Positions 1 through 64,000 of a stretch of 64,000 nucleotides of DNA are shown here, piece after piece. The stretch is from sequence record LC739535.1. One strand, given 5' to 3'. A program made the position numbers and the translations under genes. A model generated the notes under the pieces. That model made no database searches. It was not told the origin of the DNA and worked only from the letters and a program-made list of their open reading frames with translations. Within the stretch, counting starts at the first letter, position 1; every line of letters begins with the position of its first letter. This DNA comes from Escherichia phage phiWec186.

Positions 1-1
1 G

Positions 2-994
2 CATCGCTCTGTTGCTAACGTTCCTCGCGTTACATCGTTGTTTGGGTACGAAATGCGTAACTTGTTTGGGGTAGAAACACCGCGTTACTTCCAGATCGGT
101 TATGACTTTGACTCCTTGGAAGCAAAGATTGAGTCGCATTATTGTTGGCGCTACGAACCGGAGCCTCATGAATACTGTAACGCTCTCTTGTTGGAGAAGC
201 CTAACGATGTTCATACCATGATGGCAAGACGTATCACAGAAACTATTGGACGTAAGTTTGAACGTAGTCCAGCTAAATCTGTTAAATACGGGATTACATA
301 TGGAGCACAGGCAGACAAAGTTGCTAAGACAATTGGTAGTGATAAGTACACAGGACAACTGGTATTTGATGCGTTCTGGGAAGCAGCTTTCCCGTTAGCA
401 CAACTGAAAGAGAAGTTGAATGCTTTCTGGGTTAACACTGGCAAGCAGTATGTTCTCGGTATTGATGGACGTAAAGTTCCAACACGATCTGCACATGCAA
501 TCTTAAACTCCTTGTTCCAAAGTGGCGGGGTTATCTGTGCCAAGCGTGCAATGGTAATCTATGACGATATGATTGAAGAGGAAGGTTTAGCTGTTGACTT
601 CTTCGTAGATGACTGGAAGAATAAAGAGTTCGTTCAGCAAATGATTGCTTACCACGATGAAGCGCAGCTTGAAGTATCTCGTAACTTGGTGGAATTTAAA
701 TGGTTCTCCAAAGAGTCTTTAGGTTGGGTTAAAGTGGATGACGAGAAAGAGCAGAAGAAAATAGATGCGGAATGTCTTGCAAAAGCTAATGAATGGAAGC
801 ATAATAAAGAGAAAGAGACAGGGCAGATTTGGGCTAACGTTCACGAATCACCTAAAGGTGGTTGGTTTACCGCTTATAGTCGTGCCGGAGAACTTGCTTC
901 TCTTGCTGTTATCAAAGCTGGGGAATATTACAAACTAAACGTTCAGCTTACCGCTGGATACGATGTTGGTAGTTCCTGGGCCAGTTGTCATTGA
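2..994 (+). CDS. DNA polymerase, family A (Pol I-like), C-terminal portion; 5' end lies upstream of the window
   Basis: Frame is open from base 2. Motif B-like RSPAKSVKYGITYG (R..AK...YG..YG) and motif C HDE (AYHDEAQLEV) of family-A polymerases. Confidence 0.8.
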   Translation, partial: HRSVANVPRVTSLFGYEMRNLFGVETPRYFQIGYDFDSLEAKIESHYCWRYEPEPHEYCNALLLEKPNDVHTMMARRITETIGRKFERSPAKSVKYGITYGAQADKVAKTIGSDKYTGQLVFDAFWEAAFPLAQLKEKLNAFWVNTGKQYVLGIDGRKVPTRSAHAILNSLFQSGGVICAKRAMVIYDDMIEEEGLAVDFFVDDWKNKEFVQQMIAYHDEAQLEVSRNLVEFKWFSKESLGWVKVDDEKEQKKIDAECLAKANEWKHNKEKETGQIWANVHESPKGGWFTAYSRAGELASLAVIKAGEYYKLNVQLTAGYDVGSSWASCH

Positions 995-1021
995 CATTTA
1001 CTTGATTTTAAAGGAGTTTTT

Positions 1022-1618
1022 ATGCTTACTGTATATGGTGAAGGTATTAATGATCTGGAGGGTGAGAGCACTCTACCTGGTAGTAAGAAACTGACTCCTC
1101 ATTATATGAAATGGATGGCTATGTTGGGGAGGTGTTACTCCCCTTGCCAACAAGAACGTGATCCTTGTTATCATGGGGTGCTGGTCTGTGAAGAATGGAA
1201 GCTGTTTTCCAACTTCTATGCTTGGTTAAAAACTTGGGAAGAGTGGGAGAAATTAGAATTAGACAAGGATATTATTGGAGGGGGAGTTTACTCCCCTAAC
1301 ACCTGCCTTTTAGTAACAGGAGATCTTAACAAGTTCTTAGCTTATAGAGTGAGTAAAAGATCTCATGGAACTATGGTAGGTTTACATTACGAAAAAGATC
1401 GTAAGAAGTATAAAGCCAATATTAAAACAGGCTCACGCATGGTAACACTTGGACGTTTTGATACTGAACTTGAGGCGCATCTTTGTTGGTTGAAAGCTAA
1501 AGCAGAACAACTTACAAAGTTTTTTGAAACAGAAGACAAAAGAGTTGTTCCACATCTTAAAGCATTGTATAATGATATGCTTGAACATATTGAACAACGT
1601 AAGGAGTGGACACGATAG
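1022..1618 (+). CDS. homing-endonuclease-like protein with C-terminal AP2-type DNA-binding domain
   Basis: C-terminal GLHYEKDRKKYKANIKTGSRMVTLGRFDTELEAHLCW resembles AP2 domains of phage HNH/GIY homing endonucleases; free-standing gene directly after the polymerase gene. Confidence 0.5.
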   Translation: MLTVYGEGINDLEGESTLPGSKKLTPHYMKWMAMLGRCYSPCQQERDPCYHGVLVCEEWKLFSNFYAWLKTWEEWEKLELDKDIIGGGVYSPNTCLLVTGDLNKFLAYRVSKRSHGTMVGLHYEKDRKKYKANIKTGSRMVTLGRFDTELEAHLCWLKAKAEQLTKFFETEDKRVVPHLKALYNDMLEHIEQRKEWTR

Positions 1619-1626
1619 GAGGGTAT

Positions 1627-1821
1627 ATGCGTTACGATTTAGATTACTTTGGTATGCCTTACCTACCCGATGAGTTCGCAGATGAGGCGGAAGATCGTGA
1701 GTGGGATGATGGGGATATCCGTTGTTGGTCTTGTGGTAAAGACATGTCTTACGAACAACACATGCACAACGATGGCTTCTGTCCGCACTGTCAGAATGAA
1801 ATAGATTTAGAGGAGGACTAA
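1627..1821 (+). CDS. small acidic Cys-rich (zinc-ribbon-like) protein
   Basis: ATG at 1627 preceded by GGAGGG; CWSCG...CPHCQ pairs; acidic C-terminus. Confidence 0.45.
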   Translation: MRYDLDYFGMPYLPDEFADEAEDREWDDGDIRCWSCGKDMSYEQHMHNDGFCPHCQNEIDLEED

Positions 1822-1824
1822 TAA

Positions 1825-1992
1825 TGACTTCCGGTATTATGATCTGTTATAAGATCGTTCGTATTGTTGGGGATGAAGTTACTACTCGCCACTTTATGAT
1901 TGAAAATCATGCTGATGAGGTGTATAATGATTGGCTGGAACAAGGCGGATACGACTTCGTATCTAAAGAAACTTTCCACTTAGAAGTATAAG
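1825..1992 (+). CDS. hypothetical small protein (55 aa)
   Basis: ORF read by eye, preceded by GAGGAGG; below the size cut-off of the supplied ORF track. Confidence 0.35.
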
Positions 1993-2000
1993 GAGAAGAA

Positions 2001-2219
2001 ATGCGTAAATTAGTGAGTTTTAATGTTTCAATTCTGATTGATGAACAAAATGAAGATGTTATTAAAGGTCTTGCAAATAAGATTGAAGGTGGAATGACGG
2101 AAGCAGAAGTATGGGAAGAATGTGCTCGACTTTATGAAGCAGGTGTTCTTGAAGTCTTGGAAGATGAGATTAATATGGATGATGTTGTTAAAGTAACTGT
2201 GGAGCGTATCAATGACTAA
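2001..2219 (+). CDS. hypothetical protein
   Basis: ORF with AAGGAGAAG RBS; co-oriented in early block. Confidence 0.5.
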   Translation: MRKLVSFNVSILIDEQNEDVIKGLANKIEGGMTEAEVWEECARLYEAGVLEVLEDEINMDDVVKVTVERIND

Positions 2220-2817
2220 ATCAAGCCAGATTACCCTTGCCCGTGAGATCCTTACTGTTCTTAAGATTGCTGATCCTCGTTCAATCCTGGCAGGTGGCGC
2301 GGTCCGTGATTGGTACATGCTGGACATTGCAGGGCGAGATCTGGACTTCTATACATCATTCCAGCCACACCGAAACATAGATCAGGTGATTACGTTTATC
2401 AAAGAGAATCTTAAAGGCACCAATGTAACCGTGTTAGGTCAGGAGGAAATGGGTGACAACTATGAGTCTATGATCGGACTGAAACATGTGTTTGAGTTTA
2501 TCCGTGATGATCAGGTTTGCAATCTCATGATCATGGAACCATGCTACATGAGCAACATCCTGAAAAACTTTGATCTTTCTGTTTGCAAAGCTTCGTTTGA
2601 TGGTGTAGAATATTACTTCGATCCTGACTTCCTGGTAACAGATGCAACAAATATTTGCTTCGTGCATAAGGATGTTAAAGTGGATGCGAAACACGTCCGT
2701 AAGATCGCGGATCGCTTCCCGCACATGCGTTTTGTACGTGACTTGGATGTGCAGCGTCGCACGCAAGATAAGGCTCTACCAAAGTTCGAAGATACTGATG
2801 AAGATATTCCTTGGTAA
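2212..2817 (+). CDS. Pol-beta-superfamily mini nucleotidyltransferase (CCA-adding-enzyme-like head motif)
   Basis: ILAGGAVRDWYMLDIAGRDLDFY matches the GGxVRD...DxD signature of tRNA nucleotidyltransferase head domains; only 201 aa; C-terminal EDTDEDIPW acidic tail. Confidence 0.55.
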   Translation: MTKSSQITLAREILTVLKIADPRSILAGGAVRDWYMLDIAGRDLDFYTSFQPHRNIDQVITFIKENLKGTNVTVLGQEEMGDNYESMIGLKHVFEFIRDDQVCNLMIMEPCYMSNILKNFDLSVCKASFDGVEYYFDPDFLVTDATNICFVHKDVKVDAKHVRKIADRFPHMRFVRDLDVQRRTQDKALPKFEDTDEDIPW

Positions 2818-2823
2818 TAAAGC

Positions 2824-2853
2824 TTGACTTTCACTAATCTTTTATGATAGGAT
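2824..2853 (+). promoter_or_regulatory. sigma70-like promoter (TTGACT, ~18 bp spacer, TAGGAT)
   Basis: Hexamers read directly; lies upstream of the CDS at 2862. Confidence 0.4.
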
Positions 2854-2861
2854 GACAATCA

Positions 2862-3257
2862 ATGACTGAACGTTCAAAAGTAAGTGTTGAAACTGAATAC
2901 AGCGAATACCTGAACAGTTTGATACTTGTTGAAAAAGATGTAATAGGTCTGGATAACTCGTTCTTCTTTCAAATCCTGATAGGTAAGGGTGGACACCGAA
3001 AGTTATTCTCTCGCGTGGAAGACTCTGACCTATCCGAAACTGAAATAACGGTTAAAGAACTTATTAGCCTACAGGATAACATCCGAAAAGTTATTGACAC
3101 AGCCGGGAACGCTGTTACAATAAAACTCGACATGCATTCTGTGCAATTTGTTCATTTTCCGAATGGAGAAATTGGAGTTGGAATAGGTAAAGGTAAGTAC
3201 CTTTTAGAAAAAGAAAACGCAGAGCTTCTTCGTGAGTTCTGTGCAAAAACAATGTGA
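2862..3257 (+). CDS. hypothetical protein
   Basis: ORF downstream of promoter-like site. Confidence 0.5.
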   Translation: MTERSKVSVETEYSEYLNSLILVEKDVIGLDNSFFFQILIGKGGHRKLFSRVEDSDLSETEITVKELISLQDNIRKVIDTAGNAVTIKLDMHSVQFVHFPNGEIGVGIGKGKYLLEKENAELLREFCAKTM

Positions 3258-3274
3258 ATATAGAGGAGATAATA

Positions 3275-4183
3275 ATGTCCGTAATTAATACTGAAACTGA
3301 TCGTAAAGGCAAAACTGTAACTTATGCAACTGGTGTTGTAGACTACGTTAAACTGGATAAATTCGCAGAGCCTAAAACCTTCCAATGGGATGGTAAGTCG
3401 ATTGTTTCTACTCACCGTGCTTCACTCGTTCTGAAAGAAAAGGGTGCCAAGCAGGATGCAAAAGGGACGTGGATTAGCCTGGGTGATATTGAACTGAAAG
3501 AAGGTTACGAAAATCTTCAGGTTAAAGATGGTGATACTTGGATCACTATCGAAAAAGGTGTTGAAGTTAGTATTGATATCGACAAAGTTGATACCAAAGG
3601 CGACAAAACTTACTACAATACCAAGAAATCTCGTATCACTGTTCTTTCTACTGAAGGTGTTCAGAAGAAAGAAAATAAATCTGGTGGGACTGGCGTTTCA
3701 GGTAATACTGGAAACAAACAATCCTTCAAAAAACGTGATACCGTAGGTCTTGAGACTGGTCATGCAGTTAACGGAGCTTTGGAACTGATTCGTAATGGTG
3801 TGAAAGGTGAAGCGTTTGATATTGCAGGTGTGGTTCAGTCTGCTACTGTGACTCTGAAAGCTGAAGTGGCTAAAGAGCGTGGCGTAGATATCAGTGATTA
3901 TGATCTGGGGGCTTCTGTTGGTCACGCTGTTCTGAATGCCTGTAAAGATCATTCCGGTAAGACTGTTTCGGTAGAAGATTTGATTGAAACTGCTCGTGAA
4001 GTTCTGGCACTTTCTGACAAGGTAGCTAATGCCATTCGTGGCGCAGCAGAACAACCTAAGAAAGAAGAAGCCAAGAAAGAGCCTAAGAAGGAAGAACCGA
4101 AGCAGGAGCCTAAACAAGAACCTGCTCCTCAACAAAATCCAGAAGAACCTCCAATGGACTTCGATGATGATATTCCATTCTGA
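3275..4183 (+). CDS. ssb: single-stranded DNA-binding protein
   Basis: C-terminus ...PPMDFDDDIPF is the canonical bacterial SSB acidic tail; Gly/Lys/Glu-rich linker before it; ATG at 3275 preceded by GAGGAG (the track's GTG start at 3254 is less likely). Confidence 0.75.
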   Translation: MSVINTETDRKGKTVTYATGVVDYVKLDKFAEPKTFQWDGKSIVSTHRASLVLKEKGAKQDAKGTWISLGDIELKEGYENLQVKDGDTWITIEKGVEVSIDIDKVDTKGDKTYYNTKKSRITVLSTEGVQKKENKSGGTGVSGNTGNKQSFKKRDTVGLETGHAVNGALELIRNGVKGEAFDIAGVVQSATVTLKAEVAKERGVDISDYDLGASVGHAVLNACKDHSGKTVSVEDLIETAREVLALSDKVANAIRGAAEQPKKEEAKKEPKKEEPKQEPKQEPAPQQNPEEPPMDFDDDIPF

Positions 4184-4210
4184 TCTTATTGATTTATAAA
4201 GAGTTTTTAT

Positions 4211-4248
4211 AAAAGAAAAGGGAACCTTTGCGGGTTCCCTTTTTTATT
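4211..4248. terminator. bidirectional rho-independent terminator between convergent genes
   Basis: 8-bp stem AGGGAACC/GGTTCCCT flanked by an A-run upstream and a T-run downstream. Confidence 0.6.
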
Positions 4249-6922
4249 AGTCGTAATATTTCAAACCTGTAATAAACTTCGATCCCCAATCCGCACTTGC
4301 GGCGGTGAACGTCAACATCCAAGTTGTAGCTGTACCAGTGAAGACCTCTCGTTGCACAGTACCATCAGTGTGGTAAATGTCCACGCCAGTATGTCCATTC
4401 TTAGGAATAGTGAAGGTAACAGCACTGGTAGTGTCTCGTGCATAAGAACAAACAAATGGTGTCCCCGCCCAGACTGGATTTGTCAAATCACCCATCTCAA
4501 GTTGTGGAACCCAAGCAATAAGACCTGCCGTACCATCTCCTGCGAAAGTGTCTGATCCACTTGCATTCAAAGCTATAATCTCATAGGTTATAGATGCTTG
4601 TTTGGCAACTGTCACTTTGTGTAGAATTACACGATACCAACCATTCCCCATATCGATTATGTTTGCATCTGCACCTGTAAATGTTCCAGCTACAAGATCA
4701 TAAGTCCCTTCGTTAATCTCATCTCCTGAAGTCAATTTGAGTTTCACTTTAGTGATCCCGTCTGGCTTCAAGAATACGGATGCCGCCCAGTGCTTACCTG
4801 CTGTAATATCAGAAGCTGTATTCACTGCTGATAAAATATGTTGTCCTGAAGTTGTAGAAGGTGTTAACTTGTAAGTGTTAGCCGTAGTTCCAATCGGAGA
4901 GTTGATTGTTGATGCTGTGACTGTCAAGTTCGTCTTCAACCACGGGGAAGCTGTTGTCAAGTTATTGTTGATAAAGATATGTGTACGGTTGGCTGCTACA
5001 ACACGTCTACCTTGTGGAGTTGTACCAACATATTCTAAAGGTGCTACGGGAGCAGAACTCTCTGTAGGTACAAGGATATCTCCAGAAGTCCTGGCATAAC
5101 GGTTACTCCTGTTGACCTTTACATCCACCGGAATAGTTTCTTGCGTCAAATCATAGTCCATCACAATCACCACAGCATTCACTGCGAGATAAGAACTATC
5201 TTCGGCAGTTACCACGCCTTGATAAGTTGCTCTACAACCAATACGACAATCTCCATCAGTAACCGCTGTAATAACGCCTGTAACGGGGTCAACTGTTGCT
5301 ACTGTAGGGTCGTTAGAGAAATACTCAACAACCATACCAGGGAGGTTTTCTGCCCCTGCTGGGGTTATTTCTGCCACCAATGTTTGCGTTGTCCCTTCAT
5401 CCATAGCTGAAAGACTTGGAGTATACACTTCCAACGTTGAAGCATAACCTCCAGAGCTATCTGATAAAGTTGTTCCTGCTGCATTCAGTGCTGTCATCCC
5501 CGCATCAAAACCACCTTCAGCCACAAACGTCATCAAACCAGAAGCAGATATTGTCATGTACGCTGGGGCAGATGTTGTGTAAGCTTCATTGAAGATTTTG
5601 GCTCCTGAAGGACTTACTGAATAGGTTAACTGTTTGCTCCCACCAACAATACAAATACCTAAAGAATCTGTAGTTAAACTGGTAGCCAACTCTGATCCTA
5701 AGATCGAATCTTGTGAAATAGGTGCGAACTTGTTAGAATTCAACGTCCCATTAAACAGAGGATTGGTCTTACCATCAACAGTAACACCAGAGTAAAACAG
5801 ATTACCATCGTAGACAAAGAAAGTTGCATGGTAGCCTAACTGGTTAGTCACATCCAGATTCTGACTGTGGACACTTGTTAGTTTGCTCATGTCCCAACTC
5901 GGAACACCTTCGGGCTTAAGAGGCTTCTCAACAACCAAAGGATCTGTTGCCAGAGATGCGTAACCAACACCTAAGTTTCCTGTGTAGTTTTTACCTACAG
6001 CCCACAAACTGTTATTAATACTTAAGAAGAAAGCGTGGCGACTCATTGGGAAACTCCATGCAGAGAAACCGCCAGAGAAGTTGCTTACTTTCGTATAAGT
6101 TGTCGCAGTGTTAGAACGTGCATACAAATAATTCGTTGTTCCAGTACCGCCAGAGGTATCTCCAATTACCAATGTCTGGGAAACTGTGTTAACGTAATCT
6201 TTCACATAAACTGTTTCGGTAGAAGATATAGTCGCAGTAACGAAAGCTGTTGTTGTACTGTTGTTACCTGCCATACCTTTGCTTGCACCGCAAACACGTA
6301 ATGAACCAACGTTGTTAAGGTAAGAACATTGGTTGTATCCTGCATCAAATGCTAAAGCAACAGAAGTTATTTGACGTGGACTTGGGATTTGGTTAGTATT
6401 ACTTGAACCAAGGCTCCCCACTGTGTTTTGTCCTGAACCATAAAGCACTCCATTGTTCATGAGCCACAAGGTATTATTATAACCCCCTTTAACCTCTTTC
6501 AGGTTGGCTAAGGTTATGATTGAGGTAATAGACGATGGGAAGCTGGTCCACGTAGTCATGCAAACATCAGCGCCGCCAGCGGCTGTAGATCCAACAAGAC
6601 CTGCTAACAAGCCAGCATACTGCCAACCACCACTTTGAAGCTTGATAACGAAGCAACGATCTGCCGGAAATATATCTTCTGCTGTTGTTGATGCCAAATG
6701 GAAGGTAGAGTATTTTGCTGTACGTGTGCCGTCAGCAATCTCTCCGAACACATTATCCCCTTGAGTGAATAAACGCCCATCGTTCAAGAGGAGAGCTAAA
6801 CTGGTTTTAGAGTTGCCAGAAGCGTCTGGGTAATCTAAAGTTATTACTTTCTTGATTATTCCTGCTGGAAGTGGAACTACACCTGTGCTGGTCATAATCA
6901 TCATTACTGGAATTGGAAACAT
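4247..6922 (-). CDS. long tail fibre / receptor-binding protein
   Basis: 891-aa Ser/Thr/Gly/Asn-rich beta-type protein at the distal end of the tail module. Confidence 0.55.
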   Translation of the reverse strand: MFPIPVMMIMTSTGVVPLPAGIIKKVITLDYPDASGNSKTSLALLLNDGRLFTQGDNVFGEIADGTRTAKYSTFHLASTTAEDIFPADRCFVIKLQSGGWQYAGLLAGLVGSTAAGGADVCMTTWTSFPSSITSIITLANLKEVKGGYNNTLWLMNNGVLYGSGQNTVGSLGSSNTNQIPSPRQITSVALAFDAGYNQCSYLNNVGSLRVCGASKGMAGNNSTTTAFVTATISSTETVYVKDYVNTVSQTLVIGDTSGGTGTTNYLYARSNTATTYTKVSNFSGGFSAWSFPMSRHAFFLSINNSLWAVGKNYTGNLGVGYASLATDPLVVEKPLKPEGVPSWDMSKLTSVHSQNLDVTNQLGYHATFFVYDGNLFYSGVTVDGKTNPLFNGTLNSNKFAPISQDSILGSELATSLTTDSLGICIVGGSKQLTYSVSPSGAKIFNEAYTTSAPAYMTISASGLMTFVAEGGFDAGMTALNAAGTTLSDSSGGYASTLEVYTPSLSAMDEGTTQTLVAEITPAGAENLPGMVVEYFSNDPTVATVDPVTGVITAVTDGDCRIGCRATYQGVVTAEDSSYLAVNAVVIVMDYDLTQETIPVDVKVNRSNRYARTSGDILVPTESSAPVAPLEYVGTTPQGRRVVAANRTHIFINNNLTTASPWLKTNLTVTASTINSPIGTTANTYKLTPSTTSGQHILSAVNTASDITAGKHWAASVFLKPDGITKVKLKLTSGDEINEGTYDLVAGTFTGADANIIDMGNGWYRVILHKVTVAKQASITYEIIALNASGSDTFAGDGTAGLIAWVPQLEMGDLTNPVWAGTPFVCSYARDTTSAVTFTIPKNGHTGVDIYHTDGTVQREVFTGTATTWMLTFTAASADWGSKFITGLKYYD

Positions 6923-6934
6923 TTTTATCCTCCA

Positions 6935-6962
6935 TAAAAGAAAAGCCCCTTGCGGGGCTTCT
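6935..6962 (-). terminator. rho-independent terminator (minus strand)
   Basis: GC hairpin AAGCCCC-TTGC-GGGGCTT followed by a T-run on the minus strand. Confidence 0.5.
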
Positions 6963-6963
6963 A

Positions 6964-9009
6964 TTATCGTGTTACAACAACCATGTCCACGATATTACCC
7001 GCACCTGGATACGTCAACTGTAGAATTGTCACAGCACTTGCTGCTGTTGCTACATCCGTATCGTTCAGTGCTCCGTAAGACGCATCCAGCGTCACGGTGT
7101 GTCCCGTTGTATCTTGCAGAAGGTAAATCATTGCAGAGAAAGCTTTCGGTTTTGTAGCTCCTGTAACTCCAGGCCATGCCCCGATCGTCAATGCATCTGT
7201 AACGTTGACCACGTACATATTGGTCGCCCCAGAAGGAGTCCAAGAAGTACCTGAACTTGCTACGGTAGTAGTTTCAAGTTCAAGATAACCTGCTGTTACT
7301 TTTGTAGGCGTTATTGCCTCTGTAGGATCGCCAGCCGAGATTTCAATCCAATCACCATCAGAACGCCCGTAGGTCAAACCATCTTCAGGAGCTTCAGGAA
7401 TGCTTGGAAGTGTACCAACTTGCGTCCAAACAGTAGCAGCGGTTTTCTTAAAGACAGCCCCTGTTGCAGTGTTGAAAGCGTAGTCGTTAATAACACCTTC
7501 GGCATTGGTTGGGTTGGTTGCAGCTACAAACCATTGCGCCCCGTCCTTACCATCTGTTCCATTAGTCCCTGGTGTACCGTTAGTTCCGTTTGTCCCGTTA
7601 GTACCTGCTGGACCTGGATCACCCTTATCCCCTTTGTCACCTTTATCGCCTTTTATGCTACCCATGTCAACAAAAGAGGCGGTGTTCGTATCTTTGTCGT
7701 AAGTGTAAATATAAAGGTTACTGGTGTCTTCTGTCAGATAAGCATCGCCATAGTTGTTGTACGTTGGCAGCGCAGAACCGTTTGGTACATGACCTTTGGC
7801 AGTGATAGATGTTCCACCAAGGCTTCCTACGTTCATCCAGTCTGTAGCGCCTTCTACCCAAACATACAAGTTGTTGTTGATAATATATGCATCACCAACT
7901 TCCCCTGTTGCTGGGAGTTCAGATTCATTAGAGAGAACGTCTAAGATTTCCAAGCCAGAGCCTGTTGCCCCAACTGGACCTTGCGGACCTATTTCACCCT
8001 GATCGCCCTGTTCACCTTGAATCCCTTGGTCGCCTTTCTCACCTTTGATCGCTGCGATAAAATCTACTTCCGTCCCTGTGTTACCAATATCTAACCAAGA
8101 TTGGTAAGCTGACTTCCCTTCGTCACCATCTGTCCCATCAAGACCATCAGTACCTGCTTCACCCTGCGGACCTTGTGGGCCTACAATGTTACCCATGTTA
8201 ACCCAGTCTTCACCATTGGAGACATAAAGATATCCACCAATAGAGTAAGCTTGGCTTACGTTATTTGGGTTAGCTGCTGGTAGGTTAGCAGTAGAGTCAA
8301 GATCCCCACGGTAATCAAAACCGTTCGCATTAAGACCTGCTGCCCCTTGTGGACCTTGAGGACCAACGTCTCCTCGATCTCCTTTCAGAGATGCCAAGTA
8401 GTCGTAAATTGTACCAGTATTACCTACTGACAACCACACTTGGTACGCTGACTTCCCTTCTGGACCCAAAGAAGAAATCATTTTCCAAGTTGCGCCGTCC
8501 CAAGCGTAAATGGCATCTCCGACAATCCAACCGTCCCCTAAAGCATTACCTGTTGTAGGTAATTGGTTGATGTTGTTCAAAGATCCTTTGATATTTAATT
8601 GTGCGCCAGTGTCACCTTTAAGAGACGCTAACCATTGTTGTTCTGTGCCTACGAAACCATTATCCAGAGCAATCTGGTAGGCTGATTTCCCAGCTTCAGG
8701 GATTTGAGTAGAGATGTTATTGATCTCTTGCTGCATTATTGCAAAACGGGCATTAATTACTGCGATATCATCAGCAGTACCTACGCTCTCCCATCCAGTG
8801 GAGTTAATACCACCTGTGCTTGCCGGAGTAGAGTTCTCAGGAACAACTTTCGGAAAAGCACCTTTCCATTTATAATAGTTACCGTCATCATCTAAAAGCA
8901 GAACTTCACGGGCATTACGTAAAGTAAATCCCGCTGCAAAGCTTCGACGTTTACGGTACGTAGCTTCGACCATATCTGCAATCGAGCTATTCGGTCTTGT
9001 TAAAAGCAT
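6964..9009 (-). CDS. tail fibre protein with collagen-like Gly-X-Y repeats
   Basis: Runs such as GDKGDKGDKGDPGPAGTNGTNGTNGTPGTNGTDGKDG and GPQGPQGEAGTDGLDGTDGDEG. Confidence 0.65.
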   Translation of the reverse strand: MLLTRPNSSIADMVEATYRKRRSFAAGFTLRNAREVLLLDDDGNYYKWKGAFPKVVPENSTPASTGGINSTGWESVGTADDIAVINARFAIMQQEINNISTQIPEAGKSAYQIALDNGFVGTEQQWLASLKGDTGAQLNIKGSLNNINQLPTTGNALGDGWIVGDAIYAWDGATWKMISSLGPEGKSAYQVWLSVGNTGTIYDYLASLKGDRGDVGPQGPQGAAGLNANGFDYRGDLDSTANLPAANPNNVSQAYSIGGYLYVSNGEDWVNMGNIVGPQGPQGEAGTDGLDGTDGDEGKSAYQSWLDIGNTGTEVDFIAAIKGEKGDQGIQGEQGDQGEIGPQGPVGATGSGLEILDVLSNESELPATGEVGDAYIINNNLYVWVEGATDWMNVGSLGGTSITAKGHVPNGSALPTYNNYGDAYLTEDTSNLYIYTYDKDTNTASFVDMGSIKGDKGDKGDKGDPGPAGTNGTNGTNGTPGTNGTDGKDGAQWFVAATNPTNAEGVINDYAFNTATGAVFKKTAATVWTQVGTLPSIPEAPEDGLTYGRSDGDWIEISAGDPTEAITPTKVTAGYLELETTTVASSGTSWTPSGATNMYVVNVTDALTIGAWPGVTGATKPKAFSAMIYLLQDTTGHTVTLDASYGALNDTDVATAASAVTILQLTYPGAGNIVDMVVVTR

Positions 9010-9049
9010 TTATTTACTCCTGATTAATCATTCGTTTATCGTTGGGAGT

Positions 9050-9075
9050 TAAAAAGGGGGACAAGCCCCCTTTCA
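9050..9075 (-). terminator. rho-independent terminator (minus strand)
   Basis: GGGGG-ACAAG-CCCCC hairpin followed by a T-run on the minus strand. Confidence 0.5.
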
Positions 9076-9076
9076 C

Positions 9077-12000
9077 TTATGTCGTCGGAGTATCAATCAC
9101 CGGAGTAGGACGAATTACCGCAGTGTTACCAACCGCAACGTTGCTTGCGCTATTAGGAATAGTTGTGATACGTACTCCTGCTGCTGTCGCTGTTTGGATA
9201 GGATCTGCGATATCCACCTTCACTGGGTTGGTCCAAGTATCGTTATCCTGATAAGGGGCACGAGTGATTACTGTGTCCAAATCAGATCCACCTGGACCTG
9301 CACCTGCGATACGGATACGTGTACCTGCTGACAGTGGGTAATGATATAACCAAGAAGCATTTGTCGCTGTACCGTTAGGTGTCAGGTTCTGCACAATCGA
9401 TTTATCACCAACATTTGTCGCTCGGATACCGAAGGCTGGAATGTCTGGAATGTACGCACCACTTGTTGTTACAAGGAAGAACGTATTGTCTGCTTTAACG
9501 ATAATATCCCCTTTATCGAATTCTTTCCCAGTTGGGAAGTGCATCCCGTCAATGTTGCGACCTGGGATTGCTTCGATGTAGTAAGATTTACCAGTAGAGC
9601 CTACCAGAGCACCAATACCACCTGCGATGTTCGTATACATGTTCGCTTCAACGTTACAGTTGATACGATGAATATCCGAGTAACGGCAACGACTCCATTG
9701 AGGACGTCCAGTTACCATTGTGTTTCCATTCGGATAGCAGTTTACGTTCACCATTTCCAGAACTGACTTCTCTCTACGGAAGAATCCATCGTAGAAAGTA
9801 CCTGGACCAGATTCCGGTTGACCTACACACTCGAAAGAGTTACAAGTGATGTTAGCCATTGACAACCAAGAAGCGATACCAAACAATTGCAGAGCGTTAC
9901 AACGGATGTTATCGAAGCTAACGCGGTTCTCAAAACCTGGACCCGCTGATACACCTGCGAAGACACGTCCTGTAGCTGTATGTACGTTACGTACCGAGTA
10001 ATTGAAGCAAGGGTTTGATGGGCGACCCTGTGCAGGAACAACAGGTTTACCATCCTCGCCTAAAACTGCGTTCGTACCCCATTCCAGATAGATCATACGG
10101 ATTGCACTTGGCAACGTATTGTCGTCTGTAATAGGCTCACCATAAACACCATCGATCGTGAAATCTTTACAGCCGTACATTACAACAGCGCCTGTTGCAA
10201 GCCCTGTACCAACAGAAACTGTCTGGTCAGGATCACCGTGGATGTTCTGGATAGAAATGTTACGACCAACTTCTACGTGAACAATCTGGCGGCAACGTTT
10301 CGCAAATACGTTACGGATTGTAATGTTCTTACAATACTGCGTATCTGGAATGTCATAACCGTATGGACCTTTACCTGCTACACCGATACCGATACCCCAG
10401 TTAGAAAGAGGAATTGGTGCGTTCGTTCCGTCGATGTGAGACAAGTAGATGTTCTCAATAACACAACCTTCATCGTAGTGCTTGTTGATTACGTTCAGTT
10501 CGATTGCATCGCCCTGCATATCCATAAACGTCAAGTTACGGAAGACACCGCGACTAACTGGTTCGCCAGTACCTTGTTGAAGGATACCGTAAAGTCCGTT
10601 TTTAAATGTACAGTTGTCAATCTCAAAAGTACCTGGAATTGGGTTGCCCTGGAATACCAAGCTACCAACCTGTCCTGGACGAGGTGCACCATCCCACAAG
10701 CAGTCATAGATACGCACATCGCCACCCCAATACATTACACGGGAGTTGCGGAAAGTCGTACCTTCCACTTTACAGTTCTGTAGACGGTAGTCACGTTGTC
10801 CACGGAAGACACCACCAAGGAGGGTGATCCCAGTAATATCAAAAGAACTTGTAGTGAAGGTCATATCACAACCATAAGCATTCAGGATCTTGCTCTTGGT
10901 TGCTGCTGTTGCCACGAGAGCCGCTTGGAAAGCTGCTTCTTGAGTAGCGTACACTGCACTGTTTGCAAACTCGGACAGGTAAACAACATCAAACAGATCG
11001 TCAAACTTACCACCGTGTGGAGTTAACAGACCTTCTGTGTTTGTCAGTACCCAAGCATTTGGACCTACGCCACCAGAGGAGGCAAGGGTGTCACTCGCAG
11101 AGAGAGTTTTTGGCAAAGTGCCAGCCCAACGGTAACGACCTGCACCCATACCAATAGTCTGGTGTTTAAGGGTCAGGGTAATTTCATTACCGAAACTGGT
11201 AGGCAGATGTACATATTGCTGACGTTCAACTGCTAATGCTGCCAAGTCAACAGTACCAGAAGAGTGGGTAAGAACACCAGTATCTGATAAGCTAACAAAT
11301 GTCCCAGTTAAACCAGGTGGCAGGGTGTAAGCTATTTGGTTAGTGGCATCATACAGGGCTTTCAGACCTATTAAAGCTTGTCCTGATTTTGCGTAAGCCA
11401 CTTCATAATTCAGGAAACCATATTTACGAGCGATTGTCTGAAGAGGAACAGCGTTCATATCTTCGGTCAATGTTTCAGTAGTTGTTTCCAGGTTAGAAAT
11501 TCGGTTTTCGAGGTTAGGATCGTTTTCTGCGCTTGCTACAATCTTACCGATGTAAGCAAACAACTGATTAGGTAATCCGGTTGCAGGATCATGTCCAAGT
11601 GGTTCGGACAAGATGATCTGACTGTTCTCAATACGGAATGCATCACCCACAATCTGGATAACGCCGTTGATAGTCACAATAGCACTATCGAACACGTAAG
11701 GAGGACTGATTACTTTTTCATAACCTGTTGCAGAGGTATACAACCAAGGAATAACTTCACTTGGGAGTTGTTCAGTCTGCATTCCCCACAGCACCCAGTT
11801 ATTGTCCCCGACTGGAGTCCCTTGCATTGGGATAGGGTTCACCAGTGTTGCTGCTGGAGCGTAGTAGTATCCACTCAAGATTCCGTTCTGATAAAAACGG
11901 AGTTGGTTGAATACTGTTTCATTAGTCCCTTGCGCCCAGGCAATAGGACTTTTGAAGTAAAAGTTATCAACCAAAGCCTTACGTAAAGTCGGAATCAATC

Positions 12001-12127
12001 CTGATTCCGTATCAATACTTTCTGTTGCGCTTCCGTTGATGATATCGTGTATCTGGTTAGAAGAAAAGATTACCAGATCTACGCCCTGTTCCAGGGACGT
12101 AGCGGGATATGTTGGGAATAGTGTCAT
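9077..12127 (-). CDS. tailspike / depolymerase-like protein (probable beta-helix)
   Basis: 1016 aa; repetitive Asn/Gly/Val-rich segments typical of right-handed beta-helix tailspikes; position in fibre cluster. Confidence 0.5.
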   Translation of the reverse strand: MTLFPTYPATSLEQGVDLVIFSSNQIHDIINGSATESIDTESGLIPTLRKALVDNFYFKSPIAWAQGTNETVFNQLRFYQNGILSGYYYAPAATLVNPIPMQGTPVGDNNWVLWGMQTEQLPSEVIPWLYTSATGYEKVISPPYVFDSAIVTINGVIQIVGDAFRIENSQIILSEPLGHDPATGLPNQLFAYIGKIVASAENDPNLENRISNLETTTETLTEDMNAVPLQTIARKYGFLNYEVAYAKSGQALIGLKALYDATNQIAYTLPPGLTGTFVSLSDTGVLTHSSGTVDLAALAVERQQYVHLPTSFGNEITLTLKHQTIGMGAGRYRWAGTLPKTLSASDTLASSGGVGPNAWVLTNTEGLLTPHGGKFDDLFDVVYLSEFANSAVYATQEAAFQAALVATAATKSKILNAYGCDMTFTTSSFDITGITLLGGVFRGQRDYRLQNCKVEGTTFRNSRVMYWGGDVRIYDCLWDGAPRPGQVGSLVFQGNPIPGTFEIDNCTFKNGLYGILQQGTGEPVSRGVFRNLTFMDMQGDAIELNVINKHYDEGCVIENIYLSHIDGTNAPIPLSNWGIGIGVAGKGPYGYDIPDTQYCKNITIRNVFAKRCRQIVHVEVGRNISIQNIHGDPDQTVSVGTGLATGAVVMYGCKDFTIDGVYGEPITDDNTLPSAIRMIYLEWGTNAVLGEDGKPVVPAQGRPSNPCFNYSVRNVHTATGRVFAGVSAGPGFENRVSFDNIRCNALQLFGIASWLSMANITCNSFECVGQPESGPGTFYDGFFRREKSVLEMVNVNCYPNGNTMVTGRPQWSRCRYSDIHRINCNVEANMYTNIAGGIGALVGSTGKSYYIEAIPGRNIDGMHFPTGKEFDKGDIIVKADNTFFLVTTSGAYIPDIPAFGIRATNVGDKSIVQNLTPNGTATNASWLYHYPLSAGTRIRIAGAGPGGSDLDTVITRAPYQDNDTWTNPVKVDIADPIQTATAAGVRITTIPNSASNVAVGNTAVIRPTPVIDTPTT

Positions 12128-12133
12128 TTATAA

Positions 12134-12469
12134 TTAACCCTTACTCTGTGTACGTTTAGTAATATCCTCTAACATCATCTGGATCGTTGCATTCTTGAGG
12201 TCCATGATTTTTTCAATCTTCTGCTCAAGAGTAGTATTGTTCGCCAGTAATGTAGAGTTAATCTGATTCAGCATTTGAGTAAGTTCAGCTTTCGTTGCGT
12301 AAGTGGATTCGACGAAAACAAGTTTCTTTTCCAACTCACGGGCCTTGTCTTCGACCTTCTCCAAATCAACACCAAACTTATCTATTTTTTGTTTAAACAG
12401 GAACCAGATTAAACCGATTAGAGGGATGATTGCGTCCTTAGCAAGACCCCAGACTTCTTGAAATTCCAT
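12134..12469 (-). CDS. small membrane-anchored coiled-coil protein
   Basis: N-terminal hydrophobic segment AIIPLIGLIWFLF followed by a coiled-coil-like region. Confidence 0.45.
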   Translation of the reverse strand: MEFQEVWGLAKDAIIPLIGLIWFLFKQKIDKFGVDLEKVEDKARELEKKLVFVESTYATKAELTQMLNQINSTLLANNTTLEQKIEKIMDLKNATIQMMLEDITKRTQSKG

Positions 12470-12480
12470 ATTTGCATCCC

Positions 12481-13026
12481 TTATTTTGTTGGTAAGGTAG
12501 GCCAGTTAACCTCGTAAGGATATCCCTCTTGAACAGGAACACGGTTCAATTCCACAACATAAACCTGGAGTTGCTTCAGTTCCGCAAGTTCTTCGGGTGT
12601 CGCTATCTCAAGGTCTTTTGCATATTGCAAAGGAGTGATAAGGGCAACGGCTGCTTCTTGCTTATTCTTTATTTCAGCAGAAACCTTGACAATCATTTGT
12701 TCACGACTGTACTCTTTATCTTTCAGTGTAAGAGTTTCTAAGTCTAAAACCTTGTCACGGATATCTTCGAAACTTGTAATCTCAAAATCAACTTGTGCAA
12801 GAGACATGTTTTCGGGACACAACAGAGTAGGATCTGTGTTCCAAAAAACTATACGGTTCTGATCGTCAAACACAACTTTCATTTTGTCGTTTTTTAACAG
12901 ACCATCGCGTAATTCATACCAATCAAAACCCTGGTCGCAAAGTAGGAACAAAATGTTCTCTACTTCTACGAGTTCTCTTAGGGCGGGATCTTCTGGGATA
13001 TACTTCTTAAAATTAGTGTAGAGCAT
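12481..13026 (-). CDS. tail fibre assembly protein (Tfa / P2 gpG-like)
   Basis: C-terminal LQYAKDLEIATPEELAELKQLQVYVVELNRVPVQEGYPYEVNWPTLP matches the conserved Tfa C-terminal motif; lies directly after a fibre gene. Confidence 0.7.
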   Translation of the reverse strand: MLYTNFKKYIPEDPALRELVEVENILFLLCDQGFDWYELRDGLLKNDKMKVVFDDQNRIVFWNTDPTLLCPENMSLAQVDFEITSFEDIRDKVLDLETLTLKDKEYSREQMIVKVSAEIKNKQEAAVALITPLQYAKDLEIATPEELAELKQLQVYVVELNRVPVQEGYPYEVNWPTLPTK

Positions 13027-14088
13027 TTAGCCTCCAATATCGTACCAGTTTCCGTTCACGTTTCGCTGGAGACGTTTGAAGTAAACACCACCAATGTTAT
13101 CCGCAGAACTACGGCCTGTTTCCTGAACAATAATACCAGAAAGAACATAGCCGGAAGAACAAACGTATGTCCAAGACACTTCGTTACCTGGTGGGTAATA
13201 TACGCCTTGGCTGGTATAACGTATGTCACGAACAAAGTTACCATTCGCATAGTTATAGTTGTTACTGATCTGGTTTTGCAAGTTACTGTTCACGCTGTCA
13301 ATACGTGAGTTTAAGTTGTTGTTAACGTTGTTCAGGTTGTTTTGAACAGAGTTAATATTCGTTTGCAAGGTGTTCTGTAAAGAGCTTAAACGCGAGTTCA
13401 AGTAATCTAAACGAACCAGAGCATTGCCGTTCCCAGTATCTTGTCCACTATTAGATCGTGGATTATCAATCAGAACATAACCGCCATCATACAAACGTAC
13501 TGCACAGGATACGTTACCATTGGTAGGGTTCCTGCGATATATGTAAAGGTGTCCTCCGTTATTATATTCGGAAGAGATTTCACCGTTAGTTTGACCTGCA
13601 AAGTTTTTAAAGAAGATAGTAGCAGGATCTGAAGTAGATGTACCATTTACATAAATATCTCCACCATAGATAGCACCGCCGCCATCGCGTTTAACCAACA
13701 CGTTAGGGGTTACTGTCGTGCTTGTTGCATCTGTGATGTTTGAAGATAAGTGGTTGTGGCTATTATCTACAACTTGAATAGAAAGTGTTACTGCTGCATT
13801 CCCGTTCCAGGTTACTTCACCTGTTGCATCCCCTGACATTGTTATTTTAGTACCAACCAGAGGAAGATACGTATTTGGTAATGTTGGAAGAAACTCGTCA
13901 ACCAGATAACGAATCCATAATCCGTTATTGTTGAGTACCCAATTCATTTCTTCACAGGTCATGATTTGACCGTAATCCATACCCACGGTACGAATAATTT
14001 CTTTAGGTCGAATCTTGTTTAAGTTTTGTGTTCCTGGGAGGGTAACTGTTTCTACAGCCCAATCAGGATAGTATATTGGCTTCGCCAT
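13027..14088 (-). CDS. tail fibre protein
   Basis: Asn-rich repeats (NNLNNVNNNLNSRIDSVNSNLQN); sits between baseplate genes and Tfa. Confidence 0.6.
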   Translation of the reverse strand: MAKPIYYPDWAVETVTLPGTQNLNKIRPKEIIRTVGMDYGQIMTCEEMNWVLNNNGLWIRYLVDEFLPTLPNTYLPLVGTKITMSGDATGEVTWNGNAAVTLSIQVVDNSHNHLSSNITDATSTTVTPNVLVKRDGGGAIYGGDIYVNGTSTSDPATIFFKNFAGQTNGEISSEYNNGGHLYIYRRNPTNGNVSCAVRLYDGGYVLIDNPRSNSGQDTGNGNALVRLDYLNSRLSSLQNTLQTNINSVQNNLNNVNNNLNSRIDSVNSNLQNQISNNYNYANGNFVRDIRYTSQGVYYPPGNEVSWTYVCSSGYVLSGIIVQETGRSSADNIGGVYFKRLQRNVNGNWYDIGG

Positions 14089-14097
14089 TGGAACTCC

Positions 14098-14727
14098 TTA
14101 ATCGATTTGTTTCAGAAGCATACACATGCGTCCAGTTTCATCCCCTGTGGATTCCAAGTACAAGGAACCCAAACCACCAATACCATGAGGATCTTTGGTA
14201 GCGTAATAAGAGGTGAATCCAAAAGCTGATCCGGCTTTAGCTCCCAGTCGGTAGTTGCTTATAATTGGGAACACACTTAAAAGTTGCTCAAGAGCTTGAT
14301 CAGACTGAAGACACAAGTTATAAAAGAACACATCAAAGGATTTATTCAATCCCACATATGTGTTAATTGTATCTCGTTTTGTACCTGTGAAACGGGCGAA
14401 GATATCAATAATGTCCCCACGAGTCCCCGAAGAGGCAACACGATAAGCCCTGATTTTTAAAATTGTGCGGTACTCTTCATCATCAGAACCATTTCGTTCA
14501 ATACCCATCTCTTCACCAAGGAGATCAAGATAATCTCCCGTGGCTGTAGATATTAAACGGTGTTTAGCAAGATAGATCATTGCCTGATCTATCTTTTGCT
14601 TTTCACTTGATACGATGTAGAGGAGCTTGACAATGTTAGGGGAAGATTTAAAATCTTCAATCAACAGATCTTTAACGTCTTCATTGATATTCTCCCAAGT
14701 CGTTACATGGTCAACACTCACTGCCAT
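14098..14727 (-). CDS. baseplate protein (P2 gpI-like)
   Basis: Position after the gpJ-like gene; size about 200 aa; gene-order inference. Confidence 0.45.
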   Translation of the reverse strand: MAVSVDHVTTWENINEDVKDLLIEDFKSSPNIVKLLYIVSSEKQKIDQAMIYLAKHRLISTATGDYLDLLGEEMGIERNGSDDEEYRTILKIRAYRVASSGTRGDIIDIFARFTGTKRDTINTYVGLNKSFDVFFYNLCLQSDQALEQLLSVFPIISNYRLGAKAGSAFGFTSYYATKDPHGIGGLGSLYLESTGDETGRMCMLLKQID

Positions 14728-14729
14728 TT

Positions 14730-16217
14730 TTAGACTCCATACTCGTAGGAAATGTTATCAAGGTCGAAAGACGGGACAATATTGTAGGCAGGAACAATGT
14801 TCCCTTCTGTATATTTACTGTCGTCTTCATTATTAAGTTTAACATAAACACGGAGAGAAGTCAAGCGCCCAAAAGCAAGTGCTGCATAAATAACGCCTTT
14901 AATCTGGTCGTTAGTTACAGAAGAACCCAATTCGAAGTAGGCTTGCAGGTTATCCAGTGCTTTAACAATGTTTTCTTTCTCTGTTCCACTTAACGTTGTA
15001 CCATTGATTGTCTGGTATACAAGTTTCAAGGAGTACGTTGCAGTAGCACCAGGAGAGAAGCGGATAATCTCTTGTCCACCGTCTTCCGTCATGACAGTAA
15101 TGTTAGTTGTGCCATACGTCAAGGTATTGATTGGTTTAGTGTCGTAAATCACTTTAGCGACTTCTTCGGCACTCCCACCGTACACGATTGTCTGGAAACT
15201 CATTGCAGGTGCATGTTCCTGATCGTGGATTGTCGGGTTGTCGTAAATCTTAACCTTAGTTACGCCATCAGTTTGCAACAAGGCTTTAACGATAGCTGCG
15301 CGTGTACCTGCGTTTGCTTCATCAAGGTTATCGTTGAAACGTGAGCGGAACTCTGCGTCTGTCTCTACATCTCGTCCTGAAGAGAAAGCATAGAAGTTAC
15401 CAGAATCAAGGTAGCCTGTGAAGGTTGAAGAGATTCCCGAAATGGATTCCACACCTACCGGATTGTACCCTGCTTCCGCCCCTACCACCGGAATTTCACT
15501 CCACTTCATCCCAACAGGGACAGAAGCGTAGAATTTTATTGGTGTTACCAAACCAACAGGTTCTGCATCTCCCGCTGCTGCGAAGCCAACATAAACGTTA
15601 CTTGCGTCTGTGTGGATTAAACCCTGATCCGTAGTGGAGAGGTTGTCTCGAATAAAGTTTGCAAGATCTGTAATGAATGTCGAAGACGCTGGAGAGAGTA
15701 CACGACTGTTCAGACCACCATCATTTGCACTTTGTGCGTAGAAAGTTATGTTAGCCACACCTGTAGCTGTTGCATTCGCACGCGAGATTTGATATGCTGC
15801 GATCTTAGCATTCAACATGGTAGGTGCGCTGACATAATAGTTCATGTCGTTGTCTGCATTAAAATACGTATCTGTACCAAGTTCAAAAGTCCAAGGGGCT
15901 TTGTTGTTGCTTTTCACATAAGCAAAACCTGAACCAGGTGCAGCGGCTGAACGGTAGAAACCACGTTTGGAGAAGATCTCATCAAGGTAGATACCTTCGG
16001 CACCATCCAGTGTCTGGGTATTATAAACCCCTTGCATTCCTTCCCATAAGGTGTAGTCGGTATAAGCAATAATACGGAACAACTGCCCGAAGACAGTATC
16101 CTCCGAAGTCGCTGCATCAGCACCAAAGGTGTTCTTAAGTGCAGTCATGTAGTTGTTAAGTACATCGTCGAATGTCGGGATTACAAATCCCGCATCGGTT
16201 AAACCATATTCATCCAT
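14730..16217 (-). CDS. baseplate wedge protein (gpJ / gp6-like)
   Basis: 495 aa; position between gp25-like and gpI-like genes; gene-order inference. Confidence 0.55.
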   Translation of the reverse strand: MDEYGLTDAGFVIPTFDDVLNNYMTALKNTFGADAATSEDTVFGQLFRIIAYTDYTLWEGMQGVYNTQTLDGAEGIYLDEIFSKRGFYRSAAAPGSGFAYVKSNNKAPWTFELGTDTYFNADNDMNYYVSAPTMLNAKIAAYQISRANATATGVANITFYAQSANDGGLNSRVLSPASSTFITDLANFIRDNLSTTDQGLIHTDASNVYVGFAAAGDAEPVGLVTPIKFYASVPVGMKWSEIPVVGAEAGYNPVGVESISGISSTFTGYLDSGNFYAFSSGRDVETDAEFRSRFNDNLDEANAGTRAAIVKALLQTDGVTKVKIYDNPTIHDQEHAPAMSFQTIVYGGSAEEVAKVIYDTKPINTLTYGTTNITVMTEDGGQEIIRFSPGATATYSLKLVYQTINGTTLSGTEKENIVKALDNLQAYFELGSSVTNDQIKGVIYAALAFGRLTSLRVYVKLNNEDDSKYTEGNIVPAYNIVPSFDLDNISYEYGV

Positions 16218-16474
16218 TACTCATCCTCTTTGTTGTGTTCAGGGGTGGAAGACCTACCCCAACGCAGGTCTATTAGATTTTTCATTAGTCGTGAGGGAGT
16301 GACCATAAAAACAAAAGCCCAGCCCATCCATTCAGGAATTTCTTTTTCTATTCCTAAAAAGATGAACATGCCTGTCATTGTCATCATACCTACGGCGTTC
16401 CATACTTTAGTGGAACTTACCCCGTTCCCAGGGTAAGTGCAGAACATGCCACGTAAAAATTTTTTAATGCTCAT
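16217..16474 (-). CDS. small membrane protein (two predicted TM helices)
   Basis: Hydrophobic stretches MMTMTGMFIFLGI and WMGWAFVFMV. Confidence 0.4.
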   Translation of the reverse strand: MSIKKFLRGMFCTYPGNGVSSTKVWNAVGMMTMTGMFIFLGIEKEIPEWMGWAFVFMVTPSRLMKNLIDLRWGRSSTPEHNKEDE

Positions 16475-16475
16475 A

Positions 16476-19307
16476 TTATGGCCTCAAATCAATACCGATG
16501 TTTGGTAAGCTGGATTGTGCATTGCTTCGACGATACAAAGCGTACAGACCAAAGCCACGGAGGATTTCTCCAGAGTGGAAACCAAACGCCGGAGCGTTAT
16601 CATTTGCAGAATCAGGGTTAGAACTCCAAGAACCGTTCATTACATGGTTAGGACCAGCAACAACATAATTCTCTTGCAGGAGGTCAAAGCAACGATCCGC
16701 TACGATGGAAATATTAGGGATCTGGTTTTCCAGATTAGCCAACCCGATATAACAACAACCTGCCAAGAACAACGCAGACATGTGTGATGTAAAGTCCCAC
16801 GTAGGAGCCGAGACTGTGCCATCAGGCATGAAGATTGTAGGGGTACGCCCTTCGTTGTTGTCTTGGAACCACTTCAGATAGTTCACCCAGTTCTTAGTTA
16901 CTGTCATGAGTTTGGCTGGAATAGGTTCACCACGAGCTTGCAGTTCATGCAAACAACGAGCACCACAATAGAATGCACGAGCTTCATATCCGTCCCAAGC
17001 TTTTTCATTCCAGTGTTTCATTGTGAACTGGTTCTTTTCCCCGTACTTCAATGCATCCCAACGATCCCATACAAAGGCTTGAGCCATTGGTCCAGGCATA
17101 ACCGGATCAAATGTTTCATAGAACCACATTTGAGAGTCATAAAGGAAGTTGATACTTTCTGTTAAGCGTGTATACTCAATATTCTCACCAGCAAAGCAAT
17201 ACAATACTGGGTACTGATATCCAGGGTAGGGCAGTCCACGCCAACCATCAAAGAGCGCCGTATTAGGATCGCTAATGTTGGAGAATGGAATAATACCTGG
17301 TGTGTAATGGAGGCTATTCAGTTTGTAGTCAACAATTACGCAGTCGCCAAGTTTCGCGCTGTATGGATTTTGTGCTTGCAAAGAGATGCGGAAATACATT
17401 GTGTAATCATCACCATTTGCAGAAGAATACCGAGTAGGCACTTCATTCACACAATACCAATCAAACTGTGCGTTAACACCATTAACAGGATCAGTGTCCA
17501 GCCCAATGTTGATTTGGTCGAGAGCACTAATGTCGATAGTTGCAGGTTTAGGATCTGTTTCTGGGTGATTCGGTTGCCAAGAGCTTAACTGGAAACTTGC
17601 CGCAGTTATTGTCTTAGTTACCCAAGTCCCACCAGTTTTCTCCAACATAGCCCACCATCTCCATCCGTCTTTATCCGTCAATGTGATATTGAAATCATCA
17701 TTGTAAGTACGGTAAGATAAAGATTGGAGTGGTGCTACTTCTTCATCCAGTAGCCAGAAGCCAATAGAGATTCCACCGTCAGTATCCATAACCGCAGTGC
17801 AAATCTGATCGCTAATGTTGGCAGGTAAAATATTCGTCGTATACTGGAAGTTTACCACAGTATTGTCACCCCAGTCAATAACATTTCGCGGATCAGCAAC
17901 AATATACTGTCCACCGCCTGGAGGTGTCGAACGAATAAAACTGGATAATGGAATATCCATTGATTGGATAGAGGTTGTCGCTGTCGGAATACCGCAACGA
18001 TAATCTACCAAATCGTCATTCGTTTTTGTCTTACTCAAAGACAATTCAGGACGGAAGATAACAGGGACACCCGCATCATCCACACCTGCAAACTCTACAC
18101 GCAATTTGGAATTATTATCCACACGGAACCAAATAGCTTGTTGCTCCATTGTCGTCTGTGCAGCCACCTTCTGACGAATGGTAATGTACCCTTGAGCATC
18201 ACGACCAAAATCAGCCGTAGATCCTGATGGATAGTAATAATCATAACTAATACCATCTGTGAACGGAATACTTGCCAATGTGGATTTACGGAAGAACTTG
18301 TCGAAACGGTCGATATCAGAGTAATCAATACAAACCATCAAAGAAGACTTCCACGCCAGACGATACTTTTCTTCTCCGGTGATCTTGTACATCATGTAAC
18401 AAGCATCGCACCACCAAGTTTCAGCATCGGAAGCATTATCTGCAAACGAAATATCAATCGGAACGTTTACAGGGCGGTTATGCCACATTTCGTTACGTCC
18501 GATCAGATAACCACCTTTGTCTACAGGGTTGCATGTTGCGTAGTTGAACTTATAGTTTCCAGTGACTGTCTTATTTTTCAGTTGAACCGTACCATACTCG
18601 GAAAGAGAGTGTCCAGTAGAAAGAATGTTTCCGTCCCAGTCTACTTTACGTCCCAGACGATCAATAATCCAATCCACATCCCACTGACTGCCCTTAACAT
18701 CCCAATCTGTTGATCCGTCTGCTTTGGTGCCATACACTGTAGCGTTTACAGAGTTCCATCCCAGATTACCGTTGAAAGCAAACCAAGCTTTATCCAGGTA
18801 TTCTCCCCAATGCGGAGCGCCTTTAGGAATCACTGTACGTCCGTTGGTCCAAGTCATCACGCTTCCTTTAAAGCCGCCGTGAGTTGGATACCCATCGTCT
18901 GTCAGAGGGTAGTGAGCCAAACGAGGCTCCTTTCCGTTGATGATCCAGTTAGGACGATATTTTGCCGGAGGATTAGGGATTGGCTGACCACCAAAAAAGT
19001 GGTCAATGTAAGCTTGCCAGTAAGTTTTAGCCAGGTCAAGATACTTAACATCGCCAGTCCCCAAATAAGCATAAGCACACCCCAGAACTAAAACAGATTG
19101 ACCTTCTGTGGTCGCATCTCCGTTGGGCTGTCCTTCCTGTCCAGTCCAGTTGATGAAGTGTCGGTTGTTTGCAAGAACATGCTCTGGGTTGATAAGGTAG
19201 TGCTGTACCGTTGGATCGATTGTCAAACCTGTGCTTCTTTCCATGAACTGGACATGACCATCAATCAGTTGGAAAGCATTATCAATATTGTGCTTAATTT
19301 GAGACAT
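16476..19307 (-). CDS. large baseplate-associated protein, possible carbohydrate-active receptor-binding protein
   Basis: 943 aa, Trp/Tyr/Asp-rich; inserted between gp25-like and gpJ-like genes. Confidence 0.4.
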   Translation of the reverse strand: MSQIKHNIDNAFQLIDGHVQFMERSTGLTIDPTVQHYLINPEHVLANNRHFINWTGQEGQPNGDATTEGQSVLVLGCAYAYLGTGDVKYLDLAKTYWQAYIDHFFGGQPIPNPPAKYRPNWIINGKEPRLAHYPLTDDGYPTHGGFKGSVMTWTNGRTVIPKGAPHWGEYLDKAWFAFNGNLGWNSVNATVYGTKADGSTDWDVKGSQWDVDWIIDRLGRKVDWDGNILSTGHSLSEYGTVQLKNKTVTGNYKFNYATCNPVDKGGYLIGRNEMWHNRPVNVPIDISFADNASDAETWWCDACYMMYKITGEEKYRLAWKSSLMVCIDYSDIDRFDKFFRKSTLASIPFTDGISYDYYYPSGSTADFGRDAQGYITIRQKVAAQTTMEQQAIWFRVDNNSKLRVEFAGVDDAGVPVIFRPELSLSKTKTNDDLVDYRCGIPTATTSIQSMDIPLSSFIRSTPPGGGQYIVADPRNVIDWGDNTVVNFQYTTNILPANISDQICTAVMDTDGGISIGFWLLDEEVAPLQSLSYRTYNDDFNITLTDKDGWRWWAMLEKTGGTWVTKTITAASFQLSSWQPNHPETDPKPATIDISALDQINIGLDTDPVNGVNAQFDWYCVNEVPTRYSSANGDDYTMYFRISLQAQNPYSAKLGDCVIVDYKLNSLHYTPGIIPFSNISDPNTALFDGWRGLPYPGYQYPVLYCFAGENIEYTRLTESINFLYDSQMWFYETFDPVMPGPMAQAFVWDRWDALKYGEKNQFTMKHWNEKAWDGYEARAFYCGARCLHELQARGEPIPAKLMTVTKNWVNYLKWFQDNNEGRTPTIFMPDGTVSAPTWDFTSHMSALFLAGCCYIGLANLENQIPNISIVADRCFDLLQENYVVAGPNHVMNGSWSSNPDSANDNAPAFGFHSGEILRGFGLYALYRRSNAQSSLPNIGIDLRP

Positions 19308-19780
19308 TAGATCACTCCCGCCATCACCATACTTCCAATCCAGGAAGCACCGTTGTCTAAACTGATAAATTCAAAAGTATCGATCGCACCTTGACGATAA
19401 CTCAAAACAGGTGCACGCCCAAAACTCCACTTAACCGACGCTGGCCATACCACTTTATTCGCCCCACTACCCTGACGCAAAGCCAGACTAAAGTTTAAAA
19501 CTGTTGCTGTGGTAACGGGAATGTTTGTAAAGCTGATCGTACAAGTAGCAGAAGAGAGGGTAGCATAAAAATACTCTGCTGATCCCACATCTAAAGCTAA
19601 GGTACTGGTGGCGGTGCCACGGGTACTTAAACGGTTACGAGTAACCCCAGCACCATTCAAAAGAACACGAAGGGACGTTTTCTTAGTTATCCCTGCCTGA
19701 TCCGTTACAAAGAAATCTGTATCTGAAACAGACGTGGTTTGAACCAAATCTGTAACTTTGATAGTTGTTAAATCTGCCAT
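19307..19780 (-). CDS. hypothetical structural protein
   Basis: ORF within the baseplate cluster, translationally coupled to its neighbours. Confidence 0.45.
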   Translation of the reverse strand: MADLTTIKVTDLVQTTSVSDTDFFVTDQAGITKKTSLRVLLNGAGVTRNRLSTRGTATSTLALDVGSAEYFYATLSSATCTISFTNIPVTTATVLNFSLALRQGSGANKVVWPASVKWSFGRAPVLSYRQGAIDTFEFISLDNGASWIGSMVMAGVI

Positions 19781-19781
19781 C

Positions 19782-20402
19782 TTATACTCCTGTCATAGCC
19801 GTAAGGCCGAAGTTATTACTTGTTGAAAGAACTGAACCAGAATCGCTAACCATCATGCGTTCAACAGCAGTTTCCGTCGCCCACTCATTCCACCAAGTAG
19901 AATATGTATTTTCAGGCAGACCAACAAAGTTAATGAAGCGGTACAGACGGTTAGAAGATTCAACAATGGTATATGCTTCACAAGTGATTGCTGCATTATC
20001 ATCGCCAGCTTCTGGGTAAATAAATTCTTCAGAAGGTTGGGTGTTGAAACTTGTTGTTACTGTGTCTGCGCCTACTGTGACAACAACATCCATATTATAA
20101 TAGCGTTGGTCACGATCGTAATAAGATTTGTAAGAATTGATTGTGTCAATATAAATGTTCTTGGCAATCTCTGCCAGGAAGATTCGGTCCACAATATCTT
20201 TCTTTCGTGCTACACCGATAATCTCTTGCAGGTAAGGAACACCGAACGTGGTGTTAAGGAACCATTCCCCACGATATGTTTTGAGGGTGATCCCTAATGT
20301 CTGCGCTGCAATCTCGGTACGAGTGGTTGTCAAAACAAGATCCCCATCATCCATGATGAGGTCGTTGTCTGATCCCAATTTTAAATCATATGGGATACCC
20401 AT
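19782..20402 (-). CDS. baseplate wedge protein (gp25 / GpW-like)
   Basis: N-terminal GSDNDLIMDDGDLVL...QTLGITLKTYRGEWFLNTTFGVPY resembles the GpW/gp25 fold signature. Confidence 0.55.
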   Translation of the reverse strand: MGIPYDLKLGSDNDLIMDDGDLVLTTTRTEIAAQTLGITLKTYRGEWFLNTTFGVPYLQEIIGVARKKDIVDRIFLAEIAKNIYIDTINSYKSYYDRDQRYYNMDVVVTVGADTVTTSFNTQPSEEFIYPEAGDDNAAITCEAYTIVESSNRLYRFINFVGLPENTYSTWWNEWATETAVERMMVSDSGSVLSTSNNFGLTAMTGV

Positions 20403-20404
20403 TA

Positions 20405-21139
20405 TTATGCTCCTGAAGGTTTCAAGGATTCCGCACTTGAGCTTCCGCTCTGAATGTTGCGAACCGTATGGGTGTGGGTATGGAAGCCAATACCATTACC
20501 GTCTGTCATCAATCCGTTCTGATCAATCTGTAGTCCGTTAATGTTTGCAGACGTGCCTTTGAAAGTCATGACACCACCTGTCAAATCCAGGGTGCCGGAA
20601 CCGTCTGTCATTGTTATTCCAGAAGGAGTAATATCAATCTTCATTCCTTGACTATTCCATATCGATATAGTGCCAGAAGGATCGAAAGATGCATACGTGT
20701 TTTTGTTATTTGAAATAACTACCTTCTCGGAATCTACTGCTTCTGTTGAATCGGTGCCTGTGGAAATCTTAGGAATAAAGCAAATCGGATATAAACCGCA
20801 AGGCTGCATTAATGTAGTCGTTGTGGCTGCTTCTCCAGAAGTTTGCATTGCATTCGAAGGATCTCGTTCAGAGAAAATAACAACACCAATATCACCGGAT
20901 TTAATAGGGAAGGAGATACGCCCTGTACCTCCTCCATTAACCATAAAAGGAACATCGTGGAAGGTTGGATAGTCGATAGAATCTTCTTCTGATCGCGTAT
21001 TCTTCACAATGGATTCCAGTGTCAGTGTTTTTGCACCGTAATTAACACCTGTAACTCGCACTGGTAATGAGGTATGCACCTCTGCCAGTTGTTCTGTCAT
21101 CATGCCACGCATTGCTGTGACAAAGTTCAAAGCATCCAT
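20405..21139 (-). CDS. baseplate central spike (gpV-like)
   Basis: Gly/Thr-rich beta repeats and a C-terminal HTHTHT motif; position before the gp25-like gene. Confidence 0.55.
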   Translation of the reverse strand: MDALNFVTAMRGMMTEQLAEVHTSLPVRVTGVNYGAKTLTLESIVKNTRSEEDSIDYPTFHDVPFMVNGGGTGRISFPIKSGDIGVVIFSERDPSNAMQTSGEAATTTTLMQPCGLYPICFIPKISTGTDSTEAVDSEKVVISNNKNTYASFDPSGTISIWNSQGMKIDITPSGITMTDGSGTLDLTGGVMTFKGTSANINGLQIDQNGLMTDGNGIGFHTHTHTVRNIQSGSSSAESLKPSGA

Positions 21140-22152
21140 TATTTACCTTCCTTCGTCATGATCGCAGATACAGATACGCACTCAACCTCGGTAATCCACT
21201 CACTACCTTCCTTGTCTCCATGATGCGATACCGACACCACTTTAAATGGTCCATCGTAATCACGACTCTTCAGCCAGATAGTTTTTTCAGGTAAGATTGC
21301 ACCATTCATTTGACATTTGAACTTCACACCGTCTGTAGGTTTCTTGGCTTTCTTAGAAGCTTTAGTCACCTTCTTGGCAGGTTTGATATCGTTGTGGAAT
21401 GGTTCTGGGCTTCCTATCAACCCTGTTTCAGGACTGATGTAGGCGCTTCTTGCGTTGGACATTTGTGAACGAGGTGTAACATAAACAGACCCATCTTGAA
21501 TAGACACGTTATGATCAATACTCTTACAAATGTGTTCCAGGTAGTGTGAAGTATTTCCACACATCGCTGTCGCAGAAGAAAGGGTCTGATCATTGTCGAT
21601 ATGAATGTTACCTTCTGTTGTCCCAAGATCCTTAACAAGATCTGCAACAACACGTCTTACTTTCGTCCCTTTAGGGTAGCTACGACTGGTACGGGCTTCA
21701 GAGATGTTGATACCTCCGTCCAGACAATGGAGAACAGTTTTACGATCGACACTATCGAACGTATCACTTACCCACTGAATTGTACCCTTGAAAATCATAA
21801 CCAATTCTTGCCCTTCGTATCCAACTGCTAAAGCTACTGCCAGGTTGTTACGAATGCCTCGGTTGATGTAGTTTACTGTGTCATCCGACAGGTTGTAAAC
21901 AGTAATCTCCGCTTGGTTAGGATCTTTGTTATTATCTTTCTTGATATTGAAAGTAATTTGATGATGTTCAAGTAGATACAAATTAGAAGAAGATTTTGTA
22001 GTGCTTCCCAATTTAGTATCCAAATCTACTGTTGATTTAAAGGATGAGTTGCTTGTCCTTTTCTGCACGGTATTCGTTGCCGTACCAATCAACAGTTTAT
22101 ATGCCCTGTTCAGATTGGGAACAGGGGCTTTTGTATATTCTCTTTCTGCCAT
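21139..22152 (-). CDS. putative baseplate hub protein
   Basis: Gene order between tape measure and spike. Confidence 0.4.
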   Translation of the reverse strand: MAEREYTKAPVPNLNRAYKLLIGTATNTVQKRTSNSSFKSTVDLDTKLGSTTKSSSNLYLLEHHQITFNIKKDNNKDPNQAEITVYNLSDDTVNYINRGIRNNLAVALAVGYEGQELVMIFKGTIQWVSDTFDSVDRKTVLHCLDGGINISEARTSRSYPKGTKVRRVVADLVKDLGTTEGNIHIDNDQTLSSATAMCGNTSHYLEHICKSIDHNVSIQDGSVYVTPRSQMSNARSAYISPETGLIGSPEPFHNDIKPAKKVTKASKKAKKPTDGVKFKCQMNGAILPEKTIWLKSRDYDGPFKVVSVSHHGDKEGSEWITEVECVSVSAIMTKEGK

Positions 22153-22170
22153 ACAATCTCCCCTTAACTA

Positions 22171-22584
22171 TTAAGCTTGGTTCGATAGATTATCTATGTA
22201 AACCAAAACAAAACGTTTTTCAATTCCTGTAGTTGTGTAACCAGGACGACCGTTAATCTTTACCGTATCGATCATGTAAAGCTGTCCATCGGGAACACCT
22301 TCGAGATACTTGTACGGCTTCAGCAGGTCAAGTCCGTTGGTTATCTTAAACGTTACGCTCGGTTCGTCTCCTGATAAACCTATAAGGCACTGCCAAGCTT
22401 CATCACGAGTGTTCCAACGTAAACGTATATCGTAATCTACACCATCCAATGTTACAGTGTAGGTTTGGTCTGGATATTCTTCTGTCTTCAAATACCAGGC
22501 AAAGTAATCAGAACGGTCTTCCAAGAAGACAGCCTTATATCCAGAGTTTGTTGTGCTTCGTGTTGCTTTAGAATAAGTTGCCAC
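22171..22584 (-). CDS. hypothetical tail protein
   Basis: ORF in the tail module. Confidence 0.45.
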   Translation of the reverse strand: MATYSKATRSTTNSGYKAVFLEDRSDYFAWYLKTEEYPDQTYTVTLDGVDYDIRLRWNTRDEAWQCLIGLSGDEPSVTFKITNGLDLLKPYKYLEGVPDGQLYMIDTVKINGRPGYTTTGIEKRFVLVYIDNLSNQA

Positions 22585-22586
22585 GA

Positions 22587-23321
22587 TTACCCTCCGTTAT
22601 TCGACGGTGTATTAGTATCTCTTGCAGCATTTTGGTTAATTGGGTTAGTGACTTTAGCACCACCAGTTGGAGCCTTGCTCTTAACCTCGCCACCAGTAGA
22701 TTTGTTCGGGGCAGTCTTCACAGCTATCGCGTTAGTTGTTGCAGTGCTGACCAAACGAATCTGCTCCAATTCCAGGTTGAACTGCATAGCGAATTCTGAA
22801 CGATATTCGTAAGTGTAACCTTTCAGGATCACGTTCTCGAAAGTACGGTGTTCTGTTAATAGAACTATCGGTTGACGAGCATCAAAAATCTGATCAAGGT
22901 ACTCGATTGCTTGGGAAATACGTGTTCCATTAACCCCTGCACTGTAAAGCTGATCACGCATCAAACGTACAGGCGTTTCTGTAATAACACCTGTCAATTT
23001 AAAAGTGTTGTTGTTTATTTTGACGTTATCACTCACTGTACTGCCGGATTCAACAGGGAAGCTTGTGATATCTGCTGAACGAGTTACTCCAACTTCCGGT
23101 GCGGAGTCGAAAGTAATCGCCATAAAGTTTTGTATGTATTGATCACTTGAGCTATTGTAAACACTGGCTAAGATACAAAAACCGTTATCACCTTTCACCG
23201 TGGAGGCGGAGTTATTCGTATTTTGTGTTGAGTTCACCTCTTGCTCGGATTTGTAGACGGCTCTTACCGACTGTTGTGGAGTCATTGCTGCCATGATAAC
23301 CTCATAGTAATGGTAATGCAA
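22587..23321 (-). CDS. hypothetical tail protein
   Basis: ORF in the tail module, downstream of the tape measure. Confidence 0.45.
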   Translation of the reverse strand: MHYHYYEVIMAAMTPQQSVRAVYKSEQEVNSTQNTNNSASTVKGDNGFCILASVYNSSSDQYIQNFMAITFDSAPEVGVTRSADITSFPVESGSTVSDNVKINNNTFKLTGVITETPVRLMRDQLYSAGVNGTRISQAIEYLDQIFDARQPIVLLTEHRTFENVILKGYTYEYRSEFAMQFNLELEQIRLVSTATTNAIAVKTAPNKSTGGEVKSKAPTGGAKVTNPINQNAARDTNTPSNNGG

Positions 23322-23396
23322 AGAGGAAGATGCAAGATCTTCCCATATTGATTATGATACCACAAATGTCGTCGTTATGTCAATGTAAAAATAATT

Positions 23397-23425
23397 CTTG
23401 ACTACCATGATCCGCCTTGCTACAC
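23397..23425 (+). promoter_or_regulatory. sigma70-like promoter (TTGACT, 17 bp spacer, TACACT)
   Basis: Near-consensus hexamers read directly, followed by AAGGAGG and ATG at 23452. Confidence 0.55.
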
Positions 23426-23451
23426 TGTATTTATTAACTAAGGAGGAAATT

Positions 23452-24465
23452 ATGGGCGTGATTAAAGGTTGGGACATTCAGAAGAAAGAATGTGAAGAAG
23501 TGGCAAGACCAGGTATTACTGTTCTTGGATTTGTTGAACCGTGGAATGGTGCACATACCAAACTGATGCTGAAATGTGAGAAGCATGGGGAATGGAATAC
23601 AACCTCCATCAACAACTTCAAAAAGAATGGTTCTGGTTGTAATGGTTGTAGAGCGGATATATGTGGTGCAAGAGCAGAAGGGAATAGCTTTGCAAGTAAA
23701 AATGCTATCTCAGATGAGCAACACATTAAGGATTTCTTGGCTACCGGATTGTTTGCAGAGGGGACAACCTTCGTCAATACAGGTGTGAAAACAAAAGGTA
23801 ATCACAACTGCGTGTGGAAAGTAAGTTGCCCTGTTTGTGCTGTGGATGTATATTCTCAAGCTGGTTTATGTGATGGTAGTTTTGAAGGTCTGACTACACA
23901 CCTTAAGGCTGGAAAGGTTCCTTGTCGTTGCTCTCCACGTCATTGCTATTCTAAAGACCAATGGTTGTTTAGATTTCAGTTAATGTGTGAAGAAAAAGGT
24001 TATACTTTCATCAAGGCCATCTACGAAGGGGAAGCATACTCTCATGGAGATGTTGAGTATGCTTGTCCAGAACACGGCTCACAACGCATGACTGTGAAGA
24101 ACCTCATGTCAGGTAAAGGTTGTCCAGAGTGTGCCAATAAAACACAACAGTTCTGTTATATCAATGAAGTGTATGATGAAGATAATAATCTCTGCGCTCT
24201 TAAATTTGGAATTGCCAATGATGCTGAACGTAGGATCAAAGGTCAGAACTCGAAGAATGCTTTCACAATGCAACAGAAAGCTGTCTACTTCTTTGATGAT
24301 ATCAAGTCGTGTCGAGCAGCAGAAAGGAAGTGTTTGAAGATGTTGAAGTGCGGTGTTGTGAATAAATTTCAATTGCAGGATGGACACACAGAAACAACCC
24401 ATCTGGACAATTACGAAATTATTGAGGCTATTTACGAAAGTTTTGGAGGGGTGTTACAGAAATGA
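23452..24465 (+). CDS. Cys-rich protein with three zinc-ribbon-like repeats and a C-terminal GIY-YIG/T5orf172-like domain; putative free-standing homing endonuclease
   Basis: Three repeats of C..HG...G.GC..C; C-terminal CYINEVYDEDNNLCALKFGIANDAERRIKGQ resembles GIY...YIG...R...E; opposite strand to the surrounding tail genes, with its own promoter. Confidence 0.45.
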   Translation: MGVIKGWDIQKKECEEVARPGITVLGFVEPWNGAHTKLMLKCEKHGEWNTTSINNFKKNGSGCNGCRADICGARAEGNSFASKNAISDEQHIKDFLATGLFAEGTTFVNTGVKTKGNHNCVWKVSCPVCAVDVYSQAGLCDGSFEGLTTHLKAGKVPCRCSPRHCYSKDQWLFRFQLMCEEKGYTFIKAIYEGEAYSHGDVEYACPEHGSQRMTVKNLMSGKGCPECANKTQQFCYINEVYDEDNNLCALKFGIANDAERRIKGQNSKNAFTMQQKAVYFFDDIKSCRAAERKCLKMLKCGVVNKFQLQDGHTETTHLDNYEIIEAIYESFGGVLQK

Positions 24466-24467
24466 AA

Positions 24468-24492
24468 AAAGGGGCCGAAGCCCCTTTCTTAG
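24468..24492. terminator. bidirectional rho-independent terminator
   Basis: GGGGC-CGAA-GCCCC hairpin with an A-run upstream and T-rich tract downstream. Confidence 0.6.
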
Positions 24493-26444
24493 TTACCACC
24501 AGATTGTCCACTTAAAGTAGCTAAAGTTAAACGGTTGAAAACATTGTTACCACTGTTCTGAATACGAGCATCCAACATATTACCAAACTCCGAAGACGGG
24601 TTGATTGTTACGTTGATCAGATCACTCGGAATAGCAATCGTGTTTTCTACAATAGGTTGGTTACGAGCCAGATTAACGTTTGGCGTATAAGCTGTTTCAC
24701 GCAAATTCTCTAAAGGATTCCCGAAACCGAAAGCATGTGTTCGAGTTTCTTCTCCTCGGAACATTCTTCCAACGTCTTGAGTATCAATTCCAGTCCACTT
24801 ATAAAGGAAGTCGGCTACTGGGTTGGTATCTCCTGATTGTGTTGCGGCGTACAATTTGTCCGGTATAGTTTTATTAGGATCAGAATCCGGTCCGAAGATA
24901 GATGGTAAGTTTGTCACTAACCATTTATTAATATCTTCCGTGATACCGATAATCTCTGTACCAAACTTAGCAACATTCAGTGTGGCATTTGCAAACTCCA
25001 CCCCAAGATTCTTGGCAAAATTGTCCAAAGATTTAACGTTATCTAACCAAGATTCGTCTTTAGGTATTGCACTCATAAATCCTTCCAGGAAATAGTTCTG
25101 CATCCCTTGACCAACCAAACCTATTGTTGCAGTTAAACGTGTGTACTGTTTAGAAGCTTCCATTTGCTCATTAGTCAATGCAGCACCAGTACGTTGAAGC
25201 ATACGGAGGGTTTCTTGGAAGCCTTCTCCGTTCTTGCTAAACATACGTTGGTAATGCATGAGGTCATCTCCAAGGTTCTCAAGAAGACGACCAATCTGTG
25301 CCGAGTTCATGCCGCGACGCTCACCTTCATTCACAGTTGCCTGGATGAAAGCTAACGGATCGTTCTGCATGTGCTTAATTTGCGAAGGGTTCCAGCCGAA
25401 CATGTTCATGATATCGTTGATACCGTTGTCCCCGCCACGCCATTTTCCTTTCTTCTCGTCCCATTCAGAAGCCATCATCGAGTTACCTAAACGTTCACGA
25501 ACGTCTTTAAGGTTATCGATTGACTTGATAATGTTTGCCGAGTCAACACCGTTCTGTTCACCCCAAGCAGTCATTGTCATAATGGCGTTGGCGTTTGCCT
25601 GAACGTTCTCTGCACCACGACCTACAAACTTGATACGATCATTAGCATTTTGCAAAGTGTTCCCTACAACAGAGCCACCTGCAAATAACCCTGCACCGAT
25701 CATAGAAGAAACCATCATACGAGGGTTAAGACCTAAAGCACCATCTCGCATTTGGGAATACTTACGTTCCTTATCTCGACGTTGTTGTGCCAATTCTCGT
25801 TTATGGTTACGTTCAATATCGCGCAACTCTTTATCACGCATACGTTGACGTTGCTTGGCTTCTGCTTCCAGTTCTCGACGAATCCTACGGCGACCACGAA
25901 CCTCATCCTCAATATCTTTCGTTTTTTCTCTGTGGGATTTACGAAGGTTATCAAGCTGATGGGCCAGAGTTTGGTTCATACGTTGAAGAGTGATATCTCC
26001 ACGTTTGTATGATTCTACAGAGGCATCCATGATTTGTTTTGCTTGGCGTTGTGCATCTATGGAAGCTTTGGTATATTGCATACCACGCTTCTCAAAATTC
26101 TCCATGCGGAGGTTGCCTAAATCGTTACGACGAGCTTGGAGTTCTGCTGCGCGTTCTTCTGGTGTTTTCTTACCTGGTTTCGTTGGACGACCAGGACCGG
26201 AGGTAGTTCCACCACCTTTTGGAGCAGAAGGGGGAGCAGGGCGAGCAGGGAAAGTCTGCGCTTTACGCATTTCTCTTTCGATCTCTTTCATCTGCTGCCT
26301 AAATTTACTCATGTTTAAGGTAGGTTGGATTTTTTCAGCGAACCTTTTAATACTTTCGACAGAATCTTTGGCCTCTTTGAGACTGTTCTTGTCCACCTTA
26401 AATGTGACTACGTTACTGATTTTTGAGGCATTAATATCTAACAA
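24489..26444 (-). CDS. tail tape measure protein
   Basis: 651 aa; long Arg/Glu/Lys-rich helical N-terminal region and Gly/Met-rich middle; follows the chaperone gene. Confidence 0.7.
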   Translation of the reverse strand: MLDINASKISNVVTFKVDKNSLKEAKDSVESIKRFAEKIQPTLNMSKFRQQMKEIEREMRKAQTFPARPAPPSAPKGGGTTSGPGRPTKPGKKTPEERAAELQARRNDLGNLRMENFEKRGMQYTKASIDAQRQAKQIMDASVESYKRGDITLQRMNQTLAHQLDNLRKSHREKTKDIEDEVRGRRRIRRELEAEAKQRQRMRDKELRDIERNHKRELAQQRRDKERKYSQMRDGALGLNPRMMVSSMIGAGLFAGGSVVGNTLQNANDRIKFVGRGAENVQANANAIMTMTAWGEQNGVDSANIIKSIDNLKDVRERLGNSMMASEWDEKKGKWRGGDNGINDIMNMFGWNPSQIKHMQNDPLAFIQATVNEGERRGMNSAQIGRLLENLGDDLMHYQRMFSKNGEGFQETLRMLQRTGAALTNEQMEASKQYTRLTATIGLVGQGMQNYFLEGFMSAIPKDESWLDNVKSLDNFAKNLGVEFANATLNVAKFGTEIIGITEDINKWLVTNLPSIFGPDSDPNKTIPDKLYAATQSGDTNPVADFLYKWTGIDTQDVGRMFRGEETRTHAFGFGNPLENLRETAYTPNVNLARNQPIVENTIAIPSDLINVTINPSSEFGNMLDARIQNSGNNVFNRLTLATLSGQSGGN

Positions 26445-26458
26445 AGTATTTCCTCCTG

Positions 26459-27210
26459 TTAGTGTATCATTTTCTTAAACATGTCTTGCATTTGAGAAGC
26501 GTTCTCTTGTTGCTTTCTCTTTATTGAAGTGTCTTTGCTGTACAGAGCTTCGATATAATCCTCATAGGTGAGGTACTCGTACATTCCTAACAGATAATCC
26601 ACCCCGTATTGATCCAGGGTGGAGCGTGTTTCCGAGGTATTCTTCACAACCTTGCAGAGAATGATCTCATACCACTTCAACGTAAGAGTCTTCTCTGCGG
26701 TTTCCATCGCGTGACGAATGGCTGGACTTAGTTCGTTGCCAGATCCTGAACCGCTTGGAACTGGGTCAACAGTTTTCCGAAACCTCGTTTGAAAAAAGGG
26801 CCATAGTTCACCTCAAGAACTTTTGCTGTCAAGTCGAGGACAAGTTCTGGGTGAGCAAAGAAGAGTTCATCGAAGTTATCAGATACATTATGTCCTGCTT
26901 CGGTATATACTTCGTCTAAGATCTTACGGAGGAACACGGTAAGGTTCTTCTCTTCAAGACCAGAGAACAATTGAATAAGTGCCATTGCAATACGAGATTC
27001 CAGATCTTCATCAGCCGACATAAGGGCGGTATTGTACATGGTCATAGGTACAGCTAAAACGCTACCGAGTTCTGGAATACGTTCGAAGACCTTTGAAGGA
27101 CTCCACTTCAGAATACGGAAGGTTACGAAACGGGTTTCATCCAAGTAAATTTTTACGATTTCTTCTGGACGTGCATATTGTTTGATAGTATCGTCTTGTT
27201 GTTCTGACAT
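26459..27210 (-). CDS. tail assembly chaperone frameshift fusion (G-T-like) via programmed -1 frameshift
   Basis: Slippery heptamer T_TTT_TTC (0-frame CCT TTT TTC) at 26791-26797; the -1 frame runs open from there through the downstream ORF to 26459. Confidence 0.6.
26728..27210 (-). CDS. tail assembly chaperone (G-like, 0-frame product)
   Basis: Lies between tube and tape measure; contains the slippery site near its 3' end. Confidence 0.65.
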   Translation of the reverse strand: MSEQQDDTIKQYARPEEIVKIYLDETRFVTFRILKWSPSKVFERIPELGSVLAVPMTMYNTALMSADEDLESRIAMALIQLFSGLEEKNLTVFLRKILDEVYTEAGHNVSDNFDELFFAHPELVLDLTAKVLEVNYGPFFKRGFGKLLTQFQAVQDLATN

Positions 27211-27224
27211 AGTTTCCTCTCTTT

Positions 27225-27252
27225 TTAGTTAAATAAAAAGGGCATTTCTGCC
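27225..27252 (-). terminator. rho-independent terminator (minus strand)
   Basis: AGGGCA-GAAA-TGCCCT hairpin followed by TTTTTATTT on the minus strand. Confidence 0.5.
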
Positions 27253-27261
27253 CTTTCGTTA

Positions 27262-27741
27262 TTATTGAATGGTCAGTGCAGAGATAGAGTTAAGAACACT
27301 CATACCTACACCAACTTCATTACGTAACAGGCTTGCATCTTTCAGACCGATAACCCATTGGTTCTCTGTAATCATTTCGCCCATGGTGTCTTCAGGTTGA
27401 GACTGAATCCAACCAATGGTGCTAATGTAATAGCCACGAGGATCTTCCAGATAAACGCTGAATGCTACTTGACGAGTAGAATACATTGTTTGAGCATAAG
27501 TTGCAAGAACTTCGTTCGCTGGAGATGTACGTTGCAGAGAAATAGTCATGGTGCCGAGACGGTTGCGGCTAAGAGCCAGAGAAACATCGCCATCAGTACC
27601 AGCATATGGGTTAATAATATCGTTGGCTTTTGCGATTACAATTTTAGTGTCGGTTGCAAAACCCCACGGCTCCCATCCACCCAGGGACAGAACGATTTGG
27701 GAAGGATCATAGGCCATTACGCCAGTAAGCATTTTATCCAA
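27262..27741 (-). CDS. tail tube protein
   Basis: 159 aa, directly downstream of the sheath gene and upstream of the chaperone. Confidence 0.6.
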   Translation of the reverse strand: MDKMLTGVMAYDPSQIVLSLGGWEPWGFATDTKIVIAKANDIINPYAGTDGDVSLALSRNRLGTMTISLQRTSPANEVLATYAQTMYSTRQVAFSVYLEDPRGYYISTIGWIQSQPEDTMGEMITENQWVIGLKDASLLRNEVGVGMSVLNSISALTIQ

Positions 27742-27787
27742 TTTGGATCTCCTTTAGGGATAAGGCGAGGTTGCCCCCGCCAAATTA

Positions 27788-29161
27788 TTAGTTTGCAGTA
27801 CGGTTGGTCAGGACGTGAACCTGAACCTTAACGTAATGGAAGAATCCTGCGTAAACGTATTCAATCTTCATGCCGTCAACCAGACGCTGATTAATCTGCG
27901 AATCAGTCATGTCAGCACGAGAAGGAAGGTAAACGATAGGCTTCAGGTCAACACGCAGTCCAGTTTCTTCTGAAACAACCACTTCGTTAGAAATAGAACC
28001 GTTCAGAATACCAACTTGGATCGGGTTAGCCAGAACCGCTTGTTTAATCAGAGCCAGACCATTGGAAGTAGCACGAACACCACCACCCAACATTGACTGC
28101 TGTTTGAACAGAGTGAACAGAGATTCTTCGGTACGAGCTTTGAACCACAGAGCGTGAACTACGTAGTCAGCAAAGAAACCGTTAACCATCAGACCATCGC
28201 GGTAGAACAGAGTTGCGTGTTCTTTACGGTAGATGTTACCATTCTGTTGAACAATGTTATTTTCCGCAGTCTGACCAAGCTTCTCGATTTCAACTCCAAC
28301 CAGAGTTTTACCGTGTAGAGTGGTAGTACCAGGCTGTGCAGAGCAGATAGAACCAACTACGGCAGCTTCTGGGAATACAGAGTCCGCGTCGCTCATCCAC
28401 AAGGCGAAACAGGTGTTGACGTAACCGAGGTCATTCAAACGCTCAAGAACGTTGTCTTCGGCTTTAGTAGTGATACCAACGTCTGAACTGGAGAAGAAGT
28501 ATACTTTATCATTCTCTTCTACCCAAGCAGCTACATCAAGAATATCTTCAACAGCGTGGGAGTCAGACAGAACCCAGAACCAGCTACTATCGATATCGTG
28601 CAGAGCGGCGATATCTTCGGTAATGCCGTTAGCGTAGACGGTTTCTTTAGCGAAGCCGTTTGCATCCAGAGAAGCGTATTTGCCTACAACTGGAGAAACA
28701 GTGATCACAGCACCATCGTTAGCAACGGTAAACAGACCACCATAAACTACGTCTGCATTGATCATTTCTGTCAGACCAACAACGATTTCTTGTGCTGTTG
28801 CAGTGTCGTCAGCAATGAATTTGAAATCTTTCTTGTTCTTGCCTTCTTTGATAGTGACAACATATGTTGCACTGTCTTCAACTGCTGGGGTCAGGGTAAA
28901 GTTTGTTACTTCACGCTTACCAACAATCACTTGACTTGGTGCGAATAATCCGTTAAACAGTTTAACTGCCATGATATAGGCTGGATCATTAACACCGTAA
29001 CCCGCTTCCAGAAGTGCGTCAGAAGAGGTGTAATATTCAATCGCGTTACCAGTGACAGTCTGACCAGTAAGGATCAGGGGAATGTCAAACTGGGTTTCAC
29101 GGATTGATGTAGCTCCGTACAGTAAAGTTACGGTTGCTACCTTTTCACGAAAAGTTGCCAT
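27788..29161 (-). CDS. tail sheath protein
   Basis: 457 aa immediately upstream of the tube gene; conserved sheath-tube-chaperone-tape-measure order. Confidence 0.65.
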   Translation of the reverse strand: MATFREKVATVTLLYGATSIRETQFDIPLILTGQTVTGNAIEYYTSSDALLEAGYGVNDPAYIMAVKLFNGLFAPSQVIVGKREVTNFTLTPAVEDSATYVVTIKEGKNKKDFKFIADDTATAQEIVVGLTEMINADVVYGGLFTVANDGAVITVSPVVGKYASLDANGFAKETVYANGITEDIAALHDIDSSWFWVLSDSHAVEDILDVAAWVEENDKVYFFSSSDVGITTKAEDNVLERLNDLGYVNTCFALWMSDADSVFPEAAVVGSICSAQPGTTTLHGKTLVGVEIEKLGQTAENNIVQQNGNIYRKEHATLFYRDGLMVNGFFADYVVHALWFKARTEESLFTLFKQQSMLGGGVRATSNGLALIKQAVLANPIQVGILNGSISNEVVVSEETGLRVDLKPIVYLPSRADMTDSQINQRLVDGMKIEYVYAGFFHYVKVQVHVLTNRTAN

Positions 29162-29194
29162 TTATGCTCCTGTTAGAAACTTATTCCAATGAAT

Positions 29195-29893
29195 TTATTC
29201 GTTGGGGTTGTTAAATAATGATCCATCATCAGTTACTGGTGAGTATTCGCCATTAACCTCATGAACTACGTAAATTCTATCCAGAGTTAAATCCAGAGGT
29301 GTGGGATCATTGTAGCTATCTCTGAATGATCGAATATGCATGTTGACAGCCTCTATAGGGGTTGTCATAATATCCTCAATACTCATACGAGTGTTGAAGG
29401 TCATAATCATACGCGCTCTAACTTCAGTCTTATCTCCATCCAGAACTGTGTTTGCCTGTGTGATATTTGTTGCTGACAGGAAACCCATCCCTTTGGAATA
29501 GAGATGCTTGTATTTTAATTCCTCTGCACCACGTAGAGCAGCCAGAACATAGCTCAACAGAGTAGTAGGTCTTCCACGGAAAGCCATGAGTTCAATCTCA
29601 TAGGTATTGTCCATCTCGTAGGAAAACATGTCTTGCTCTATTTTGCCTCGGTAAGACCACCCACCAGAATCACTGGAGGTGATAATACGTAGTGCCAGGT
29701 ATGGATTGGTAGGTTGGACGAACGGTTTGTCCATCACGTAAATTGGCAATCCAGTTAATTCTTGAAGGAAACTACCTATATTAAGATAGATAGCGTTCTC
29801 ATACGCTTCGATTTGTTCGTAGATATTAGCCAAAGTTTCCTCCCTCTTGATCGTAATCCCATGTATTGTTTTGATCGTCCAATATGGCGACAC
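29195..29893 (-). CDS. hypothetical virion protein (head-tail joining region)
   Basis: ORF between head and tail modules. Confidence 0.45.
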   Translation of the reverse strand: MSPYWTIKTIHGITIKREETLANIYEQIEAYENAIYLNIGSFLQELTGLPIYVMDKPFVQPTNPYLALRIITSSDSGGWSYRGKIEQDMFSYEMDNTYEIELMAFRGRPTTLLSYVLAALRGAEELKYKHLYSKGMGFLSATNITQANTVLDGDKTEVRARMIMTFNTRMSIEDIMTTPIEAVNMHIRSFRDSYNDPTPLDLTLDRIYVVHEVNGEYSPVTDDGSLFNNPNE

Positions 29894-30275
29894 AATGATG
29901 ATGGGTTAGGAAAGTAGTTCGAGTCCAATCTTTAAGGGAGTACACAGAATACCACTGACCATCAATCAAGATTTGGTCGGATAGTTGAGAGGTTCCTTGT
30001 TGGATGCCTCGCATTTCTGTTTTAGTCCAGAAACTATATTGCGCCTTTGATCTGTACCCTTCAGGCAGTGCTTTTAGAGTTTTTCCAGAGATTGGTTGCA
30101 GACTTGCAGCCGCTATCTCAAACTCTTCATATTCTACGGTACTACCCATATTGGCGATAACAGAACCTACAGCTTCTTTGTAGACACGTCTACGCCCTTG
30201 ATATGAGGTAAGATCAAGGAGAGTGAATTGATCAAGTAACACCTGTATCTCCTTTTTAGTATACATCAAAAACAA
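29826..30275 (-). CDS. hypothetical virion protein (start uncertain)
   Basis: ORF overlaps the downstream gene by about 68 nt. Confidence 0.4.
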   Translation of the reverse strand: MFLMYTKKEIQVLLDQFTLLDLTSYQGRRRVYKEAVGSVIANMGSTVEYEEFEIAAASLQPISGKTLKALPEGYRSKAQYSFWTKTEMRGIQQGTSQLSDQILIDGQWYSVYSLKDWTRTTFLTHHHCVAILDDQNNTWDYDQEGGNFG

Positions 30276-30287
30276 AATTTATGCAAG

Positions 30288-30776
30288 TTATTTTTTAGAC
30301 TTGCCTTTTGTGATCTTCGAGTCTATCTCGTTAATCATGTGCCCTGTGTCAATCAACGTGTGTGTAGAATAATTCCCTCTATCACGACGAATCTTAATTG
30401 TCACCGGAGAAAGTGCTCTATATCGTTGGGAAGCTATTGCTCTTGCTATTCCTTCACGAGAAGCTTTCGCTATCGGCTCAAAAACTCCGAGTCCTTTATT
30501 TCGCATCAAGTATTGAACAAAAACATTCGGTAATAGCTTGGCTATCTCTTTACTGGAAATCACAGCACCGTCAGTCATAAACGGACGGGCTGGAATATTA
30601 TTTGTTTCGTTACCATATTGCTGGATAGCAGCTATCGCCGGAATAGTGAGATCTGATTCAGGGTGTCTCTTGTTTTCAAGGAAACCAGCTTCAATTTCCA
30701 CATTCTCTAATACCATCATCTTTTTAATGATTGTATCCCAGTCTGTGTCTGTGCCTGGCAAGATCTCACTTTTCAT
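30288..30776 (-). CDS. hypothetical head-tail connector/completion protein
   Basis: ORF in the connector region. Confidence 0.45.
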   Translation of the reverse strand: MKSEILPGTDTDWDTIIKKMMVLENVEIEAGFLENKRHPESDLTIPAIAAIQQYGNETNNIPARPFMTDGAVISSKEIAKLLPNVFVQYLMRNKGLGVFEPIAKASREGIARAIASQRYRALSPVTIKIRRDRGNYSTHTLIDTGHMINEIDSKITKGKSKK

Positions 30777-31324
30777 TATTTGTCCCTACGATAATATGAT
30801 ACAGGTCCGTAGTTTCGCAGATAGTTTACGTTACGTGTTTTACGATCTACACTGGCAACATTACCTAAACCATTCACAGAGTTAGGATCGCTGTTGACAC
30901 GATCGATTTCACGAGCATCTACACCACCAATCAGAACACGACTTGTTGCACCACGTCCAGCGGTACATCCTGGAATAACCATTAAGCCGTTCAGGTAGTT
31001 GTTGTAGATATCTTCCCAAGGAGATTTGTATTCTACTTGACCGTTACTAAACTTAACTTCTACTTCCACTTCGCCCATCTTTTCACGGCGGGACATTGCA
31101 CCACCACTTTGACTGTTGTTATTTAAAACATCAGTGTTCCACAGGTATTCAAGAACAGAAATTAAACTGTTCCACAGAACAGCACACTTATTAGAGTCGG
31201 CGTTACCAATAATATCGATCCACGTCTGGATAATCTGAATCAACACTGCGTCTGGCAAAGTTTCTTGAGACGGATTATAAACAAGGATTCGAACCATTGG
31301 TGCCAATTCAGTAGCAATCAGCAT
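30776..31324 (-). CDS. hypothetical head-tail connector/completion protein
   Basis: ORF in the connector region, coupled to its neighbour. Confidence 0.45.
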   Translation of the reverse strand: MLIATELAPMVRILVYNPSQETLPDAVLIQIIQTWIDIIGNADSNKCAVLWNSLISVLEYLWNTDVLNNNSQSGGAMSRREKMGEVEVEVKFSNGQVEYKSPWEDIYNNYLNGLMVIPGCTAGRGATSRVLIGGVDAREIDRVNSDPNSVNGLGNVASVDRKTRNVNYLRNYGPVSYYRRDK

Positions 31325-31333
31325 AACTTCTCC

Positions 31334-31678
31334 TTACTTTTTACGGAGTGATCGTTTCTTGGCTGGTGAATCTACTGCTTCAACTTTCAGAACTTCCTGC
31401 TCAACTTCAATCTCTTTGTAGTCTTCGAAGCTGACAAGGAAATACCCCATATGCTCTTCACTACTAAACGGATGAACCAACAGACCAGTTTCTTCACGCA
31501 GACGTTGTAAGAAATGAATAAAATTACCACCTAAAGCAACACGACCATCTTTCAGATAGAAAGACATTGGAGGTGCTTGGGTGAGAGTCTTCTCTGCATC
31601 CAGATTGCTCACGAGCTTAGAGAAGTCCTGAATCATTTCGTGGTAGCTGAAGTAACGTTTTAATTGTGGGTTTGACAT
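31334..31678 (-). CDS. hypothetical head completion protein
   Basis: Small ORF directly downstream of the major capsid gene. Confidence 0.45.
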   Translation of the reverse strand: MSNPQLKRYFSYHEMIQDFSKLVSNLDAEKTLTQAPPMSFYLKDGRVALGGNFIHFLQRLREETGLLVHPFSSEEHMGYFLVSFEDYKEIEVEQEVLKVEAVDSPAKKRSLRKK

Positions 31679-31710
31679 AATAATCTCCTCGGTATATAGT
31701 GTTCATATAA

Positions 31711-31745
31711 CAAAAAAGGCTCGCCCATCACGGACGAGCCTCTTT
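31711..31745 (-). terminator. rho-independent terminator after the major capsid gene
   Basis: AGGCTCG...CGAGCCT hairpin followed by TTTTTTG on the minus strand. Confidence 0.5.
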
Positions 31746-31760
31746 TAGAACAGAGTTCTA

Positions 31761-32759
31761 TTAAGCAGTGGTCAGACGAACGATCAGTTCTGGGCGAACG
31801 TTAACTGCCAGAAGAGAGAATTCAGACTGAAGACTTACAGTACGGTGCTCACTGATCATGAACGTGTACAGTTCACGAGCAACAGTGTTAGCCAGTTCTG
31901 GAGTATCAGCAGGAGCGTAGTGCGCCTGGAACATATCCGCGATACCCATAGGCAGAACATATGCTTCACCAGCAGGGATGTTACCGTGAATATCTTCGAT
32001 GTAGGTTACGCCGTTCCATTCGAACACCTGAACGTCCATGTTACCGTTCAAACGGTCACGCAGAAGGTTAGGAGTACCCTGGAAGTACTGGTAAGCCTGA
32101 CGAACGAACGGAGAGTTAACCAGAGAAGCGAAGAACTCACGAGAGCACAGAGCAACGATACGAGTAGCGGTAGAACCGTCTTGTTTTTCGTCGATGATGT
32201 ATGCACGAGCTTCTTGCTCAACGGTAGCCGCTGGAGAAACAGTGGTAGAAGCGAAATCTACAGGAACTGATTTCTGGGTAGCGCCCCACTCGGTGTACCA
32301 GTTGTACGCAGAGTTAGCAGCGCCGCCGCCAGTGTATGCACGACCCATTACTGCTTCAGCAAAGATCTTCTCTTTGGTTTTTGCAGCATCACGCAGAATC
32401 TGCGTCATATAACGGTTAACTACTTCTGCTTCAGTACGCAGAGAGTCGTTGATACCAGCCATAGCGAAGCTACGGAAAGACTGGATATCTTGAGCTTTGA
32501 TGTTCTTATCCAGTGGGAAGAATGGGATACGGAACACTTTGACTTCTGGAGTATCCATAGTCAGGAAGTTACGCTCACCACCACGTTCACGGGCAGGGAT
32601 CAGACCATCTTGAGTTTTTTGTTTGCCGATTTCAACAACGGTAGTTGCATGGTACTGTACATCAAACAGACCCAGGCTGGCAATCAGTGTATCAGGAGTA
32701 TCCTGAAGTTCGATCATTGGGCTGAAATCAACAACCTGATCTAAAATTACTGCTGGCAT
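31761..32759 (-). CDS. major capsid protein
   Basis: 332 aa; strong GGAGA RBS, own terminator; sits after scaffold and decoration genes. Confidence 0.7.
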   Translation of the reverse strand: MPAVILDQVVDFSPMIELQDTPDTLIASLGLFDVQYHATTVVEIGKQKTQDGLIPARERGGERNFLTMDTPEVKVFRIPFFPLDKNIKAQDIQSFRSFAMAGINDSLRTEAEVVNRYMTQILRDAAKTKEKIFAEAVMGRAYTGGGAANSAYNWYTEWGATQKSVPVDFASTTVSPAATVEQEARAYIIDEKQDGSTATRIVALCSREFFASLVNSPFVRQAYQYFQGTPNLLRDRLNGNMDVQVFEWNGVTYIEDIHGNIPAGEAYVLPMGIADMFQAHYAPADTPELANTVARELYTFMISEHRTVSLQSEFSLLAVNVRPELIVRLTTA

Positions 32760-32781
32760 TATATTAATCTCCTATCAAAAA

Positions 32782-33174
32782 TTAAGAAGTGAAAACGACT
32801 TTTTCAGTCAGTTTCAGATCACGAGTTTCCAGTGCTGCTACGCCAGCGTCGTCAATCAGATTACCGTTGCTATAGAATACAGCAAAACGGTTCAGAGTCA
32901 GGTCGCGTACACCAACAACGGCGGTGAAAGTGTCACCAACTGCAACATCATCGATACCGAACAGAGCATCAGTCCACAGCAGAACTTTAGCAGCATCAGC
33001 GGCAGCGGCAGCTTCGGTGTTGTCAGCTTTCAGTACGGAACCAATTTTCATGGTTGCGGTTTTAACCAGGTTTACTTCGCGTACACAGTGTCCGAGGTCA
33101 GAGCTAAAAACTCCACCCAGAACCAGGTGTCCGAATTCCTGGCGAGAGTTAGATAAAGTAATTCCTTTAGCCAT
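32782..33174 (-). CDS. putative head decoration protein
   Basis: 130-aa Ala/Gly/Val-rich protein immediately upstream of the capsid gene. Confidence 0.45.
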   Translation of the reverse strand: MAKGITLSNSRQEFGHLVLGGVFSSDLGHCVREVNLVKTATMKIGSVLKADNTEAAAAADAAKVLLWTDALFGIDDVAVGDTFTAVVGVRDLTLNRFAVFYSNGNLIDDAGVAALETRDLKLTEKVVFTS

Positions 33175-33193
33175 TTAATTTAATCTCCTAAGA

Positions 33194-34312
33194 TTATTGT
33201 TTCTGGGCTTTTTTGAGTTCGGCAGCTTTCTGACGAATCAGTTCAGATGCAGACTTGGCAACAACTTCAACATTGGCAACATCAGCGCCTTGTTCTTTAC
33301 CAAACTCTTTCTTAACTGCTTCAACTTCTGCACGGGCTTTTTCGAATGCGTTAACAACAGTTTCAGCGATCTCTTTATTATCGATCAGGTATTTAACCAG
33401 AGCTTCAACTTTTTCTTCTTCTACGAAAGCGTAGGACTTAACAACAGTGGTGTACTCTTCTTCGATACGAGCCAGTTCAGCTTTACGAAGTTCTTCTGCT
33501 GCGAGTTCTGCTTTAGCGATCTTTTCCTGTGCTGCCAGTTCTGCTTGTTCACGGGCTTCTGTCGCTGCTTTTTCTACAGCTTCAGCAATCTGTGCTTTCA
33601 TCAGGTCTTGGAATTCGGCAGATTTCAGGAATTCTTCTTTGTTAATATTTTCCAAAGGTAATTCTCCTTTATTGATTCCAGTTGTGTTTGCAGATTTGTC
33701 ACCTGCGGGGTTAGCCTCTGCATCCACAGAGTTCTTATTGGTTTGAGCATTATGTGCTTTCACCAGATAATCTTTAACTTGATCGTGTTTCAGAGCACCT
33801 TTAATAAGATCGCCAAGAGCATCTTCGATCAGGTCTTCAAAGAAATCGACGGAAACCATAACGTCACCATCAACAACTTGATAATCGGTAGTACGTACAA
33901 CAGGTTTAGCAACTTCAGCCAGTTCAACAACTAATCCGTTCAAAGTGAAGTCCACAGCAAACATGCCGTGATCAGAACAGAAGATTGCAACGTTAGCATC
34001 AAAGTCTACATCTGCCAGCCAAACCCAGTCCCAACATGTGGAGAACTTTTCGTTTACAGCGTTGGCGATGCGGTCCATTACTTGCTGAATGTAACCTTTA
34101 CGTAATTCAGTAACGTCTTCACCCATTTTAGCCAGAGCTTCGATTTTCTCGAAGGTCACTTCAGGAGAGCCGTCAGATTTAAAAAGCAGTGGGGTATTGT
34201 AACCAGACGCTGCACCACCTTGAAAATCGAAAGTGTATGCGATATGTGCGCCCAGAGTTTCTTCCGTAGCTTTACCCGAAAAGTCTACGTTAGTAAGATA
34301 TGTATTTGCCAC
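33194..34312 (-). CDS. capsid scaffolding protein
   Basis: C-terminal half is an Ala/Glu/Lys-rich coiled coil (AEAVEKAATEAREQAELAAQEKIAKAELAAEELRKAELARIEEE). Confidence 0.55.
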   Translation of the reverse strand: MANTYLTNVDFSGKATEETLGAHIAYTFDFQGGAASGYNTPLLFKSDGSPEVTFEKIEALAKMGEDVTELRKGYIQQVMDRIANAVNEKFSTCWDWVWLADVDFDANVAIFCSDHGMFAVDFTLNGLVVELAEVAKPVVRTTDYQVVDGDVMVSVDFFEDLIEDALGDLIKGALKHDQVKDYLVKAHNAQTNKNSVDAEANPAGDKSANTTGINKGELPLENINKEEFLKSAEFQDLMKAQIAEAVEKAATEAREQAELAAQEKIAKAELAAEELRKAELARIEEEYTTVVKSYAFVEEEKVEALVKYLIDNKEIAETVVNAFEKARAEVEAVKKEFGKEQGADVANVEVVAKSASELIRQKAAELKKAQKQ

Positions 34313-34314
34313 AA

Positions 34315-34794
34315 TTAGTCCTTCTTGACTTTCACGCCCATCGCACCTATACTCAAACCTTTAAGAACACCGTCCTTACGAGCTTGATACAGTTCAGGGT
34401 CGTTGAATTGGATTTTAACGAGGGGAGTTCCTTCCACAACGAGTTCGTCACCAATGTAACAATCAACTTCGTTCACCCAAGCTTTAACTGGAGCAAATTT
34501 GTCTGTGTTCTTCATGTGACCAAGATTACCACTTACGTTAGTAATATTCTCATTGAAGTTGTCTACCATCTTCCTGATTTCCATATCGGACATACGCTCA
34601 CCGTGGAGGTCGTCTTTTTCAGGTGGACAATACAATACCTCAATAACCTGCATTTGCTCTTCGTCAAACTTATTATGTTTGATTACTGTTTGAGGTTGTT
34701 GAGGAGGTGTAGAATCTTGTTGGGATGGGGTTGATTCTTTCATACCGCTGAACGATTTGAAGAGTTCCCAGAGTGTATCTTTATTAAGTTCCAT
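34315..34794 (-). CDS. putative head maturation protease or head morphogenesis protein
   Basis: Position between portal and scaffold only; no catalytic motif identified. Confidence 0.3.
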   Translation of the reverse strand: MELNKDTLWELFKSFSGMKESTPSQQDSTPPQQPQTVIKHNKFDEEQMQVIEVLYCPPEKDDLHGERMSDMEIRKMVDNFNENITNVSGNLGHMKNTDKFAPVKAWVNEVDCYIGDELVVEGTPLVKIQFNDPELYQARKDGVLKGLSIGAMGVKVKKD

Positions 34795-34885
34795 ATGAAC
34801 CTCTTAAAAACAAATATCCCATAAATCTTAGTCTACAGGATATTCGTCATTTTGTCAATACCTAAAATCAAAAAAGTTTAATTTT

Positions 34886-36451
34886 TTAATTCGATAAGTT
34901 TGCTGCTGATGGATCAAGAGCCGAAACGCTGGTGGATGTACCTGTACCTGCGGTCGCCATACCGTCTCCAGAACGTGAAGTTTTATCTGGCATGAATGTC
35001 TCCATATATTCTACGAATTTATCCTTGTCAGAAACAATGTCGTCTGGTATACGATAATCAAAGCCTAACTTCTCTAAGAACTCGTTGATAATTTCCGCTG
35101 TAAGTGGAATAGCTCCTGCTGCAACAATCTGTTGGATCGCTTTAGCGTTTACTTCAATATCAGGATCGCCCATTTCACCACTAACAAACTTCGGCATATC
35201 TTCATCGGAAAGGAAGATATTGTTTAAGCGAAGTGCTTGTGGGATCAATTGAGAGTTAATAGCTTCAACAACAATATCTACATCACGTTCAATGAAGTGT
35301 GAGAGCAGGGTCTGTTTATTATCGGACAATGCAAAGCTGCCAGCGTCCCCGTCACCCATTATCAATACACCCGCACCAAAACGGTTGTAAATATCCAGTT
35401 TACGTTGTTTGATCAGTTCTTGCGTATCAAACTGTTTACCAGCCCCTTCTACACCTTGGAACACCAGGTCATACTGACGCATAACAGTGCCTTCATAAAC
35501 GTCTGAAGGTAATACCATATATGCTTGCTCACCAGAGTGTAGGTTAGCAATGTTTGCCTGGAGCACGCGTAAGGACTGTGCTTCATCTCCGGCAGGGTCA
35601 AGAGATGCGCGGTTAAGAATATCGCTCGGTACTTTCAGAACAGGCATACCGCCCAAATCTTTAGAAACACCGATAACTTCGAATTCTTGAATTAAAGATT
35701 TTTCACGCCAGCTACGATATACAGCCAACAGAGGTGACACACCCAGAGGATTGTTTTCTGTGATATTGCTACCAACAAAAATAACCTTGTTCATGGGGAT
35801 TTGACGTACACCCAGTTGTAGCTTACTATTACCTGGAGCCAACATAGTATTGGTGATGTTCTGGTTTACCGAAATAACGGAGCGACCATCATCAGAATAG
35901 GTGAAAGGGTTTGACATATCCAAAGTATCTTGCGGTCGGAAAGCAAGCTTAGTGAGACGATAATAGCCATAGTATGGACTCTTCGGATCTTCGTCAAGTT
36001 CAAACACCTTTTCAGCAAATGCAAAACCGAACTGCTTATATGTAAGAAGAGATCTCACATACTGGCGTAATGGTGCTTGCATGTTGCGTAACATGTATTC
36101 AATAAACTTTGCAGCTTTTCTTGACTTGGCAGAGTTTACGTTGTATTTTATTTTAAAGTCGAAAAATGCTCTGTCTACGAAAATGTATGTTGCATCAAGA
36201 GCGGTAGCAACATCTGGGTCTTCACCCATTTCCTTATAAGTACGGATGTTTTCAGGAAAGCGTGTTTCATACGGTTGCATGAAGTTAGTGAATGCTTTGA
36301 TTGAGTTCAACCCAATCGTCCCGATTTCAGGAGAGAGAAGTAAACTCTTTTCTTTCTCTGCCTGTTTTGACGGAGAGAGAGCAGCTTTGTTCACTGCACT
36401 TTGTTTCCAGTAATCCGACTTCTTAGTGTACTGTCTTTTTTCTGTTGACAC
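34886..36451 (-). CDS. portal protein
   Basis: 521 aa immediately downstream of the terminase large subunit. Confidence 0.7.
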   Translation of the reverse strand: MSTEKRQYTKKSDYWKQSAVNKAALSPSKQAEKEKSLLLSPEIGTIGLNSIKAFTNFMQPYETRFPENIRTYKEMGEDPDVATALDATYIFVDRAFFDFKIKYNVNSAKSRKAAKFIEYMLRNMQAPLRQYVRSLLTYKQFGFAFAEKVFELDEDPKSPYYGYYRLTKLAFRPQDTLDMSNPFTYSDDGRSVISVNQNITNTMLAPGNSKLQLGVRQIPMNKVIFVGSNITENNPLGVSPLLAVYRSWREKSLIQEFEVIGVSKDLGGMPVLKVPSDILNRASLDPAGDEAQSLRVLQANIANLHSGEQAYMVLPSDVYEGTVMRQYDLVFQGVEGAGKQFDTQELIKQRKLDIYNRFGAGVLIMGDGDAGSFALSDNKQTLLSHFIERDVDIVVEAINSQLIPQALRLNNIFLSDEDMPKFVSGEMGDPDIEVNAKAIQQIVAAGAIPLTAEIINEFLEKLGFDYRIPDDIVSDKDKFVEYMETFMPDKTSRSGDGMATAGTGTSTSVSALDPSAANLSN

Positions 36452-36554
36452 TTTCTTCCTCCGGCACTGTGCTTAAAGATCAATAGGGCAAGGGTTAAAT
36501 AAATTAACCCGCCCATAAAGTCATTGTACACTTTAAAGTAACTTTTGTCAACAA

Positions 36555-38633
36555 TTATCTTCGACGAGGAGTACTTACAGTAGTGAAATGCCTGGAGTTC
36601 ATGTTACTGTACCCAGTAGGTGCATTTGTTGTTGTAGGTATCGCTACAGCCTTGTGTGCCGTCTCTTTCGCCAGAGTGTTGAAGCAAGATGCTGCGGCAT
36701 CTGGAAGGTCATCTTTAAGCATTGCTGTAGATCGTTCACCGTTAAAAGATTCCAATTCTTTATAAAAGTGATTCAAAGTTTCAATGTTAGGAAATGAATC
36801 TTCTACGATATAAACAAAACCATTCTGACAGGCACTACTGAACGGCATGAAACGTTGAAGTTTCTTTTTGTTGCCTGGCATTGCGTCGGGTTTAACAACA
36901 AAACCTTCAACAATAAGTTTCTTAGCTGATTCCGTATATTCAATGAGTCCAGCACCAGACGGGTCTTTTGGAAGAACGATCTGAACATCTGGTCCATCAA
37001 TCTTAGCCTGTTGGAGGATCAGGTTATCCCTGTCACCAGGTAAGCGTCGGAATCTTCCGAAAACTTTACTCTTCTCGTCTATAGCGTCGTAATCATAATC
37101 CCCGAAGATATAAATGTTCCCGTTTAGGTCTTTACCCATCTTAACCGATGCTGTATAGTCGGGATAACGATAACGTTCACTTGGAACGGATACAGCTTTA
37201 TCCCATGCACGCATATACTTCATGTTGTTAGGAACATCTTTGTATTCTATCTTGTGAAGCCATTCACGTTGGAAGAATGATTCCTCTTGAATACGGGCAA
37301 ACCAACAACCATCCAGAAGCTGTGCTCGCTTGATCGCTGTCTGCGATTTAAGAGAAGCCAGGTATTTCGGGTTAAGGCGAATCAGTTCAGGGTTATCAAA
37401 GATCGTACCGCCGATAAACACAAACGTTTGAGGTTCGATCGTAACAATCTCACCAGTGTTTGGGTTCTCCATGAAACAGTTTTCAGGATACTTCTCTTTA
37501 AGTTCCTCTGCTGTGTCGGCAAATACAGGCTCATCATTTACAATAATGAAGTAGGTTTGTTTACCACACATATCTTCACGAGGATAACCGCCTTCGTCAA
37601 GATAAGGTAACACCCAGTTCAGTACCCAGCTATCCGCATCGGGGTTACAGGTACAGAGCATGAAAGATGTTTCTGACTCGGAACGCATACGACCGAGAAG
37701 ATAAAGCATCTCGTACTGGGTGAAATGGGTGAGTTCGTCAAAACCAACCATACTGTACTGTGTACCCTGATGGTTAGTCTCGGCTGTAACGTTATCGTTC
37801 TCCAGATGGTCAAACTTCAAAGTACCACCGTTAGTGGCCTCAAAGATAATGTCCATCGTACTTTCTTTTACGTGTGGTTGTAAAGGAAGATACAAACGTT
37901 TAGCTTCTGTAAACAAACCCCCTGGCTTACGGTGTGCAGTAGTGTTCTTACGGAATAAGATACCACCGAACAAAGGATCTTTATAGGCAAACTTAAGGGC
38001 TTTTAGCAGAAGCAGACGAGACTTGCCGCTATTGCCAGTAACGAAGCAGTGATTGCCCCGTCTAAGGACAATATAGCTACTTGGAGTTTCAAAGCAATAT
38101 TTCTTATCATCAGATGTAATAACCTCGTGTATTTTTAAATAAGTGTTTTGTTTGCCTGGGATGTTAAATGGAACGCGCTTACCGAACGGATCTTCAATGT
38201 ATCCTTTCAGTGGTGCTCCTGCTTGTTGCAGAGCAATAAGATCTCCCACAGCAATCTCAAAATGTTTTTTGGATTTCTTTTTCTTGTAAAAGACGAAACG
38301 ATGCTCCATACTCAACTCTTGGAACACTCCTGCACCATTAGTGATTCGGTACAGGTTGTCATCTTTCATATCGTATTCTACGAAGTAAGGTGTGACCAAC
38401 TCTAAGCGTTTTCTCTTAGGATTATACTGGTAGATATCTTCTCCACTGTACTGACTTATTTGTTTCCAACCATCACGGGTAAGATACTCTGTTTCAGCAG
38501 ATACACAACCTGCGGCACCACCGTAAATCATAACTTCCGGCATTAGATCCATTGCCAGCGTCTGTTTACCTGGTTGAGCCTTTACTTCGATATCAGCGCC
38601 AGCTAAACTGCCAGCCGCTTTTTTCTTAGCCAC
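36555..38633 (-). CDS. terL: terminase large subunit, interrupted by a mini-intein in the Walker A P-loop
   Basis: GTG start with GGAGGAG RBS; split Walker A YGGAAG / SGKS; Walker B MVGFDELTHF; C-terminal nuclease-type region. Confidence 0.8.
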   Translation of the reverse strand: MAKKKAAGSLAGADIEVKAQPGKQTLAMDLMPEVMIYGGAAGCVSAETEYLTRDGWKQISQYSGEDIYQYNPKRKRLELVTPYFVEYDMKDDNLYRITNGAGVFQELSMEHRFVFYKKKKSKKHFEIAVGDLIALQQAGAPLKGYIEDPFGKRVPFNIPGKQNTYLKIHEVITSDDKKYCFETPSSYIVLRRGNHCFVTGNSGKSRLLLLKALKFAYKDPLFGGILFRKNTTAHRKPGGLFTEAKRLYLPLQPHVKESTMDIIFEATNGGTLKFDHLENDNVTAETNHQGTQYSMVGFDELTHFTQYEMLYLLGRMRSESETSFMLCTCNPDADSWVLNWVLPYLDEGGYPREDMCGKQTYFIIVNDEPVFADTAEELKEKYPENCFMENPNTGEIVTIEPQTFVFIGGTIFDNPELIRLNPKYLASLKSQTAIKRAQLLDGCWFARIQEESFFQREWLHKIEYKDVPNNMKYMRAWDKAVSVPSERYRYPDYTASVKMGKDLNGNIYIFGDYDYDAIDEKSKVFGRFRRLPGDRDNLILQQAKIDGPDVQIVLPKDPSGAGLIEYTESAKKLIVEGFVVKPDAMPGNKKKLQRFMPFSSACQNGFVYIVEDSFPNIETLNHFYKELESFNGERSTAMLKDDLPDAAASCFNTLAKETAHKAVAIPTTTNAPTGYSNMNSRHFTTVSTPRRR
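38028..38507 (-). other. mini-intein (Hint domain, about 160 aa) inside terL
   Basis: Starts with Cys (CVSAETEYLTRDGW, block A-like), has a block B-like SMEH, ends ...HCFVTGN followed by Ser; removal restores GGAAGSGKS. Confidence 0.55.
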
Positions 38634-38642
38634 TTCTCCTCC

Positions 38643-38969
38643 TTACTTACTGATAATCCCTTTCTCTTGCAGAGCCTTAATGTAGTTTTGCAGACCGATT
38701 ACTTTATTACGATCTTGACTCCAGAGAACATTGTTTGTGGTTCCGTTGTCAACAACTTCTGAACGAGAAACACCTTTCGCCACTTGTTGATCCGTATACG
38801 GCACTGGCTCACTTACACCCTCCATAAGAGAGGATTCTGGAGCTTTGACTTCTTGTACCGCAACAGCTTTACATTCATCAATTAGAATCGGGGAGGCTTT
38901 TGTTGAGGATGCGCAACCCGTCATCATTAGGGCCGAAGCAAGACATAGACCCAGTAGTAGTTTTTGCAT
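38643..38969 (-). CDS. putative outer-membrane spanin lipoprotein (Rz1-like)
   Basis: Signal peptide with lipobox-like LMMTGC; 5' end overlaps the upstream i-spanin-like ORF. Confidence 0.45.
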   Translation of the reverse strand: MQKLLLGLCLASALMMTGCASSTKASPILIDECKAVAVQEVKAPESSLMEGVSEPVPYTDQQVAKGVSRSEVVDNGTTNNVLWSQDRNKVIGLQNYIKALQEKGIISK

Positions 38970-39285
38970 AGTTTGTTTTCTCCTCGTTTATCTTCTTTTC
39001 CTTGTTTGCTAAATCTTTTCTCAATTGAGCATTCTTGGCAGAGAGTGAAGCGATTTGGTTATTAAGAGCGAGACGTTCATCATCTGCTTTCTTTTGAAGA
39101 ACATCAAAATCTTGTTTTGCTTTTGCTTGTTGTTGCTGATAGATAGTTACTTGGTGCTGTTCTCCAGCAGTGTAACCATTATCATATAAAGCCTTTCCGC
39201 CGAAGTATAAACCAGCTAAAAGGGCTACTAACAGAAGAATAACGTAAAACCATTTACTCTTCAGAATCATTGGTATCAGGTTCAT
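38878..39285 (-). CDS. putative inner-membrane spanin (Rz-like)
   Basis: N-terminal TM helix (FYVILLLVALLAGLYF) followed by a coiled-coil region; overlaps the lipoprotein ORF. Confidence 0.45.
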   Translation of the reverse strand: MNLIPMILKSKWFYVILLLVALLAGLYFGGKALYDNGYTAGEQHQVTIYQQQQAKAKQDFDVLQKKADDERLALNNQIASLSAKNAQLRKDLANKEKKINEEKTNYAKTTTGSMSCFGPNDDGLRILNKSLPDSN

Positions 39286-39564
39286 CTTTAAATCTCACTT
39301 TCGGTAAGGATGGAGAGTTATTCACTACCTTCTTCACTTCCATCGGTTGGGCTTCCGCAAGAATCTCTTCCCACGTCTTCTCGATCATCATCTAATTCGT
39401 CCTCAAGATCCCATTGACGGGAATAATCATTCTTTCTGTCGCGGTGGACAGAAGATTTGTTAAAATCATTCTTAACTACAAAGTTGCGCATATTTTATCC
39501 TCCTCAATATTGATCTTATCACAAAACATATACACAATGCAAGCCCTAAAAATAAAAAGCCCCT

Positions 39565-39600
39565 AACCTTTCGGAAAGGGGTTGTTAAAATAACAAGGAG
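39565..39600 (-). terminator. putative rho-independent terminator (minus strand)
   Basis: CCCCT...AGGGG hairpin followed by CTTTTTATT on the minus strand. Confidence 0.4.
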
Positions 39601-39631
39601 GAGAGGGCAAAGCGCCCCAAGAGAGGAGAGG

Positions 39632-39922
39632 TTAAATTACAATTTTCTTAGGCTGTTCTTCCACAACGGTAGGCGTTTCTTCCTCCATTGCTTCATAATG
39701 TTCTTCCAACCAGTCTTCGACTTGCTCTTTAATGGCTTTCGCTGCTTGGAATCGGAGAGGTTTTGCTGCTTCGTTGTCATACACAAGTTCAACGATGTAT
39801 TTCATGGCTGCGAGATAGTTCTCGGCAAACAATTCCTTCACTGTTGCTTGTGCTGCATCCATAGCGTAAATTTGTTGCATTTCTGCGGTAGGTCGTCCAC
39901 GACCACGTTTAAGTTTAGGCAT
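39632..39922 (-). CDS. small DNA-binding protein (possible terminase small subunit)
   Basis: N-terminal KRGRGRPT AT-hook-like motif; position upstream of terL. Confidence 0.35.
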   Translation of the reverse strand: MPKLKRGRGRPTAEMQQIYAMDAAQATVKELFAENYLAAMKYIVELVYDNEAAKPLRFQAAKAIKEQVEDWLEEHYEAMEEETPTVVEEQPKKIVI

Positions 39923-40020
39923 GTGTATTCCTCCTACAATTTATCGTATCATAAAAATATTCTTGTGTCAAGTTTTACTTTTACATGTACAACTGACATA
40001 CCAATAACCCAGAAACAAAA

Positions 40021-47387: not shown

Positions 47388-47932
47388 TGTTTATTACAAG
47401 CGATTTGCATTTTATGCATAAACGTATTCGAGAGTTTGCTCCTGAATATCGTCCGTGGGAAGATATGGACCACATGACAGAAGCCCTGATTGAAGCATGG
47501 AACAAATGTGCTACTACTCCTGGTGTTAAGATGTGGCATTTGGGCGACTTCTGTTTCGGGACTGAAGAAGATACCCGTAAGATTGCTTCCCGTCTGCAAG
47601 GGGATATCACTTATCTTGTTGGGAACCATGATTACAGCAAGCACCGAGAAGTGCTCGCAGAGTATGGTGAAGTGGTGTATTATGACGAAGTGAAATACCA
47701 GAAGTTGTTCTTCGTCTTAAGTCATTACCCTATTGCCTCCTGGAACAAACAGGGTCGCGGTAGCATAATGCTCCACGGACATTCTCACGGATCTTTCCCT
47801 GATGAAGCCTACGGTAAGATGCTTGATGTTGGTTGGGATGCACATGGCAAGATTCTGCACTTTGATGAAGTTATTGAGATGATGGAAAAACGTGAAGTTA
47901 TCACTGTTGACCATCACAAAATTATCCGATAA
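47387..47932 (+). CDS. calcineurin-like metallophosphoesterase (phosphodiesterase/phosphatase)
   Basis: Motifs SDLHFMH (DxH), LGDFCFG (GD), VGNHDY (GNHD/E), GHSHG (GHxH). Confidence 0.65.
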   Translation: MFITSDLHFMHKRIREFAPEYRPWEDMDHMTEALIEAWNKCATTPGVKMWHLGDFCFGTEEDTRKIASRLQGDITYLVGNHDYSKHREVLAEYGEVVYYDEVKYQKLFFVLSHYPIASWNKQGRGSIMLHGHSHGSFPDEAYGKMLDVGWDAHGKILHFDEVIEMMEKREVITVDHHKIIR

Positions 47933-47946
47933 AAGGGGGAGCACTA

Positions 47947-48285
47947 ATGGAAAAAATTAGAATTGATGTTTTTGATGCAAACATTTGGGTTTACTTCAGT
48001 CTGGAAGAATATCTTGAGGACTTCCCTCACCGTAAAACTAAAAATTTTTCGGTAACAAAGGCATTTGCGACAGTTGAAAGTGTAGGTCCGTGTATGTTAT
48101 ACATTGCAGAACCGACACCAGAACTTGTGACACACGAAGCGATTCACACCGCGTGGGATATTCTTGACCATGTGGGTGTTAAGGTTTATTACGAAAATCA
48201 TGAAGCGTTAGCCTATATCACAGAGTACATTGTTGCTGAAACTTTGAAACTGTGGTCAAACAGAAATGTTGGTGAAGGCATTTAA
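47947..48285 (+). CDS. small HExxH-motif protein (putative minimal zinc metallopeptidase)
   Basis: VTHEAIHTAW contains HEAIH; 112 aa. Confidence 0.4.
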   Translation: MEKIRIDVFDANIWVYFSLEEYLEDFPHRKTKNFSVTKAFATVESVGPCMLYIAEPTPELVTHEAIHTAWDILDHVGVKVYYENHEALAYITEYIVAETLKLWSNRNVGEGI

Positions 48286-48299
48286 CCAAAGGAGGAACA

Positions 48300-48626
48300 A
48301 TGCAAATTTACACAGATGGTCGTAAGTACGAAACGATTCTTGACGAAGATACTGGACGAATCACAATCTTGCGCCACGGGGAAGAGTGGCGAGATGAAAC
48401 TGGGGATAACTACATTTTATCTCTGATTCATCTTATTGAACAAATGCGCGATGATTACACTGAACTTCATTATGAAAACGAGCTAAACAAAGTAAAATTT
48501 GAAAACGCTCTTGAAGAGGAACGGGCTGAAATGGTGCACCTAAAAGAAGAAATCTCCCGTTTGGAGGAAGAGGTTGATTCTCTTCAAGAAGAGATCTACG
48601 AACTGAATAGTGAACTGAACGGTTAA
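48300..48626 (+). CDS. hypothetical coiled-coil protein
   Basis: C-terminal heptad-like EE-rich segment (LKEEISRLEEEVDSLQEEIYELNSEL). Confidence 0.5.
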   Translation: MQIYTDGRKYETILDEDTGRITILRHGEEWRDETGDNYILSLIHLIEQMRDDYTELHYENELNKVKFENALEEERAEMVHLKEEISRLEEEVDSLQEEIYELNSELNG

Positions 48627-48807
48627 GGAGGGAACATGTCAACAATCTATATTTTGTTTGCACTTTATACGCTGAGTAATGGCGGAAGTAGTGACTACAC
48701 CCAAGAGTTCGGATCGCAAGGTGCTTGTGAGATGGCTTTAGCAGAAGGTATCCGTAAGAATGTGTTTGATCGTGGGTTCTGCACACCTAAAGGTTAAGGA
48801 GAAAATT

Positions 48808-48996
48808 ATGAAGAAAGATATCATTGTACCTTGGTTAGAATGTCCTTGCGGTAGTCATGAGATCTCTGTGCATACAAAAGGGGATGAGAATTATGTGTTC
48901 TATGGTGATAAAATCACTTGCCTTTCTTGTGGACGTGTTGGTAGTATAGAAACCGACGATTGCTGTGCCTTTGAATCTTGGGATGAAGACGAATGA
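48808..48996 (+). CDS. small zinc-ribbon protein
   Basis: CPCGSHE...CLSCG cysteine pairs; ATG at 48808 after AAGGAGAAA. Confidence 0.45.
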   Translation: MKKDIIVPWLECPCGSHEISVHTKGDENYVFYGDKITCLSCGRVGSIETDDCCAFESWDEDE

Positions 48997-49220
48997 GTAC
49001 AGCATTTTATGTACGTAGTGGGGAAGAAGATTTCCTTGCTTCTTTCGACAACGATTGCGATCTTGAAGAAATGTATGAAGACATGTTGGATTACGCCAAA
49101 GGACAAGGCTTTACGAGTGTTGATCATATGTTGGCAACTTCAACCATAATCTTGGATCAAGATTTGGATGAGATCTGCAATCGATTAAAAATTGCATTAT
49201 TTACTTGGGACGAAACATAA
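48993..49220 (+). CDS. hypothetical early protein
   Basis: Translationally coupled ORF. Confidence 0.45.
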   Translation: MSTAFYVRSGEEDFLASFDNDCDLEEMYEDMLDYAKGQGFTSVDHMLATSTIILDQDLDEICNRLKIALFTWDET

Positions 49221-49444
49221 TGGCAACAACATTCTATTTTGAAGGTAGTGAGAAAAAGACTTCCATTACCTTTCAAAGGGGTACACCAGCAGAAGATTTC
49301 TTATGGATGATAATCGATCATCTGAAAAGCGAAGGTATTCACCATATAGACGAGTATTTCGCAGAGTCTACGGACTGGCAAAGCGTTGTTATGGAAGATG
49401 TTATTTTCGAACTACACCATATTATTAAGGAGGAGGGAATTTGA
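49220..49444 (+). CDS. hypothetical early protein
   Basis: Translationally coupled ORF. Confidence 0.45.
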   Translation: MATTFYFEGSEKKTSITFQRGTPAEDFLWMIIDHLKSEGIHHIDEYFAESTDWQSVVMEDVIFELHHIIKEEGI

Positions 49445-50556
49445 AACAGACTAATCAGACACTTTACGGTAAAGACTCAAATGGTAAACTGAAGCAATGG
49501 ACTGTTTTCACAGACGGGGCAACAGTTACCGTAGCTCACGGTAAAGTTGGTGGGAAGATTACACAAAAATCATACGAGGCAGAAGCTAAAAACACTGGAC
49601 GTGCAAATGCAACCACTCCAGAAGAACAAGCTGAAGCTGAAGCTTTTGCCAAATGGACTAAGCAACTGAAGAATGGTTATTATAAAACCACGGAAGAAGC
49701 AGAGAACCATGTTCCATCTACACCAATGAAATGCCAGGACTATAAAGATTTTGCGCATAAGGTGGTCTTCCCTGGGTATGCACAATACAAACTGAATGGC
49801 TTACGTTCAATGATCAACATGAAGGGCGAATGTTTGTCTAAAGCTGGAGAAGTTTACAAACTCCCTCCGCACTGGCAAGGTATTCCAAACTTCATCAGCG
49901 AAGTTGTTGGTCATCCTCTGGATGGGGAAGTGTTCGCTGGTCTTGGTGTTCTTAGTTTGCAACAGATCAACAGCGCATGGAAAAAGCACAATGAGAATAC
50001 ACCGCTCCTCAACTATTATGTTTACGATGTTCCTGTGGCAGATATGCCATTTGAGAAGCGTGTTGAAGTATTAGCGGCTCTTAAAGCTGTAGCCGAAGAT
50101 AACGGTTTGGACGAACTGATCTGTGTCGTACATACAGAGTATATTGAAAATCAAGAACAGTTGGATGCATTTTATGCTAAAGCTTTACTTGAAAAAGCTG
50201 AAGGTATCGTGTATCGTAATGCTCATGGTGTCTATGAGTTTGATAAACGTTCCTATGACGTGATCAAACGAAAACCGCGCCAGACTTTGGAAGTTAAAGT
50301 TATTTCTATGCGTTCTGATAAAAATAACGATGGGGTGTTGACAGGTGAGATGGAGAATGGTAAACTTGTTGAGTTCTTGATGCGAAAAGATGCTCACGAA
50401 ACTATCAACTACCGTAAAGCAGAGAATGCCGAAACTTTGATTGGTCAGTTTGTTGAGATCGAGTATGAAGAATTTTCTGATGAAGGTATCCCAACTAAAC
50501 CAGTCGGTGTACGTCTTCGTAAAATGATCCCAGGGACTTGGGAGCCAGCAGAGTAA
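49441..50556 (+). CDS. ATP-dependent DNA ligase-like nucleotidyltransferase
   Basis: Motif I YKLNGLR (K-x-N-G-x-R), motif III-like LDGEVF, motif V-like EGIVYRN, KRK...K tail; TTG start overlapping the upstream stop, after AAGGAGGAGGG. Confidence 0.55.
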   Translation: MKQTNQTLYGKDSNGKLKQWTVFTDGATVTVAHGKVGGKITQKSYEAEAKNTGRANATTPEEQAEAEAFAKWTKQLKNGYYKTTEEAENHVPSTPMKCQDYKDFAHKVVFPGYAQYKLNGLRSMINMKGECLSKAGEVYKLPPHWQGIPNFISEVVGHPLDGEVFAGLGVLSLQQINSAWKKHNENTPLLNYYVYDVPVADMPFEKRVEVLAALKAVAEDNGLDELICVVHTEYIENQEQLDAFYAKALLEKAEGIVYRNAHGVYEFDKRSYDVIKRKPRQTLEVKVISMRSDKNNDGVLTGEMENGKLVEFLMRKDAHETINYRKAENAETLIGQFVEIEYEEFSDEGIPTKPVGVRLRKMIPGTWEPAE

Positions 50557-50566
50557 AGGAGGTTGT

Positions 50567-50755
50567 ATGTTGATTTTAACAGTGTATATCTTGTTGTCAG
50601 TATTGGCTGTATGCTGTATGTTCCTTAGCTGTTGCAAAGATAAGACACTTTTAGTCTCTGTAGCAAAAACTATAGATGCGATAATGGCGGGTATCGGGTA
50701 CGCAGCAGTGATCTACATTTTCTGTTTTTACTTTGTGGCTGAATGGGTTAATTAA
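50567..50755 (+). CDS. small membrane protein (two TM helices)
   Basis: Hydrophobic segments ILTVYILLSVLAVCCMFL and IMAGIGYAAVIYIFCFYFV. Confidence 0.45.
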   Translation: MLILTVYILLSVLAVCCMFLSCCKDKTLLVSVAKTIDAIMAGIGYAAVIYIFCFYFVAEWVN

Positions 50756-50764
50756 GGGGGATTT

Positions 50765-50953
50765 ATGGGTGTTGAAGTTTTTCTGATTCTTTTGTTGCTT
50801 TCTATTGTGGCTTGTGGTATTATTATGGCTTCTACATTCCCATTAAACACTTGGTGGCGAAAATTAAGTCTGATGCTTATATACTGTGCAGCAGGTGCAC
50901 AAATGGGTTCGGTTGTTATCTACTTGACTGAACTCGCAAAAAATTATTTTTAA
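50765..50953 (+). CDS. small membrane protein (two TM helices)
   Basis: Hydrophobic segments VFLILLLLSIVACGIIMA and LMLIYCAAGAQMGSVVIYL. Confidence 0.45.
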   Translation: MGVEVFLILLLLSIVACGIIMASTFPLNTWWRKLSLMLIYCAAGAQMGSVVIYLTELAKNYF

Positions 50954-50966
50954 TAAGGAGAACAAG

Positions 50967-51695
50967 ATGATCGAGAACTTTTTTAAAGAGATTAAGGTAG
51001 ATGTGGACTTCTATAAGAAAGCAGCTAAACATGTAATTGATTGGAATGCAAAAGCGCGTGGCGGAGAACAGCCGGAATTTGACCAGGCGATGTTTGTTTC
51101 CCAGATCGGGTTTGTTCGTGAAGAACTGAAAGAGTATGAAGAAGCCGCTAAAACTAATGATCACGTTGAACTCTTGGATGCAGCCGCCGATGTATTCGTT
51201 GTTTCCAGTTACCTGGTGTACATGTTCTTTGGTGAAGAAGCCACTCTGAAGTTCCTTGAGAATCAGGTTGGTACTGTCTTCACAGAAACAATCTACACCG
51301 ATTTCGACAATATGGAAGCTACCTTCACTGATCCTGTTCAGATGGCAGTATTGAGTGCTGGTATTATGAACCTTGCGCGTGATACGCTGGTGCGTTCTGT
51401 TTATGCAGACAAAAAGATTATGAAAGAAGTTCTTGACAGTAATGATTCTAAGTACCCTACTAAGAAGCAACTGTTGGCTGTATGGAATACTTCCGATATT
51501 GATCTTGCAATTTCACAAGAATGCGCAGCGATTGAAGAGCGTAATGCCAATCGTCCTGAAGGTGCTTACACTGGCGTACATGCTACGTACAATGAAAAAC
51601 AGAAAGTTTATGTGTTCTTTGATGATAAAGGTAAGATCATGAAGCCTTCTACCTTTGTTAAACCTGATATTGCAAAAATCATTGCTAAGAAATAA
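50967..51695 (+). CDS. putative MazG-like nucleoside triphosphate pyrophosphohydrolase
   Basis: Helical EExxE / ELLDAAADV acidic motif pattern; weak similarity judged by eye. Confidence 0.35.
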   Translation: MIENFFKEIKVDVDFYKKAAKHVIDWNAKARGGEQPEFDQAMFVSQIGFVREELKEYEEAAKTNDHVELLDAAADVFVVSSYLVYMFFGEEATLKFLENQVGTVFTETIYTDFDNMEATFTDPVQMAVLSAGIMNLARDTLVRSVYADKKIMKEVLDSNDSKYPTKKQLLAVWNTSDIDLAISQECAAIEERNANRPEGAYTGVHATYNEKQKVYVFFDDKGKIMKPSTFVKPDIAKIIAKK

Positions 51696-51722
51696 TCTGT
51701 AAGCCGCCCTTCGGGGCGGTTA
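51696..51722 (+). terminator. putative rho-independent terminator
   Basis: CCGCCC-TTCG-GGGCGG hairpin followed by a T-rich tract. Confidence 0.4.
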
Positions 51723-51752
51723 TTGTGAGAGTTAAATAATAGGAGGAAATAT

Positions 51753-52631
51753 ATGTTCGTTAAATCTTTTAAATCTGCACTTCCGATGGTTGCTGGTGAT
51801 AATGCTTCTGTAGCGTCTCTGAACGAGTTCAACGAATTTCCGATTGACTTTGTACCTGCTGAAGGATCTCAAGCCCATACTATTGGTCTGGTTCGTTTTG
51901 AAGATGACGGGAAATACGTAAAAGAGTTCTCCGATCTGGAACTCCTTCAGGTTGGTCAATCTGTCAAGAAAGTTGACAAGAAGAAAGTTAAACGTCTTCT
52001 TAATGAACGCCTGGAAGAAATTCGAGTAGATATGGAAAGCCAGGGTCAAGAATTCTTTGTCGCTAAAGAAGACATGAAAGCCCTGAAAGCTGATATTGAA
52101 TTTGGTCTGCTTCCAGAAACTGAACCAGAAGATTTCTTCAATTATGTAGTTCTGGATAAAACAACCAACCTGTTCTATGTGATCAACGGCAGTAAGAAAG
52201 TAGCGGAAGCTATTACTTCCTTCTTCCGTAATGTTTTAGGGACTTTCCCTTCTGTAGGCTTTAGTGTTCACGAAGAAGCGATTATCAAAGGTTTTGGTAC
52301 ATTGCTGAAAGAACACGAAGCTGATCGCCTTACTCTTGGCAACTATATTAAACTGGAAGATAGTGAAGGTGTTGTTGTCTGGACGAAAGAATCTCTTTAC
52401 GATTCCAAAGCAATCGAACTTAAAGAAGACGGTAAAGATGTTGTCGCTATTGGCTTGGAGTACGATGGTGTGCTGGAGTTTGTAGTAGATAAAGAGTTGA
52501 AGTTGAGTAAGCTTCGTTTCCCTAAATACTTCAACGATGACGAAGGTTCTATTGAAGCATCTACTCTACTTTGCTTCAACGAGATTCGTGGTTTGATGGC
52601 AGATCTGACGAAAGCAACTATTCTTAAATAA
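51753..52631 (+). CDS. hypothetical protein (possibly recombination-associated, RdgC-like)
   Basis: 292 aa; only vague pattern resemblance to RdgC. Confidence 0.3.
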   Translation: MFVKSFKSALPMVAGDNASVASLNEFNEFPIDFVPAEGSQAHTIGLVRFEDDGKYVKEFSDLELLQVGQSVKKVDKKKVKRLLNERLEEIRVDMESQGQEFFVAKEDMKALKADIEFGLLPETEPEDFFNYVVLDKTTNLFYVINGSKKVAEAITSFFRNVLGTFPSVGFSVHEEAIIKGFGTLLKEHEADRLTLGNYIKLEDSEGVVVWTKESLYDSKAIELKEDGKDVVAIGLEYDGVLEFVVDKELKLSKLRFPKYFNDDEGSIEASTLLCFNEIRGLMADLTKATILK

Positions 52632-52635
52632 GTGC

Positions 52636-52664
52636 TTGACTTGCAGACTTCATTGTGATACTAT
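52636..52664 (+). promoter_or_regulatory. sigma70-like promoter (TTGACT, 17 bp spacer, TACTAT)
   Basis: Hexamers read directly; followed by a 5' hairpin (52666-52689) and an AGGAGG RBS. Confidence 0.55.
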
Positions 52665-52702
52665 GCCTACCTACTCAACGAGGTAGGCTTTTAGGAGGTG
52701 TT

Positions 52703-52912
52703 ATGAAAAAGACAATTGCAGCGTTACTGTTGGCAACAAGTTTCTCGGCAGCGGCTGGACAAACTACTCTCATTCTTTCGGATGAGGAAGTTAGCGGAAA
52801 TACTAAATATTGTTTCTATTCCAACTCCATCTACGACAAAGTTATCCAGATCTCTGCGAGTCGGCAATGTCCTTACACAAAAACATTCAGTACGGATGAT
52901 GACGATGAATAA
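52703..52912 (+). CDS. small secreted protein (signal peptide)
   Basis: N-terminal MKKTIAALLLATSFSAAAGQ is signal-peptide-like; AGGAGG RBS. Confidence 0.45.
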   Translation: MKKTIAALLLATSFSAAAGQTTLILSDEEVSGNTKYCFYSNSIYDKVIQISASRQCPYTKTFSTDDDDE

Positions 52913-52956
52913 TAGGGGGAATTATCAGCGGGTACATTTTAATAAAACCGGAAGAT

Positions 52957-54048
52957 TTGCACAAGTATGTTGACCTAAACACTGTTGTGGTTATTGACTA
53001 CGATCAGGTTGCTTTCCAAGCGGCTTCTGCTGTAGAGAAGCGTCGTATCTTGGCTAAACATGCAGCCTCCGGTTCCGAAAAAGAATTTGACAATAAGACA
53101 GAGTTTTGGGGTAAGAGTAAGACTGAAATTGGTGGTTGGCTTGGAGCATTGAATGCTAAACGAGAAGAGCAGGGTAAACGTCCTTTCACCAAAGAAGAGT
53201 TTGAAATTATTGATGTGCAATACGTACCAGACACTTTGTCACATGCTTTTCAAGCAGCTAAAACAAAAGTTCAAGCGATCTTAAAGCATTTAAGTTTAGA
53301 AAAATATTGCGGAGTTATCGGTGTAGGGAAAACCTTCCGACATGATTTTAAGATGCCTACCGAATATAAATCTGAACGATCTGACATTAAGCCTTTACAA
53401 CTATCCGATACCAAAGACTACTTGGTAGAGCAACACAATGGGGATGTTGTTACGGTTATCGAAGCCGATGATGAATTAGAGAAGTACGGTTTCCAAGGCT
53501 ACAAAGATTACAAACGCACAGGCAAATTCTCTTACATCCTGGCGTCAATAGATAAAGACAGCCTATCCACTCCAAGCATCCTCTTTAACTTCTACAAAGA
53601 AGACGGTGTATTCAAGAATCCCGATATCATTCTGATAGACGAGTCCATTGGAGATTTGTGGATTGTTGAGAAGGGCAAGAAAAAAGAGGTTAAGGGTTGG
53701 GGATCTTTCTGGTTGGCCTATCAGATGCTGATGGGAGATAAAACGGATAGCATCCGTCCTTACCAGGATTTTGGTATTAAGTTTGGAGATGTTTCTTGTT
53801 TCAACTTGATATCTGAATGCAAGACCCAAGCTGAACTTTTCCAGAAAGTGAAAGATACATTTTATACCTGGTTCCCTGAAGGTGTTAAATTTACATCTTG
53901 GGATGGGGAAGCAGTAGAATTAACAACCGATCAATGGATCGAGACAATATTCCAACTCGTTTACATGAAACGTTGGGATAACGATAACACAACTTTTGAG
54001 AGTATGCTTCAAGCGTACATTTCACAACAGGAGATAATTAATGAGTAA
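52957..54048 (+). CDS. 5'-3' exonuclease / flap endonuclease (FEN-like)
   Basis: N-terminal VVIDYDQVAFQA and later LMGDKTDSIRPYQDFGIKFG resemble FEN/Pol I 5'-nuclease motifs; TTG start. Confidence 0.55.
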   Translation: MHKYVDLNTVVVIDYDQVAFQAASAVEKRRILAKHAASGSEKEFDNKTEFWGKSKTEIGGWLGALNAKREEQGKRPFTKEEFEIIDVQYVPDTLSHAFQAAKTKVQAILKHLSLEKYCGVIGVGKTFRHDFKMPTEYKSERSDIKPLQLSDTKDYLVEQHNGDVVTVIEADDELEKYGFQGYKDYKRTGKFSYILASIDKDSLSTPSILFNFYKEDGVFKNPDIILIDESIGDLWIVEKGKKKEVKGWGSFWLAYQMLMGDKTDSIRPYQDFGIKFGDVSCFNLISECKTQAELFQKVKDTFYTWFPEGVKFTSWDGEAVELTTDQWIETIFQLVYMKRWDNDNTTFESMLQAYISQQEIINE

Positions 54049-55006
54049 ATTAACAACAGAGCAGAAAGTAGAAATCATTAGCCTTAAAACACAAGGTCTT
54101 TCTTCTCGCCAGATCGCTGCATTAGTTCTCGGTAGCGCGACAAAGAAAAGCACAGTGAACGATTTCTTGGTTCGTGAAAACTCTGCCAATGCTGGAACTC
54201 CTAAAGTTAAACCAGAAGGTCCAGTAGTTAAAATTATTGACGTTGAAACAGCACCAGAAATTGCGTATACTTTCCGTCGATTCAAAGCTTTTATCTCTCC
54301 TGATCAGGTGATTCGCCGTGGTTACTTGCTGTCCTACTCTTCCGCAGATCTGCGTACTGCTGAAGTTGAAGGTAAGAACTTGGCAAGCTACCCTCTGTTC
54401 GATATTGATCACACAGACGATTGGGAACTGTGTCAAGACATTTGGAAGCTTCTGGATGAAGCTGATATCGTTGTAGCTCACAACGGTGTTAAATTTGACC
54501 GTGCTTATATTAACCAGCGTTTCGCATACCACGGAATGGTTCCTCCGTCGAACTATGTTGTGGTCGATACTCTGAAAGCGGCTAAGAAACAATTCTTCTT
54601 ACCGTCTAATTCTCTGAAAGAGATGGGTGCTTACTTCGAAACAGAGAGCGAAAAACTTGATAACGAAGGGTTCCCATTGTGGAAGGCTTGTTGTGAAGGT
54701 GATCGTGATGCGTTTGAACGTATGCAAACTTACAACGATGGTGATGTAGTTTCTCTGCGAGATCTGTACATTAAGATTCTGGCATGGATTCCGCAACATC
54801 CTAACGTATCTGCTTACTACGAAGATACCAAAGTTCGTTGCTCTCGTTGTGGCAGTGCACATGTGAATGTACTGGCAGATAAGAAGTACCACACAGCAGT
54901 AAGTTCTTTTGATATTATTCGTTGTGAAGATTGTGGTGGACTTTCTCGTGGACGTGTTAACAGCCGTTCCAAAGATAAGATGAAAAACACCATTGTAGGG
55001 ATTTAA
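54041..55006 (+). CDS. DEDD-family 3'-5' exonuclease with N-terminal HTH
   Basis: IIDVETAP (Exo I D-x-E), VVAHNGVKFDRAYI (Exo II) and YNDGDV (Exo III); N-terminal helix-turn-helix-like segment; C-terminal Cys cluster. Confidence 0.55.
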   Translation: MSKLTTEQKVEIISLKTQGLSSRQIAALVLGSATKKSTVNDFLVRENSANAGTPKVKPEGPVVKIIDVETAPEIAYTFRRFKAFISPDQVIRRGYLLSYSSADLRTAEVEGKNLASYPLFDIDHTDDWELCQDIWKLLDEADIVVAHNGVKFDRAYINQRFAYHGMVPPSNYVVVDTLKAAKKQFFLPSNSLKEMGAYFETESEKLDNEGFPLWKACCEGDRDAFERMQTYNDGDVVSLRDLYIKILAWIPQHPNVSAYYEDTKVRCSRCGSAHVNVLADKKYHTAVSSFDIIRCEDCGGLSRGRVNSRSKDKMKNTIVGI

Positions 55007-55010
55007 TAAG

Positions 55011-55036
55011 AAAGGGGCTTCGGCCCCTTTTTTAAT
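55011..55036 (+). terminator. rho-independent terminator
   Basis: GGGGC-TTCG-GCCCC hairpin followed by TTTTTTAATTT. Confidence 0.65.
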
Positions 55037-55043
55037 TTAAGTG

Positions 55044-55072
55044 TTGACATAGAGAACCAAGTGCGATACAAT
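55044..55072 (+). promoter_or_regulatory. sigma70-like promoter (TTGACA, 17 bp spacer, TACAAT)
   Basis: Near-consensus hexamers; followed by a short hairpin and a GAGGAG RBS. Confidence 0.6.
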
Positions 55073-55114
55073 CTTTATCAAGAAGGCATATCGCCTTAAC
55101 AAGAGGAGACTATC

Positions 55115-55573
55115 ATGAGTAAGAATATTATTGTTTTTCGTAACGCTGCTGATTTCCGTAATTATGCCGCAGAATCTGGTCGTAACAATGCAGCCCGTGC
55201 TTTGTATCGTCAGTTCTTACGTTTAAATAATCTGGAGCGTAACGAGCTAATCCAGGATTCCTCTGGTTTGACAGTAGGGAAAGATAACCGTCAACAAGTA
55301 CTTATCGGAGGTTGCCTGTACGGTGTGTCTGTGAACGATAAAGGTGATTGTCGTCAGTACGACACTGACTATGTTGGTCTGATTAATATCTCCCCGACTA
55401 CAGGCAGAGTTCTACTGGCATTCACTAACGATTTATCTTTACACAAGAAACCAAACTTGATCCGCACAAAAGGAAACAATGCATCTTATAACGCTGCTCT
55501 TAGCAAAGATGCTTCTGTAGAGCTTGAAAACTTTAAAATCTGGGATAACACCACTCCAGAACAAAATTACTAA
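55115..55573 (+). CDS. hypothetical protein
   Basis: ORF downstream of the promoter. Confidence 0.5.
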   Translation: MSKNIIVFRNAADFRNYAAESGRNNAARALYRQFLRLNNLERNELIQDSSGLTVGKDNRQQVLIGGCLYGVSVNDKGDCRQYDTDYVGLINISPTTGRVLLAFTNDLSLHKKPNLIRTKGNNASYNAALSKDASVELENFKIWDNTTPEQNY

Positions 55574-55582
55574 GGAGGTTGA

Positions 55583-55810
55583 ATGAGCATTACATTAACA
55601 GGTAATGAAATTTTTGAATTATTTGAAATGTTGGGTATGAACTACTCAATCGAAAAAGATCCAGAATTATTGGACGTTAGCATCACCGTCTTAGAAGACA
55701 AAGAACTTCTTGATGATAATGGTAACGTTATGTACAAAGGTCGTGTAGCTTTCTATACAGATTACCCTGAAGAGGGTGGAGTTGGAATCCAGGAGGAAAA
55801 TTATGTCTAA
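55583..55810 (+). CDS. hypothetical protein
   Basis: ORF with AAGGAGG RBS. Confidence 0.5.
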   Translation: MSITLTGNEIFELFEMLGMNYSIEKDPELLDVSITVLEDKELLDDNGNVMYKGRVAFYTDYPEEGGVGIQEENYV

Positions 55811-56201
55811 TGCATTTAATGATCAAGTTGACGGACACCATTACACAGATATGGTAATGCAACCTATAGAGTTGGCTTATCTTGTAGGTGGCACACCTTG
55901 TTTCTGCAAGCTTGCTAAATACTCTACTCGTGTCAAGGGTGATCGCATGATCAACTTGGACAAAGCTATTCATTGCATCGCGCTGGAAGCTACCATGATG
56001 GAAAACCATAGTTTCATGGTACAGGAAAACTACCCAGCAGCCACAAGTAAGGCCAAAACTGATCAAGCCATGTTACTGATTGACTTCTTCACAAAAGATC
56101 CGTTAATCCGCGAAGCTTTGAAGTGTATGTATTGTTCTTACTACCAAGATGCAATGATGGCTATCCGAAAACTTAAGGAACAAATTAGTAATGGCGAATA
56201 A
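55803..56201 (+). CDS. DUF3310-like phage protein
   Basis: N-terminal QVDGHHYTDMVMQPIE resembles the G-x-HY...QPIE signature of DUF3310; ATG at 55803 after AGGAGG. Confidence 0.45.
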   Translation: MSNAFNDQVDGHHYTDMVMQPIELAYLVGGTPCFCKLAKYSTRVKGDRMINLDKAIHCIALEATMMENHSFMVQENYPAATSKAKTDQAMLLIDFFTKDPLIREALKCMYCSYYQDAMMAIRKLKEQISNGE

Positions 56202-56382
56202 CACAAAACAGTACGGAGAAGGTGAGGTTTATAAAATTTATAACCGTAAAGGGGATAAGCTTTTAGTAACTATCACCATCCCAGAAAATATGTGCAAGGC
56301 AGGTTTGGATCGCCTGTTGTTCTTTAAACACAATATTCCACCTGGTGAATACACAATCAAGAAGGTGCCAATTGTCAAGTAA
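56191..56382 (+). CDS. hypothetical small protein
   Basis: Translationally coupled ORF. Confidence 0.45.
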   Translation: MANNTKQYGEGEVYKIYNRKGDKLLVTITIPENMCKAGLDRLLFFKHNIPPGEYTIKKVPIVK

Positions 56383-56395
56383 AGAACCAAAAATA

Positions 56396-56950
56396 ATGTG
56401 GGGCGAAGGAACGCCCTGGAAGTCACAAGCAGAGTTTTACACTTATCTTCGTGGCTGTCTTCGTCAGGCTTGGATGCGTCACCCTAACAAAATCAAACTC
56501 CTGAATGCAAAACGATACAAAGCGGATCGTCTTGACAAAGATGGTAAGGTGATGTTAGATAAGAAGACTGGCTTACCGAAACAGGTTTGGCATTGTTCTT
56601 GTGAAGTGTGCGGATACACTGGAGGTATGAAAGACTTCCAAGTGGATCATATCCATGCAGCAAAAAACTTGCAATGTTTTGATGACATTCCTATGTTCGT
56701 TCTACGTCTGATTTATGTCAATGTGGAAGACTTACGTATGGTTTGTAAATCTTGTAACTCTATCTTAGCTTACGCTGACAAGCAGGGCATTTCTTTCGAA
56801 CAAGCAAAAGTTGAGAAAGAAGCTATTGCGATCTGCAAAGATAAGCAAGATAAGAAATGGTTAACGAAACGAGGTATCGAACCAGCAAGTACCGTAGCAA
56901 AACGAAGAGAACAAATAGTCAAAATCCTATTGCAGGAAATCGAAAGTTAG
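56396..56950 (+). CDS. HNH endonuclease
   Basis: CSCEVCG...FQVDHIHAAKN...CKSCN is the HNH zinc-finger nuclease pattern (CxxC...DH...CxxC); start uncertain (track ORF begins at 56345). Confidence 0.55.
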   Translation: MWGEGTPWKSQAEFYTYLRGCLRQAWMRHPNKIKLLNAKRYKADRLDKDGKVMLDKKTGLPKQVWHCSCEVCGYTGGMKDFQVDHIHAAKNLQCFDDIPMFVLRLIYVNVEDLRMVCKSCNSILAYADKQGISFEQAKVEKEAIAICKDKQDKKWLTKRGIEPASTVAKRREQIVKILLQEIES

Positions 56951-56984
56951 GTTAATATAACAATACTGGAAGAGAGGAGGGATT

Positions 56985-57602
56985 ATGAAGATAGTTTGTG
57001 ATTGGGATCTGGTGGTTGCTCCACTGGATGTTGCTTGGCTGGAATGGTTGGTTAAAGTTAGTGGAGATTGTGTAGGCTTCTCCGAAGCTGTCAAGAATGT
57101 TGACTACGATCTTACTAAATACTTCCCAGGTTTCCGTGAGAAGTTTAACATCGATCCTTACGGCTTTCTGGATAATCCCCATCTCTATGACACGATGGGA
57201 TGTATCAAACCTATGGCTGACTTCTTAGAAGGTATTGTGAAAGAGGGCGATAATGCACTTATTGCAAGTGTGACTAAAGGTGGACACCTTAGCTCAAAAC
57301 ACAAACATGTTTTAAGAACTTTGCCAACCATTGATTTTGGTAAAGGTTCTGGTAACGGTTTCTTTGCCACAAAAGAAAAATACCTGTTGCCTTGTGATAT
57401 TGCCATAGATGATAGGGCAGAAAACCTGTTGTATTTTCCAGATCATGTTGTTAAGATTTATTACAATACGATGTATAAAGATTTGTATTTGGAAGAATTA
57501 AAAAAGAAACCAAACGTAGTTGTCACGGGTTTGTACAATCAAGCAGAAACCTGTTGGCAGGTTTATTCAATGTTAAAAGAACGAGGAGAAATTAATGTCT
57601 AA
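56985..57602 (+). CDS. HAD-superfamily phosphatase, 5'(3')-deoxyribonucleotidase-like
   Basis: N-terminal IVCDWDLVVAP (HAD motif I, DxDxV) and CDIAIDDRAEN (motif IV, DD). Confidence 0.45.
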   Translation: MKIVCDWDLVVAPLDVAWLEWLVKVSGDCVGFSEAVKNVDYDLTKYFPGFREKFNIDPYGFLDNPHLYDTMGCIKPMADFLEGIVKEGDNALIASVTKGGHLSSKHKHVLRTLPTIDFGKGSGNGFFATKEKYLLPCDIAIDDRAENLLYFPDHVVKIYYNTMYKDLYLEELKKKPNVVVTGLYNQAETCWQVYSMLKERGEINV

Positions 57603-58584
57603 TATCAGTGCACAAGTCATCGCCCAATCCATCAACGAAGAAGGACAGATGATCACAACTTTCGAACTGGAATATCCACGCATCATCCATTCGGAACTGA
57701 TGACACACCGCCTATTCTCCCGAAACGCTGCTTCAAGCCGCGCTATTCCCGTCAAGACTTTGATTGAGATGGTTCGCAACGAACCTGCGGCACCTGTTCG
57801 ATTTGGTCAACACCAACCTGGGATGCAGGATCAAGGTGTAGAGTATGATGCTCTCATTGGGGTAGGTTATTCGAGTCGTGAGTGGTGGAATTTAGCTGCA
57901 CTTAGTGCGGCAAACTTTGCAGAACAAATGGCGGAAGCTGGTTACGCGAAGCAGGTTTGTAATCGCCTTCTTGAACCATTCCAAAAAATGAAGACGGTTC
58001 TGACAGCAACCGAATATGAAAACTTCTGGTGGCTACGTGATGATGCTGATGCTGATCCGACTATTGAAGCTTTAGCCAAAATTATGTTTGAAGCCTATGA
58101 AGCTTCTACTCCAGAACTACTGGCTCCAGGTCAATGGCATACGCCTTACGTAGATCATGTCTACGAGAACATTGGTTTGGAAGGTGATGATGTTTGGGTA
58201 TTCAGTGGGTATAGCACTACAGATGAAAATGGCAATACTATCATGCTGTCGCTGGAAGAAGCACTTGCAATCTCTTCTTCTTGTTGCGCACAAGTGAGCT
58301 ATCGTCGTCTGAATGCAACTAAAGATAAAGCTTTGGACATTTATGGACGTTTGCTTACCGGACGTAAAGTTCACGCTTCCCCTTTTGAACATCAGGCAAC
58401 CCCAATGAAAAAAATGGATTTGTCAGGCTTAAAACGACAGGAGCATGGTGTTAATATTCCTCCGTTCCCGATTTCTTGGGAACCAGGCGTTACTCATGTA
58501 GATCGTAATGGTCAATTCTGGTCGGGGAATATGAAGGGTTGGGTACAACATCGTCAACTTTTAGACAATCATACTAAATGGTGA
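57595..58584 (+). CDS. thyX: ThyX-like flavin-dependent thymidylate synthase
   Basis: SELMTHRLFSRNAASSRAI aligns to the ThyX RHR-x7-S signature, with Thr replacing the first Arg. Confidence 0.5.
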   Translation: MSNISAQVIAQSINEEGQMITTFELEYPRIIHSELMTHRLFSRNAASSRAIPVKTLIEMVRNEPAAPVRFGQHQPGMQDQGVEYDALIGVGYSSREWWNLAALSAANFAEQMAEAGYAKQVCNRLLEPFQKMKTVLTATEYENFWWLRDDADADPTIEALAKIMFEAYEASTPELLAPGQWHTPYVDHVYENIGLEGDDVWVFSGYSTTDENGNTIMLSLEEALAISSSCCAQVSYRRLNATKDKALDIYGRLLTGRKVHASPFEHQATPMKKMDLSGLKRQEHGVNIPPFPISWEPGVTHVDRNGQFWSGNMKGWVQHRQLLDNHTKW

Positions 58585-58601
58585 TTCGAGTAAATTCTTA
58601 T

Positions 58602-58631
58602 TGACTTTAGTGTTAGATTTAGTGTAGTATA
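58602..58631 (+). promoter_or_regulatory. sigma70-like promoter (TTGACT, 17-18 bp spacer, TAGTAT)
   Basis: Hexamers read directly; followed by a GGGGG...CCCCC 5' hairpin and an AAGGAG RBS. Confidence 0.5.
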
Positions 58632-58680
58632 GCAAAACGTTGGGGGAGGTGAGATTCCCCCTTTATAAAAGGAGAAAATT

Positions 58681-59091
58681 ATGTCATTAGTAAACACTAC
58701 CACTTGGGCTACCGTGAGCATGTCTACCGTTAAGTCTACCCCGATCTGGAAGCAAGAGTCAGAAAAATACCGTGGTCATATTCCTCACGATCGTCACGCA
58801 GATGTACTTCGTGCCGCTCTGGTGTTCCTTGGTATGAACGAAGATGGCAACTTCTCTGTTGAACGTAATGTTAACATTCGTAGTAACAACGACAACAGTT
58901 TGGTTTATATCAACACAACTCTTTATACTTTTGCTGTTAAAGAAAGCTGTCCTTTCAAACATATCTACCAAAAGAATGATATTTTTCATTACGGAGATGA
59001 AGAGTTTGGCGGTTGGGGTGTGACCCACACAAAAATGGATGATTTCGGTAATTCCTATGATCCTGCGAGAGCAGAAGATAATTCACTTTAA
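58681..59091 (+). CDS. hypothetical protein
   Basis: ORF downstream of the promoter. Confidence 0.5.
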   Translation: MSLVNTTTWATVSMSTVKSTPIWKQESEKYRGHIPHDRHADVLRAALVFLGMNEDGNFSVERNVNIRSNNDNSLVYINTTLYTFAVKESCPFKHIYQKNDIFHYGDEEFGGWGVTHTKMDDFGNSYDPARAEDNSL

Positions 59092-59101
59092 GAGAGGGAT
59101 A

Positions 59102-59347
59102 ATGACCGATAATAAATACGAAGGCTGTGAGATTGAAGTTTACTTTGATGAGACAGTAGGCTGTAATGTTACAGTTATTTTAGATACTTCCAAACGCTTA
59201 TCACCAAAACGACAGGAAGCAGATCGCAAAGCTAAAGCGAAAGGTTTCCATGATATAAATCATTTTGAAGGGTTCCTTTATGCGAACGGGCTGTTTAACG
59301 AAATGAAATTTGGATACGATGTAGACGTGCTTGGGATTCATAGTTAA
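59102..59347 (+). CDS. hypothetical small protein
   Basis: ATG at 59102 after GAGAGGG. Confidence 0.4.
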   Translation: MTDNKYEGCEIEVYFDETVGCNVTVILDTSKRLSPKRQEADRKAKAKGFHDINHFEGFLYANGLFNEMKFGYDVDVLGIHS

Positions 59348-59361
59348 TATAGGGAGGAGAA

Positions 59362-61602
59362 GTGATTCGATACGTTACTAAATCAAATGGTAAGACAGAA
59401 GAGTTCAATCCTGAAAAACTGCGTAAATGGTCTGAATTTGCAGCAGGGAAACTGAACTGGTCGGAAATTGAATTAGAAGCTGTGAAACGTTGTTACGATG
59501 GTGTGTCTACTCGTGATTTACATAAAGCTATGATCGCTGCGTGTATTGATAAGAAGACTCAAGCGTACAGTGATATGGCAGGTCGATTGCTTCTCGGTAT
59601 GATTTACAAACAGGCTCACGGGGGATACCACAGTATCCCTTCCCTGTACACTTTCTACCAAGATATGGTGAAGCGTGGACATTGGGCCAAGATGGACTAT
59701 ACCGAAGAAGAAATCAAAGAGATTGGTAAGATTGTCAAACATAACAAGAATCTAACCTACGGTTATTCTGTTCTTCGTCAGATGGCGGATAAATACTTGG
59801 TTCGTGATGCTGTGAATGATGTTGTTCACGAGTCACCGCAATTCCTGTTTATTGGTGTGGCAATGCGTGTTATGGAGATCCAGCCTAAAGATCGTCGTAT
59901 CAACGATATCAAAAAGCTGTACACATACGTAAGTGATCTTCAGATTAACTTACCATCTCCTTATCTGACAACGTTACGTACTCCGATCAAAGGTAGCGCG
60001 TCTTGTTGTTTATTCCGTGCAGACGATACAGCAGAGTCTTTGGCTATTGCAAACTATCTGGCACACGAATATACGTTGAATAATGCAGGGATTGGTGTTA
60101 ACCTCCAAACTCGTGCAACTGGACAGGGTGTTAAGAACAACCGTATCGTTCATGGTGGTCTTCTCCCTTACCTCAAGTGGATGGAAGATAGCGTAGGAGC
60201 TTCTAAACAAGCGAGTCGTGGAGGTAGTGCAACGGTTACGTTCACAATCTTGGAGCCAGATTTTGAAGATCTGATTCGACTGAAGAACCCAACCACTCCG
60301 ATCGATAAGCGTGTTGATAAGCTGGATTACTCTGTTGTTGTAAACCGCTCCTTCCTTCGCCGTGCGGCTAAAGGTGAAGAGTGGATGCTTGTGAGCTGTG
60401 ACGAAGCACCGGAACTTTACGAAGCATTGTACAAAAGTGAAGAAGAGTTCGATGCGGTCTACGATAAAGTTAGTCGCCGTCGCATCAAAAAGAAAATTGT
60501 TAAGGCTCGTGACCTGTTGACTGAAATCATTGTTCAACGTGCAGAAACTGGACGTATTTATATGTTCTTCGCTGACAACGTAAACAATCACAGTCCTTTC
60601 CTGGATACTGTGTATCAGTCAAACTTATGTCAGGAGATCTTTTTACCTACTAAAGCGTTCCATAAAATGACGGATCTCTTTACTGGTGAAAACACAGAAG
60701 ATCAAGAATTGGCTTTATGCTTCTTGTCCTCTATTGTTGCTGGGCGCGTTACGCCGGAGCAATATGAAGATGTTGCGTATTATACTGTATTGACGATTGA
60801 TAACGTTATTGAGACGATGGAATATCCGTTCAAACATAACGAGATCACAGCTAAGGCTCGCCGCTCTATCGGCGTAGGTATTACAAACCTTGCACATTAC
60901 TTGGCAAGCAACTTTGTAACCTATTCTGATCCTTATGCGAAGAAGCTGATGCATGAATTAGCAGAACGTCATTACTTCTGGTTGGCACAAGCCTCTCTGC
61001 GCTTGGCGAAAGAGAAAGGTAATGCCGAGTGGATGGATAAAACTAAGTGGCCTCAAGGTTGGCTCCCTATTGACACCTACGCTAAAGCAGTAGATACTAT
61101 TGGGGACTTTGAACTGAAGCTGGATTGGGAAGGCTTACGTGCTGGTATCATTGAACAAGGTGGTATCCGTAACAGTGTGCTTGCAGCAGTGGCCCCGAAC
61201 GAATCAAGTAGCTTGGTGAGTAATACGACCAACTCACTCTACCCTGTACGTGACACGATCATGTACAAACAGAGTCAGAAAGGTAACGTACTGTTTATCG
61301 TACCAGATTACGAAAAACTGAAAATGTTCTATCAGTCGGCGTGGGATACCCCGTCTAAAGATATTGCCGAGATGTATGGACTCTTCACTAAGTTTACGGA
61401 TCAGGGTATCTCCTGTGATGCTTGGTTAGATTATTCCAAAATGGAAGGTGGACGTTTATCAGTGAAAGCCGAGATGCAATTTATCTTAACATTTGCAAAG
61501 CTTGGTGGTAAATCTCTTTACTACCTGAACAGCCGAACCAAATCAGCGGAATCTATGGCCCAAGAAGATTCTGATGGTGGTTGTGAAGCTTGTAAAATGT
61601 AG
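59362..61602 (+). CDS. nrdA: ribonucleoside-diphosphate reductase alpha subunit (class Ia)
   Basis: N-terminal ATP-cone (VTKSNGKTEEFNPEKLRKW), SNLCQEI active-site region, C-terminal CEACKM redox cysteine pair; GTG start after GGGAGGAG. Confidence 0.85.
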   Translation: MIRYVTKSNGKTEEFNPEKLRKWSEFAAGKLNWSEIELEAVKRCYDGVSTRDLHKAMIAACIDKKTQAYSDMAGRLLLGMIYKQAHGGYHSIPSLYTFYQDMVKRGHWAKMDYTEEEIKEIGKIVKHNKNLTYGYSVLRQMADKYLVRDAVNDVVHESPQFLFIGVAMRVMEIQPKDRRINDIKKLYTYVSDLQINLPSPYLTTLRTPIKGSASCCLFRADDTAESLAIANYLAHEYTLNNAGIGVNLQTRATGQGVKNNRIVHGGLLPYLKWMEDSVGASKQASRGGSATVTFTILEPDFEDLIRLKNPTTPIDKRVDKLDYSVVVNRSFLRRAAKGEEWMLVSCDEAPELYEALYKSEEEFDAVYDKVSRRRIKKKIVKARDLLTEIIVQRAETGRIYMFFADNVNNHSPFLDTVYQSNLCQEIFLPTKAFHKMTDLFTGENTEDQELALCFLSSIVAGRVTPEQYEDVAYYTVLTIDNVIETMEYPFKHNEITAKARRSIGVGITNLAHYLASNFVTYSDPYAKKLMHELAERHYFWLAQASLRLAKEKGNAEWMDKTKWPQGWLPIDTYAKAVDTIGDFELKLDWEGLRAGIIEQGGIRNSVLAAVAPNESSSLVSNTTNSLYPVRDTIMYKQSQKGNVLFIVPDYEKLKMFYQSAWDTPSKDIAEMYGLFTKFTDQGISCDAWLDYSKMEGGRLSVKAEMQFILTFAKLGGKSLYYLNSRTKSAESMAQEDSDGGCEACKM

Positions 61603-61632
61603 CAATACAGGGGCTTCGGCCCCTTTTTTATT
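61603..61632 (+). terminator. rho-independent terminator
   Basis: GGGGC-TTCG-GCCCC hairpin followed by TTTTTTATT. Confidence 0.65.
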
Positions 61633-61643
61633 GAGGAGCGATT

Positions 61644-61982
61644 ATGAGCACACTTATAGTTTTACCTGGAGTAACCCCAATCTACCGACCTGGGTTTAAG
61701 CCTCTGTTGCTTTGCCCTGAAGATTTCACCCCTACTTGGTGTCACCATTATCTTGGTGGACGTGAAATAGCTAACATGCAGATTTGGGAATCTTTTTATC
61801 CAGAAGCCACGGCTTACGCAATAACAAGAGCAAGAAGTGAAGAAACAGTGACTGTTATACTTGGTAGAAGCGTATGGGAAGCATTAGAAGGTTTCTACCG
61901 GAGTAATGGTTTTGAGGAACAAGATATTTTAAACTTAAAAGGTTTTTGTGAAATAGTGGAGGATTTAAATGGCAGCAATTAA
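61644..61982 (+). CDS. hypothetical protein between nrdA and nrdB
   Basis: ORF with GAGGAG RBS. Confidence 0.5.
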   Translation: MSTLIVLPGVTPIYRPGFKPLLLCPEDFTPTWCHHYLGGREIANMQIWESFYPEATAYAITRARSEETVTVILGRSVWEALEGFYRSNGFEEQDILNLKGFCEIVEDLNGSN

Positions 61983-63054
61983 TTTACATAATGAGACTTA
62001 CAAAACAGGTAAATATCCGGTATTCATGGGTGAGCAATTGGGGATCTTTGACTCAATTAATGTGACGTATCCTGAAATGCACCGTCTGTATAAACTTCAG
62101 AAAGCCCAAGATTGGGATGAGAATGAAGTGGATCTTAGTCAGACCCGTAAAGACTTTGTAGCGTGTTCAAAAAACAACTACGATGTTATGATCAAGAACT
62201 TGTCGTTCCAGTGGGAGAATGATTCTCTGGCAAAATCCATCATCACTTTGTTCTCTCCGTTTTTGAGCAACAATGAAGCATGTGCTATGATGATGAAGCA
62301 GAGTGAGATGGAAGTGCTTCACGCTCTAACTTACTCGGAGATTGTTCGCCAGTGTACTCCAAACCCTGTAGAAGTTATTGATCAGATTATGGAGAACGAC
62401 AAGATCTTCAACCGTATGGGTATCATTGCAGAGATCATGGGAGAGTTGGAAGAAGCAGGTCACAAATATGCACTTGGTCTGATTGAAGCTGATGATAAAC
62501 TACGTTTGCTGGTCATGAAAGGTCTGGTAGCCCTGATTGGTCTGGAAGGTATCCAGTTTATCTCTTCTTTCTCGGCAACGTTCGCCTTGGCAGAACAGCA
62601 ACTGTTTGTAGGTGCTTGTAAGCTGATTCAGAAAATCATGTTGGATGAAATCCTGCATGTTAAAATGGACTATGCTGTCATTGATGCTCTGATGCAAGAT
62701 CCTGTGTGGAAGAAGATCTACGAAGATAACATCGAAGAACTTACAACTATTCTGGATACAGTTATCGCTCAAGAAGAGCAGTGGTGTGATTATCTGTTTA
62801 GCGAAGGACGTTTTATCGTTGGGCTGAATGCTGAACTGTCCCGTCAATGGGTGTACTTCAATGCGGCTCCAATTTATCGTCGTTTGAAGATGAAGCACAG
62901 CTTTAAATCTCCTAAACAGAACCCACTACCTTGGATGGACATTTGGTTAAACCCAGATCAGATTCAAGCAGCGGCGCAAGAGATCCAAGTTACAGCTTAC
63001 AAACTGAACTCGGCTAACAAAGATGTTTCTGATGATATGGAGTTTGACTTCTAA
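61969..63054 (+). CDS. nrdB: ribonucleoside-diphosphate reductase beta subunit (class Ia)
   Basis: Di-iron ligand pattern (EVLHALTYSE, LEGIQFISSF, DEILHVKMDY) and C-terminal DDMEFDF tail typical of R2. Confidence 0.8.
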   Translation: MAAINLHNETYKTGKYPVFMGEQLGIFDSINVTYPEMHRLYKLQKAQDWDENEVDLSQTRKDFVACSKNNYDVMIKNLSFQWENDSLAKSIITLFSPFLSNNEACAMMMKQSEMEVLHALTYSEIVRQCTPNPVEVIDQIMENDKIFNRMGIIAEIMGELEEAGHKYALGLIEADDKLRLLVMKGLVALIGLEGIQFISSFSATFALAEQQLFVGACKLIQKIMLDEILHVKMDYAVIDALMQDPVWKKIYEDNIEELTTILDTVIAQEEQWCDYLFSEGRFIVGLNAELSRQWVYFNAAPIYRRLKMKHSFKSPKQNPLPWMDIWLNPDQIQAAAQEIQVTAYKLNSANKDVSDDMEFDF

Positions 63055-63272
63055 TGAAACTTAAATGTGTAGGATTGATCGACACATTCAAAGACGTATT
63101 TGACAAAGGGGCTTCCTATGAAGCCTCGGAGTTAAAGAACGGTTTTTGTGATGTGCATGGTAAACGTCTTAAGAAAAACGGAGAACCTTGGCTTGGTGTT
63201 ATGTCTTGTGGTCATATTGTGGTTAACGGTGTTGCAAAGTTTGAAATCGTAAAGGAGGAAGATAATGAGTGA
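63054..63272 (+). CDS. hypothetical small protein
   Basis: ATG overlapping the nrdB stop. Confidence 0.45.
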   Translation: MKLKCVGLIDTFKDVFDKGASYEASELKNGFCDVHGKRLKKNGEPWLGVMSCGHIVVNGVAKFEIVKEEDNE

Positions 63273-63397
63273 GTTTAGTTTTTGCCCTATTTGTGGTGGT
63301 ACAGGTAATGCCTTAATTAGTGCGGAGCAGTACAGCCCGTGTTGGCATTGTTCTGGTAGTGGTTTGGTAGTTGAAGAAAACAAAGAGGAGGAAAAAG

Positions 63398-63724
63398 ATG
63401 GGGATTGATATCGAATGGAAGATGGTGCAAGGCGCACCATATAAGAAATGGGAAGAAGTGTTTAAAGGCGATCCGCAGATTGAGGATCAATTCGATGGGG
63501 ATTTCAACTGGTTTCTTTACGAAGGTATTGGGTTAGTGAGTGTCTCCCCGTGGTTTGATGCAGATCCTGAAGATTGTGTCTTTGGTATTGAACTTGCGTC
63601 AGGATGCAGCGCACGGGCAATAGATCTCACAAGCTTGGATAAAAAAGCAAACGAGATCTATTTTGAACTGCTTAATAAGTATAATATTGAGACTGAAACG
63701 TTAGTATCACAAAACGTTTGGTAA
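63398..63724 (+). CDS. hypothetical protein
   Basis: ATG after GAGGAGG (the track's longer ORF starts at 63371). Confidence 0.45.
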   Translation: MGIDIEWKMVQGAPYKKWEEVFKGDPQIEDQFDGDFNWFLYEGIGLVSVSPWFDADPEDCVFGIELASGCSARAIDLTSLDKKANEIYFELLNKYNIETETLVSQNVW

Positions 63725-63733
63725 GGAGAACTA

Positions 63734-64000
63734 ATGCGCTATCTGGTAACAGGTGGTCTTGGTTTTATTGGGAGCGCCGTTGTGCGCTCTCTTTGTCAAG
63801 ATCCTAATAACGAAGTTTTTGTCATTGATAAAATGGGCTACGCAGCCGATATTGAAAATGTAGGGGATATCACTCACGCCAAACTAAGCATGACGGATTT
63901 GGCAAACGAAGCACAGGTCAAAAGTTTGGTGGTAGAATGCAACCCTGATTTCATTATTCACTTAGCGGCAGAGAGTCATGTGGACAACTCTATCAAAAAT
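63734..64000 (+). CDS. rmlB: dTDP-glucose 4,6-dehydratase-like NAD-dependent epimerase/dehydratase, N-terminal fragment (continues beyond the window)
   Basis: MRYLVTGGLGFIGSAVVRSL...HLAAESHVDNSI closely follows the RmlB/RfbB N-terminus (GGxGFIGS Rossmann motif and HLAAESHVD). Confidence 0.7.
   Translation, partial: MRYLVTGGLGFIGSAVVRSLCQDPNNEVFVIDKMGYAADIENVGDITHAKLSMTDLANEAQVKSLVVECNPDFIIHLAAESHVDNSIKN

Follow-up and report, generated by a model that had tools for sequence, protein, structure and literature searches.

Gene order between the gp25-like and J-like baseplate genes

The window analysed here is a 64,000-nucleotide stretch of Escherichia phage phiWec186 (LC739535.1), in which a run of baseplate and tail genes lies on the minus strand. 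The letters of this region are 100% identical in phiWec179, a phi92-like Escherichia myovirus, and in phiWec181, and the region is syntenic with phi92 gp138-gp141 plus gp144-gp148 at 70-86% identity, except for a fibre-assembly gene at 24%. Read along the coding strand, the genes are:

19782..20402, minus strand: gp25-like sheath-initiator gene, 206 aa (phrog_120, phi92 gp139); the true upstream baseplate gene
19307..19780, minus strand: adaptor gene, 157 aa, phi92 gp140 orthologue; first of a two-gene module
16476..19307, minus strand: 943-aa tail protein gene, ATG open reading frame, phi92 gp141 orthologue
16217..16474, minus strand: small membrane protein gene, 85 aa, ATG open reading frame, phi92 gp144 orthologue
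14730..16217, minus strand: baseplate J-like wedge protein gene (gpJ), 495 aa; downstream boundary

The 943-aa and 85-aa reading frames lie exactly where the initial annotation had placed them, and they are real genes rather than chance open reading frames. Packing is tight: the stop codon of the 157-aa gene and the start codon of the 943-aa gene overlap (TAATG), the 85-aa start codon follows the 943-aa stop after a single base, and the 85-aa gene and gpJ again overlap at stop and start. The gene directly upstream of the 943-aa gene had been described as gp25-like, an assignment that has to be moved by one gene. The product of 19307-19780 matches phrog_9017 'tail fiber protein' (E 1e-64) and is 80% identical to phi92 gp140; it is the 206-aa product of 19782-20402 that matches phrog_120 'baseplate wedge subunit' (E 1e-18) and shares 70% identity with phi92 gp139, assigned by cryo-EM as the sheath initiator (PMC13450770). 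Since the 157-aa gene is not gp25-like, the interval from the gp25-like gene to gpJ contains three genes rather than two. The product of gpJ matches Pfam Baseplate_J (E 9e-9) and is 81% identical to phi92 gp145.

In Klebsiella phage FBKp34, which lacks both the adaptor and the barrel gene, the genes run spike, gp139-like, membrane protein, J, I. As nothing stands there between the gp25-like gene and the membrane protein, the inserted unit is the adaptor plus the 943-aa gene, and this cassette is accessory, being absent at the equivalent position in FBKp34. In phi92, gp142 and gp143 separate gp141 from the membrane protein, which stays beside gpJ; the 85-aa gene is part of the backbone, outside the inserted module. 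The earlier proposal of a joint insertion of the 943-aa and 85-aa genes thus holds for the larger gene, with the 157-aa adaptor as its partner in place of the membrane protein.

The 943-aa protein: family, predicted fold and conserved residues

Residues 1-932 of the 943-aa protein match phrog_2871 'tail protein' (E=0, 1455 bits), the protein is 74% identical to its full-length orthologue phi92 gp141, and tblastn found homologues in 531 phage records. It is an ordinary member of a widespread, known but uncharacterised family, and its gene is not peculiar to this genome, being a syntenic orthologue of phi92 gp141 and PVP-SE1 gp50. The richness in Trp and Tyr that had drawn attention to it is borne out (W 3.6%, Y 5.4%, W+Y 9.0%), with both Trp content and W+Y the highest of 15 window proteins compared. 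Its conservation resembles that of core baseplate proteins (74% to phi92 versus 70-86% for its neighbours), which is unusual for a host-range determinant and would also fit a structural role.

Virion proteomics is available for relatives. Mass spectrometry of virions revealed rV5 gp42 and gp43 (PMC3606486; gene numbers matched to the homologues through locus L003), as well as S144 gp17 (111 kDa, 25 peptides) and gp16 (PMC7432712); judging by its size, its place in the gene order and the way hits H54 and H55 are annotated, S144 gp17 is probably the homologue of the 943-aa protein. A 2026 cryo-EM study of phi92 neither models nor mentions gp141, and leaves the arm-like scaffold of fibre I and the entire fibre II unassigned (PMC13450770). 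In the passage citing Schwarzer 2012, PMC5380687 already lists gp141 as a tail 'glycosidase' in the multivalent adsorption set of phi92.

The AF2 model (pLDDT 86, pTM 0.80) predicts an (alpha/alpha)6 glycosidase-fold six-hairpin barrel interrupted by ~510 residues of beta domains. Its segments are:

18954..19307, minus strand: barrel part 1, residues 1-118; model helices 8-24, 67-84 and 87-104; TTEGQS motif with E68
18450..18953, minus strand: beta-rich insertion A, residues 119-286; all-beta in the model
18270..18449, minus strand: barrel hairpin, residues 287-346; model helices 293-310 and 313-330; NASDAE motif with D294
17250..18269, minus strand: two tandem CBM-like beta-sandwich domains, residues 347-686; variable region
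16479..17249, minus strand: barrel part 3, residues 687-943; model helices 712-733, 774-791, 798-816, 841-856, 866-879 and 909-928; conserved residues

Insertion A has no Pfam family match and the highest share of invariant positions of any segment (20% in alignment A1). The closest fold match of the barrel is to GH8, with GH76, GH105 and GH88 at nearly equal scores. A classical fibre or beta-helix spike was considered and rejected, as the model has no beta-helix and the protein no Tail_spike_N domain.

Conservation was counted over 34 sequences, including relatives at 19-23% identity. Kept in most or all of them are E68 (31/34), Q70 (31/34), D294 (32/34), W298 (30/34), Y697 (31/34), Q698 (33/34), Q726 (34/34), D751 (28/34), W771 (31/34), R777 (31/34) and E914 (29/34, plus 2 with Asp), and by the helix boundaries of the model each conserved residue falls on the N-terminal end of a barrel helix or shortly ahead of it. 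In hhalign, TTEGQS lines up with TSEGQS of E. coli BcsZ (GH8) and NASDAE with its SASDGD, within a whole alignment that is non-significant (BcsZ/GH8 profile against the 943-aa family, E 0.043, probability 1%). The search against carbohydrate-active families that had been suggested as a check gave no significant sequence match. Against Pfam, the full-length protein matched no CAZy-type family, PF01270 included, and a barrel-only construct matched only GH76, at E 0.005, below the cut-off; a profile search of PDB sequences with the family gave no match, and none of the 379 cluster representatives from an exhaustive HMM search was a recognised GH8-length enzyme. Our literature search found no enzymatic assay for any member of the family. 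With no significant CAZy-type sequence match, the catalytic assignment rests on resemblance of fold and motifs, by which the barrel pocket of E68, D294, D751, E914 and the conserved aromatics is most likely a putative catalytic site.

The initial annotation had guessed at a receptor-binding or polysaccharide-degrading protein, to be dropped if it were absent from virions and had no enzymatic fold. The structure prediction it proposed returned a glycosidase-type barrel, and the guess gains computational support from the two CBM-like domains and from acidic and aromatic residues conserved down to ~20% identity. Because homologues are found in virions (rV5 gp42, S144 gp17) and these domains and residues are present, the guess stands, and the 943-aa protein is probably a virion-borne receptor protein with a putative glycan-binding or glycan-degrading role.

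The 85-aa membrane protein

For the 85-aa protein, tblastn gives homologues in 371 phage records, identity to phi92 gp144 is 80%, and the PHROGs match is to phrog_1322 'membrane protein' (E 1e-26); there is no match to any Pfam or NCBIfam family. Invariant across six lineages are F6, S20, T22, W25, G29, M33, F37, E48, W49, L63, R71 and G73. Hydropathy gives a clear hydrophobic segment at ~24-42 and a shorter, weaker one at ~46-62, followed by a charged C-terminal tail. Two transmembrane helices, as first described, are therefore plausible, not certain: the first segment is clear and the second less so. In phi92 and FBKp34 the homologue is the gene immediately before gpJ; in rV5, Certrevirus and Plateaulakevirus it is found among tail-fibre and baseplate genes, with a large tail-fibre gene directly downstream in rV5 and Certrevirus.

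The gene is translationally coupled to gpJ, and its product appears to be a small protein of the inner membrane, distinct from the module and encoded in the baseplate operon. Our best guess at its role is an accessory protein outside the virion, of holin-like or exclusion type. In its specific form, that of a class II-like holin or antiholin, or of a superinfection-exclusion or receptor-masking protein, made late with the baseplate and forming no virion or receptor-binding component, this idea is tentative and more probably wrong than right. Small size, two hydrophobic segments, a basic N-terminus and the highly charged C-terminal tail speak for it, as do the PHROGs category of the family ('moron, auxiliary metabolic gene and host takeover') and a location that varies, yet falls inside tail-fibre/baseplate clusters in 5/5 lineages. 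The placement recalls the exclusion gene llp of T5, which adjoins the receptor-binding gene. The cryo-EM model of the phi92 baseplate likewise does not include the homologue. Against it, however, searches of Pfam, NCBIfam and PHROGs gave no match to a holin family, the second of the hydrophobic segments is short, the gene is not beside an endolysin (spanin-like genes lie ~22 kb off at 38643-39285), and the authors of the rV5 study proposed another protein, gp129, as holin; coupling to gpJ could instead mean a role in assembly.

The proposed adaptor and a two-gene module

Immediately upstream of the large gene, a short adaptor-type gene is found in 8/8 aligned phage lineages (two of Stephanstirmvirinae, two of Autographiviridae, and Vequintavirinae, Rosemountvirus, Asteriusvirus and Schitoviridae). 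The N-terminal parts of the adaptors are unrelated among these lineages, and the conserved part is:

19310..19618, minus strand: C-terminal ~100-aa domain of the adaptor, residues ~55-157 (alignment A2); proposed docking domain

Invariant in all eight lineages of A2 are L75, Q103, G106, N108, V110, W112, W118, L126, D134, G144, W147 and G149. In a ninth lineage, a sipho-type Enterobacter prophage, this domain also closes a 560-aa upstream protein (hhalign probability 99.3%, E 2e-20) that carries an N-terminal major-tail-protein-like domain, and in an Aeromonas podovirus record the N-terminal segment of the upstream protein is annotated as a T7 tail-fibre domain. These N-terminal parts are lineage-specific anchors, and homologues of the 943-aa protein are known from myo-, podo- and sipho-type phages. 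Where barrel homologues lack the adaptor domain, they are fused straight to tail-anchor domains, namely P2 gpI (in V-W-J-I context), Phage Tail Collar and, by a weak match, a gpM-like one; an adaptor-to-barrel fusion in the expected order occurs in none of 386 sequences. From co-occurrence and gene adjacency, we infer that the adaptor's C-terminal domain docks the 943-aa protein. For two Autographiviridae podoviruses, the stretch shown has no fibre or spike annotated other than this pair, which would then need to serve as their receptor-binding protein.

We favour, at a probability of roughly 0.6, a reading in which adaptor and 943-aa protein form a two-protein virion-borne module aimed at a bacterial surface glycan, with putative polysaccharide cleavage; within it, the binding of adaptor to barrel, the baseplate position, the catalytic activity and the substrate are what we infer. 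The short lineage-specific N-terminal part would fix the adaptor to the baseplate periphery and the C-terminal ~100-aa domain would hold the 943-aa protein on the virion. During adsorption, the CBM-like domains would bind surface polysaccharide and the barrel pocket (E68, D294, D751, E914 and conserved aromatics) would cleave it, letting the baseplate reach the outer membrane. The protein may work alongside other fibres encoded nearby and a colanic-acid-degrading spike, the homologue of phi92 gp150 at 9077-12127.

Alternatively, the barrel could be a non-catalytic, rigid scaffold at the baseplate periphery to which other spikes and fibres attach, its glycosidase fold a relic or used for binding only; in phi92 it might then be the 'arm' of fibre I or the base of fibre II. 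We consider this unlikely, though not negligible. The core-like conservation would suit it, the fibre I arm-like scaffold and the whole of fibre II are without an assigned protein, gp142 and gp143 (endosialidase) are encoded directly after gp141, and some homologues have ~700-aa C-terminal extensions containing a Gly_rich_2 domain, as though the barrel were the base of distal fibre parts. However, a Glu/Asp/Asp/Glu set with aromatics kept to ~20% identity is not expected of a pure scaffold, the CBM-like domains argue for glycan contact, the pair cannot merely carry others in the Autographiviridae, and the window phage keeps the 943-aa gene though it lacks gp142 and gp143. Far less probable still is a virion-associated enzyme that aids tail-tube penetration by cleaving peptidoglycan or some other beta-1,4 glycan of the periplasm: GH8, the closest fold family, acts on beta-1,4-linked glycans and the spread of the family over Escherichia, Vibrio, Aeromonas, Pseudomonas, Stenotrophomonas and Shewanella phages would fit a universal substrate, but the barrel occupies fibre or spike positions, following a T7-type fibre N-domain or joined to P2 gpI or tail-collar domains, and not the spike, hub or tape measure that usually house penetration enzymes; it has no lysozyme or transglycosylase fold, and it carries variable CBM-like domains that suggest adaptation to differing surface glycans.

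The favoured two-protein module has counterparts in phi92 gp141/gp140, PVP-SE1 gp50/gp51 and rV5 gp42/gp43 (PHROG 2871 and PHROG 9017, respectively). Phi92 and the window share the order spike, gp25-like, adaptor, barrel; only phi92 has, after gp141, gp142 (an N4 gp64-like putative deacetylase fibre) and gp143. GH8 enzymes (clan GH-M), such as E. coli BcsZ and Clostridium CelA, are inverting beta-1,4-glycanases; to these the 943-aa protein, with its interrupted barrel, has no significant sequence relationship. Like the depolymerase tailspikes P22 gp9, CBA120 TSPs and phi92 gp150, it is encoded in a tail-fibre region and would be virion-borne and polysaccharide-acting, whereas those are right-handed parallel beta-helix trimers.

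A parallel in arrangement is offered by podovirus adaptor-plus-tailspike systems (the gp37-type adaptors of K1E, K1-5 and SP6, N4-like G7C gp63.1/gp66 and the branching TSPs of CBA120). There, as proposed here, a lineage-specific anchor bears an exchangeable enzymatic receptor-binding protein (PMC13450770, PMC8594841, in part), and the pair moves between unrelated phages. The module differs from the podovirus systems in its cargo, a helical barrel enzyme fold instead of a trimeric beta-helix spike, and in its proposed docking element, a distinct ~100-aa C-terminal domain of the adaptor.

Gene order and the limits of the inserted pair

The two reading frames that the initial annotation placed between baseplate wedge genes are both present with ATG starts, one of 943 aa (16476-19307, minus strand) and one of 85 aa (16217-16474, minus strand), and they sit within a long co-directional block of tail genes. 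The junctions are close: the start of the 943-aa gene overlaps the stop of the 157-aa gene (TAATG), a single base lies between the 943-aa stop and the 85-aa start, and the stop of the 85-aa gene overlaps the start of gpJ. The 943-aa protein matches phrog_2871 'tail protein' (E=0, 1455 bits, residues 1-932) and the 85-aa protein matches phrog_1322 'membrane protein' (E 1e-26), with tblastn homologues in 531 phage records for the former (520 of them covering at least 80% of the query) and in 371 for the latter. Judged from their sequences, both are real genes. The large protein had also been described as Trp/Tyr-rich, and at 3.6% Trp and 5.4% Tyr it ranks first for Trp and for Trp plus Tyr among the 15 window proteins compared.

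Escherichia phages phiWec179 and phiWec181 match the region at 100% identity, and the gene order is that of phi92 (Stephanstirmvirinae).

Tail genes of the window with their phi92 counterparts (amino acid identity)
20405-21139, spike, phi92 gp138-type, 72%
19782-20402, 206-aa gene, phi92 gp139, 70%
19307-19780 (minus strand), 157-aa gene, phi92 gp140, 80%
16476-19307 (minus strand), 943-aa gene, phi92 gp141, 74% over 935 aa
16217-16474 (minus strand), 85-aa gene, phi92 gp144, 80%
gpJ-like gene, phi92 gp145, 81%
gpI-like gene, phi92 gp146, 86%
short fibre gene, phi92 gp147, 76%

The 943-aa gene is, by sequence, the expected orthologue of a known, uncharacterised tail-protein family in a phage whose sequence was already available; what our analysis adds is corrected module boundaries, a domain architecture and a rule for the adaptor docking domain that extends across phage morphotypes. 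Some host labels in the databases look doubtful: record OR584014.1, labelled Pseudomonas phage PsgM04F, is 94.6% identical to the phiWec186 region at the DNA level, and about 20 'Campylobacter phage' records hold close homologues of the 943-aa and 85-aa genes of E. coli phages of rV5 or phi92 type.

Two of the boundaries drawn initially had to be moved. The 157-aa neighbour had been called gp25-like; its matches are confined to phi92 gp140 and to PHROGs labelled 'tail fiber protein' (9017, 7760 and others), and the true gp25-like or sheath-initiator gene is the 206-aa gene, which matches phrog_120 and phi92 gp139. The latter was assigned as sheath initiator by cryo-EM (PMC13450770). In Klebsiella phage FBKp34, of the same subfamily, the series runs spike, gp139-like (44%), membrane protein (32%), J (42%), I (48%) and fibre (39%), with no gene between the gp139-like and membrane protein genes and none additional elsewhere from spike to fibre. 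Because this order lacks both the 157-aa and the 943-aa genes, we take these two as the accessory insertion. The 85-aa gene, previously counted as part of the insertion, is a backbone gene beside gpJ, and in phi92 too the small membrane gene adjoins gpJ. In rV5, Certrevirus and Plateaulakevirus the 85-aa homologue lies among tail-fibre and baseplate genes, apart from any gp141 homologue, and in the first two it is directly upstream of a large tail-fibre gene. A linkage of the 85-aa to the 943-aa gene was rejected, as the rV5 homologue is about 17 kb from gp42 and that of FBKp34 occurs without the cassette.

As for the 85-aa protein itself, the two transmembrane segments initially proposed are plausible: one hydrophobic segment is clear (residues ~24-42), the second (~46-62) is shorter, and a charged C-terminal tail follows. 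The family alignment shows the same two segments and charged tail together with the motifs S-x-T-K-x-W, PEW and LRWG. This is the size and topology of a holin (small, one to three transmembrane segments, charged C-terminus); no holin family was matched in Pfam, NCBIfam or PHROGs, where the annotation goes no further than 'membrane protein', and no endolysin or spanin gene is adjacent, the neighbours being baseplate and fibre genes in six lineages. The family is always found inside baseplate/fibre clusters, with neighbours that differ by lineage. Our best guess, a tentative one, is a candidate holin-like or exclusion-type accessory protein.

Fold and candidate active site of the 943-aa protein

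A confident AlphaFold2 model of the 943-aa protein built with 30 homologues in the input (pLDDT 86, pTM 0.80) places helices at residues 8-24, 67-104, 293-330 and 712-928 in a GH8-like (alpha/alpha)6 barrel, which is broken up in two places, by the beta-rich insertion A (119-286) and by a large region of beta structure (347-686). The fold comparison also had entries for GH88, GH48 and sugar epimerases. No solved structure among the matches listed has the whole architecture, and none of the 60 structure matches listed is a beta-helix protein; a trimeric beta-helix tailspike depolymerase was dismissed, as the protein lacks a right-handed parallel beta-helix catalytic domain. Residues 347-686 adopt a beta-jelly-roll fold similar to known CBMs, of the beta-sandwich CBM kind. 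Invariant positions are most frequent in the barrel and insertion A (14-20%) and least frequent in the CBM-like region (0-10% in windows of 30 residues), which is also where the extra parts of homologues fall, either an RCC1-type insertion or a duplicated domain.

Sequence searches with the full 943-aa protein against Pfam, NCBIfam and the PDB gave no match, nor did a PDB search with the family profile. A barrel-only construct retrieved GH76 alone from Pfam, below threshold (E 0.005), and PF01270 (GH8) was unmatched even at E<=10 with either the full protein or the barrel-only construct. In hhalign comparisons with BcsZ by itself, the full-length and barrel-only family alignments scored E 0.27 and E 0.16, respectively; against a 21-sequence BcsZ alignment the best result was E 0.043 with a probability of 1.2%, which is not significant and comes from a GH8 profile that is shallow because no BcsZ homologue retrieved falls below 60% identity. 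On these values the profile comparison was rejected as proof of GH8 membership, and the resemblance is kept at motif level only. At that level, TTEGQS (E68) and NASDAE (D294) fall in register with E. coli BcsZ TSEGQS and SASDGD in the hhalign output, the overall alignment being non-significant; the TSEGQS motif is what we take to be the site of the BcsZ catalytic Glu. When 1.84 billion cluster representatives were searched exhaustively with the profile, only 379 relatives came back, and the family is for this reason regarded as isolated in sequence from classical GH families.

Conservation was scored in an alignment of the window protein with 33 relatives ranging from 42% down to 19% identity (n=34).

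Conserved polar and aromatic positions (sequences retaining the residue)
E68, 31/34
Q70, 31/34
D294, 32/34
W298, 30/34
Y697, 31/34
Q698, 33/34
Q726, 34/34
D751, 28/34
W771, 31/34
R777, 31/34
E914, 29/34, with Asp in 2 more

In the AlphaFold2 model these positions lie at, or shortly before, the N-terminal ends of barrel helices, and the known fold of six-hairpin enzymes would put their active sites there. We describe the protein as GH8-like in fold and probably catalytic, stopping short of GH8 membership, because the motifs are in register but the alignment as a whole is non-significant and Pfam GH8 is without a match.

A second enzymatic identity was considered from the BASEL paper, which describes an ECA-targeting 'deacetylase' lateral fibre as shared with N4 gp64. 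This identity was discarded, since N4 gp64 is not significantly similar to the 943-aa protein and matches instead phi92 gp142 (E 1e-31) and an rV5 protein annotated 'baseplate protein with EPS depolymerase activity' (E 4e-23); N4 gp66 likewise has no similarity to the 943-aa protein. In phi92, gp142 and gp143 (the endosialidase) are encoded between gp141 and gp144 (11886-16810 of the phi92 locus), and neither has a homologue anywhere in the 64-kb window. As the gp142 homologue is absent, the candidate ECA-binding fibre is apparently missing from phiWec186.

Two smaller similarities were noted within the beta-rich regions. Residues ~120-175 of insertion A (18783-18950) show a weak local similarity of 56 residues to the C-terminal region of N4 gp64 (32-34% identity, E 0.006-0.012), and the same stretch was found independently in phi92 gp141 (9358-9525 of its locus); it may be due to chance or may be a small shared element. 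An RCC1-like domain is inserted in the CBM-like region of P0117, a collected gp141-family homologue, and an RCC1-like beta-propeller occurs with a Big_2 domain in the 891-aa tail protein of the window (4247-6922, minus strand), which hints at shuffling of binding domains between tail proteins.

A proposed adaptor with a conserved putative docking domain

In all eight aligned lineages the homologue of the 943-aa barrel protein is directly preceded by a short protein annotated as a tail fibre, represented in the window by the 157-aa protein (hereafter the adaptor). The lineages are phi92 and phiWec179 (Stephanstirmvirinae), rV5 (Vequintavirinae), Rosemountvirus emhyr, the jumbo phage PBECO4, the Autographiviridae podoviruses ISAO8 and Atoyac15, and Philippe (Schitoviridae). 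The eight upstream proteins have only their last ~100 residues in common, with 12 invariant positions there (the putative docking domain), and are unrelated towards the N-terminus; in the Autographiviridae this unrelated part includes a segment annotated as a T7 tail-fibre domain in the Atoyac15 record. A ninth case comes from a sipho-type Enterobacter prophage, where the upstream protein has 560 aa and a major-tail-protein-like N-terminus and carries the putative docking domain at its C-terminus (hhalign probability 99.3%, E 2e-20). The exception to this rule is direct fusion of the barrel to an anchor domain where the docking domain is missing: in a P2-like prophage, V, W and J are followed by a fusion of Tail_P2_I (Pfam E 7e-52) with the barrel, and the N-termini of remoter members show Phage Tail Collar, a weak gpM-like 'minor tail' match, DUF7941 or Calx-beta. 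Read most simply, the two proteins would form a portable pair, in which a lineage-specific anchor with a conserved docking domain would bind the barrel protein as its cargo.

In the Enterobacter prophage locus, the gp141 homologue is encoded between two paralogous major-tail-protein-like genes (7319-9001 and 11878-12348), one the 560-aa version ending in the docking domain and the other a plain 156-aa version, an arrangement that raises the possibility of display from a tail-tube-like subunit. A Rosetta-stone search found no adaptor domain fused upstream of a barrel among the 386 collected sequences. One metagenomic sequence (P0294, 293 aa) has a barrel fragment at residues 12-194 (query 6-188) followed by the adaptor C-terminal domain at 200-287 (E 4e-20); this order is the reverse of that expected and may reflect either a rearrangement of the locus or an artefact of assembly or gene calling.

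Proposed role and other genes of the window

The reading that we favour, at a probability of roughly 0.6, is a virion-mounted glycan-binding barrel protein whose pocket probably cleaves a surface polysaccharide. The adaptor would fasten the barrel protein at the baseplate rim, the CBM-like domains would attach to surface polysaccharide, and the barrel pocket would probably cut it, aiding access of the baseplate to the outer membrane. The initial suggestion of a receptor-binding or polysaccharide-degrading protein appears reasonable given the fold, the CBM-like domains and the conserved acidic set, with catalysis a candidate property of the modelled pocket.

Presence in virions is documented for relatives. 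Mass spectrometry found rV5 gp42 and gp43 in virions (PMC3606486); we matched these numbers to the homologue and adaptor through the 222-aa and 1272-aa neighbours in the rV5 locus. In S144 virions, gp17 (111 kDa, 25 peptides, 33% coverage) and gp16 were detected, and the authors reported that HHpred gave gp17 a 'hydrolase' signal and that its shape did not resemble that of a fibre or spike (PMC7432712); we take gp17 to be a gp141-family homologue on account of its size, its place in the gene order and related annotations rather than an alignment. A table in a 2017 review lists phi92 Gp141 as 'glycosidase' (PMC5380687). The 2026 cryo-EM study of phi92 neither models nor mentions gp141, and leaves the fibre I arm and the whole of fibre II without assignment (PMC13450770).

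These unassigned densities, like the core-like conservation of the 943-aa protein, would also suit its main rival, a non-catalytic structural hub, which we consider unlikely: the conserved acidic residue set fits it less well, as do the podoviruses in which the pair is the sole annotated fibre. Returning to a glycan-binding and probably catalytic barrel, a broader version of it is possible but speculative, namely that gp141-type barrels are a new, sequence-isolated glycoside-hydrolase family of non-beta-helix, probably monomeric phage depolymerases or receptor-binding proteins, forming with the ~100-aa docking domain a universal plug-in pair carried over to the baseplates of myoviruses, the tail-fibre stubs of podoviruses, the tail-tube-like proteins of siphoviruses and P2 gpI. 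Were this so, the high conservation across phages of many Gammaproteobacteria would imply a widely shared glycan target, with cellulose-type or PNAG-type biofilm polysaccharide and a conserved LPS or ECA element as candidates, and the protein would be a missing component of the unassigned phi92 fibre I arm or fibre II density.

Phages of the phi92 and rV5 types are prized for their very broad host range, which is credited to several different tail fibres and spikes. The gp141-type protein combines a glycosidase fold with CBM-like domains and a dedicated adaptor, and the same pair recurs in myo-, podo- and sipho-type phages; these features make it a testable candidate for the unassigned phi92 densities. 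The adaptor and barrel may be an exchangeable module for host-range engineering and, if catalytically active, the barrel would represent a CAZy-type family not described before and, among phage depolymerases, a new structural class.

Two more spike or fibre proteins of the window (6964-9009 and 9077-12127, both minus strand) carry a Tail_spike_N attachment domain of the CBA120 TSP1/gp66 type, an attachment system unlike that of the gp140/gp141 pair; one has collagen-like repeats and the other is of the colanic-acid-degradation type (phrog_6117, E 3e-265). The short tail fibre (13027-14088) is 76-80% identical to phi92 gp147 over its first 242-271 residues only and has a different C-terminal tip, and the fibre-assembly protein encoded downstream (12481-13026) is just 24% identical to gp148, suggesting a joint swap of the receptor-binding tip and its chaperone. 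A 355-aa gene (23398-24465, plus strand) lies on the opposite strand, with the Dit-like gene (22587-23321) on one side and the tape-measure gene (24489-26444) on the other; it has three CapR-homology repeats and treble-clef zinc-finger-like matches and looks like a mobile or defence-related insertion within the tail operon. The GC skew flips locally there. Finally, ten tRNA genes (Met x2, Ile, Pro, Gln, Gly, Thr, Tyr, Ser and Arg) occupy 40506-42563 on the minus strand, and several mechanically called ORFs that overlap them, such as 40123-40620, are probably not genes.

Follow-up and report, generated by a model that had tools for sequence, protein, structure and literature searches.

What is a single plus-strand gene doing in a tail gene block that otherwise reads from the minus strand? 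This is the question raised by the window, as we call the whole 64,000-nucleotide stretch of phage DNA analysed here. The ORF map bore out the preliminary description, which had placed a lone plus-strand gene between the tape measure and downstream tail genes: its neighbours are a Dit-like baseplate gene (22587..23321, minus strand) and the tape measure gene (24489..26444), and it is the sole opposite-strand gene of the late block, antisense to the late tail operon. In the gene-less relative PsgM04F, all CDSs of the ~30 kb structural block lie on the minus strand. The GenBank annotation of the 337-aa product is hypothetical protein only, and the paper describing these phages makes no mention of the gene. 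As set out below, we consider it likely that it is a homing endonuclease gene (HEG), free-standing and of the already described T5orf172/CapR class, at a previously undescribed insertion site.

Counted from a TTG start, the ORF spans 23398..24465. The ATG at 23452 is the likely real start, with AAGGAGG upstream at 23440-23446, and GenBank BDU12001.1 starts likewise. Alignment with PsgM04F by blastn placed the junctions at window position 23393 (L009 position 14384) and window position 24445 (L009 position 14398); the intervening segment contains the promoter, the UTR and the ORF minus its last 21 nt, which include the stop codon. No paralogue was found within the window, and two further copies in the same sequence record both lie outside it.

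23394..24444, plus strand: 1051-bp segment, in place of which PsgM04F, the closest gene-less relative, has 13 bp (blastn junctions)
23452..24465, plus strand: CDS of a 337-aa zinc-finger/T5orf172 endonuclease-family protein (stop TGA, 24463-24465)

We then compared the site among relatives, where it is polymorphic and occurs in naive, occupied and scar states. The occupied allele is carried by phiWec179/181, the phages to which the window corresponds, and by six metagenomic contigs with orthologues at the identical site (L006, L007, L008, L018, L019 and L020). The naive allele was found in 65 phAPEC8-type records and the scar allele in three genomes (PsgM04F, phiWec188 and phiWec190), which are the closest relatives and yet lack the gene; it is also not at this site in phAPEC8, anhysbys, ESCO5 or ZCKP1. 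The cassette is therefore not shared by all relatives, and its product does have a nuclease hit, as described further below. Searches of IMG/VR (with the protein and with the orthologue alignment) returned only paralogues of ≤45% identity and no such locus, and all tblastn matches outside phiWec179/181 were below 60% identity.

The ends of the insertion are informative about the gene-less genomes.

23384..23393, no strand assigned: left-end sequence TGTAAAAATA, cassette-linked (allele alignments)

The sequence TGTAAAAATA is found in the scar alleles and in every occupied allele with a left flank read, but not in naive alleles, and the right end of the scar keeps the codons for a family-wide C-terminal GGVLQ motif. 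Because the three genomes with scars retain these cassette-specific ends, the absence of the gene from PsgM04F and phiWec188/190 probably reflects secondary loss rather than a site that was never invaded. The scars are also devoid of the promoter, which rules out that they arose simply by loss of the stretch between two GGAGG repeats, one at the RBS and one at the 3' end. None of the eight alleles at the site has a frameshifted or truncated ORF.

To describe how the gene may be expressed, we considered its own upstream region together with that of the neighbouring operon.

23354..23383, minus strand: native divergent sigma-70-like promoter of the Dit/baseplate operon, TTGACA-18-TATCAT with TG upstream (11/12 match)
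23398..23426, plus strand: cassette promoter, TTGACT-17-TACACT with TG upstream (9/12 match)
23427..23451, plus strand: conserved 5' UTR with the RBS AAGGAGG at 23440-23446 (allele alignments)

The divergent Dit/baseplate promoter occurs in occupied, scar and naive alleles alike, and the sequence shared with the naive phAPEC8-type alleles ends with its -35 box (23378-23383). The cassette promoter, from which transcription would start near 23433, had been described as near-consensus; the actual match is moderate, and as a scan gave 5 promoter-like sites versus 5.9 expected from shuffles, it proves nothing by itself. Conservation was judged where the contig includes the region (the window, L006, L007, L008 and L019): both hexamers and the 17-nt spacing are kept there around a divergent spacer sequence, and L020, whose contig begins within the promoter, retains the -10 and the UTR. 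Across six cassettes, whose ORFs are down to ~47% identical to the window ORF at the amino acid level, positions 23427-23449 (through AAGGAGG) are identical or carry ≤2 changes; only the final few bases ahead of the start codon vary. The promoter/UTR motif does not recur elsewhere in the window and so is not a general phage promoter. The cassette is thus a self-contained unit of promoter, conserved 5' UTR with RBS, and 337-aa ORF.

A bidirectional terminator had also been ascribed to the cassette.

24466..24490, no strand assigned: GC-rich hairpin terminator, common to the endonuclease and tape measure genes (hairpin prediction, alignments)

The hairpin is real and stronger toward the tape measure (-16.7 kcal/mol in this direction versus -12.8 in the other). 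It need not be of cassette origin: the same hairpin is found in scar alleles without the gene, and the terminator is consequently not assignable to the arriving cassette.

Next, we examined the domain content of the encoded protein.

23467..23661, plus strand: zinc module 1, residues ~6-70, with C42, H45, C63 and C66 (CxxH...CxxC); from Pfam CapR stretches, invariant columns and AF2 secondary structure
23707..23940, plus strand: zinc module 2, residues ~86-163, with C126, C129, C158 and C160 (CxxC-28-CxC); best CapR match, residues 94-161
23947..24144, plus strand: zinc module 3, residues ~166-231, with C205, H208, C224 and C227; weak DUF723/DUF4379 treble-clef matches
24145..24462, plus strand: T5orf172/GIY-YIG-fold nuclease domain, residues 232-337, with Y236, K251-F-G253, R261 and E314 conserved

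The three zinc-ribbon-like copies of the preliminary description are well supported. The Pfam CapR homology domain (PF21817) matched in three stretches with 94.8 bits, far above its cutoff of 24.2 (E=3.6e-27), and was likewise matched by 37/37 homologues, in which the 12 zinc Cys/His ligands, together with R261 and E314, vary little or not at all. Module 2 fits the paired-Cys motif described for CapR (CxxC...CxC, ~24-26 residues between pairs; PMC8096241) with a spacing of 28 residues, unlike modules 1 and 3, which carry CxxH...CxxC. The modules are putative sequence-specific DNA binders.

For the C-terminal domain, the proposed resemblance to GIY-YIG/T5orf172 nucleases stands at the level of the fold, a GIY-YIG alpha/beta arrangement with a beta-beta-alpha-beta-alpha core, but not by Pfam alone: in contrast to the CapR match, that to T5orf172 (PF10544; residues 235-327, profile positions 3-97 of 101) stays under the gathering score (18.2 versus 20 bits, E=0.0037). 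At E≤0.01 the T5orf172 profile is matched by 12 of the 37 homologues (best 6.3e-5); a MUG113 match is weak, and PHROG 681, 'endonuclease', is matched with E=4e-56. Across the homologues R261 and E314 are invariant, and Y236 is at least 90% conserved. Alignment of the nuclease domain with I-TevI by hhalign was non-significant and covered a 14-residue segment alone, which sets R261 opposite I-TevI R27. E314 would be equivalent to I-TevI E75 or to Odn E180, and mutation of the equivalent Glu inactivates Odn, a T5orf172 nuclease (PMC8263062). A Foldseek search of the full-length model against the PDB gave nothing significant (best E=0.02, TM 0.13), after which the multidomain chain was split for structure comparison; the family profile had no match among PDB sequences. 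Together, these data define a 'beads on a string' protein of three zinc-binding modules followed by a GIY-YIG-fold T5orf172 domain with a catalytic-type Arg and Glu.

We next asked how the history of the gene relates to that of its flanks. Comparison with orthologues yielded dN/dS values of 0.08-0.19, indicating purifying selection. Relative to L006, the flanks are 95-98% identical and the ORF 83% identical, with dS near 1; the L019 flank is ~94% identical to the window, and its allele only 42-44% identical in the DNA-binding part, as is that of L020, which has the same promoter, terminator and site. On these sequence comparisons, the history of the allele is discordant with that of the flanking genes. 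In the comparison with phiWec188, moreover, a recombination boundary in the C-terminal part of the tape measure falls at this same site. Across three backbone lineages of ~77% identity, HEG divergence roughly follows backbone divergence, so that long vertical residence fits as well as recent homing. Module swapping between alleles was ruled out, since all eight can be aligned over their full length and contain the same three modules, which points to divergence and not shuffling.

No flank polymorphism dividing HEG-bearing from HEG-less genomes was found, and neither the target nor an immunity determinant is therefore identifiable. The simple model of a target in the variable tape measure C-terminus was ruled out by window-like alleles beside C-termini of type I as well as type II. 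Collaborative homing, with a target where a group I intron inserts in the tape measure gene, was unsupported; the two synonymous haplotypes at the intron site show no correlation with gene presence.

The proposal of a mobile homing-endonuclease cassette is thus supported by the domains, the patchy distribution, the same-site orthologues and the discordant history. The architecture and genomic signatures of T5orf172 HEGs have been described (PMC10448857 and PMC8096241); their homing has been inferred from genomics, without experimental verification as of Barth 2023 (PMC10448857). On the reading proposed here, host RNA polymerase would transcribe the gene early from the sigma-70-like promoter. 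In a co-infecting relative, the zinc-finger array would recognise a long, asymmetric target in or close to the gene-less allele of this locus, and the nuclease domain would cleave that target. Recombinational repair off the HEG-bearing genome would then copy the cassette in and co-convert adjoining tape-measure sequence, and the carrier genome would be immune through replacement of the target by the insertion or through nearby polymorphisms. Later deletion of the gene could leave scars as in PsgM04F and phiWec188, with alleles turning over at the site. Eight intact alleles under strong purifying selection nevertheless represent less decay than the classic HEG cycle predicts.

This long retention would be explained by a role in conflict, in which a domesticated, Odn-like nuclease cuts a satellite or a competing phage (marker exclusion). 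We regard this as unlikely, even though dN/dS values of 0.08-0.19, ORFs intact across ~77% identical lineages and invariant nuclease residues all agree with it. ICP1 has co-opted T5orf172 nucleases against satellites, and a similar use has been suggested in the phapecoctaviruses Inny, Muut and Mt1B1_P17. Moreover, E. coli chromosomal satellite-like elements carry homologues of both genes flanking the site: a Dit-like gene occurs in 284/5426 E. coli genomes (~5% of complete genomes), and the one element examined encodes a Dit-like protein of 68-71% identity beside a TMP-like gene. In NZ_CP135643, the TMP-Dit region of an E. coli element lies at 3896084-3898660. Against it, neither RepA_N nor any other DNA-binding domain of satellite origin is present in the protein, and the gene is missing from most phapecoctaviruses and has probably been lost from close relatives that are viable. 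No nucleotide match to the gene was obtained in the 5426 E. coli genomes, which argues that it is neither prophage- nor satellite-derived. The moron, exclusion or anti-defence roles raised earlier found no direct support: PADLOC defence models gave no family at E≤0.1 and NCBIfam likewise none, leaving a defence or anti-defence reading unsupported. A broader version, in which the nuclease takes part in phage-satellite or phage-phage conflict over the tail module and is not purely selfish, strikes us as quite unlikely. Its appeal lies in the location, the exact junction of tape measure and Dit, genes with homologues on satellite-like elements, and in the dimorphic C-terminus of the adjacent tape measure, one form of which resembles the satellite's version. 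A fast-diverging zinc-finger array in a constant expression cassette could track variant tail-module alleles, and the nuclease might cleave the DNA of satellites or rivals, or control recombination at the tape measure-Dit junction.

That the protein is mainly a DNA-binding regulator, which binds at the neighbouring back-to-back promoters and so adjusts transcription of the baseplate operon or of itself, by CapR-like repression or I-TevI-type autorepression, with its nuclease role secondary or lost, we judge very unlikely. The cassette promoter and the -35 box of the strong Dit/baseplate promoter, which points the other way, are indeed 14 bp apart, promoter and 5' UTR of the cassette are almost perfectly kept across very divergent alleles, and there are precedents in CapR, which has the same domain type and represses the capsid operon via a -35 element (PMC8096241), and in the autorepressor I-TevI. 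A pure regulator, however, would not need the invariant nuclease Arg and Glu, nor a nuclease part that, relative to L006, is under no weaker constraint than the DNA-binding part, and the operon functions without the gene in most relatives. Finally, the 'hypothetical protein' label in GenBank and the dispensability evident from the scar alleles would suit an inert relic or moron, whether a decaying former HEG or host-acting cargo (anti-defence), that has no sequence-specific cleavage. Strong purifying selection on eight intact alleles, conserved expression signals, the domain content of a DNA-binding nuclease and the lack of any matched defence or anti-defence family make this highly improbable.

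With the gene read as a free-standing HEG, a product annotated as 'hypothetical protein' can now be named. The main value of the locus is as a test system for T5orf172/CapR-type homing, inferred so far from genomics: cultured E. coli phages provide the occupied (phiWec179/181), scar (phiWec188/190, PsgM04F) and naive (phAPEC8 and many others) alleles at one short locus, which makes cleavage mapping and co-infection crosses straightforward. It is also a further case in which a nuclease gene lies at a boundary of mosaicism, here beside a dimorphic tape measure C-terminus. Where Stephanstirmvirinae are engineered or used in therapy, a gene of this kind could skew the outcome of recombination within cocktails.

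Among known systems, the early-region 'endonuclease' of phAPEC8 (gp013) and nepoznato (gp115) is a paralogue of 44-46% amino acid identity, in which the domains follow in the same order and the C-terminal ...YGG(I/T)LQ motif recurs; it differs in its length of 394 aa and in its locus, being co-oriented in an early operon after an ATPase gene and not at the tape measure/Dit junction. The PLE capsid operon repressor CapR shares the CapR homology zinc-finger domain with CxxC...CxC, but is satellite-encoded and has no nuclease domain, whereas the present protein has a complete one. The present protein shares with Odn the T5orf172 nuclease domain, including its conserved catalytic Arg and Glu, and the present phage belongs to the same subfamily as the coliphage examples of T5orf172 conflict nucleases; unlike Odn, the protein is without RepA_N and has no match to satellite DNA. 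Of the GIY-YIG endonucleases, I-TevI and the free-standing T4 Seg proteins resemble it in a modular 'beads on a string' build that includes a zinc finger, in being encoded by free-standing intergenic genes with their own expression signals, and in the mechanism expected of them, in which co-conversion follows a double-strand break. Their nuclease domain is N-terminal and the present one C-terminal, so that the order is reversed; I-TevI has no significant sequence similarity to the protein, which has K-F-G in place of the second Tyr of GIY-YIG, as T5orf172 domains typically do. The T5orf172 HEGs of ICP1 and other phages (Netter 2021, PMC8096241; Barth 2023, PMC10448857), of which we compared those with CapR/DUF723/DUF4379 zinc-finger repeats, share the order of repeated zinc fingers of CapR type and then T5orf172 at the C-terminus, the free-standing position adjoining essential structural genes including the tape measure, the patchy distribution among close relatives, and the location at a boundary of genetic exchange. 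The homologues in Vibrio phages show only distant sequence identity to the present protein, and frameshifted copies are common in ICP1, whereas the alleles at the present site are all intact. In contrast to the ICP1-type genes, ours resides in Stephanstirmvirinae (the proposed 'Wecvirus') at a new insertion site, for which the naive, occupied and scar states are documented.

Over the window, phiWec186 is 100% identical to phiWec181 and phiWec179 (LC739534, LC739533), members of the Stephanstirmvirinae for which the genus 'Wecvirus' was recently proposed (PMC12695924); the endonuclease gene is not mentioned in that paper, and its product is labelled a hypothetical protein in GenBank. Our ORF scan returned a plus-strand frame at 23398..24465 with a TTG start. 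This TTG falls within a promoter-like site, in its -35 hexamer, and the true start is almost certainly ATG 23452, which lies five bases after AAGGAGG (23440-23446) and was also chosen in GenBank (product 337 aa). In the gene-less relative PsgM04F (L009, OR584014), all annotated CDSs over ~30 kb of structural genes are on the minus strand; the endonuclease gene is therefore the sole opposite-strand gene in the late block, in line with the single plus-strand gene among minus-strand tail genes of the preliminary description. The features discussed here are as follows.

22587..23321, minus strand: Dit-like gene, left neighbour of the endonuclease gene
23383-23354, minus strand: Dit/baseplate operon promoter, TTGACA-18-TATCAT, 11/12 consensus positions, with TG
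23398-23426, plus strand: putative cassette promoter, TTGACT-17-TACACT, 9/12 consensus positions
24466-24490, both strands: hairpin terminator, -12.8 kcal/mol (plus) and -16.7 kcal/mol (minus)
24489..26444, minus strand: tape measure gene, right neighbour of the endonuclease gene
40506-42563, minus strand: cluster of 10 tRNAs (Met x2, Ile, Pro, Gln, Gly, Thr, Tyr, Ser, Arg)
5889-6195 of metagenomic contig L008, minus strand: group I intron (Rfam RF00028, 91.3 bits, E=1.8e-22)

The Pfam CapR homology domain (PF21817) matched three stretches of the 337-aa protein (E=3.6e-27), accompanied by weak DUF4379/DUF723 treble-clef matches. In an alignment of 37 homologues, the twelve zinc ligands were invariant or nearly so (C42/H45/C63/C66, C126/C129/C158/C160 and C205/H208/C224/C227), bearing out the three zinc-ribbon-like modules described earlier. 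The proposed GIY-YIG/T5orf172-like C-terminus is backed by equally conserved Y236, K251, G253, R261 and E314, but the Pfam T5orf172 match itself (residues 235-327) was sub-threshold at 18.2 bits against a cutoff of 20. PHROG 681 'endonuclease' was matched at 4e-56, and mutation of the Glu that would correspond to E314 abolishes cleavage by the T5orf172 nuclease Odn (PMC8263062). Sequence-level comparison with I-TevI was not significant; its single aligned segment placed R261 opposite the catalytic R27. The family is large, with 3507 cluster representatives matching within E<=0.001 and 1009 still within E<=1e-10.

Among relatives, the locus exists in three allelic states, with the gene absent from naive and scar records and present in occupied ones. 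In naive alleles (phAPEC8, anhysbys, ESCO5, ZCKP1), the intergenic region measures 126 bp, and a different terminator follows the -35 box almost directly; an 80-nt probe for this state matched 65 phage records (>=99% identity in 59). The occupied state is found in phiWec179/181 and in six metagenomic contigs, whose proteins are 87 (L006), 80 (L007), 64 (L008), 65 (L018), 54 (L019) and 47% (L020) identical to that of the window, and wherever a contig includes both flanks the gene lies between the Dit-like and tape measure genes. In the scar state (PsgM04F, phiWec188/190), window positions 23394-24444 (1051 bp) are replaced by 13-16 bp. The left end retains TGTAAAAATA, which is absent from naive alleles, and the right end, GGAGGGG-ATTATAG, corresponds to the final codons of the gene, GGAGGGGTGTTACAG (G-G-V-L-Q). 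Because family members at unrelated loci share FGGV(L)QK as a C-terminal motif, these right-end bases belong to the endonuclease gene. As cassette-linked ends thus remain at both sides, we infer that the scars are deletions of a resident gene and not virgin sites; in PsgM04F the loss would be recent, since over the neighbouring 500 bp its tape measure gene shares 99% identity with that of the window.

The eight alleles can be aligned over their whole length; none is disrupted, and none has lost a zinc ligand. Compared with its orthologues, the window gene gave dN/dS values of 0.075 (L006), 0.082 (L007) and 0.19 (L008). In the comparison with L006, identity is 95-98% for the flanking genes and 96.6% for the promoter but changes sharply at the start codon, the ORF having 83% identity and a dS near 1. 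In L019 a flank shares 94% identity with that of the window, and L020 has the window's promoter, terminator and site, yet the DNA-binding parts of both alleles are only 42-44% identical to that of the window. Allele history is discordant with that of the flanks. Across the three backbone lineages (Wecvirus, L007-type and L008-type, ~77-82% identical), the gene has diverged about as much as the backbone, so the element is old at this site. Together, these comparisons point to an element that has long resided here, with allele turnover and, at times, loss. It also lies at a mosaic boundary: to the left, phiWec188 and the window share 95% identity, whereas to the right no alignment is possible over the final 530 bp of the tape measure gene.

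Our scan returned 5 such promoter-like sites against 5.9 expected from shuffled sequence, which is no enrichment, so the 9/12 match of the cassette promoter carries little weight alone. The orthologous cassettes whose contigs include this region (L006, L007, L008 and L019), however, keep both hexamers and the 17-nt spacing around a diverged spacer, L020 has the same -10 and UTR as the other cassettes, and GTATTTATTAACTAAGGAGG after the promoter is nearly invariant among these cassettes, a conservation that persists though the ORFs drop to ~47% amino acid identity. It is this conservation, rather than the consensus match, that supports a putative cassette promoter. The own promoter and strong RBS of the preliminary description thus hold, but 'near-consensus' does not. 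The stronger promoter is that of the Dit/baseplate operon, which stands back to back with the cassette promoter and is native to all relatives; a near-consensus sigma-70-type promoter is unexpected for late structural genes. A small hairpin (23325-23343) also precedes this operon, and hairpin and promoter are kept in all relatives. The reported bidirectional terminator does fold on both strands, with the better U-tract toward the tape measure gene side, but it is not assignable to an arriving cassette because gene-less relatives have the same hairpin; given the different hairpin of naive phAPEC8-type alleles, arrival with the cassette is a possibility. The 25-nt hairpin (AAAGGGGCTTCGGCCCCTTTTT) recurs in opposite orientation at 55008-55032, after a plus-strand gene, and is followed there by a sigma-70-like promoter (TTGACA ... 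TACAAT).

The tape measure C-terminus (24489-25020, last ~180 codons) is dimorphic, with type I (window, L006, PsgM04F, phAPEC8) and type II (phiWec188, L007, L008, L018, L019, L020) ~25% identical and the switch starting right at the endonuclease/scar site. The L008-type tape measure gene contains an ORF-less group I intron ~0.9 kb from the endonuclease copy, at a point corresponding to window positions near 25281-25283; one further contig has the same intron-split gene, and the window's gene has no intron. Among intron-less genomes, ~25250-25295 (codons GRLLENLGDDL) encodes identical protein in all relatives from two DNA haplotypes, with 7-8 synonymous differences clustered exactly at the insertion site. 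The exon adjoining the L008 intron agrees with one of the two haplotypes; neither correlates with endonuclease gene presence. The L008-type arrangement resembles collaborative homing, noted for an ICP1 (Vibrio phage) T5orf172 gene beside a terminase intron.

Elsewhere, within 16467-19500, identity to phiWec188 falls to 70-83% in the large tail protein gene (16476-19307), and phiWec188 has an additional 2-kb gene there; this is probably the reported host-range difference between the two proposed species. PsgM04F and phiWec188 have one extra tRNA-Ser in the tRNA cluster. PsgM04F, recorded as a Pseudomonas phage with Pseudomonas coronafaciens as its host, is 95-100% identical to the present E. 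coli sewage phages over >35 kb of structural genes, tail fibres included, and its host label deserves a check.

Two other roles would fit parts of these data. Strong purifying selection agrees with a domesticated conflict nuclease as well as with a CapR/I-TevI-like regulator acting on the neighbouring promoter, the latter also favoured by promoter adjacency, but the gene is dispensable in close relatives, which argues against either role. The invariant nuclease residues further argue against a pure regulator, and the absence of a satellite-derived domain against a conflict nuclease; the defence-system libraries gave no match for the protein. Among 5426 complete E. coli genomes, 284 had a Dit-like gene. 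The single element that we inspected (L021; TUM17543 chromosome, NZ_CP135643, 3894727-3900000) has this gene beside an integrase; it encodes a protein 68-71% identical to that of the phage and adjoins a capsid gene and a TMP-like gene (610 aa) whose C-terminus is type-II-like, so that the element has homologues of exactly the two genes flanking the endonuclease site. Such elements are probably the phapecoctavirus satellites noted by Barth et al. 2023 (PMC10448857). The intron, the haplotypes at its insertion site and the satellite-like element feed a further reading of low probability, in which the nuclease would take part in a phage-satellite or phage-phage conflict over the tail module; they leave our verdict unchanged.

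The preliminary reading as a homing-endonuclease cassette was correct in the main, and we conclude from sequence comparison that the gene is best placed as a free-standing member of the T5orf172 homing endonuclease gene (HEG) class at a previously undescribed site. It would be transcribed early from its own promoter, its zinc-finger array would recognize a long site, the GIY-YIG-type domain would make a double-strand break in a gene-less co-infecting genome, and repair would copy the cassette in. A search for the target site located none: in the flanks, no polymorphism separates carriers from non-carriers, and window-like alleles adjoin both tape measure C-terminus forms. Homing by this class has so far been inferred without verification, and the three alleles offer a tractable system for testing it in cultured coliphages. 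T5orf172 HEGs with repeated CapR/DUF723/DUF4379 zinc fingers have been tied to tape measure genes and to boundaries of genetic exchange (PMC8096241, PMC10448857), and the window gene shares both their architecture and their genomic signatures.

What the first reader, a model, noticed from the sequence alone, without database searches (positions are those of the whole stretch)
26459..27210. Programmed -1 ribosomal frameshift in the tail assembly chaperone gene
The heptamer T_TTT_TTC (0-frame CCT TTT TTC AAA) sits 21 codons before the stop of the 160-aa chaperone ORF. The -1 frame is open from that point through the downstream 82-aa ORF, predicting a fusion of about 245 aa. Both ORFs lie between tail tube and tape measure, the conserved location for G/GT-type chaperones.
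Basis: partly seen in the sequence, partly recalled or inferred. Interest (0 to 1): 0.5.

Follow-up and report, generated by a model that had tools for sequence, protein, structure and literature searches.

The report
Tail chaperone gene programmed -1 frameshift
This E. coli phage almost certainly makes a short and a long version of its tail-assembly chaperone by letting some ribosomes slip back one base at a conserved TTTTTTC site, which is the ordinary trick of long-tailed phages but is left out of the database annotation of this phage group.

Summary
The window is Escherichia phage phiWec179 (Phapecoctavirus, Stephanstirmvirinae). On the minus strand the gene order is sheath, tube, 160-aa chaperone (Pfam Phage_TAC_15), 82-aa ORF, tape measure. 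T_TTT_TTC lies in the chaperone's frame at 26797-26791.

Comparative evidence strongly supports a programmed -1 frameshift:
- In 59 related loci (23 representatives, chaperone identity down to about 28%) the heptamer is invariant.
- The base before it is always T, although the amino acid there varies (Pro, Cys or Ser).
- The -1 frame has 0 stops in 2,678 downstream codons, where about 229 would be expected.
- An Arg-Phe-Arg motif encoded in the -1 frame just after the site is invariant.
- The ATG of the 82-aa ORF is not conserved.
- A more distant relative (Barbavirus) has the lambda-type G_GGA_AAG near the same place instead.

No stimulatory RNA structure was found downstream. A Shine-Dalgarno-like GAGGTGA lies 10 nt upstream.

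None of 22 database records inspected joins the two ORFs. A 2025 paper describes the same feature in sister clades. This is a new, unannotated member of a textbook class. There is no experimental proof. Interest is low.

The parts
26728..27210 (-). Short chaperone ORF (TAC-N, 160 aa, 18.4 kDa; stop TAA at 26730..26728). It is the normal-frame product and the analogue of lambda gpG.
26791..26797 (-). Slippery heptamer T_TTT_TTC (read CCT TTT TTC in the normal frame). This is the proposed -1 shift site.
   Evidence: It is invariant and in phase in 59 of 59 related loci. The preceding codon is CCT, TGT or TCT, so the amino acid varies but the third-position T never does. Codon identity among same-residue pairs is 253/253 for both Phe codons. 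The H_HH.U_UU.Y class is among the most efficient -1 motifs in E. coli (PMC4066793).
26794..26800 (-). Overlapping second heptamer C_CCT_TTT. Together with the first it forms the run CCCTTTTTTC. A shift here gives the same fusion protein.
   Evidence: It is present in the Stephanstirmvirinae-type loci only; Vequintavirinae have TGT or TCT at this position.
26459..26791 (-). Segment encoded in the -1 frame (110 codons plus TAA at 26461..26459). It comprises an RFR motif, a Gly/Ser/Asp/Pro-rich linker and a conserved helical 'T-like' domain. Joined to residues 1-140 it gives the 250-aa, 29.0-kDa long product (TAC-NC).
   Evidence: There are 0 stops in 2,678 -1-frame codons in 23 representatives, against 0.0855 stops per codon in the same frame upstream. 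RFR is invariant in the alignment of the -1 products.
26459..26707 (-). The 82-aa ORF as annotated in GenBank (BDU12003.1, 'hypothetical protein'). It is most likely only the C-terminal part of the long product and not a separate gene.
   Evidence: phrog_16039, function unknown. Its ATG is not conserved: the first ATG in the -1 frame lies anywhere from codon 28 to codon 107 after the site in relatives. There is no Shine-Dalgarno sequence before the ATG. The phi92 record annotates ribosome binding sites for genes 132 and 134 but not for gene 133.
26728..26812 (-). The 85-nt window in which both the normal and the -1 frames are open. A shift must happen inside it to yield the fusion.
   Evidence: for phiWec179 the -1 frame is open from offset 1899, which is window position 26812, and the overlap is 85 nt.
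26808..26814 (-). Shine-Dalgarno-like GAGGTGA, 10 nt upstream of the heptamer. It may stimulate the shift, as in dnaX. This is inferred only.
   Evidence: Duplex with the 16S 3' end is -9.9 kcal/mol, and none of 370 other 9-mers sampled in the 400 nt upstream is as good. An equally strong element at the same spacing is found in 13 of 23 representatives. It is weak in Certrevirus, KP13-16 and SSBI34.
27262..27741 (-). Tail tube gene (context).
   Evidence: PDB 21vm_A Phi92_gp131, E 9e-93; 9cuy_J and 9cb9_B 'Tail tube protein', E 1e-29.
27788..29161 (-). Tail sheath gene (context).
   Evidence: phrog_205 'tail sheath', E 7e-92; Pfam DUF3383.
24489..26444 (-). Tape measure gene (context). It starts at TTG 26444, preceded by GGAGG. 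The -1 ORF ends 14 nt before this start.
   Evidence: phrog_16051 'tail length tape measure protein', E 1e-296; sequence.
27237..27256 (.). GC-rich hairpin with flanking T and A runs between the tube and chaperone genes. It looks like a terminator and may lower chaperone transcription relative to the tube gene.
   Evidence: The terminator scan reports it, on the + strand. The phAPEC8 record annotates a terminator at the same place on the gene strand. The scan's total count is no higher than in shuffles (5 found against 4.4 expected).

Best explanation
The 160-aa ORF and the annotated 82-aa ORF form one recoded tail-assembly-chaperone gene. Most ribosomes read the 160-aa ORF to its stop and make the short chaperone (TAC-N, 18.4 kDa). 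A minority slip one base backwards while tRNAs occupy the run CCC-UUU-UUU-C. In that event tRNA-Phe on UUU and UUC re-pairs with UUU and UUU; in this subfamily tRNA-Pro and tRNA-Phe on CCU and UUU can do the same. Those ribosomes continue for 110 codons in the -1 frame to the stop at 26459. The result is a 250-aa long form (TAC-NC, 29.0 kDa) with the same first 140 residues, followed by an RFR motif, a flexible linker and a conserved helical C-terminal domain. By analogy with lambda gpG/gpGT and P2 E/E+E', both forms would coat the tape measure protein through the shared N-terminal part. The extra domain of the rare long form would recruit the tube protein, and neither form would stay in the virion. 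What is shown here is the sequence anatomy, family membership and evolutionary conservation of the site, its phase and the open frame. What is inferred is the slipping itself, its efficiency, the roles of the two proteins, and stimulation by the upstream GAGGTGA.

For: Conservation: TTTTTTC is in phase in 15 of 15 GenBank relatives and 41 of 41 IMG/VR loci, with chaperone identity down to about 28%. The base before the heptamer is always T although the residue is Pro, Cys or Ser. Synonymous-codon identity rises from about 0.31-0.58 along the gene to 0.75-0.91 at the site and the six codons after it.

Open frame: the -1 frame has 0 stops in 2,678 codons downstream in 23 representatives, against 0.0855 stops per codon in the same frame upstream and 0.085 in the +1 frame downstream. 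The -1-encoded RFR is invariant while the overlapping normal-frame residues vary between GF[GA] and GL[GD].

No independent start: the ATG of the 82-aa ORF is not conserved and lacks a Shine-Dalgarno sequence. slur16 and SSBI34 have no annotated ORF at all in the roughly 315-nt gap.

Uniqueness: this is the only heptamer in the window with a long -1 extension.

Distant relatives: Felixounavirus SP116 has the same in-phase T_TTT_TTC, and its -1 ORF ends exactly at the tape measure start. Barbavirus lacks the T run but has the in-phase lambda-type G_GGA_AAG a few codons downstream.

Literature: H_HH.U_UU.Y heptamers are among the most efficient in E. coli (PMC4066793). The G/GT frameshift is widely conserved in long-tailed phages (PMC5009743). 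The same recoding was proposed for the sister clades Vandenendeviridae and Andersonviridae (PMC12846349).
Against: There are no protein, ribosome-profiling or reporter data for this phage or its subfamily. No downstream stimulatory structure is predicted: z-scores are -0.21 and +0.13 for the window, mostly between about -1 and +1.8 in 39 relatives, and the consensus fold is -4.6 kcal/mol with essentially no covariation support (1 of 18 pairs shows a compensatory change). Rfam finds nothing. The upstream Shine-Dalgarno-like element is missing in several lineages. The Phe-Phe residues are invariant at the protein level, so part of the heptamer's conservation is protein constraint. In Nankokuvirus and Acinetobacter phage AM24 the T run is in a different phase, so the shared element across the wider group is a T run and not strictly a heptamer. 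In this phage an ATG 18 nt after the chaperone stop could also permit some independent or re-initiated translation of the 82-aa ORF.
Confidence: 0.9

Rival explanations
1. The same fusion protein is made by transcriptional slippage. RNA polymerase occasionally adds one extra U while copying the T6 run, and the altered mRNA is then read normally into the downstream frame.
For: The shared element across the wider group is a T run whose phase differs: T5 in phase 1 in Epa24 and T6 in phase 1 in AM24. Homopolymeric U7 and A7 runs are avoided in all three frames in E. coli genes, possibly because of slippage (PMC4066793). An insertion of one U would give exactly the same 250-aa protein.
Against: The run is only six T's (five in Epa24) and has never lengthened in 59 loci. 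Productive bacterial transcriptional slippage generally needs longer runs (my own knowledge, not tested here). In the two subfamilies closest to the window the run always has the X_XXY_YYZ phase. The homologous Barbavirus gene has no T run but carries an in-phase G_GGA_AAG, a purely ribosomal signal.
Confidence: 0.05
2. These are two ordinary, separately translated genes: a chaperone and an 82-aa protein that starts at the ATG at 26707, possibly by re-initiation after the chaperone's stop 18 nt upstream. On this view the heptamer is just the codons of a conserved Phe-Phe.
For: This is how all 22 inspected records annotate the locus. In phiWec179 an ATG is well placed 18 nt after the stop. Phe-Phe is invariant at the protein level.
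Against: The ATG is not conserved, and in phi92 the first ATG in the -1 frame is at codon 104 of 112. Annotated starts differ between records: a TTG inside the conserved helix in phi92, and none at all in slur16 and SSBI34. There is no Shine-Dalgarno sequence. The -1 frame stays open and its peptide stays conserved (RFR, then L-S/T/N-P-x-I) upstream of any start, back to the heptamer, in every genome. The third-position T before the heptamer and the TTT TTC codon choice are frozen beyond what the protein requires.
Confidence: 0.03
3. It is a sequencing or assembly indel in a homopolymer. On this view the true gene is a single 250-aa ORF, or a pseudogene.
For: Homopolymer runs are common sites of indel errors.
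Against: The identical two-frame arrangement with exactly six T's is seen in 59 independently assembled loci from isolates and metagenomes. None of the 44 homologues found among 5.8 billion proteins covers more than 60% of the fusion, so no single-ORF version exists in that set.
Confidence: 0.01

Closest known systems
Phage lambda gpG/gpGT tail assembly chaperone frameshift, and the conserved frameshift of dsDNA phage tail genes (Xu, Hendrix and Duda 2004)
   Same: There are two overlapping ORFs between the tube (major tail) gene and the tape measure gene. [quoted passage not shown] The -1 extension adds a second domain, and the downstream ORF has no start of its own. No 3' RNA structure is evident. 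The role of the two products is described in PMC5009743.
   Different: The heptamer is T_TTT_TTC, not G_GGA_AAG. The phage has a contractile tail. There is no detectable sequence similarity to gpG; the family is Pfam Phage_TAC_15. The ratio of products is unknown here.
Phage P2 E/E+E' frameshift in the FETUD tail operon (Christie et al. 2002)
   Same: It is a contractile-tailed phage of enterobacteria with the gene order sheath-tube-chaperone-tape measure. It uses a -1 shift on a U-rich heptamer; I recall T_TTT_TTG, which was not checked here.
   Different: The protein families are different. P2's efficiency is reported as 2- to 3-fold higher than lambda's, and here it is unknown.
The -1 frameshift proposed for the TAC locus of Vandenendeviridae (Pakpunavirus Adele) and Andersonviridae (PMC12846349, 2025)
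   Same: These are sister clades with homologous structural modules. The downstream 'hypothetical protein' ORF is reinterpreted there as the C-terminal part of TAC-NC. There is a conserved T-run motif (GTTTTT) near the 3' end of TAC-N, and the -1 frame is uninterrupted in all genomes. I confirmed the same layout, and the same RFR motif, in Epa24 and AM24. Felixounavirus SP116 shares the layout and the in-phase T_TTT_TTC, though there the motif reads HFQ.
   Different: In the passages I retrieved, that paper analyses this locus only in Vandenendeviridae and Andersonviridae and does not apply the analysis to Stephanstirmvirinae or Vequintavirinae. Here the site is a full in-phase heptamer (CCCTTTTTTC in this subfamily, with no G). 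In Nankokuvirus it is a U_UUU tetramer context.
E. coli dnaX -1 frameshift
   Same: A Shine-Dalgarno-like element lies about 10 nt upstream of the slippery heptamer: GAGGTGA here, AGGGAG in dnaX (from my own knowledge).
   Different: dnaX also has a strong downstream hairpin and shifts at about 50%. No hairpin was found here, and the Shine-Dalgarno-like element is not conserved across the clade.

Membership tests
G/GT-type tail assembly chaperone with programmed -1 frameshift | A pair of overlapping ORFs lies immediately between the tail tube (major tail) gene and the tape measure gene. | tested here: met
   Minus-strand order: sheath 27788-29161, tube 27262-27741, TAC 26728-27210, -1 ORF 26459-26812, TMP 24489-26444.
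G/GT-type tail assembly chaperone with programmed -1 frameshift | A slippery X_XXY_YYZ heptamer lies in the phase of the upstream ORF, inside the region where both frames are open. | tested here: met
   T_TTT_TTC at 26797..26791, inside the 85-nt overlap, with C_CCT_TTT overlapping it. The motif class is efficient in E. coli.
G/GT-type tail assembly chaperone with programmed -1 frameshift | The shift site, its phase and the open -1 frame are conserved in diverged relatives, beyond what the protein sequence requires. | tested here: met
   59 of 59 loci carry it. The third-position T before the heptamer is invariant with Pro, Cys or Ser. Synonymous identity peaks at 0.75-0.91. There are 0 stops in 2,678 -1-frame codons.
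G/GT-type tail assembly chaperone with programmed -1 frameshift | The downstream ORF lacks a conserved initiation signal of its own. | tested here: met
   The position of the first ATG varies from codon 28 to 107. There is no Shine-Dalgarno sequence before 26707. No ribosome binding site is annotated for phi92 gene 133. No ORF is called in slur16 or SSBI34.
G/GT-type tail assembly chaperone with programmed -1 frameshift | The upstream product is a tail assembly chaperone by family or fold. | tested here: met
G/GT-type tail assembly chaperone with programmed -1 frameshift | Two proteins with a common N-terminus are actually produced, with the long one as a minor fraction. | not testable with these tools
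   This needs a western blot, mass spectrometry or a reporter assay. Predicted sizes are 18.4 and 29.0 kDa, and the junction peptide is VLEVNYGPFFQTR.
G/GT-type tail assembly chaperone with programmed -1 frameshift | Both products are required for tail assembly and are absent from mature virions. | not testable with these tools
There is only a weak hint.
dnaX-type stimulated -1 frameshift (upstream Shine-Dalgarno-like element plus downstream hairpin) | A Shine-Dalgarno-like element lies about 10-14 nt upstream of the heptamer. | tested here: inconclusive
   GAGGTGA lies 10 nt upstream at -9.9 kcal/mol and is the best match in the gene. It is strong in only 13 of 23 representatives, and it overlaps conserved Glu-Val codons.
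dnaX-type stimulated -1 frameshift (upstream Shine-Dalgarno-like element plus downstream hairpin) | A stable RNA structure lies 5-9 nt downstream of the heptamer. | tested here: not met
   Fold z-scores are -0.21 and +0.13 for the window. There is no consistent structure in 39 relatives. The consensus fold is -4.6 kcal/mol, involves the U run itself, and has essentially no covariation support (1 of 18 pairs compensatory). There is no Rfam hit.

The most novel reading that the evidence does not exclude
The site may be an unusual kind of phage frameshift signal that has stayed fixed across an order-level group of myoviruses (Stephanstirmvirinae, Vequintavirinae, Felixounavirus and others). It would work without any downstream RNA structure. 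Its efficiency would be set by the extended run CCCUUUUUUC, by an upstream anti-Shine-Dalgarno interaction, or by the invariant RFR-coding sequence GGUUUCG just downstream acting at the mRNA or nascent-peptide level. Alternatively, the T run may act through transcriptional slippage in some lineages.
Probability: 0.1. Interest if true: 0.35.

Novelty: new member of a known kind. Interest (0 to 1): 0.2.

Why it matters
The main value is for annotation. In this phage group, which is widely isolated for therapy work (phAPEC8, phi92, rV5 and PVP-SE1 relatives), the long chaperone isoform is missing from all 22 records I inspected. Its C-terminal half is listed as a 'hypothetical protein' with arbitrary starts, or is not called at all. 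The invariant heptamer gives a simple rule for correcting hundreds of genomes. It also gives a clean natural U_UUU_UUC site with no 3' structure for measuring frameshift efficiency in E. coli. It does not change what is understood about tail assembly.

Tried and rejected
1. Downstream stimulatory hairpin or pseudoknot. Folding 60 and 100 nt after the heptamer gave z-scores of +0.13 and -0.21. Folding 39 unique relatives gave no common structure. RNAalifold on 8 Stephanstirmvirinae-type sequences gave only a weak hairpin (-4.6 kcal/mol) that contains the U run itself, with essentially no covariation support (1 of 18 pairs shows a compensatory change). Rejected.

2. The terminator-like hairpin inside the -1 ORF (26623-26598). 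It is about 170 nt from the site, which is too far to stimulate the shift, and the scan's total count equals the shuffle expectation.

3. The conserved GGTTTCG after the heptamer as an RNA element. It is better explained by dual coding: Gly-Phe-Gly in the normal frame and an invariant Arg-Phe-Arg in the -1 frame. Where the nucleotides change (slur16, L037), RFR is kept and the normal-frame residues change.

4. Rfam scan of 26400-27300. The only hit was a sub-threshold snoRNA match, which is chance.

5. Search for an existing fused or join-annotated protein. All 44 homologues of the 250-aa fusion cover at most 60% of it, and none of the 22 inspected records carries a joined CDS.

6. Literature on rV5, phAPEC8, phi92 or Stephanstirmvirinae together with 'frameshift'. 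Nothing specific was found. The rV5 genome paper mentions neither frameshift nor chaperone.

7. Structure prediction of the fusion.

8. A +1 frameshift. The +1 frame closes after 32 codons.

Full report
**What the window is.** Megablast of 24400-29200 gives a 100% match to Escherichia phage phiWec179 (LC739533; Phapecoctavirus, Stephanstirmvirinae). Relatives at about 79% nucleotide identity include phAPEC8; phi92 was recovered through the chaperone protein search (82% identity). In the phiWec179 record every gene in this stretch is called 'hypothetical protein'.

**Checking the observation.**
- All relevant genes are on the minus strand.
- The gene order is sheath (27788-29161), tube (27262-27741), a 160-aa ORF (26728-27210), an 82-aa ORF (26459-26707) and tape measure (24489-26444).
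- PHROGs names the sheath (phrog_205) and the tape measure (phrog_16051, E 1e-296).
- The tube matches the solved chain 21vm 'Phi92_gp131' at E 9e-93, and chains named 'tail tube protein' at E 1e-29.
- The 160-aa ORF hits Pfam PF21822 (Phage_TAC_15) at 81.6 bits against a cutoff of 22, and four 'tail assembly chaperone' PHROGs.
- The heptamer TTTTTTC is at 26797..26791 and is read CCT TTT TTC. Twenty sense codons and TAA follow it.
- The -1 frame is open from 26812 to the TAA at 26461..26459 and contains the whole 82-aa ORF.

The predicted fusion is 250 aa (29.0 kDa), against 160 aa (18.4 kDa) for the short product. A second canonical heptamer, C_CCT_TTT, overlaps the first by three bases, so the slippery run is really CCCTTTTTTC. 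A shift on either heptamer gives the same protein.

**Is it more than chance?** I took 74 non-overlapping long ORFs of the window (18,843 codons). They contain 48 in-phase X_XXY_YYZ heptamers. Only the pair in the chaperone gene leads into a -1 frame that runs far past the normal stop: 89 codons, with the next best at 27.

**Comparative evidence: the data set.**
- I collected the locus from 15 GenBank phages. They span Stephanstirmvirinae (phAPEC8, phi92, KP13-16) and Vequintavirinae (rV5-like slur16, SSE121, Ro1, CR8, CB7, F1M1E and others).
- I added 41 IMG/VR contigs.
- Chaperone identity to the window falls to about 28%.
- With three further GenBank records, this makes 59 loci: 50 unique sequences and 23 representatives below 93% amino-acid identity.

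**Comparative evidence: the findings.**
- TTTTTTC is present in the same phase in every locus, inside the motif N-Y-G/A/S-x-F-F.
- The residue before Phe-Phe varies (Pro, Cys or Ser), but its codon is always CCT, TGT or TCT. The first T of the heptamer is therefore conserved independently of the protein.
- Among sequence pairs with the same amino acid, codon identity is about 0.31-0.58 along the first 105 aligned codons. It rises to 0.75-0.91 from the Asn-Tyr before the site to six codons after it. The values are 253/253 for TTT, TTC and the GGT three codons later.
- Downstream of the heptamer the -1 frame has no stop in 2,678 codons summed over the 23 representatives. The same frame upstream has 0.0855 stops per codon, and the +1 frame downstream has 0.085, so about 229 stops would be expected.
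- The peptide encoded in the -1 frame is conserved from the first codons after the site. An Arg-Phe-Arg motif is invariant, while the overlapping normal-frame residues change. For example, slur16 has GGTTTAGGA, which reads Gly-Leu-Gly in the normal frame and is still Arg-Phe-Arg in the -1 frame.
- After RFR comes a variable linker rich in Gly, Ser, Asp and Pro, and then a conserved domain.

**The 82-aa ORF does not behave as an independent gene.**
- Its ATG (Met in 'AMETAEK') is Ile in phAPEC8 and phi92.
- Across representatives the first ATG in the -1 frame lies anywhere from codon 28 to codon 107 after the site.
- Annotators chose inconsistent starts, or called no gene at all, leaving a roughly 315-nt 'gap' in slur16 and SSBI34.
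- There is no Shine-Dalgarno sequence before 26707, whereas the chaperone and tape measure genes have GAGAGG and GGAGG.
- The phi92 record lists ribosome binding sites for genes 132 and 134 but not for gene 133.

**More distant relatives, reached through the tube protein.**
- Felixounavirus SP116 has the same in-phase T_TTT_TTC, and its -1 ORF ends exactly at the tape measure start.
- Nankokuvirus Epa24 and Acinetobacter phage AM24 have a T5 or T6 run in another phase, in a U_UUU tetramer context. The -1 frame again encodes RFR.
- Barbavirus has no T run. It carries an in-phase G_GGA_AAG, the lambda G/GT heptamer, a few codons downstream of the homologous position, followed by a 126-codon -1 ORF.
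- Replacement of one canonical heptamer by another argues that ribosomal slippage is the selected property.

**Mechanism and stimulators.**
- In E. coli, H_HH.U_UU.Y heptamers are among the most efficient -1 motifs. U_UU.U_UU.C and C_CC.U_UU.U both exceed 0.1% without any stimulator (PMC4066793).
- I found no downstream structure. Fold z-scores are near zero for the window, no structure is shared among 39 relatives, and the alignment consensus is weak with essentially no covariation support (1 of 18 pairs compensatory). Rfam has no hit.
- Upstream, GAGGTGA (26814..26808) lies 10 nt before the heptamer and pairs with the 16S 3' end at -9.9 kcal/mol. None of 370 other 9-mers sampled in the 400 nt upstream is as good.
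- Equivalent elements occur in 13 of 23 representatives but are weak in Certrevirus, KP13-16 and SSBI34.
- I regard a dnaX-like upstream stimulator as plausible for this phage, but it is unproven and not universal.
- The assembly role of the two products is inferred from lambda (PMC5009743). The short form and the N-terminal part of the long form would bind the tape measure. The extra domain would recruit the tube protein. Both would leave before the tail matures.

**Rival explanations.**
- Transcriptional slippage on the T6 run would give the same protein and cannot be excluded by sequence alone. It is disfavoured because the run is short and never lengthens, it is always in heptamer phase in the nearest two subfamilies, and Barbavirus uses a signal with no homopolymer run.
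- Two independent genes is how the databases present the locus. This conflicts with the non-conserved start, the absence of a Shine-Dalgarno sequence, the conserved peptide upstream of any start, and the frozen synonymous sites.
- A sequencing error is excluded by 59 independent assemblies. In addition, none of the 44 homologues found among 5.8 billion proteins is a single-ORF version; all cover at most 60% of the fusion.

**Novelty.**
- The G/GT-type frameshift is textbook (Xu, Hendrix and Duda 2004; reviews).
- A December 2025 paper proposed exactly this recoding, with a conserved GTTTTT motif, for the sister clades Vandenendeviridae and Andersonviridae (PMC12846349).
- I found no paper applying it to Stephanstirmvirinae or Vequintavirinae. 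None of 22 inspected GenBank or RefSeq records joins the ORFs.
- The finding is therefore a correct and well-supported instance of a known mechanism that is unannotated in this clade. It has annotation value but little conceptual surprise.

**Limits.** All of the evidence is computational. The efficiency of the shift, the product ratio, the function of the C-terminal domain and the role of the Shine-Dalgarno-like element are untested.

Noticed in passing
window 23398-24465 (+): This ORF lies on the opposite strand to the surrounding tail genes, just past the 3' end of the tape measure gene (355 aa by ORF scan; 337 aa as annotated). It has three CapR-homology domain hits (Pfam PF21817, E 5e-27), plus weak treble-clef zinc finger and T5orf172 matches. 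It looks like an inserted DNA-binding or homing-endonuclease-like gene. In PsgM04F and phAPEC8 a tail fiber gene on the same strand as the tape measure gene lies beyond its 3' end.
   Followed up: partly
window 24465-24490 (-) and 27237-27256: There is a strong terminator-like hairpin right after the tape measure gene (11-bp stem followed by T6). A second hairpin lies between the tube and chaperone genes, where the phAPEC8 record also annotates a terminator. Together they may partition transcription of the tail operon.
   Followed up: no
L001 (OR584014) and one search hits MG065689, MG065682 and others: 'Pseudomonas phage PsgM04F' is 96.7% identical to this E. coli phage over 4.8 kb. Several 'Campylobacter phage' records carry 82%- or 29%-identical chaperones typical of E. 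coli phAPEC8- and rV5-like phages. The host labels in these records look doubtful.
   Followed up: no
L062 (Rheinheimera Barbavirus) 3429-3435; L060, L061, L063: Homologous chaperone genes in distant clades use different shift signals at nearly the same place: T_TTT_TTC in Felixounavirus, a T5 or T6 run in another phase in Nankokuvirus and AM24, and the lambda-type G_GGA_AAG in Barbavirus. An Arg-Phe-Arg motif encoded in the -1 frame right after the site is kept in Nankokuvirus Epa24 and Acinetobacter AM24 as well as in Stephanstirmvirinae and Vequintavirinae (in Felixounavirus SP116 it reads HFQ). In Barbavirus it reads VFRIP.
   Followed up: partly
L010 (Pectobacterium phage CB7) 2273-3343; L062 3731-4408: Extra ORFs are inserted between the chaperone -1 ORF and the tape measure gene in CB7 (two ORFs, about 1.1 kb). 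In Barbavirus a reverse-strand 'putative DNA binding protein' sits in the same position. This junction seems to tolerate insertions.
   Followed up: no
L007 (Raoultella phage Ro1) 902-1374: The tail tube gene is annotated as two short CDS (195 and 240 nt) in the RefSeq record, where relatives have one ORF of about 474 nt. This is probably a frameshift error or a mis-call in that record.
   Followed up: no
window 57500 (+), ORF 56984-57602: There is an in-phase A_AAA_AAG heptamer, the most slippery motif in E. coli, 32 codons before the stop of a 205-aa ORF. Its -1 frame closes after 29 codons, before the normal stop, so a shift would only truncate the protein. It is probably incidental.
   Followed up: no

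Follow-up and report, generated by a model that had tools for sequence, protein, structure and literature searches.

A predicted mini-intein within the Walker A motif of the large terminase subunit of Escherichia phage phiWec186

The large terminase subunit (TerL) of Escherichia phage phiWec186 is interrupted between G42 and S202, within its Walker A motif, by an in-frame insert that is very probably a cis-splicing mini-intein without an endonuclease. We infer splicing from the anatomy of the insert, a Hint-fold structure model, homology, conservation and the existence of intein-free alleles, all of which support the mini-intein reading proposed in a preliminary description of this DNA. The window analysed is a stretch of 64,000 nucleotides from sequence record LC739535.1 (Table 1). 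According to this reading, TerL would be made as a 78.8-kDa precursor with a broken ATP-binding loop, from which the Hint-fold domain (18.6 kDa) would cut itself out and join G42 to S202; the resulting 60.3-kDa TerL would have GGAAGSGKS as its P-loop. The predicted junction peptide of the ligated protein is QTLAMDLMPEVMIYGGAAGSGK, with a computed mass of 2240.6 Da. Since the P-loop is broken until excision, packaging ATPase activity would depend on splicing.

Table 1. Positions of the TerL precursor gene, its exteins and the predicted intein in the 64,000-nucleotide window
Feature	Position	Strand	Description
TerL precursor ORF	36555..38633	minus	692 aa, ~78.8 kDa; GTG start; stop codon 36555..36557
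N-extein, TerL residues 1-42	38508..38633	minus	QPGKQ and IYGGAAG motifs common to intein-free TerLs
First half of Walker A, G38-G-A-A-G42	38508..38522	minus	closes the N-extein
Predicted mini-intein, TerL C43 to N201	38031..38507	minus	159 aa, 18.6 kDa; Hint fold; no homing endonuclease
Cys1 codon TGT, block A:1	38505..38507	minus	candidate N-terminal nucleophile; Cys in 159/160 family inteins
Block B, S66-M-E-H69-R70-F71	38295..38312	minus	B:7 Ser, B:10 His, B:11 Arg, B:12 Phe; His in 159/160
Start of block F, Y137-C138-F-E-T-P142	38082..38099	minus	C138 = F:4 = TerL C180; Cys 159/160, Tyr 158/160, Pro 142/160
End of block G, T157-G158-N159	38031..38039	minus	G:5 Thr, G:6 Gly (usually His), G:7 Asn (predicted to cyclise); Gly 160/160, Asn 160/160
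Start of C-extein, S202-G-K-S205	38019..38030	minus	second half of Walker A; S202 is the predicted +1 nucleophile
C-extein, TerL residues 202-692	36558..38030	minus	remaining ATPase (Walker B MVGFDEL) and nuclease domain

The precursor reads ...MIYGGAAG/CVSAETEYLTRDGW...SMEH...KYCFETPSS...HCFVTGN/SGKSRLLL, where the slashes mark the predicted splice sites. An insert of 160 residues at 38028-38507 had been claimed; its in-frame position stands, and its end and length had to be corrected, because the AGC codon at 38028..38030 encodes the +1 Ser that is kept in the spliced protein. Excision of the 159 residues in silico yields GGAAG-SGKS, the same P-loop as in intein-free relatives. On the precursor, Pfam Terminase_6N matches residues 202-460, TIGR01630 (NCBIfam) matches the C-terminal part, and Terminase_6C (Pfam) matches weakly. 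After splicing in silico, the Terminase_6N match starts at profile position 1 instead of 8 and rises from 63 to 69.9 bits, and Terminase_3 (Pfam) exceeds its cut-off. The continuity of the TerL reading frame rules out an intron or a frameshift, and a second TerL can be eliminated since each phage record contains one TerL place. No further copy of the intein family was found elsewhere in the 64-kb window.

Homologues of TerL without an intein carry a contiguous P-loop at exactly the insertion point. The TerL of Vequintavirus MaxTheCat (IGGAAGSGKSFLL) contains an uninterrupted GGAAGSGKS, that of JohannRWettstein (YGGAAGAGKTAAL) an uninterrupted GGAAGAGKT, and H101 TerL (GGARAGGKSELL) is likewise intein-free. 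Av-05, a phage from the subfamily of MaxTheCat, contains an intein at the identical TerL site. The alignment with intein-free terminases that the preliminary description had proposed as a check therefore reveals no equivalent insert kept as a domain.

The residues expected at the splice junctions are all present in TerL (C43, the block B His H111, N201 and S202). Closer inspection of the sequence bears out the Cys at position 1, the block A-like start, the S-M-E-H element of block B and the Gly-Asn end followed by Ser, all of which had been pointed out before. The suggestion that the insert is too short to contain a homing endonuclease also holds, since its 159 residues give no match to an endonuclease family in Pfam. 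Beyond these features, the intein contains a near-invariant Cys in block F, a Thr in block G and an Arg in block B. These three residues tie it to the class 3 intein AceL NrdHF, and for this reason it should not simply be taken for an ordinary mini-intein of class 1.

Recognition by Hint or intein models, to which the preliminary description had also looked, did not materialise: the insert has no match in Pfam or NCBIfam even at E<=10, and neither the insert nor any family member scanned matches Pfam Hint/Intein_splicing or TIGR01443/01445. A sequence scan of the PDB with the insert returned nothing meaningful, and one with its C-terminal 41 residues returned nothing. Word-indexed homologue searches with the single sequence or with a profile gave few matches, and no precomputed intein Pfam domain was attached to them. 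In contrast, a profile built from the family of the insert matches the AceL NrdHF intein (PDB 6ZGQ) with E=2.4e-10. AlphaFold prediction from the single sequence was unusable (pLDDT 49); with an alignment built from contiguous inteins, a high-confidence structure model with the Hint fold was obtained. Beyond the Hint core, this model contains nothing but residues 83-114, which form one short helix and two or three strands. Because the family profile matches a solved intein and the model adopts the Hint fold, we attribute the missing Pfam and NCBIfam match to the insensitivity of these models. It is not evidence against an intein, nor is it a defining biochemical feature.

At a threshold of at least 80% identity, the intein was found in 133 records and the N-terminal extein in 132; all of the approximately 132 close relatives carry the intein. 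The dN/dS ratios of the intein (0.06-0.08) and of the extein (0.04-0.07) are rough values, since dS is saturated (about 1.3-1.9); judged by them, the intein is under purifying selection. Recent acquisition can be ruled out on the basis of the slight difference in GC content (39.4% vs 43.6%) and the presence of the intein in all relatives.

To delineate the family, we used the insert as the query in an exhaustive phmmer search; the counts refer to representatives of clusters at 50% identity. Relatives of the insert comprise 685 representatives at E<=1e-3, of which 96 reach E<=1e-10. Their host proteins are unrelated and include TerL, DnaB-type helicase, primase, RtcB, PhoH, MetK, both subunits of ribonucleotide reductase (RNR), DUF444 and SpoVR. 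Most of these inteins sit at G/[S/T/C]GK[S/T], that is, in P-loops. Most copies are 300-340 residues long and exceed the mini-intein by about 170 residues, which are placed at the position of its residues 83-114; in two members, this extra segment matches LAGLIDADG_3 below (P0032) or above (P0114) the cut-off. The family inteins are otherwise only about 30-40% identical, and all 160 examined have Asn followed by Ser (77), Cys (47) or Thr (36) as the +1 residue. A MAFFT alignment of 63 sequences has Thr or Ser at G:5 throughout, and B:12, which is F71 in the phiWec TerL intein, is V, F, I, L or M across the family. From these sequence comparisons, the TerL intein is a member of a large phage-borne lineage, the sole characterised member of which is the split class 3 intein AceL NrdHF.

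With this information we could weigh the possibility that the insert does not splice, and is instead a folded domain that stays in the protein permanently, an intein that has decayed, or a domain that only cleaves, similar to bacterial intein-like (BIL) domains, in which case the 692-residue protein or its fragments would be functional. This reading could account for the lack of a direct match to curated intein models, but a 159-residue domain between G42 and S202 would break the GxxxxGK[ST] loop of the only TerL of this phage, the splice-junction and catalytic residues are all intact and near-invariant, and the insert is under strong purifying selection. Homologues occupy catalytic motifs of many unrelated essential proteins, and the close structural relative AceL NrdHF does splice. 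BIL domains lack a +1 nucleophile and mainly mediate cleavage, unlike the TerL intein, which has a +1 Ser, sits in an essential catalytic loop and belongs to a family in which Asn and a +1 nucleophile are invariably present. We consider a non-splicing element highly improbable.

The best match of the family profile is the AceL NrdHF-1-1 intein (PDB 6ZGQ; Hoffmann et al. 2020, PMC7891396); structural alignments place its identity to the TerL intein at only about 18-20%. Both inteins have Ser at B:7, His at B:10, Arg at B:11, Cys at F:4, Thr at G:5, Gly at G:6, Asn at G:7 and Ser at +1. They share an S-x-x-H-R-hydrophobic block B (S65, H68, R69 and M70 in AceL) with a residue other than Trp at B:12, a Pro four residues past the F:4 Cys (C124 and P128 in AceL), and the absence of an endonuclease from the intein itself. 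They differ in that AceL NrdHF starts with Ala1 instead of Cys1, occurs naturally as two halves separated by a GIY-YIG gene whereas the phiWec TerL intein is contiguous, and resides in an RNR beta subunit instead of TerL. Activity of AceL NrdHF requires C124 (F:4), receives a contribution from T144 and R69, and is lost upon the G145H mutation; at 37 °C this intein splices within minutes and shows little side cleavage (PMC7891396). The B:12 residue of this intein is Met and not Trp, yet it is a class 3 intein by mechanism, and the authors inferred a probable phage origin for the metagenomic contig that encodes it (PMC7891396).

Canonical class 3 inteins, also called WCT inteins (MP-Be DnaB, Msm DnaBi1; PMC2807308, PMC5222942), resemble the TerL intein in the F:4 Cys, the G:5 Thr, Ser or Thr at +1, preferential insertion into the P-loops of terminases and helicase-type ATPases, and a proposed phage origin. 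The TerL intein differs from them by the lack of a B:12 Trp, a penultimate Gly instead of His, and Cys1, and the family profile detects no similarity to canonical class 3 inteins at E<=10. The sequence definition of class 3 demands that position 1 is not Cys, Ser or Thr (Tori 2010, Hoffmann 2020), which leaves the TerL intein outside the class. The mechanistic definition (PMC5222942; Tori and Perler 2011 as cited there and in PMC4031507) does not require the absence of a nucleophile at this position. Class 1 mini-inteins such as Npu DnaB, gp41-1 and Mvu TFIIB give no match or only a marginal match to the family profile (E 0.01-0.2); the TerL intein differs from them by having Cys instead of Asp at F:4, Gly instead of His at G:6, and no His at F:13.

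Provided that splicing occurs, we lean slightly towards a five-step chemistry drawn by analogy with AceL NrdHF. As in AceL NrdHF, Cys138 (F:4) would be the indispensable residue at which the thioester branches, while Cys1 would either form an earlier linear thioester and hand it over to Cys138 or act in parallel to Cys138. The N-extein would then be handed to Ser+1, Asn159 would cyclise with the help of Arg70 in place of a penultimate His, and an O-to-N shift would produce the peptide bond.

An alternative proposal holds that the TerL intein is an ordinary class 1 intein, in which Cys1 alone would start the linear thioester, Ser+1 would attack it directly and Cys138 would merely assist like the usual Asp at F:4. 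This proposal accommodates Cys1 in 159 of 160 family members and a block B of the class 1 type (S/T-x-x-H), but the F:4 Cys is just as invariant (159/160). The F:4 Cys is also the essential nucleophile in AceL NrdHF, the nearest characterised relative, even though B:7 and B:12 of that intein acted as in a class 1 intein (PMC7891396). One of the two inteins of P0088 (intein 2, inserted at the AceL NrdHF site) combines Cys1 with Gly at F:4 and, if functional, indicates that the F:4 Cys is not obligatory in this lineage. The Thr at G:5 is a hallmark of class 3. WCT inteins that have retained Ser1 or Cys1 reportedly splice via the class 3 route. According to PMC5222942, which cites Tori and Perler 2011, class 3 inteins do not need an N-terminal Cys, Ser or Thr. 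Taken together, a purely class 1 mechanism appears somewhat unlikely.

Conversely, Cys138 might attack the G42-C43 bond directly in a pure class 3 mechanism, in which Cys1 would be dispensable and kept for structure or for a redox-sensitive disulfide with Cys138. In favour of this mechanism, AceL NrdHF carries the same motifs together with Ala1 and undergoes rapid class 3 splicing at 37 °C, P0088 intein 1 combines Lys1 with an F:4 Cys, and 113 of the 160 family inteins have Ser or Thr at +1, in keeping with the class 3 preference (PMC2807308). However, Cys1 is conserved as strongly as Cys138 and is not required by this mechanism; a dispensable residue would hardly have remained Cys in 159 of 160 sequences that are about 30-40% identical, and position 1 of canonical class 3 inteins is varied and non-nucleophilic (PMC2807308). 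We regard dispensability of Cys1 as unlikely.

More tentatively, the TerL intein and its family of about 700 clusters could represent a distinct dual-cysteine kind of intein that requires both Cys1 and the block F Cys, a proposal we consider doubtful. It could take two forms. In a thioester relay, the N-extein would move from Cys1 to Cys F:4 and on to Ser or Thr at +1; in a redox switch, a Cys1-Cys138 disulfide would keep the packaging ATPase and the many other intein-bearing phage ATPases inactive until conditions become reducing. Variants that have lost one of the two cysteines (AceL NrdHF with Ala1 and Cys at F:4, P0088 intein 1 and P0088 intein 2) lend support to an origin of class 3 chemistry within this lineage, independent of canonical WCT inteins.

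Inteins in TerL P-loops are already known as a kind. The mycobacteriophage inteins TerL1-a and TerL1-b (Kelley et al. 2016, PMC5050341) also occupy Walker A of a phage TerL, where neither the ATPase nor the pentamer can form before splicing, and several other TerL inteins of that study, at sites b, c, e, f and g, were shown to splice (PMC5050341). They differ from the phiWec intein in that they interrupt Terminase_1 instead of Terminase_6 proteins, at GK/T or one residue off instead of G/SGKS, and form a separate intein lineage in phages of actinobacteria; TerL1-b of BAKA contains an active LAGLIDADG endonuclease, unlike the phiWec mini-intein (PMC5050341). The phiWec TerL intein, whose group is the Stephanstirmvirinae, comes from a large and barely studied phage lineage with two candidate catalytic cysteines. 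We found no report of it in the literature on phAPEC8, phi92, Phapecoctavirus, Stephanstirmvirinae or Escherichia phage large terminases. A paper from 2024 describes inteins as so far unreported in coliphages (PMC11162368), and the BASEL table lists 0 inteins for EmilieFrey, a phage of this group, the nearest listed relative of which, phage outra, does contain the TerL insert. The Certrevirus paper concerns a TerL intron, not an intein.

These observations suggest that the packaging motor of a whole coliphage subfamily, including phi92, phAPEC8, BASEL phages and therapy candidates, is made by predicted protein splicing that has escaped annotation. Since the intein models of Pfam and NCBIfam do not detect this family of at least 685 clusters, censuses built on such models undercount phage inteins; a profile made from the family alignment would detect members that these models miss. 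The lineage unites features of class 1 and class 3, and its contiguous 159-residue representative, adapted to E. coli and with a Ser+1 junction, is a candidate for mechanistic work and protein engineering. For the phage itself, splicing would be obligatory before DNA packaging and could therefore be a control point.

The gene for the terminase large subunit (TerL) is flanked upstream by spanin genes and downstream by the portal gene, and each related genome contains a single match to TerL. In the unprocessed protein, the Pfam model Terminase_6N covers only residues 202–460, and this match begins at profile position 8. Across the insert, the sequence reads ...EVMIYGGAAG↓CVSAETEYLTRDGWKQISQ...ELSMEHRFVF...DKKYCFETPSSYIVLRRGNHCFVTGN↓SGKSRLLLL (arrows mark junctions). 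The preliminary description had interpreted this segment as a mini-intein splitting the Walker A P-loop, and joining G42 to S202 does restore GGAAGSGKS as it proposed. The length it assigned (160 aa, 38028–38507) is too large by one codon, as position 38028 takes in the AGC codon of Ser+1, the first C-extein residue. After splicing in silico, Terminase_6N matches from profile position 1 onward and its score improves from 63 to 69.9 bits; Terminase_3 scores above its gathering threshold with a match that spans the junction. We regard the insert as confirmed and, with the one-codon correction, its reading as an intein as supported.

Features of the TerL region and other loci in the window
Feature	Coordinates	Strand	Remarks
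TerL ORF	36555..38633	minus	GTG start, 692 aa
TerL intein	38031..38507	minus	C43..N201, 159 aa
10-tRNA cluster	40506..42563	minus	Met, Ile, Pro, Gln, Gly, Thr, Tyr, Ser, Arg, Met; about 2 kb upstream of TerL
RNR large subunit	59362..61602	plus	uninterrupted
RNR small subunit	61969..63054	plus	uninterrupted

Escherichia phages phiWec179 and phiWec181 have the identical sequence in this region (100%); for phAPEC8- and phi92-like phages (Stephanstirmvirinae), identity is about 80%. Host labels look inconsistent among the public records that match window 36000–40000: the record named Pseudomonas phage PsgM04F shares 96.9% identity with the phiWec E. coli phage over this range, and several Campylobacter or Acinetobacter phage records are phAPEC8-like genomes with about 80% identity.

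Relaxing the threshold to E ≤ 10 brought up no Pfam or NCBIfam match for the insert, and searching the PDB directly with its sequence returned noise only. Although the preliminary description had proposed to take a miss by intein models as evidence against an intein, this is a problem of sensitivity, because the insert has relatives in unrelated hosts, conserved junctions and a solved relative. Searched exhaustively with phmmer, a set of 1.84 billion cluster representatives yielded 685 related proteins at E ≤ 1e-3 (96 at E ≤ 1e-10). Most match in two stretches, an N-terminal and a C-terminal half that flank about 170 extra residues, and the complete elements total 300–340 aa; a minority are minis of 140–175 aa. 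The extra residues of the larger members bear two LAGLIDADG-like motifs, and LAGLIDADG_3 gave a match there in two members, once just under and once over the Pfam cutoff. According to Pfam or annotation, the host proteins are TerL, DnaB-type helicases, primases, RtcB, PhoH, SAM synthetase, both subunits of ribonucleotide reductase (RNR), DUF444 and SpoVR. We compared the junctions of 160 inteins found in the top 150 proteins of this family. Position 1 is Cys in 159 and position −1 is Gly in 130; position +1 is Ser (77), Cys (47) or Thr (36) and nothing else, followed in most cases by GK(S/T). The typical target is therefore a P-loop, G↓(S/T/C)GK(S/T). Almost no variation is seen at C1, T6, E7, W14, the block B His, the Tyr-Cys-Phe of block F, one Arg and the Gly-Asn end. 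In Pseudomonas phage KIL4, the primase/helicase CDS (locus L005, 1430–4231) is annotated as a two-piece join, and its span contains a family intein (GSASG↓CVDKDTEYL...FITGN↓TGKST) that may have been cut out of the annotation at the DNA level, as though it were an intron.

The preliminary description had also suggested a comparison with intein-free terminases, and such homologues exist. With the spliced N-terminal 229 residues of TerL as query, tblastn returned single-piece matches over the junction from Felixounavirus-like and other phages, and the loops read from these genes are contiguous: ILVIGGAAGSGKSFLLQL in Vequintavirus MaxTheCat, LVLYGGAAGAGKTAALL in Felixounavirus JohannRWettstein and LCGGARAGGKSELL in Pseudoalteromonas phage H101. 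Phage Av-05 (Vequintavirinae) carries a larger insert at the identical point (IIGGAAG↓CLSKDHEVL...CVVVTGN↓SGKSYLL), so that this subfamily has both intein-plus (Av-05) and intein-minus (MaxTheCat) alleles. The Av-05 intein (locus L002, 2911–4041; about 243 aa) retains only the second LAGLIDADG-like motif (ADFIQFV), its endonuclease having therefore decayed, and is an intermediate between full-size forms (such as P0036 with 324 aa) and the 159-aa mini. At this same position, the version in Vibrio phages 193E37-1 and 501E54-1 has 147 aa. The TerL CDS of 193E37-1 (locus L003, 2914–3759) ends at GFDEL*, at Walker B, and that of 501E54-1 (locus L011) continues past this point, which points to a second interruption, either an endonuclease-bearing intron or a sequencing error, in 193E37-1. 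Six metagenomic proteins of about 290 aa (P0007 and P0156–P0160), one of them on a 67-kb contig, are N-terminal TerL fragments with a 56–63% identical intein copy. They stop about 85 residues past the intein, and the corresponding phages may have a second split in TerL farther downstream.

When 52 family members were combined into a profile, it matched the AceL NrdHF-1-1 intein (PDB 6ZGQ; E = 2.4e-10), ahead of weak matches to other inteins. Class 3 splicing is proven for AceL NrdHF: the reaction depends on Cys124 in block F as its first nucleophile, the block B His is held by Thr144 (G:5), and Arg69 (B:11) makes up for the absent penultimate His, with G145H killing activity; B:12 is Met instead of Trp, and the Cys is followed by a Pro-Gly kink (PMC7891396). 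The TerL intein presents the same set at nearly equal numbering (S66, H69, R70, F71; C138 with P142; T157, G158, N159; Ser+1), whereas position 1 is Cys in the TerL intein and Ala in AceL NrdHF. The block F Cys is exactly as conserved in the family as Cys1 (159/160). Both candidate nucleophiles vary in P0088, an RNR small subunit with family inteins at its two ExxH iron-ligand motifs (residues 100–319 and 419–651). Their losses are complementary: the first intein has Lys1 and Cys at F:4, the second Cys1 and Gly at F:4. The second occupies the exact AceL NrdHF site (IIRDE↓...↓SIH vs SIRDE↓...↓SMH). If both are functional, either cysteine could suffice in this lineage.

Provided that the TerL intein splices, we slightly favor a route that requires a thioester branch at Cys138, with Cys1 taking part as a relay or alongside it. 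Less probable is a pure class 1 route; the Cys at F:4 and the Thr-Gly-Asn end set the element apart from textbook class 1 inteins. An N-terminal nucleophile is dispensable for class 3 inteins even where one is present (PMC5222942), and a pure class 3 route, which we consider unlikely, would equally make Cys138 the branch point, so that these assessments overlap. Canonical WCT class 3 membership is ruled out by the lack of Trp at B:12, the presence of Cys1 and the lack of detectable profile similarity. The TerL intein, with branch-point Cys138 and contributing Cys1 as the favored reading, is best assigned to an AceL NrdHF-like lineage, as a contiguous member with Cys1.

Splicing would convert the 78.8-kDa precursor to 60.3-kDa TerL and an 18.6-kDa intein ahead of the start of packaging. 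The precursor would have to splice by then because Walker A cannot form around 159 residues and TerL is the sole copy. Kelley et al. made the same argument for mycobacteriophage TerL inteins located in or beside Walker A, and their reporter assay showed splicing of the representatives tested (sites b, c, e, f and g; PMC5050341). At ≥80% identity, the intein occurs in 133 phage records and the spliced N-terminal extein in 132; thus, no close relative without the intein was found. Rough dN/dS estimates from five TerL genes of the subfamily, with dS saturated, are 0.06–0.08 for the intein, 0.04–0.07 for the extein and 0.02–0.05 for the ATPase part. Purifying selection clearly holds the intein, slightly more loosely than the motor it interrupts. 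The window contains one copy of the family, and the GC content of the intein (39.4%) is slightly under that of the extein (43.6%).

TerL P-loop inteins are an established kind, and the phiWec case is not new in this respect (PMC5050341; PMC2807308); class 3 inteins are also known from terminases and P-loops (PMC2807308). In the literature searched we found no report of a TerL intein in Stephanstirmvirinae, and public records name this protein only "terminase large subunit" or "hypothetical protein". According to a 2024 paper, no coliphage inteins had been reported up to then (PMC11162368). In the BASEL table, the three phi92-like phages are credited with 2, 0 and 1 inteins. The 0 belongs to EmilieFrey, whose nearest listed relative, phage outra, has the TerL insert; hence, this intein was evidently left uncounted, and the inteins counted in other phi92-like phages must lie in other genes. 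AceL NrdHF, which had been described as unusual and of low similarity to other inteins, is now placed in a very large phage-borne family in which Cys1 is the rule and to which Pfam and NCBIfam are blind.
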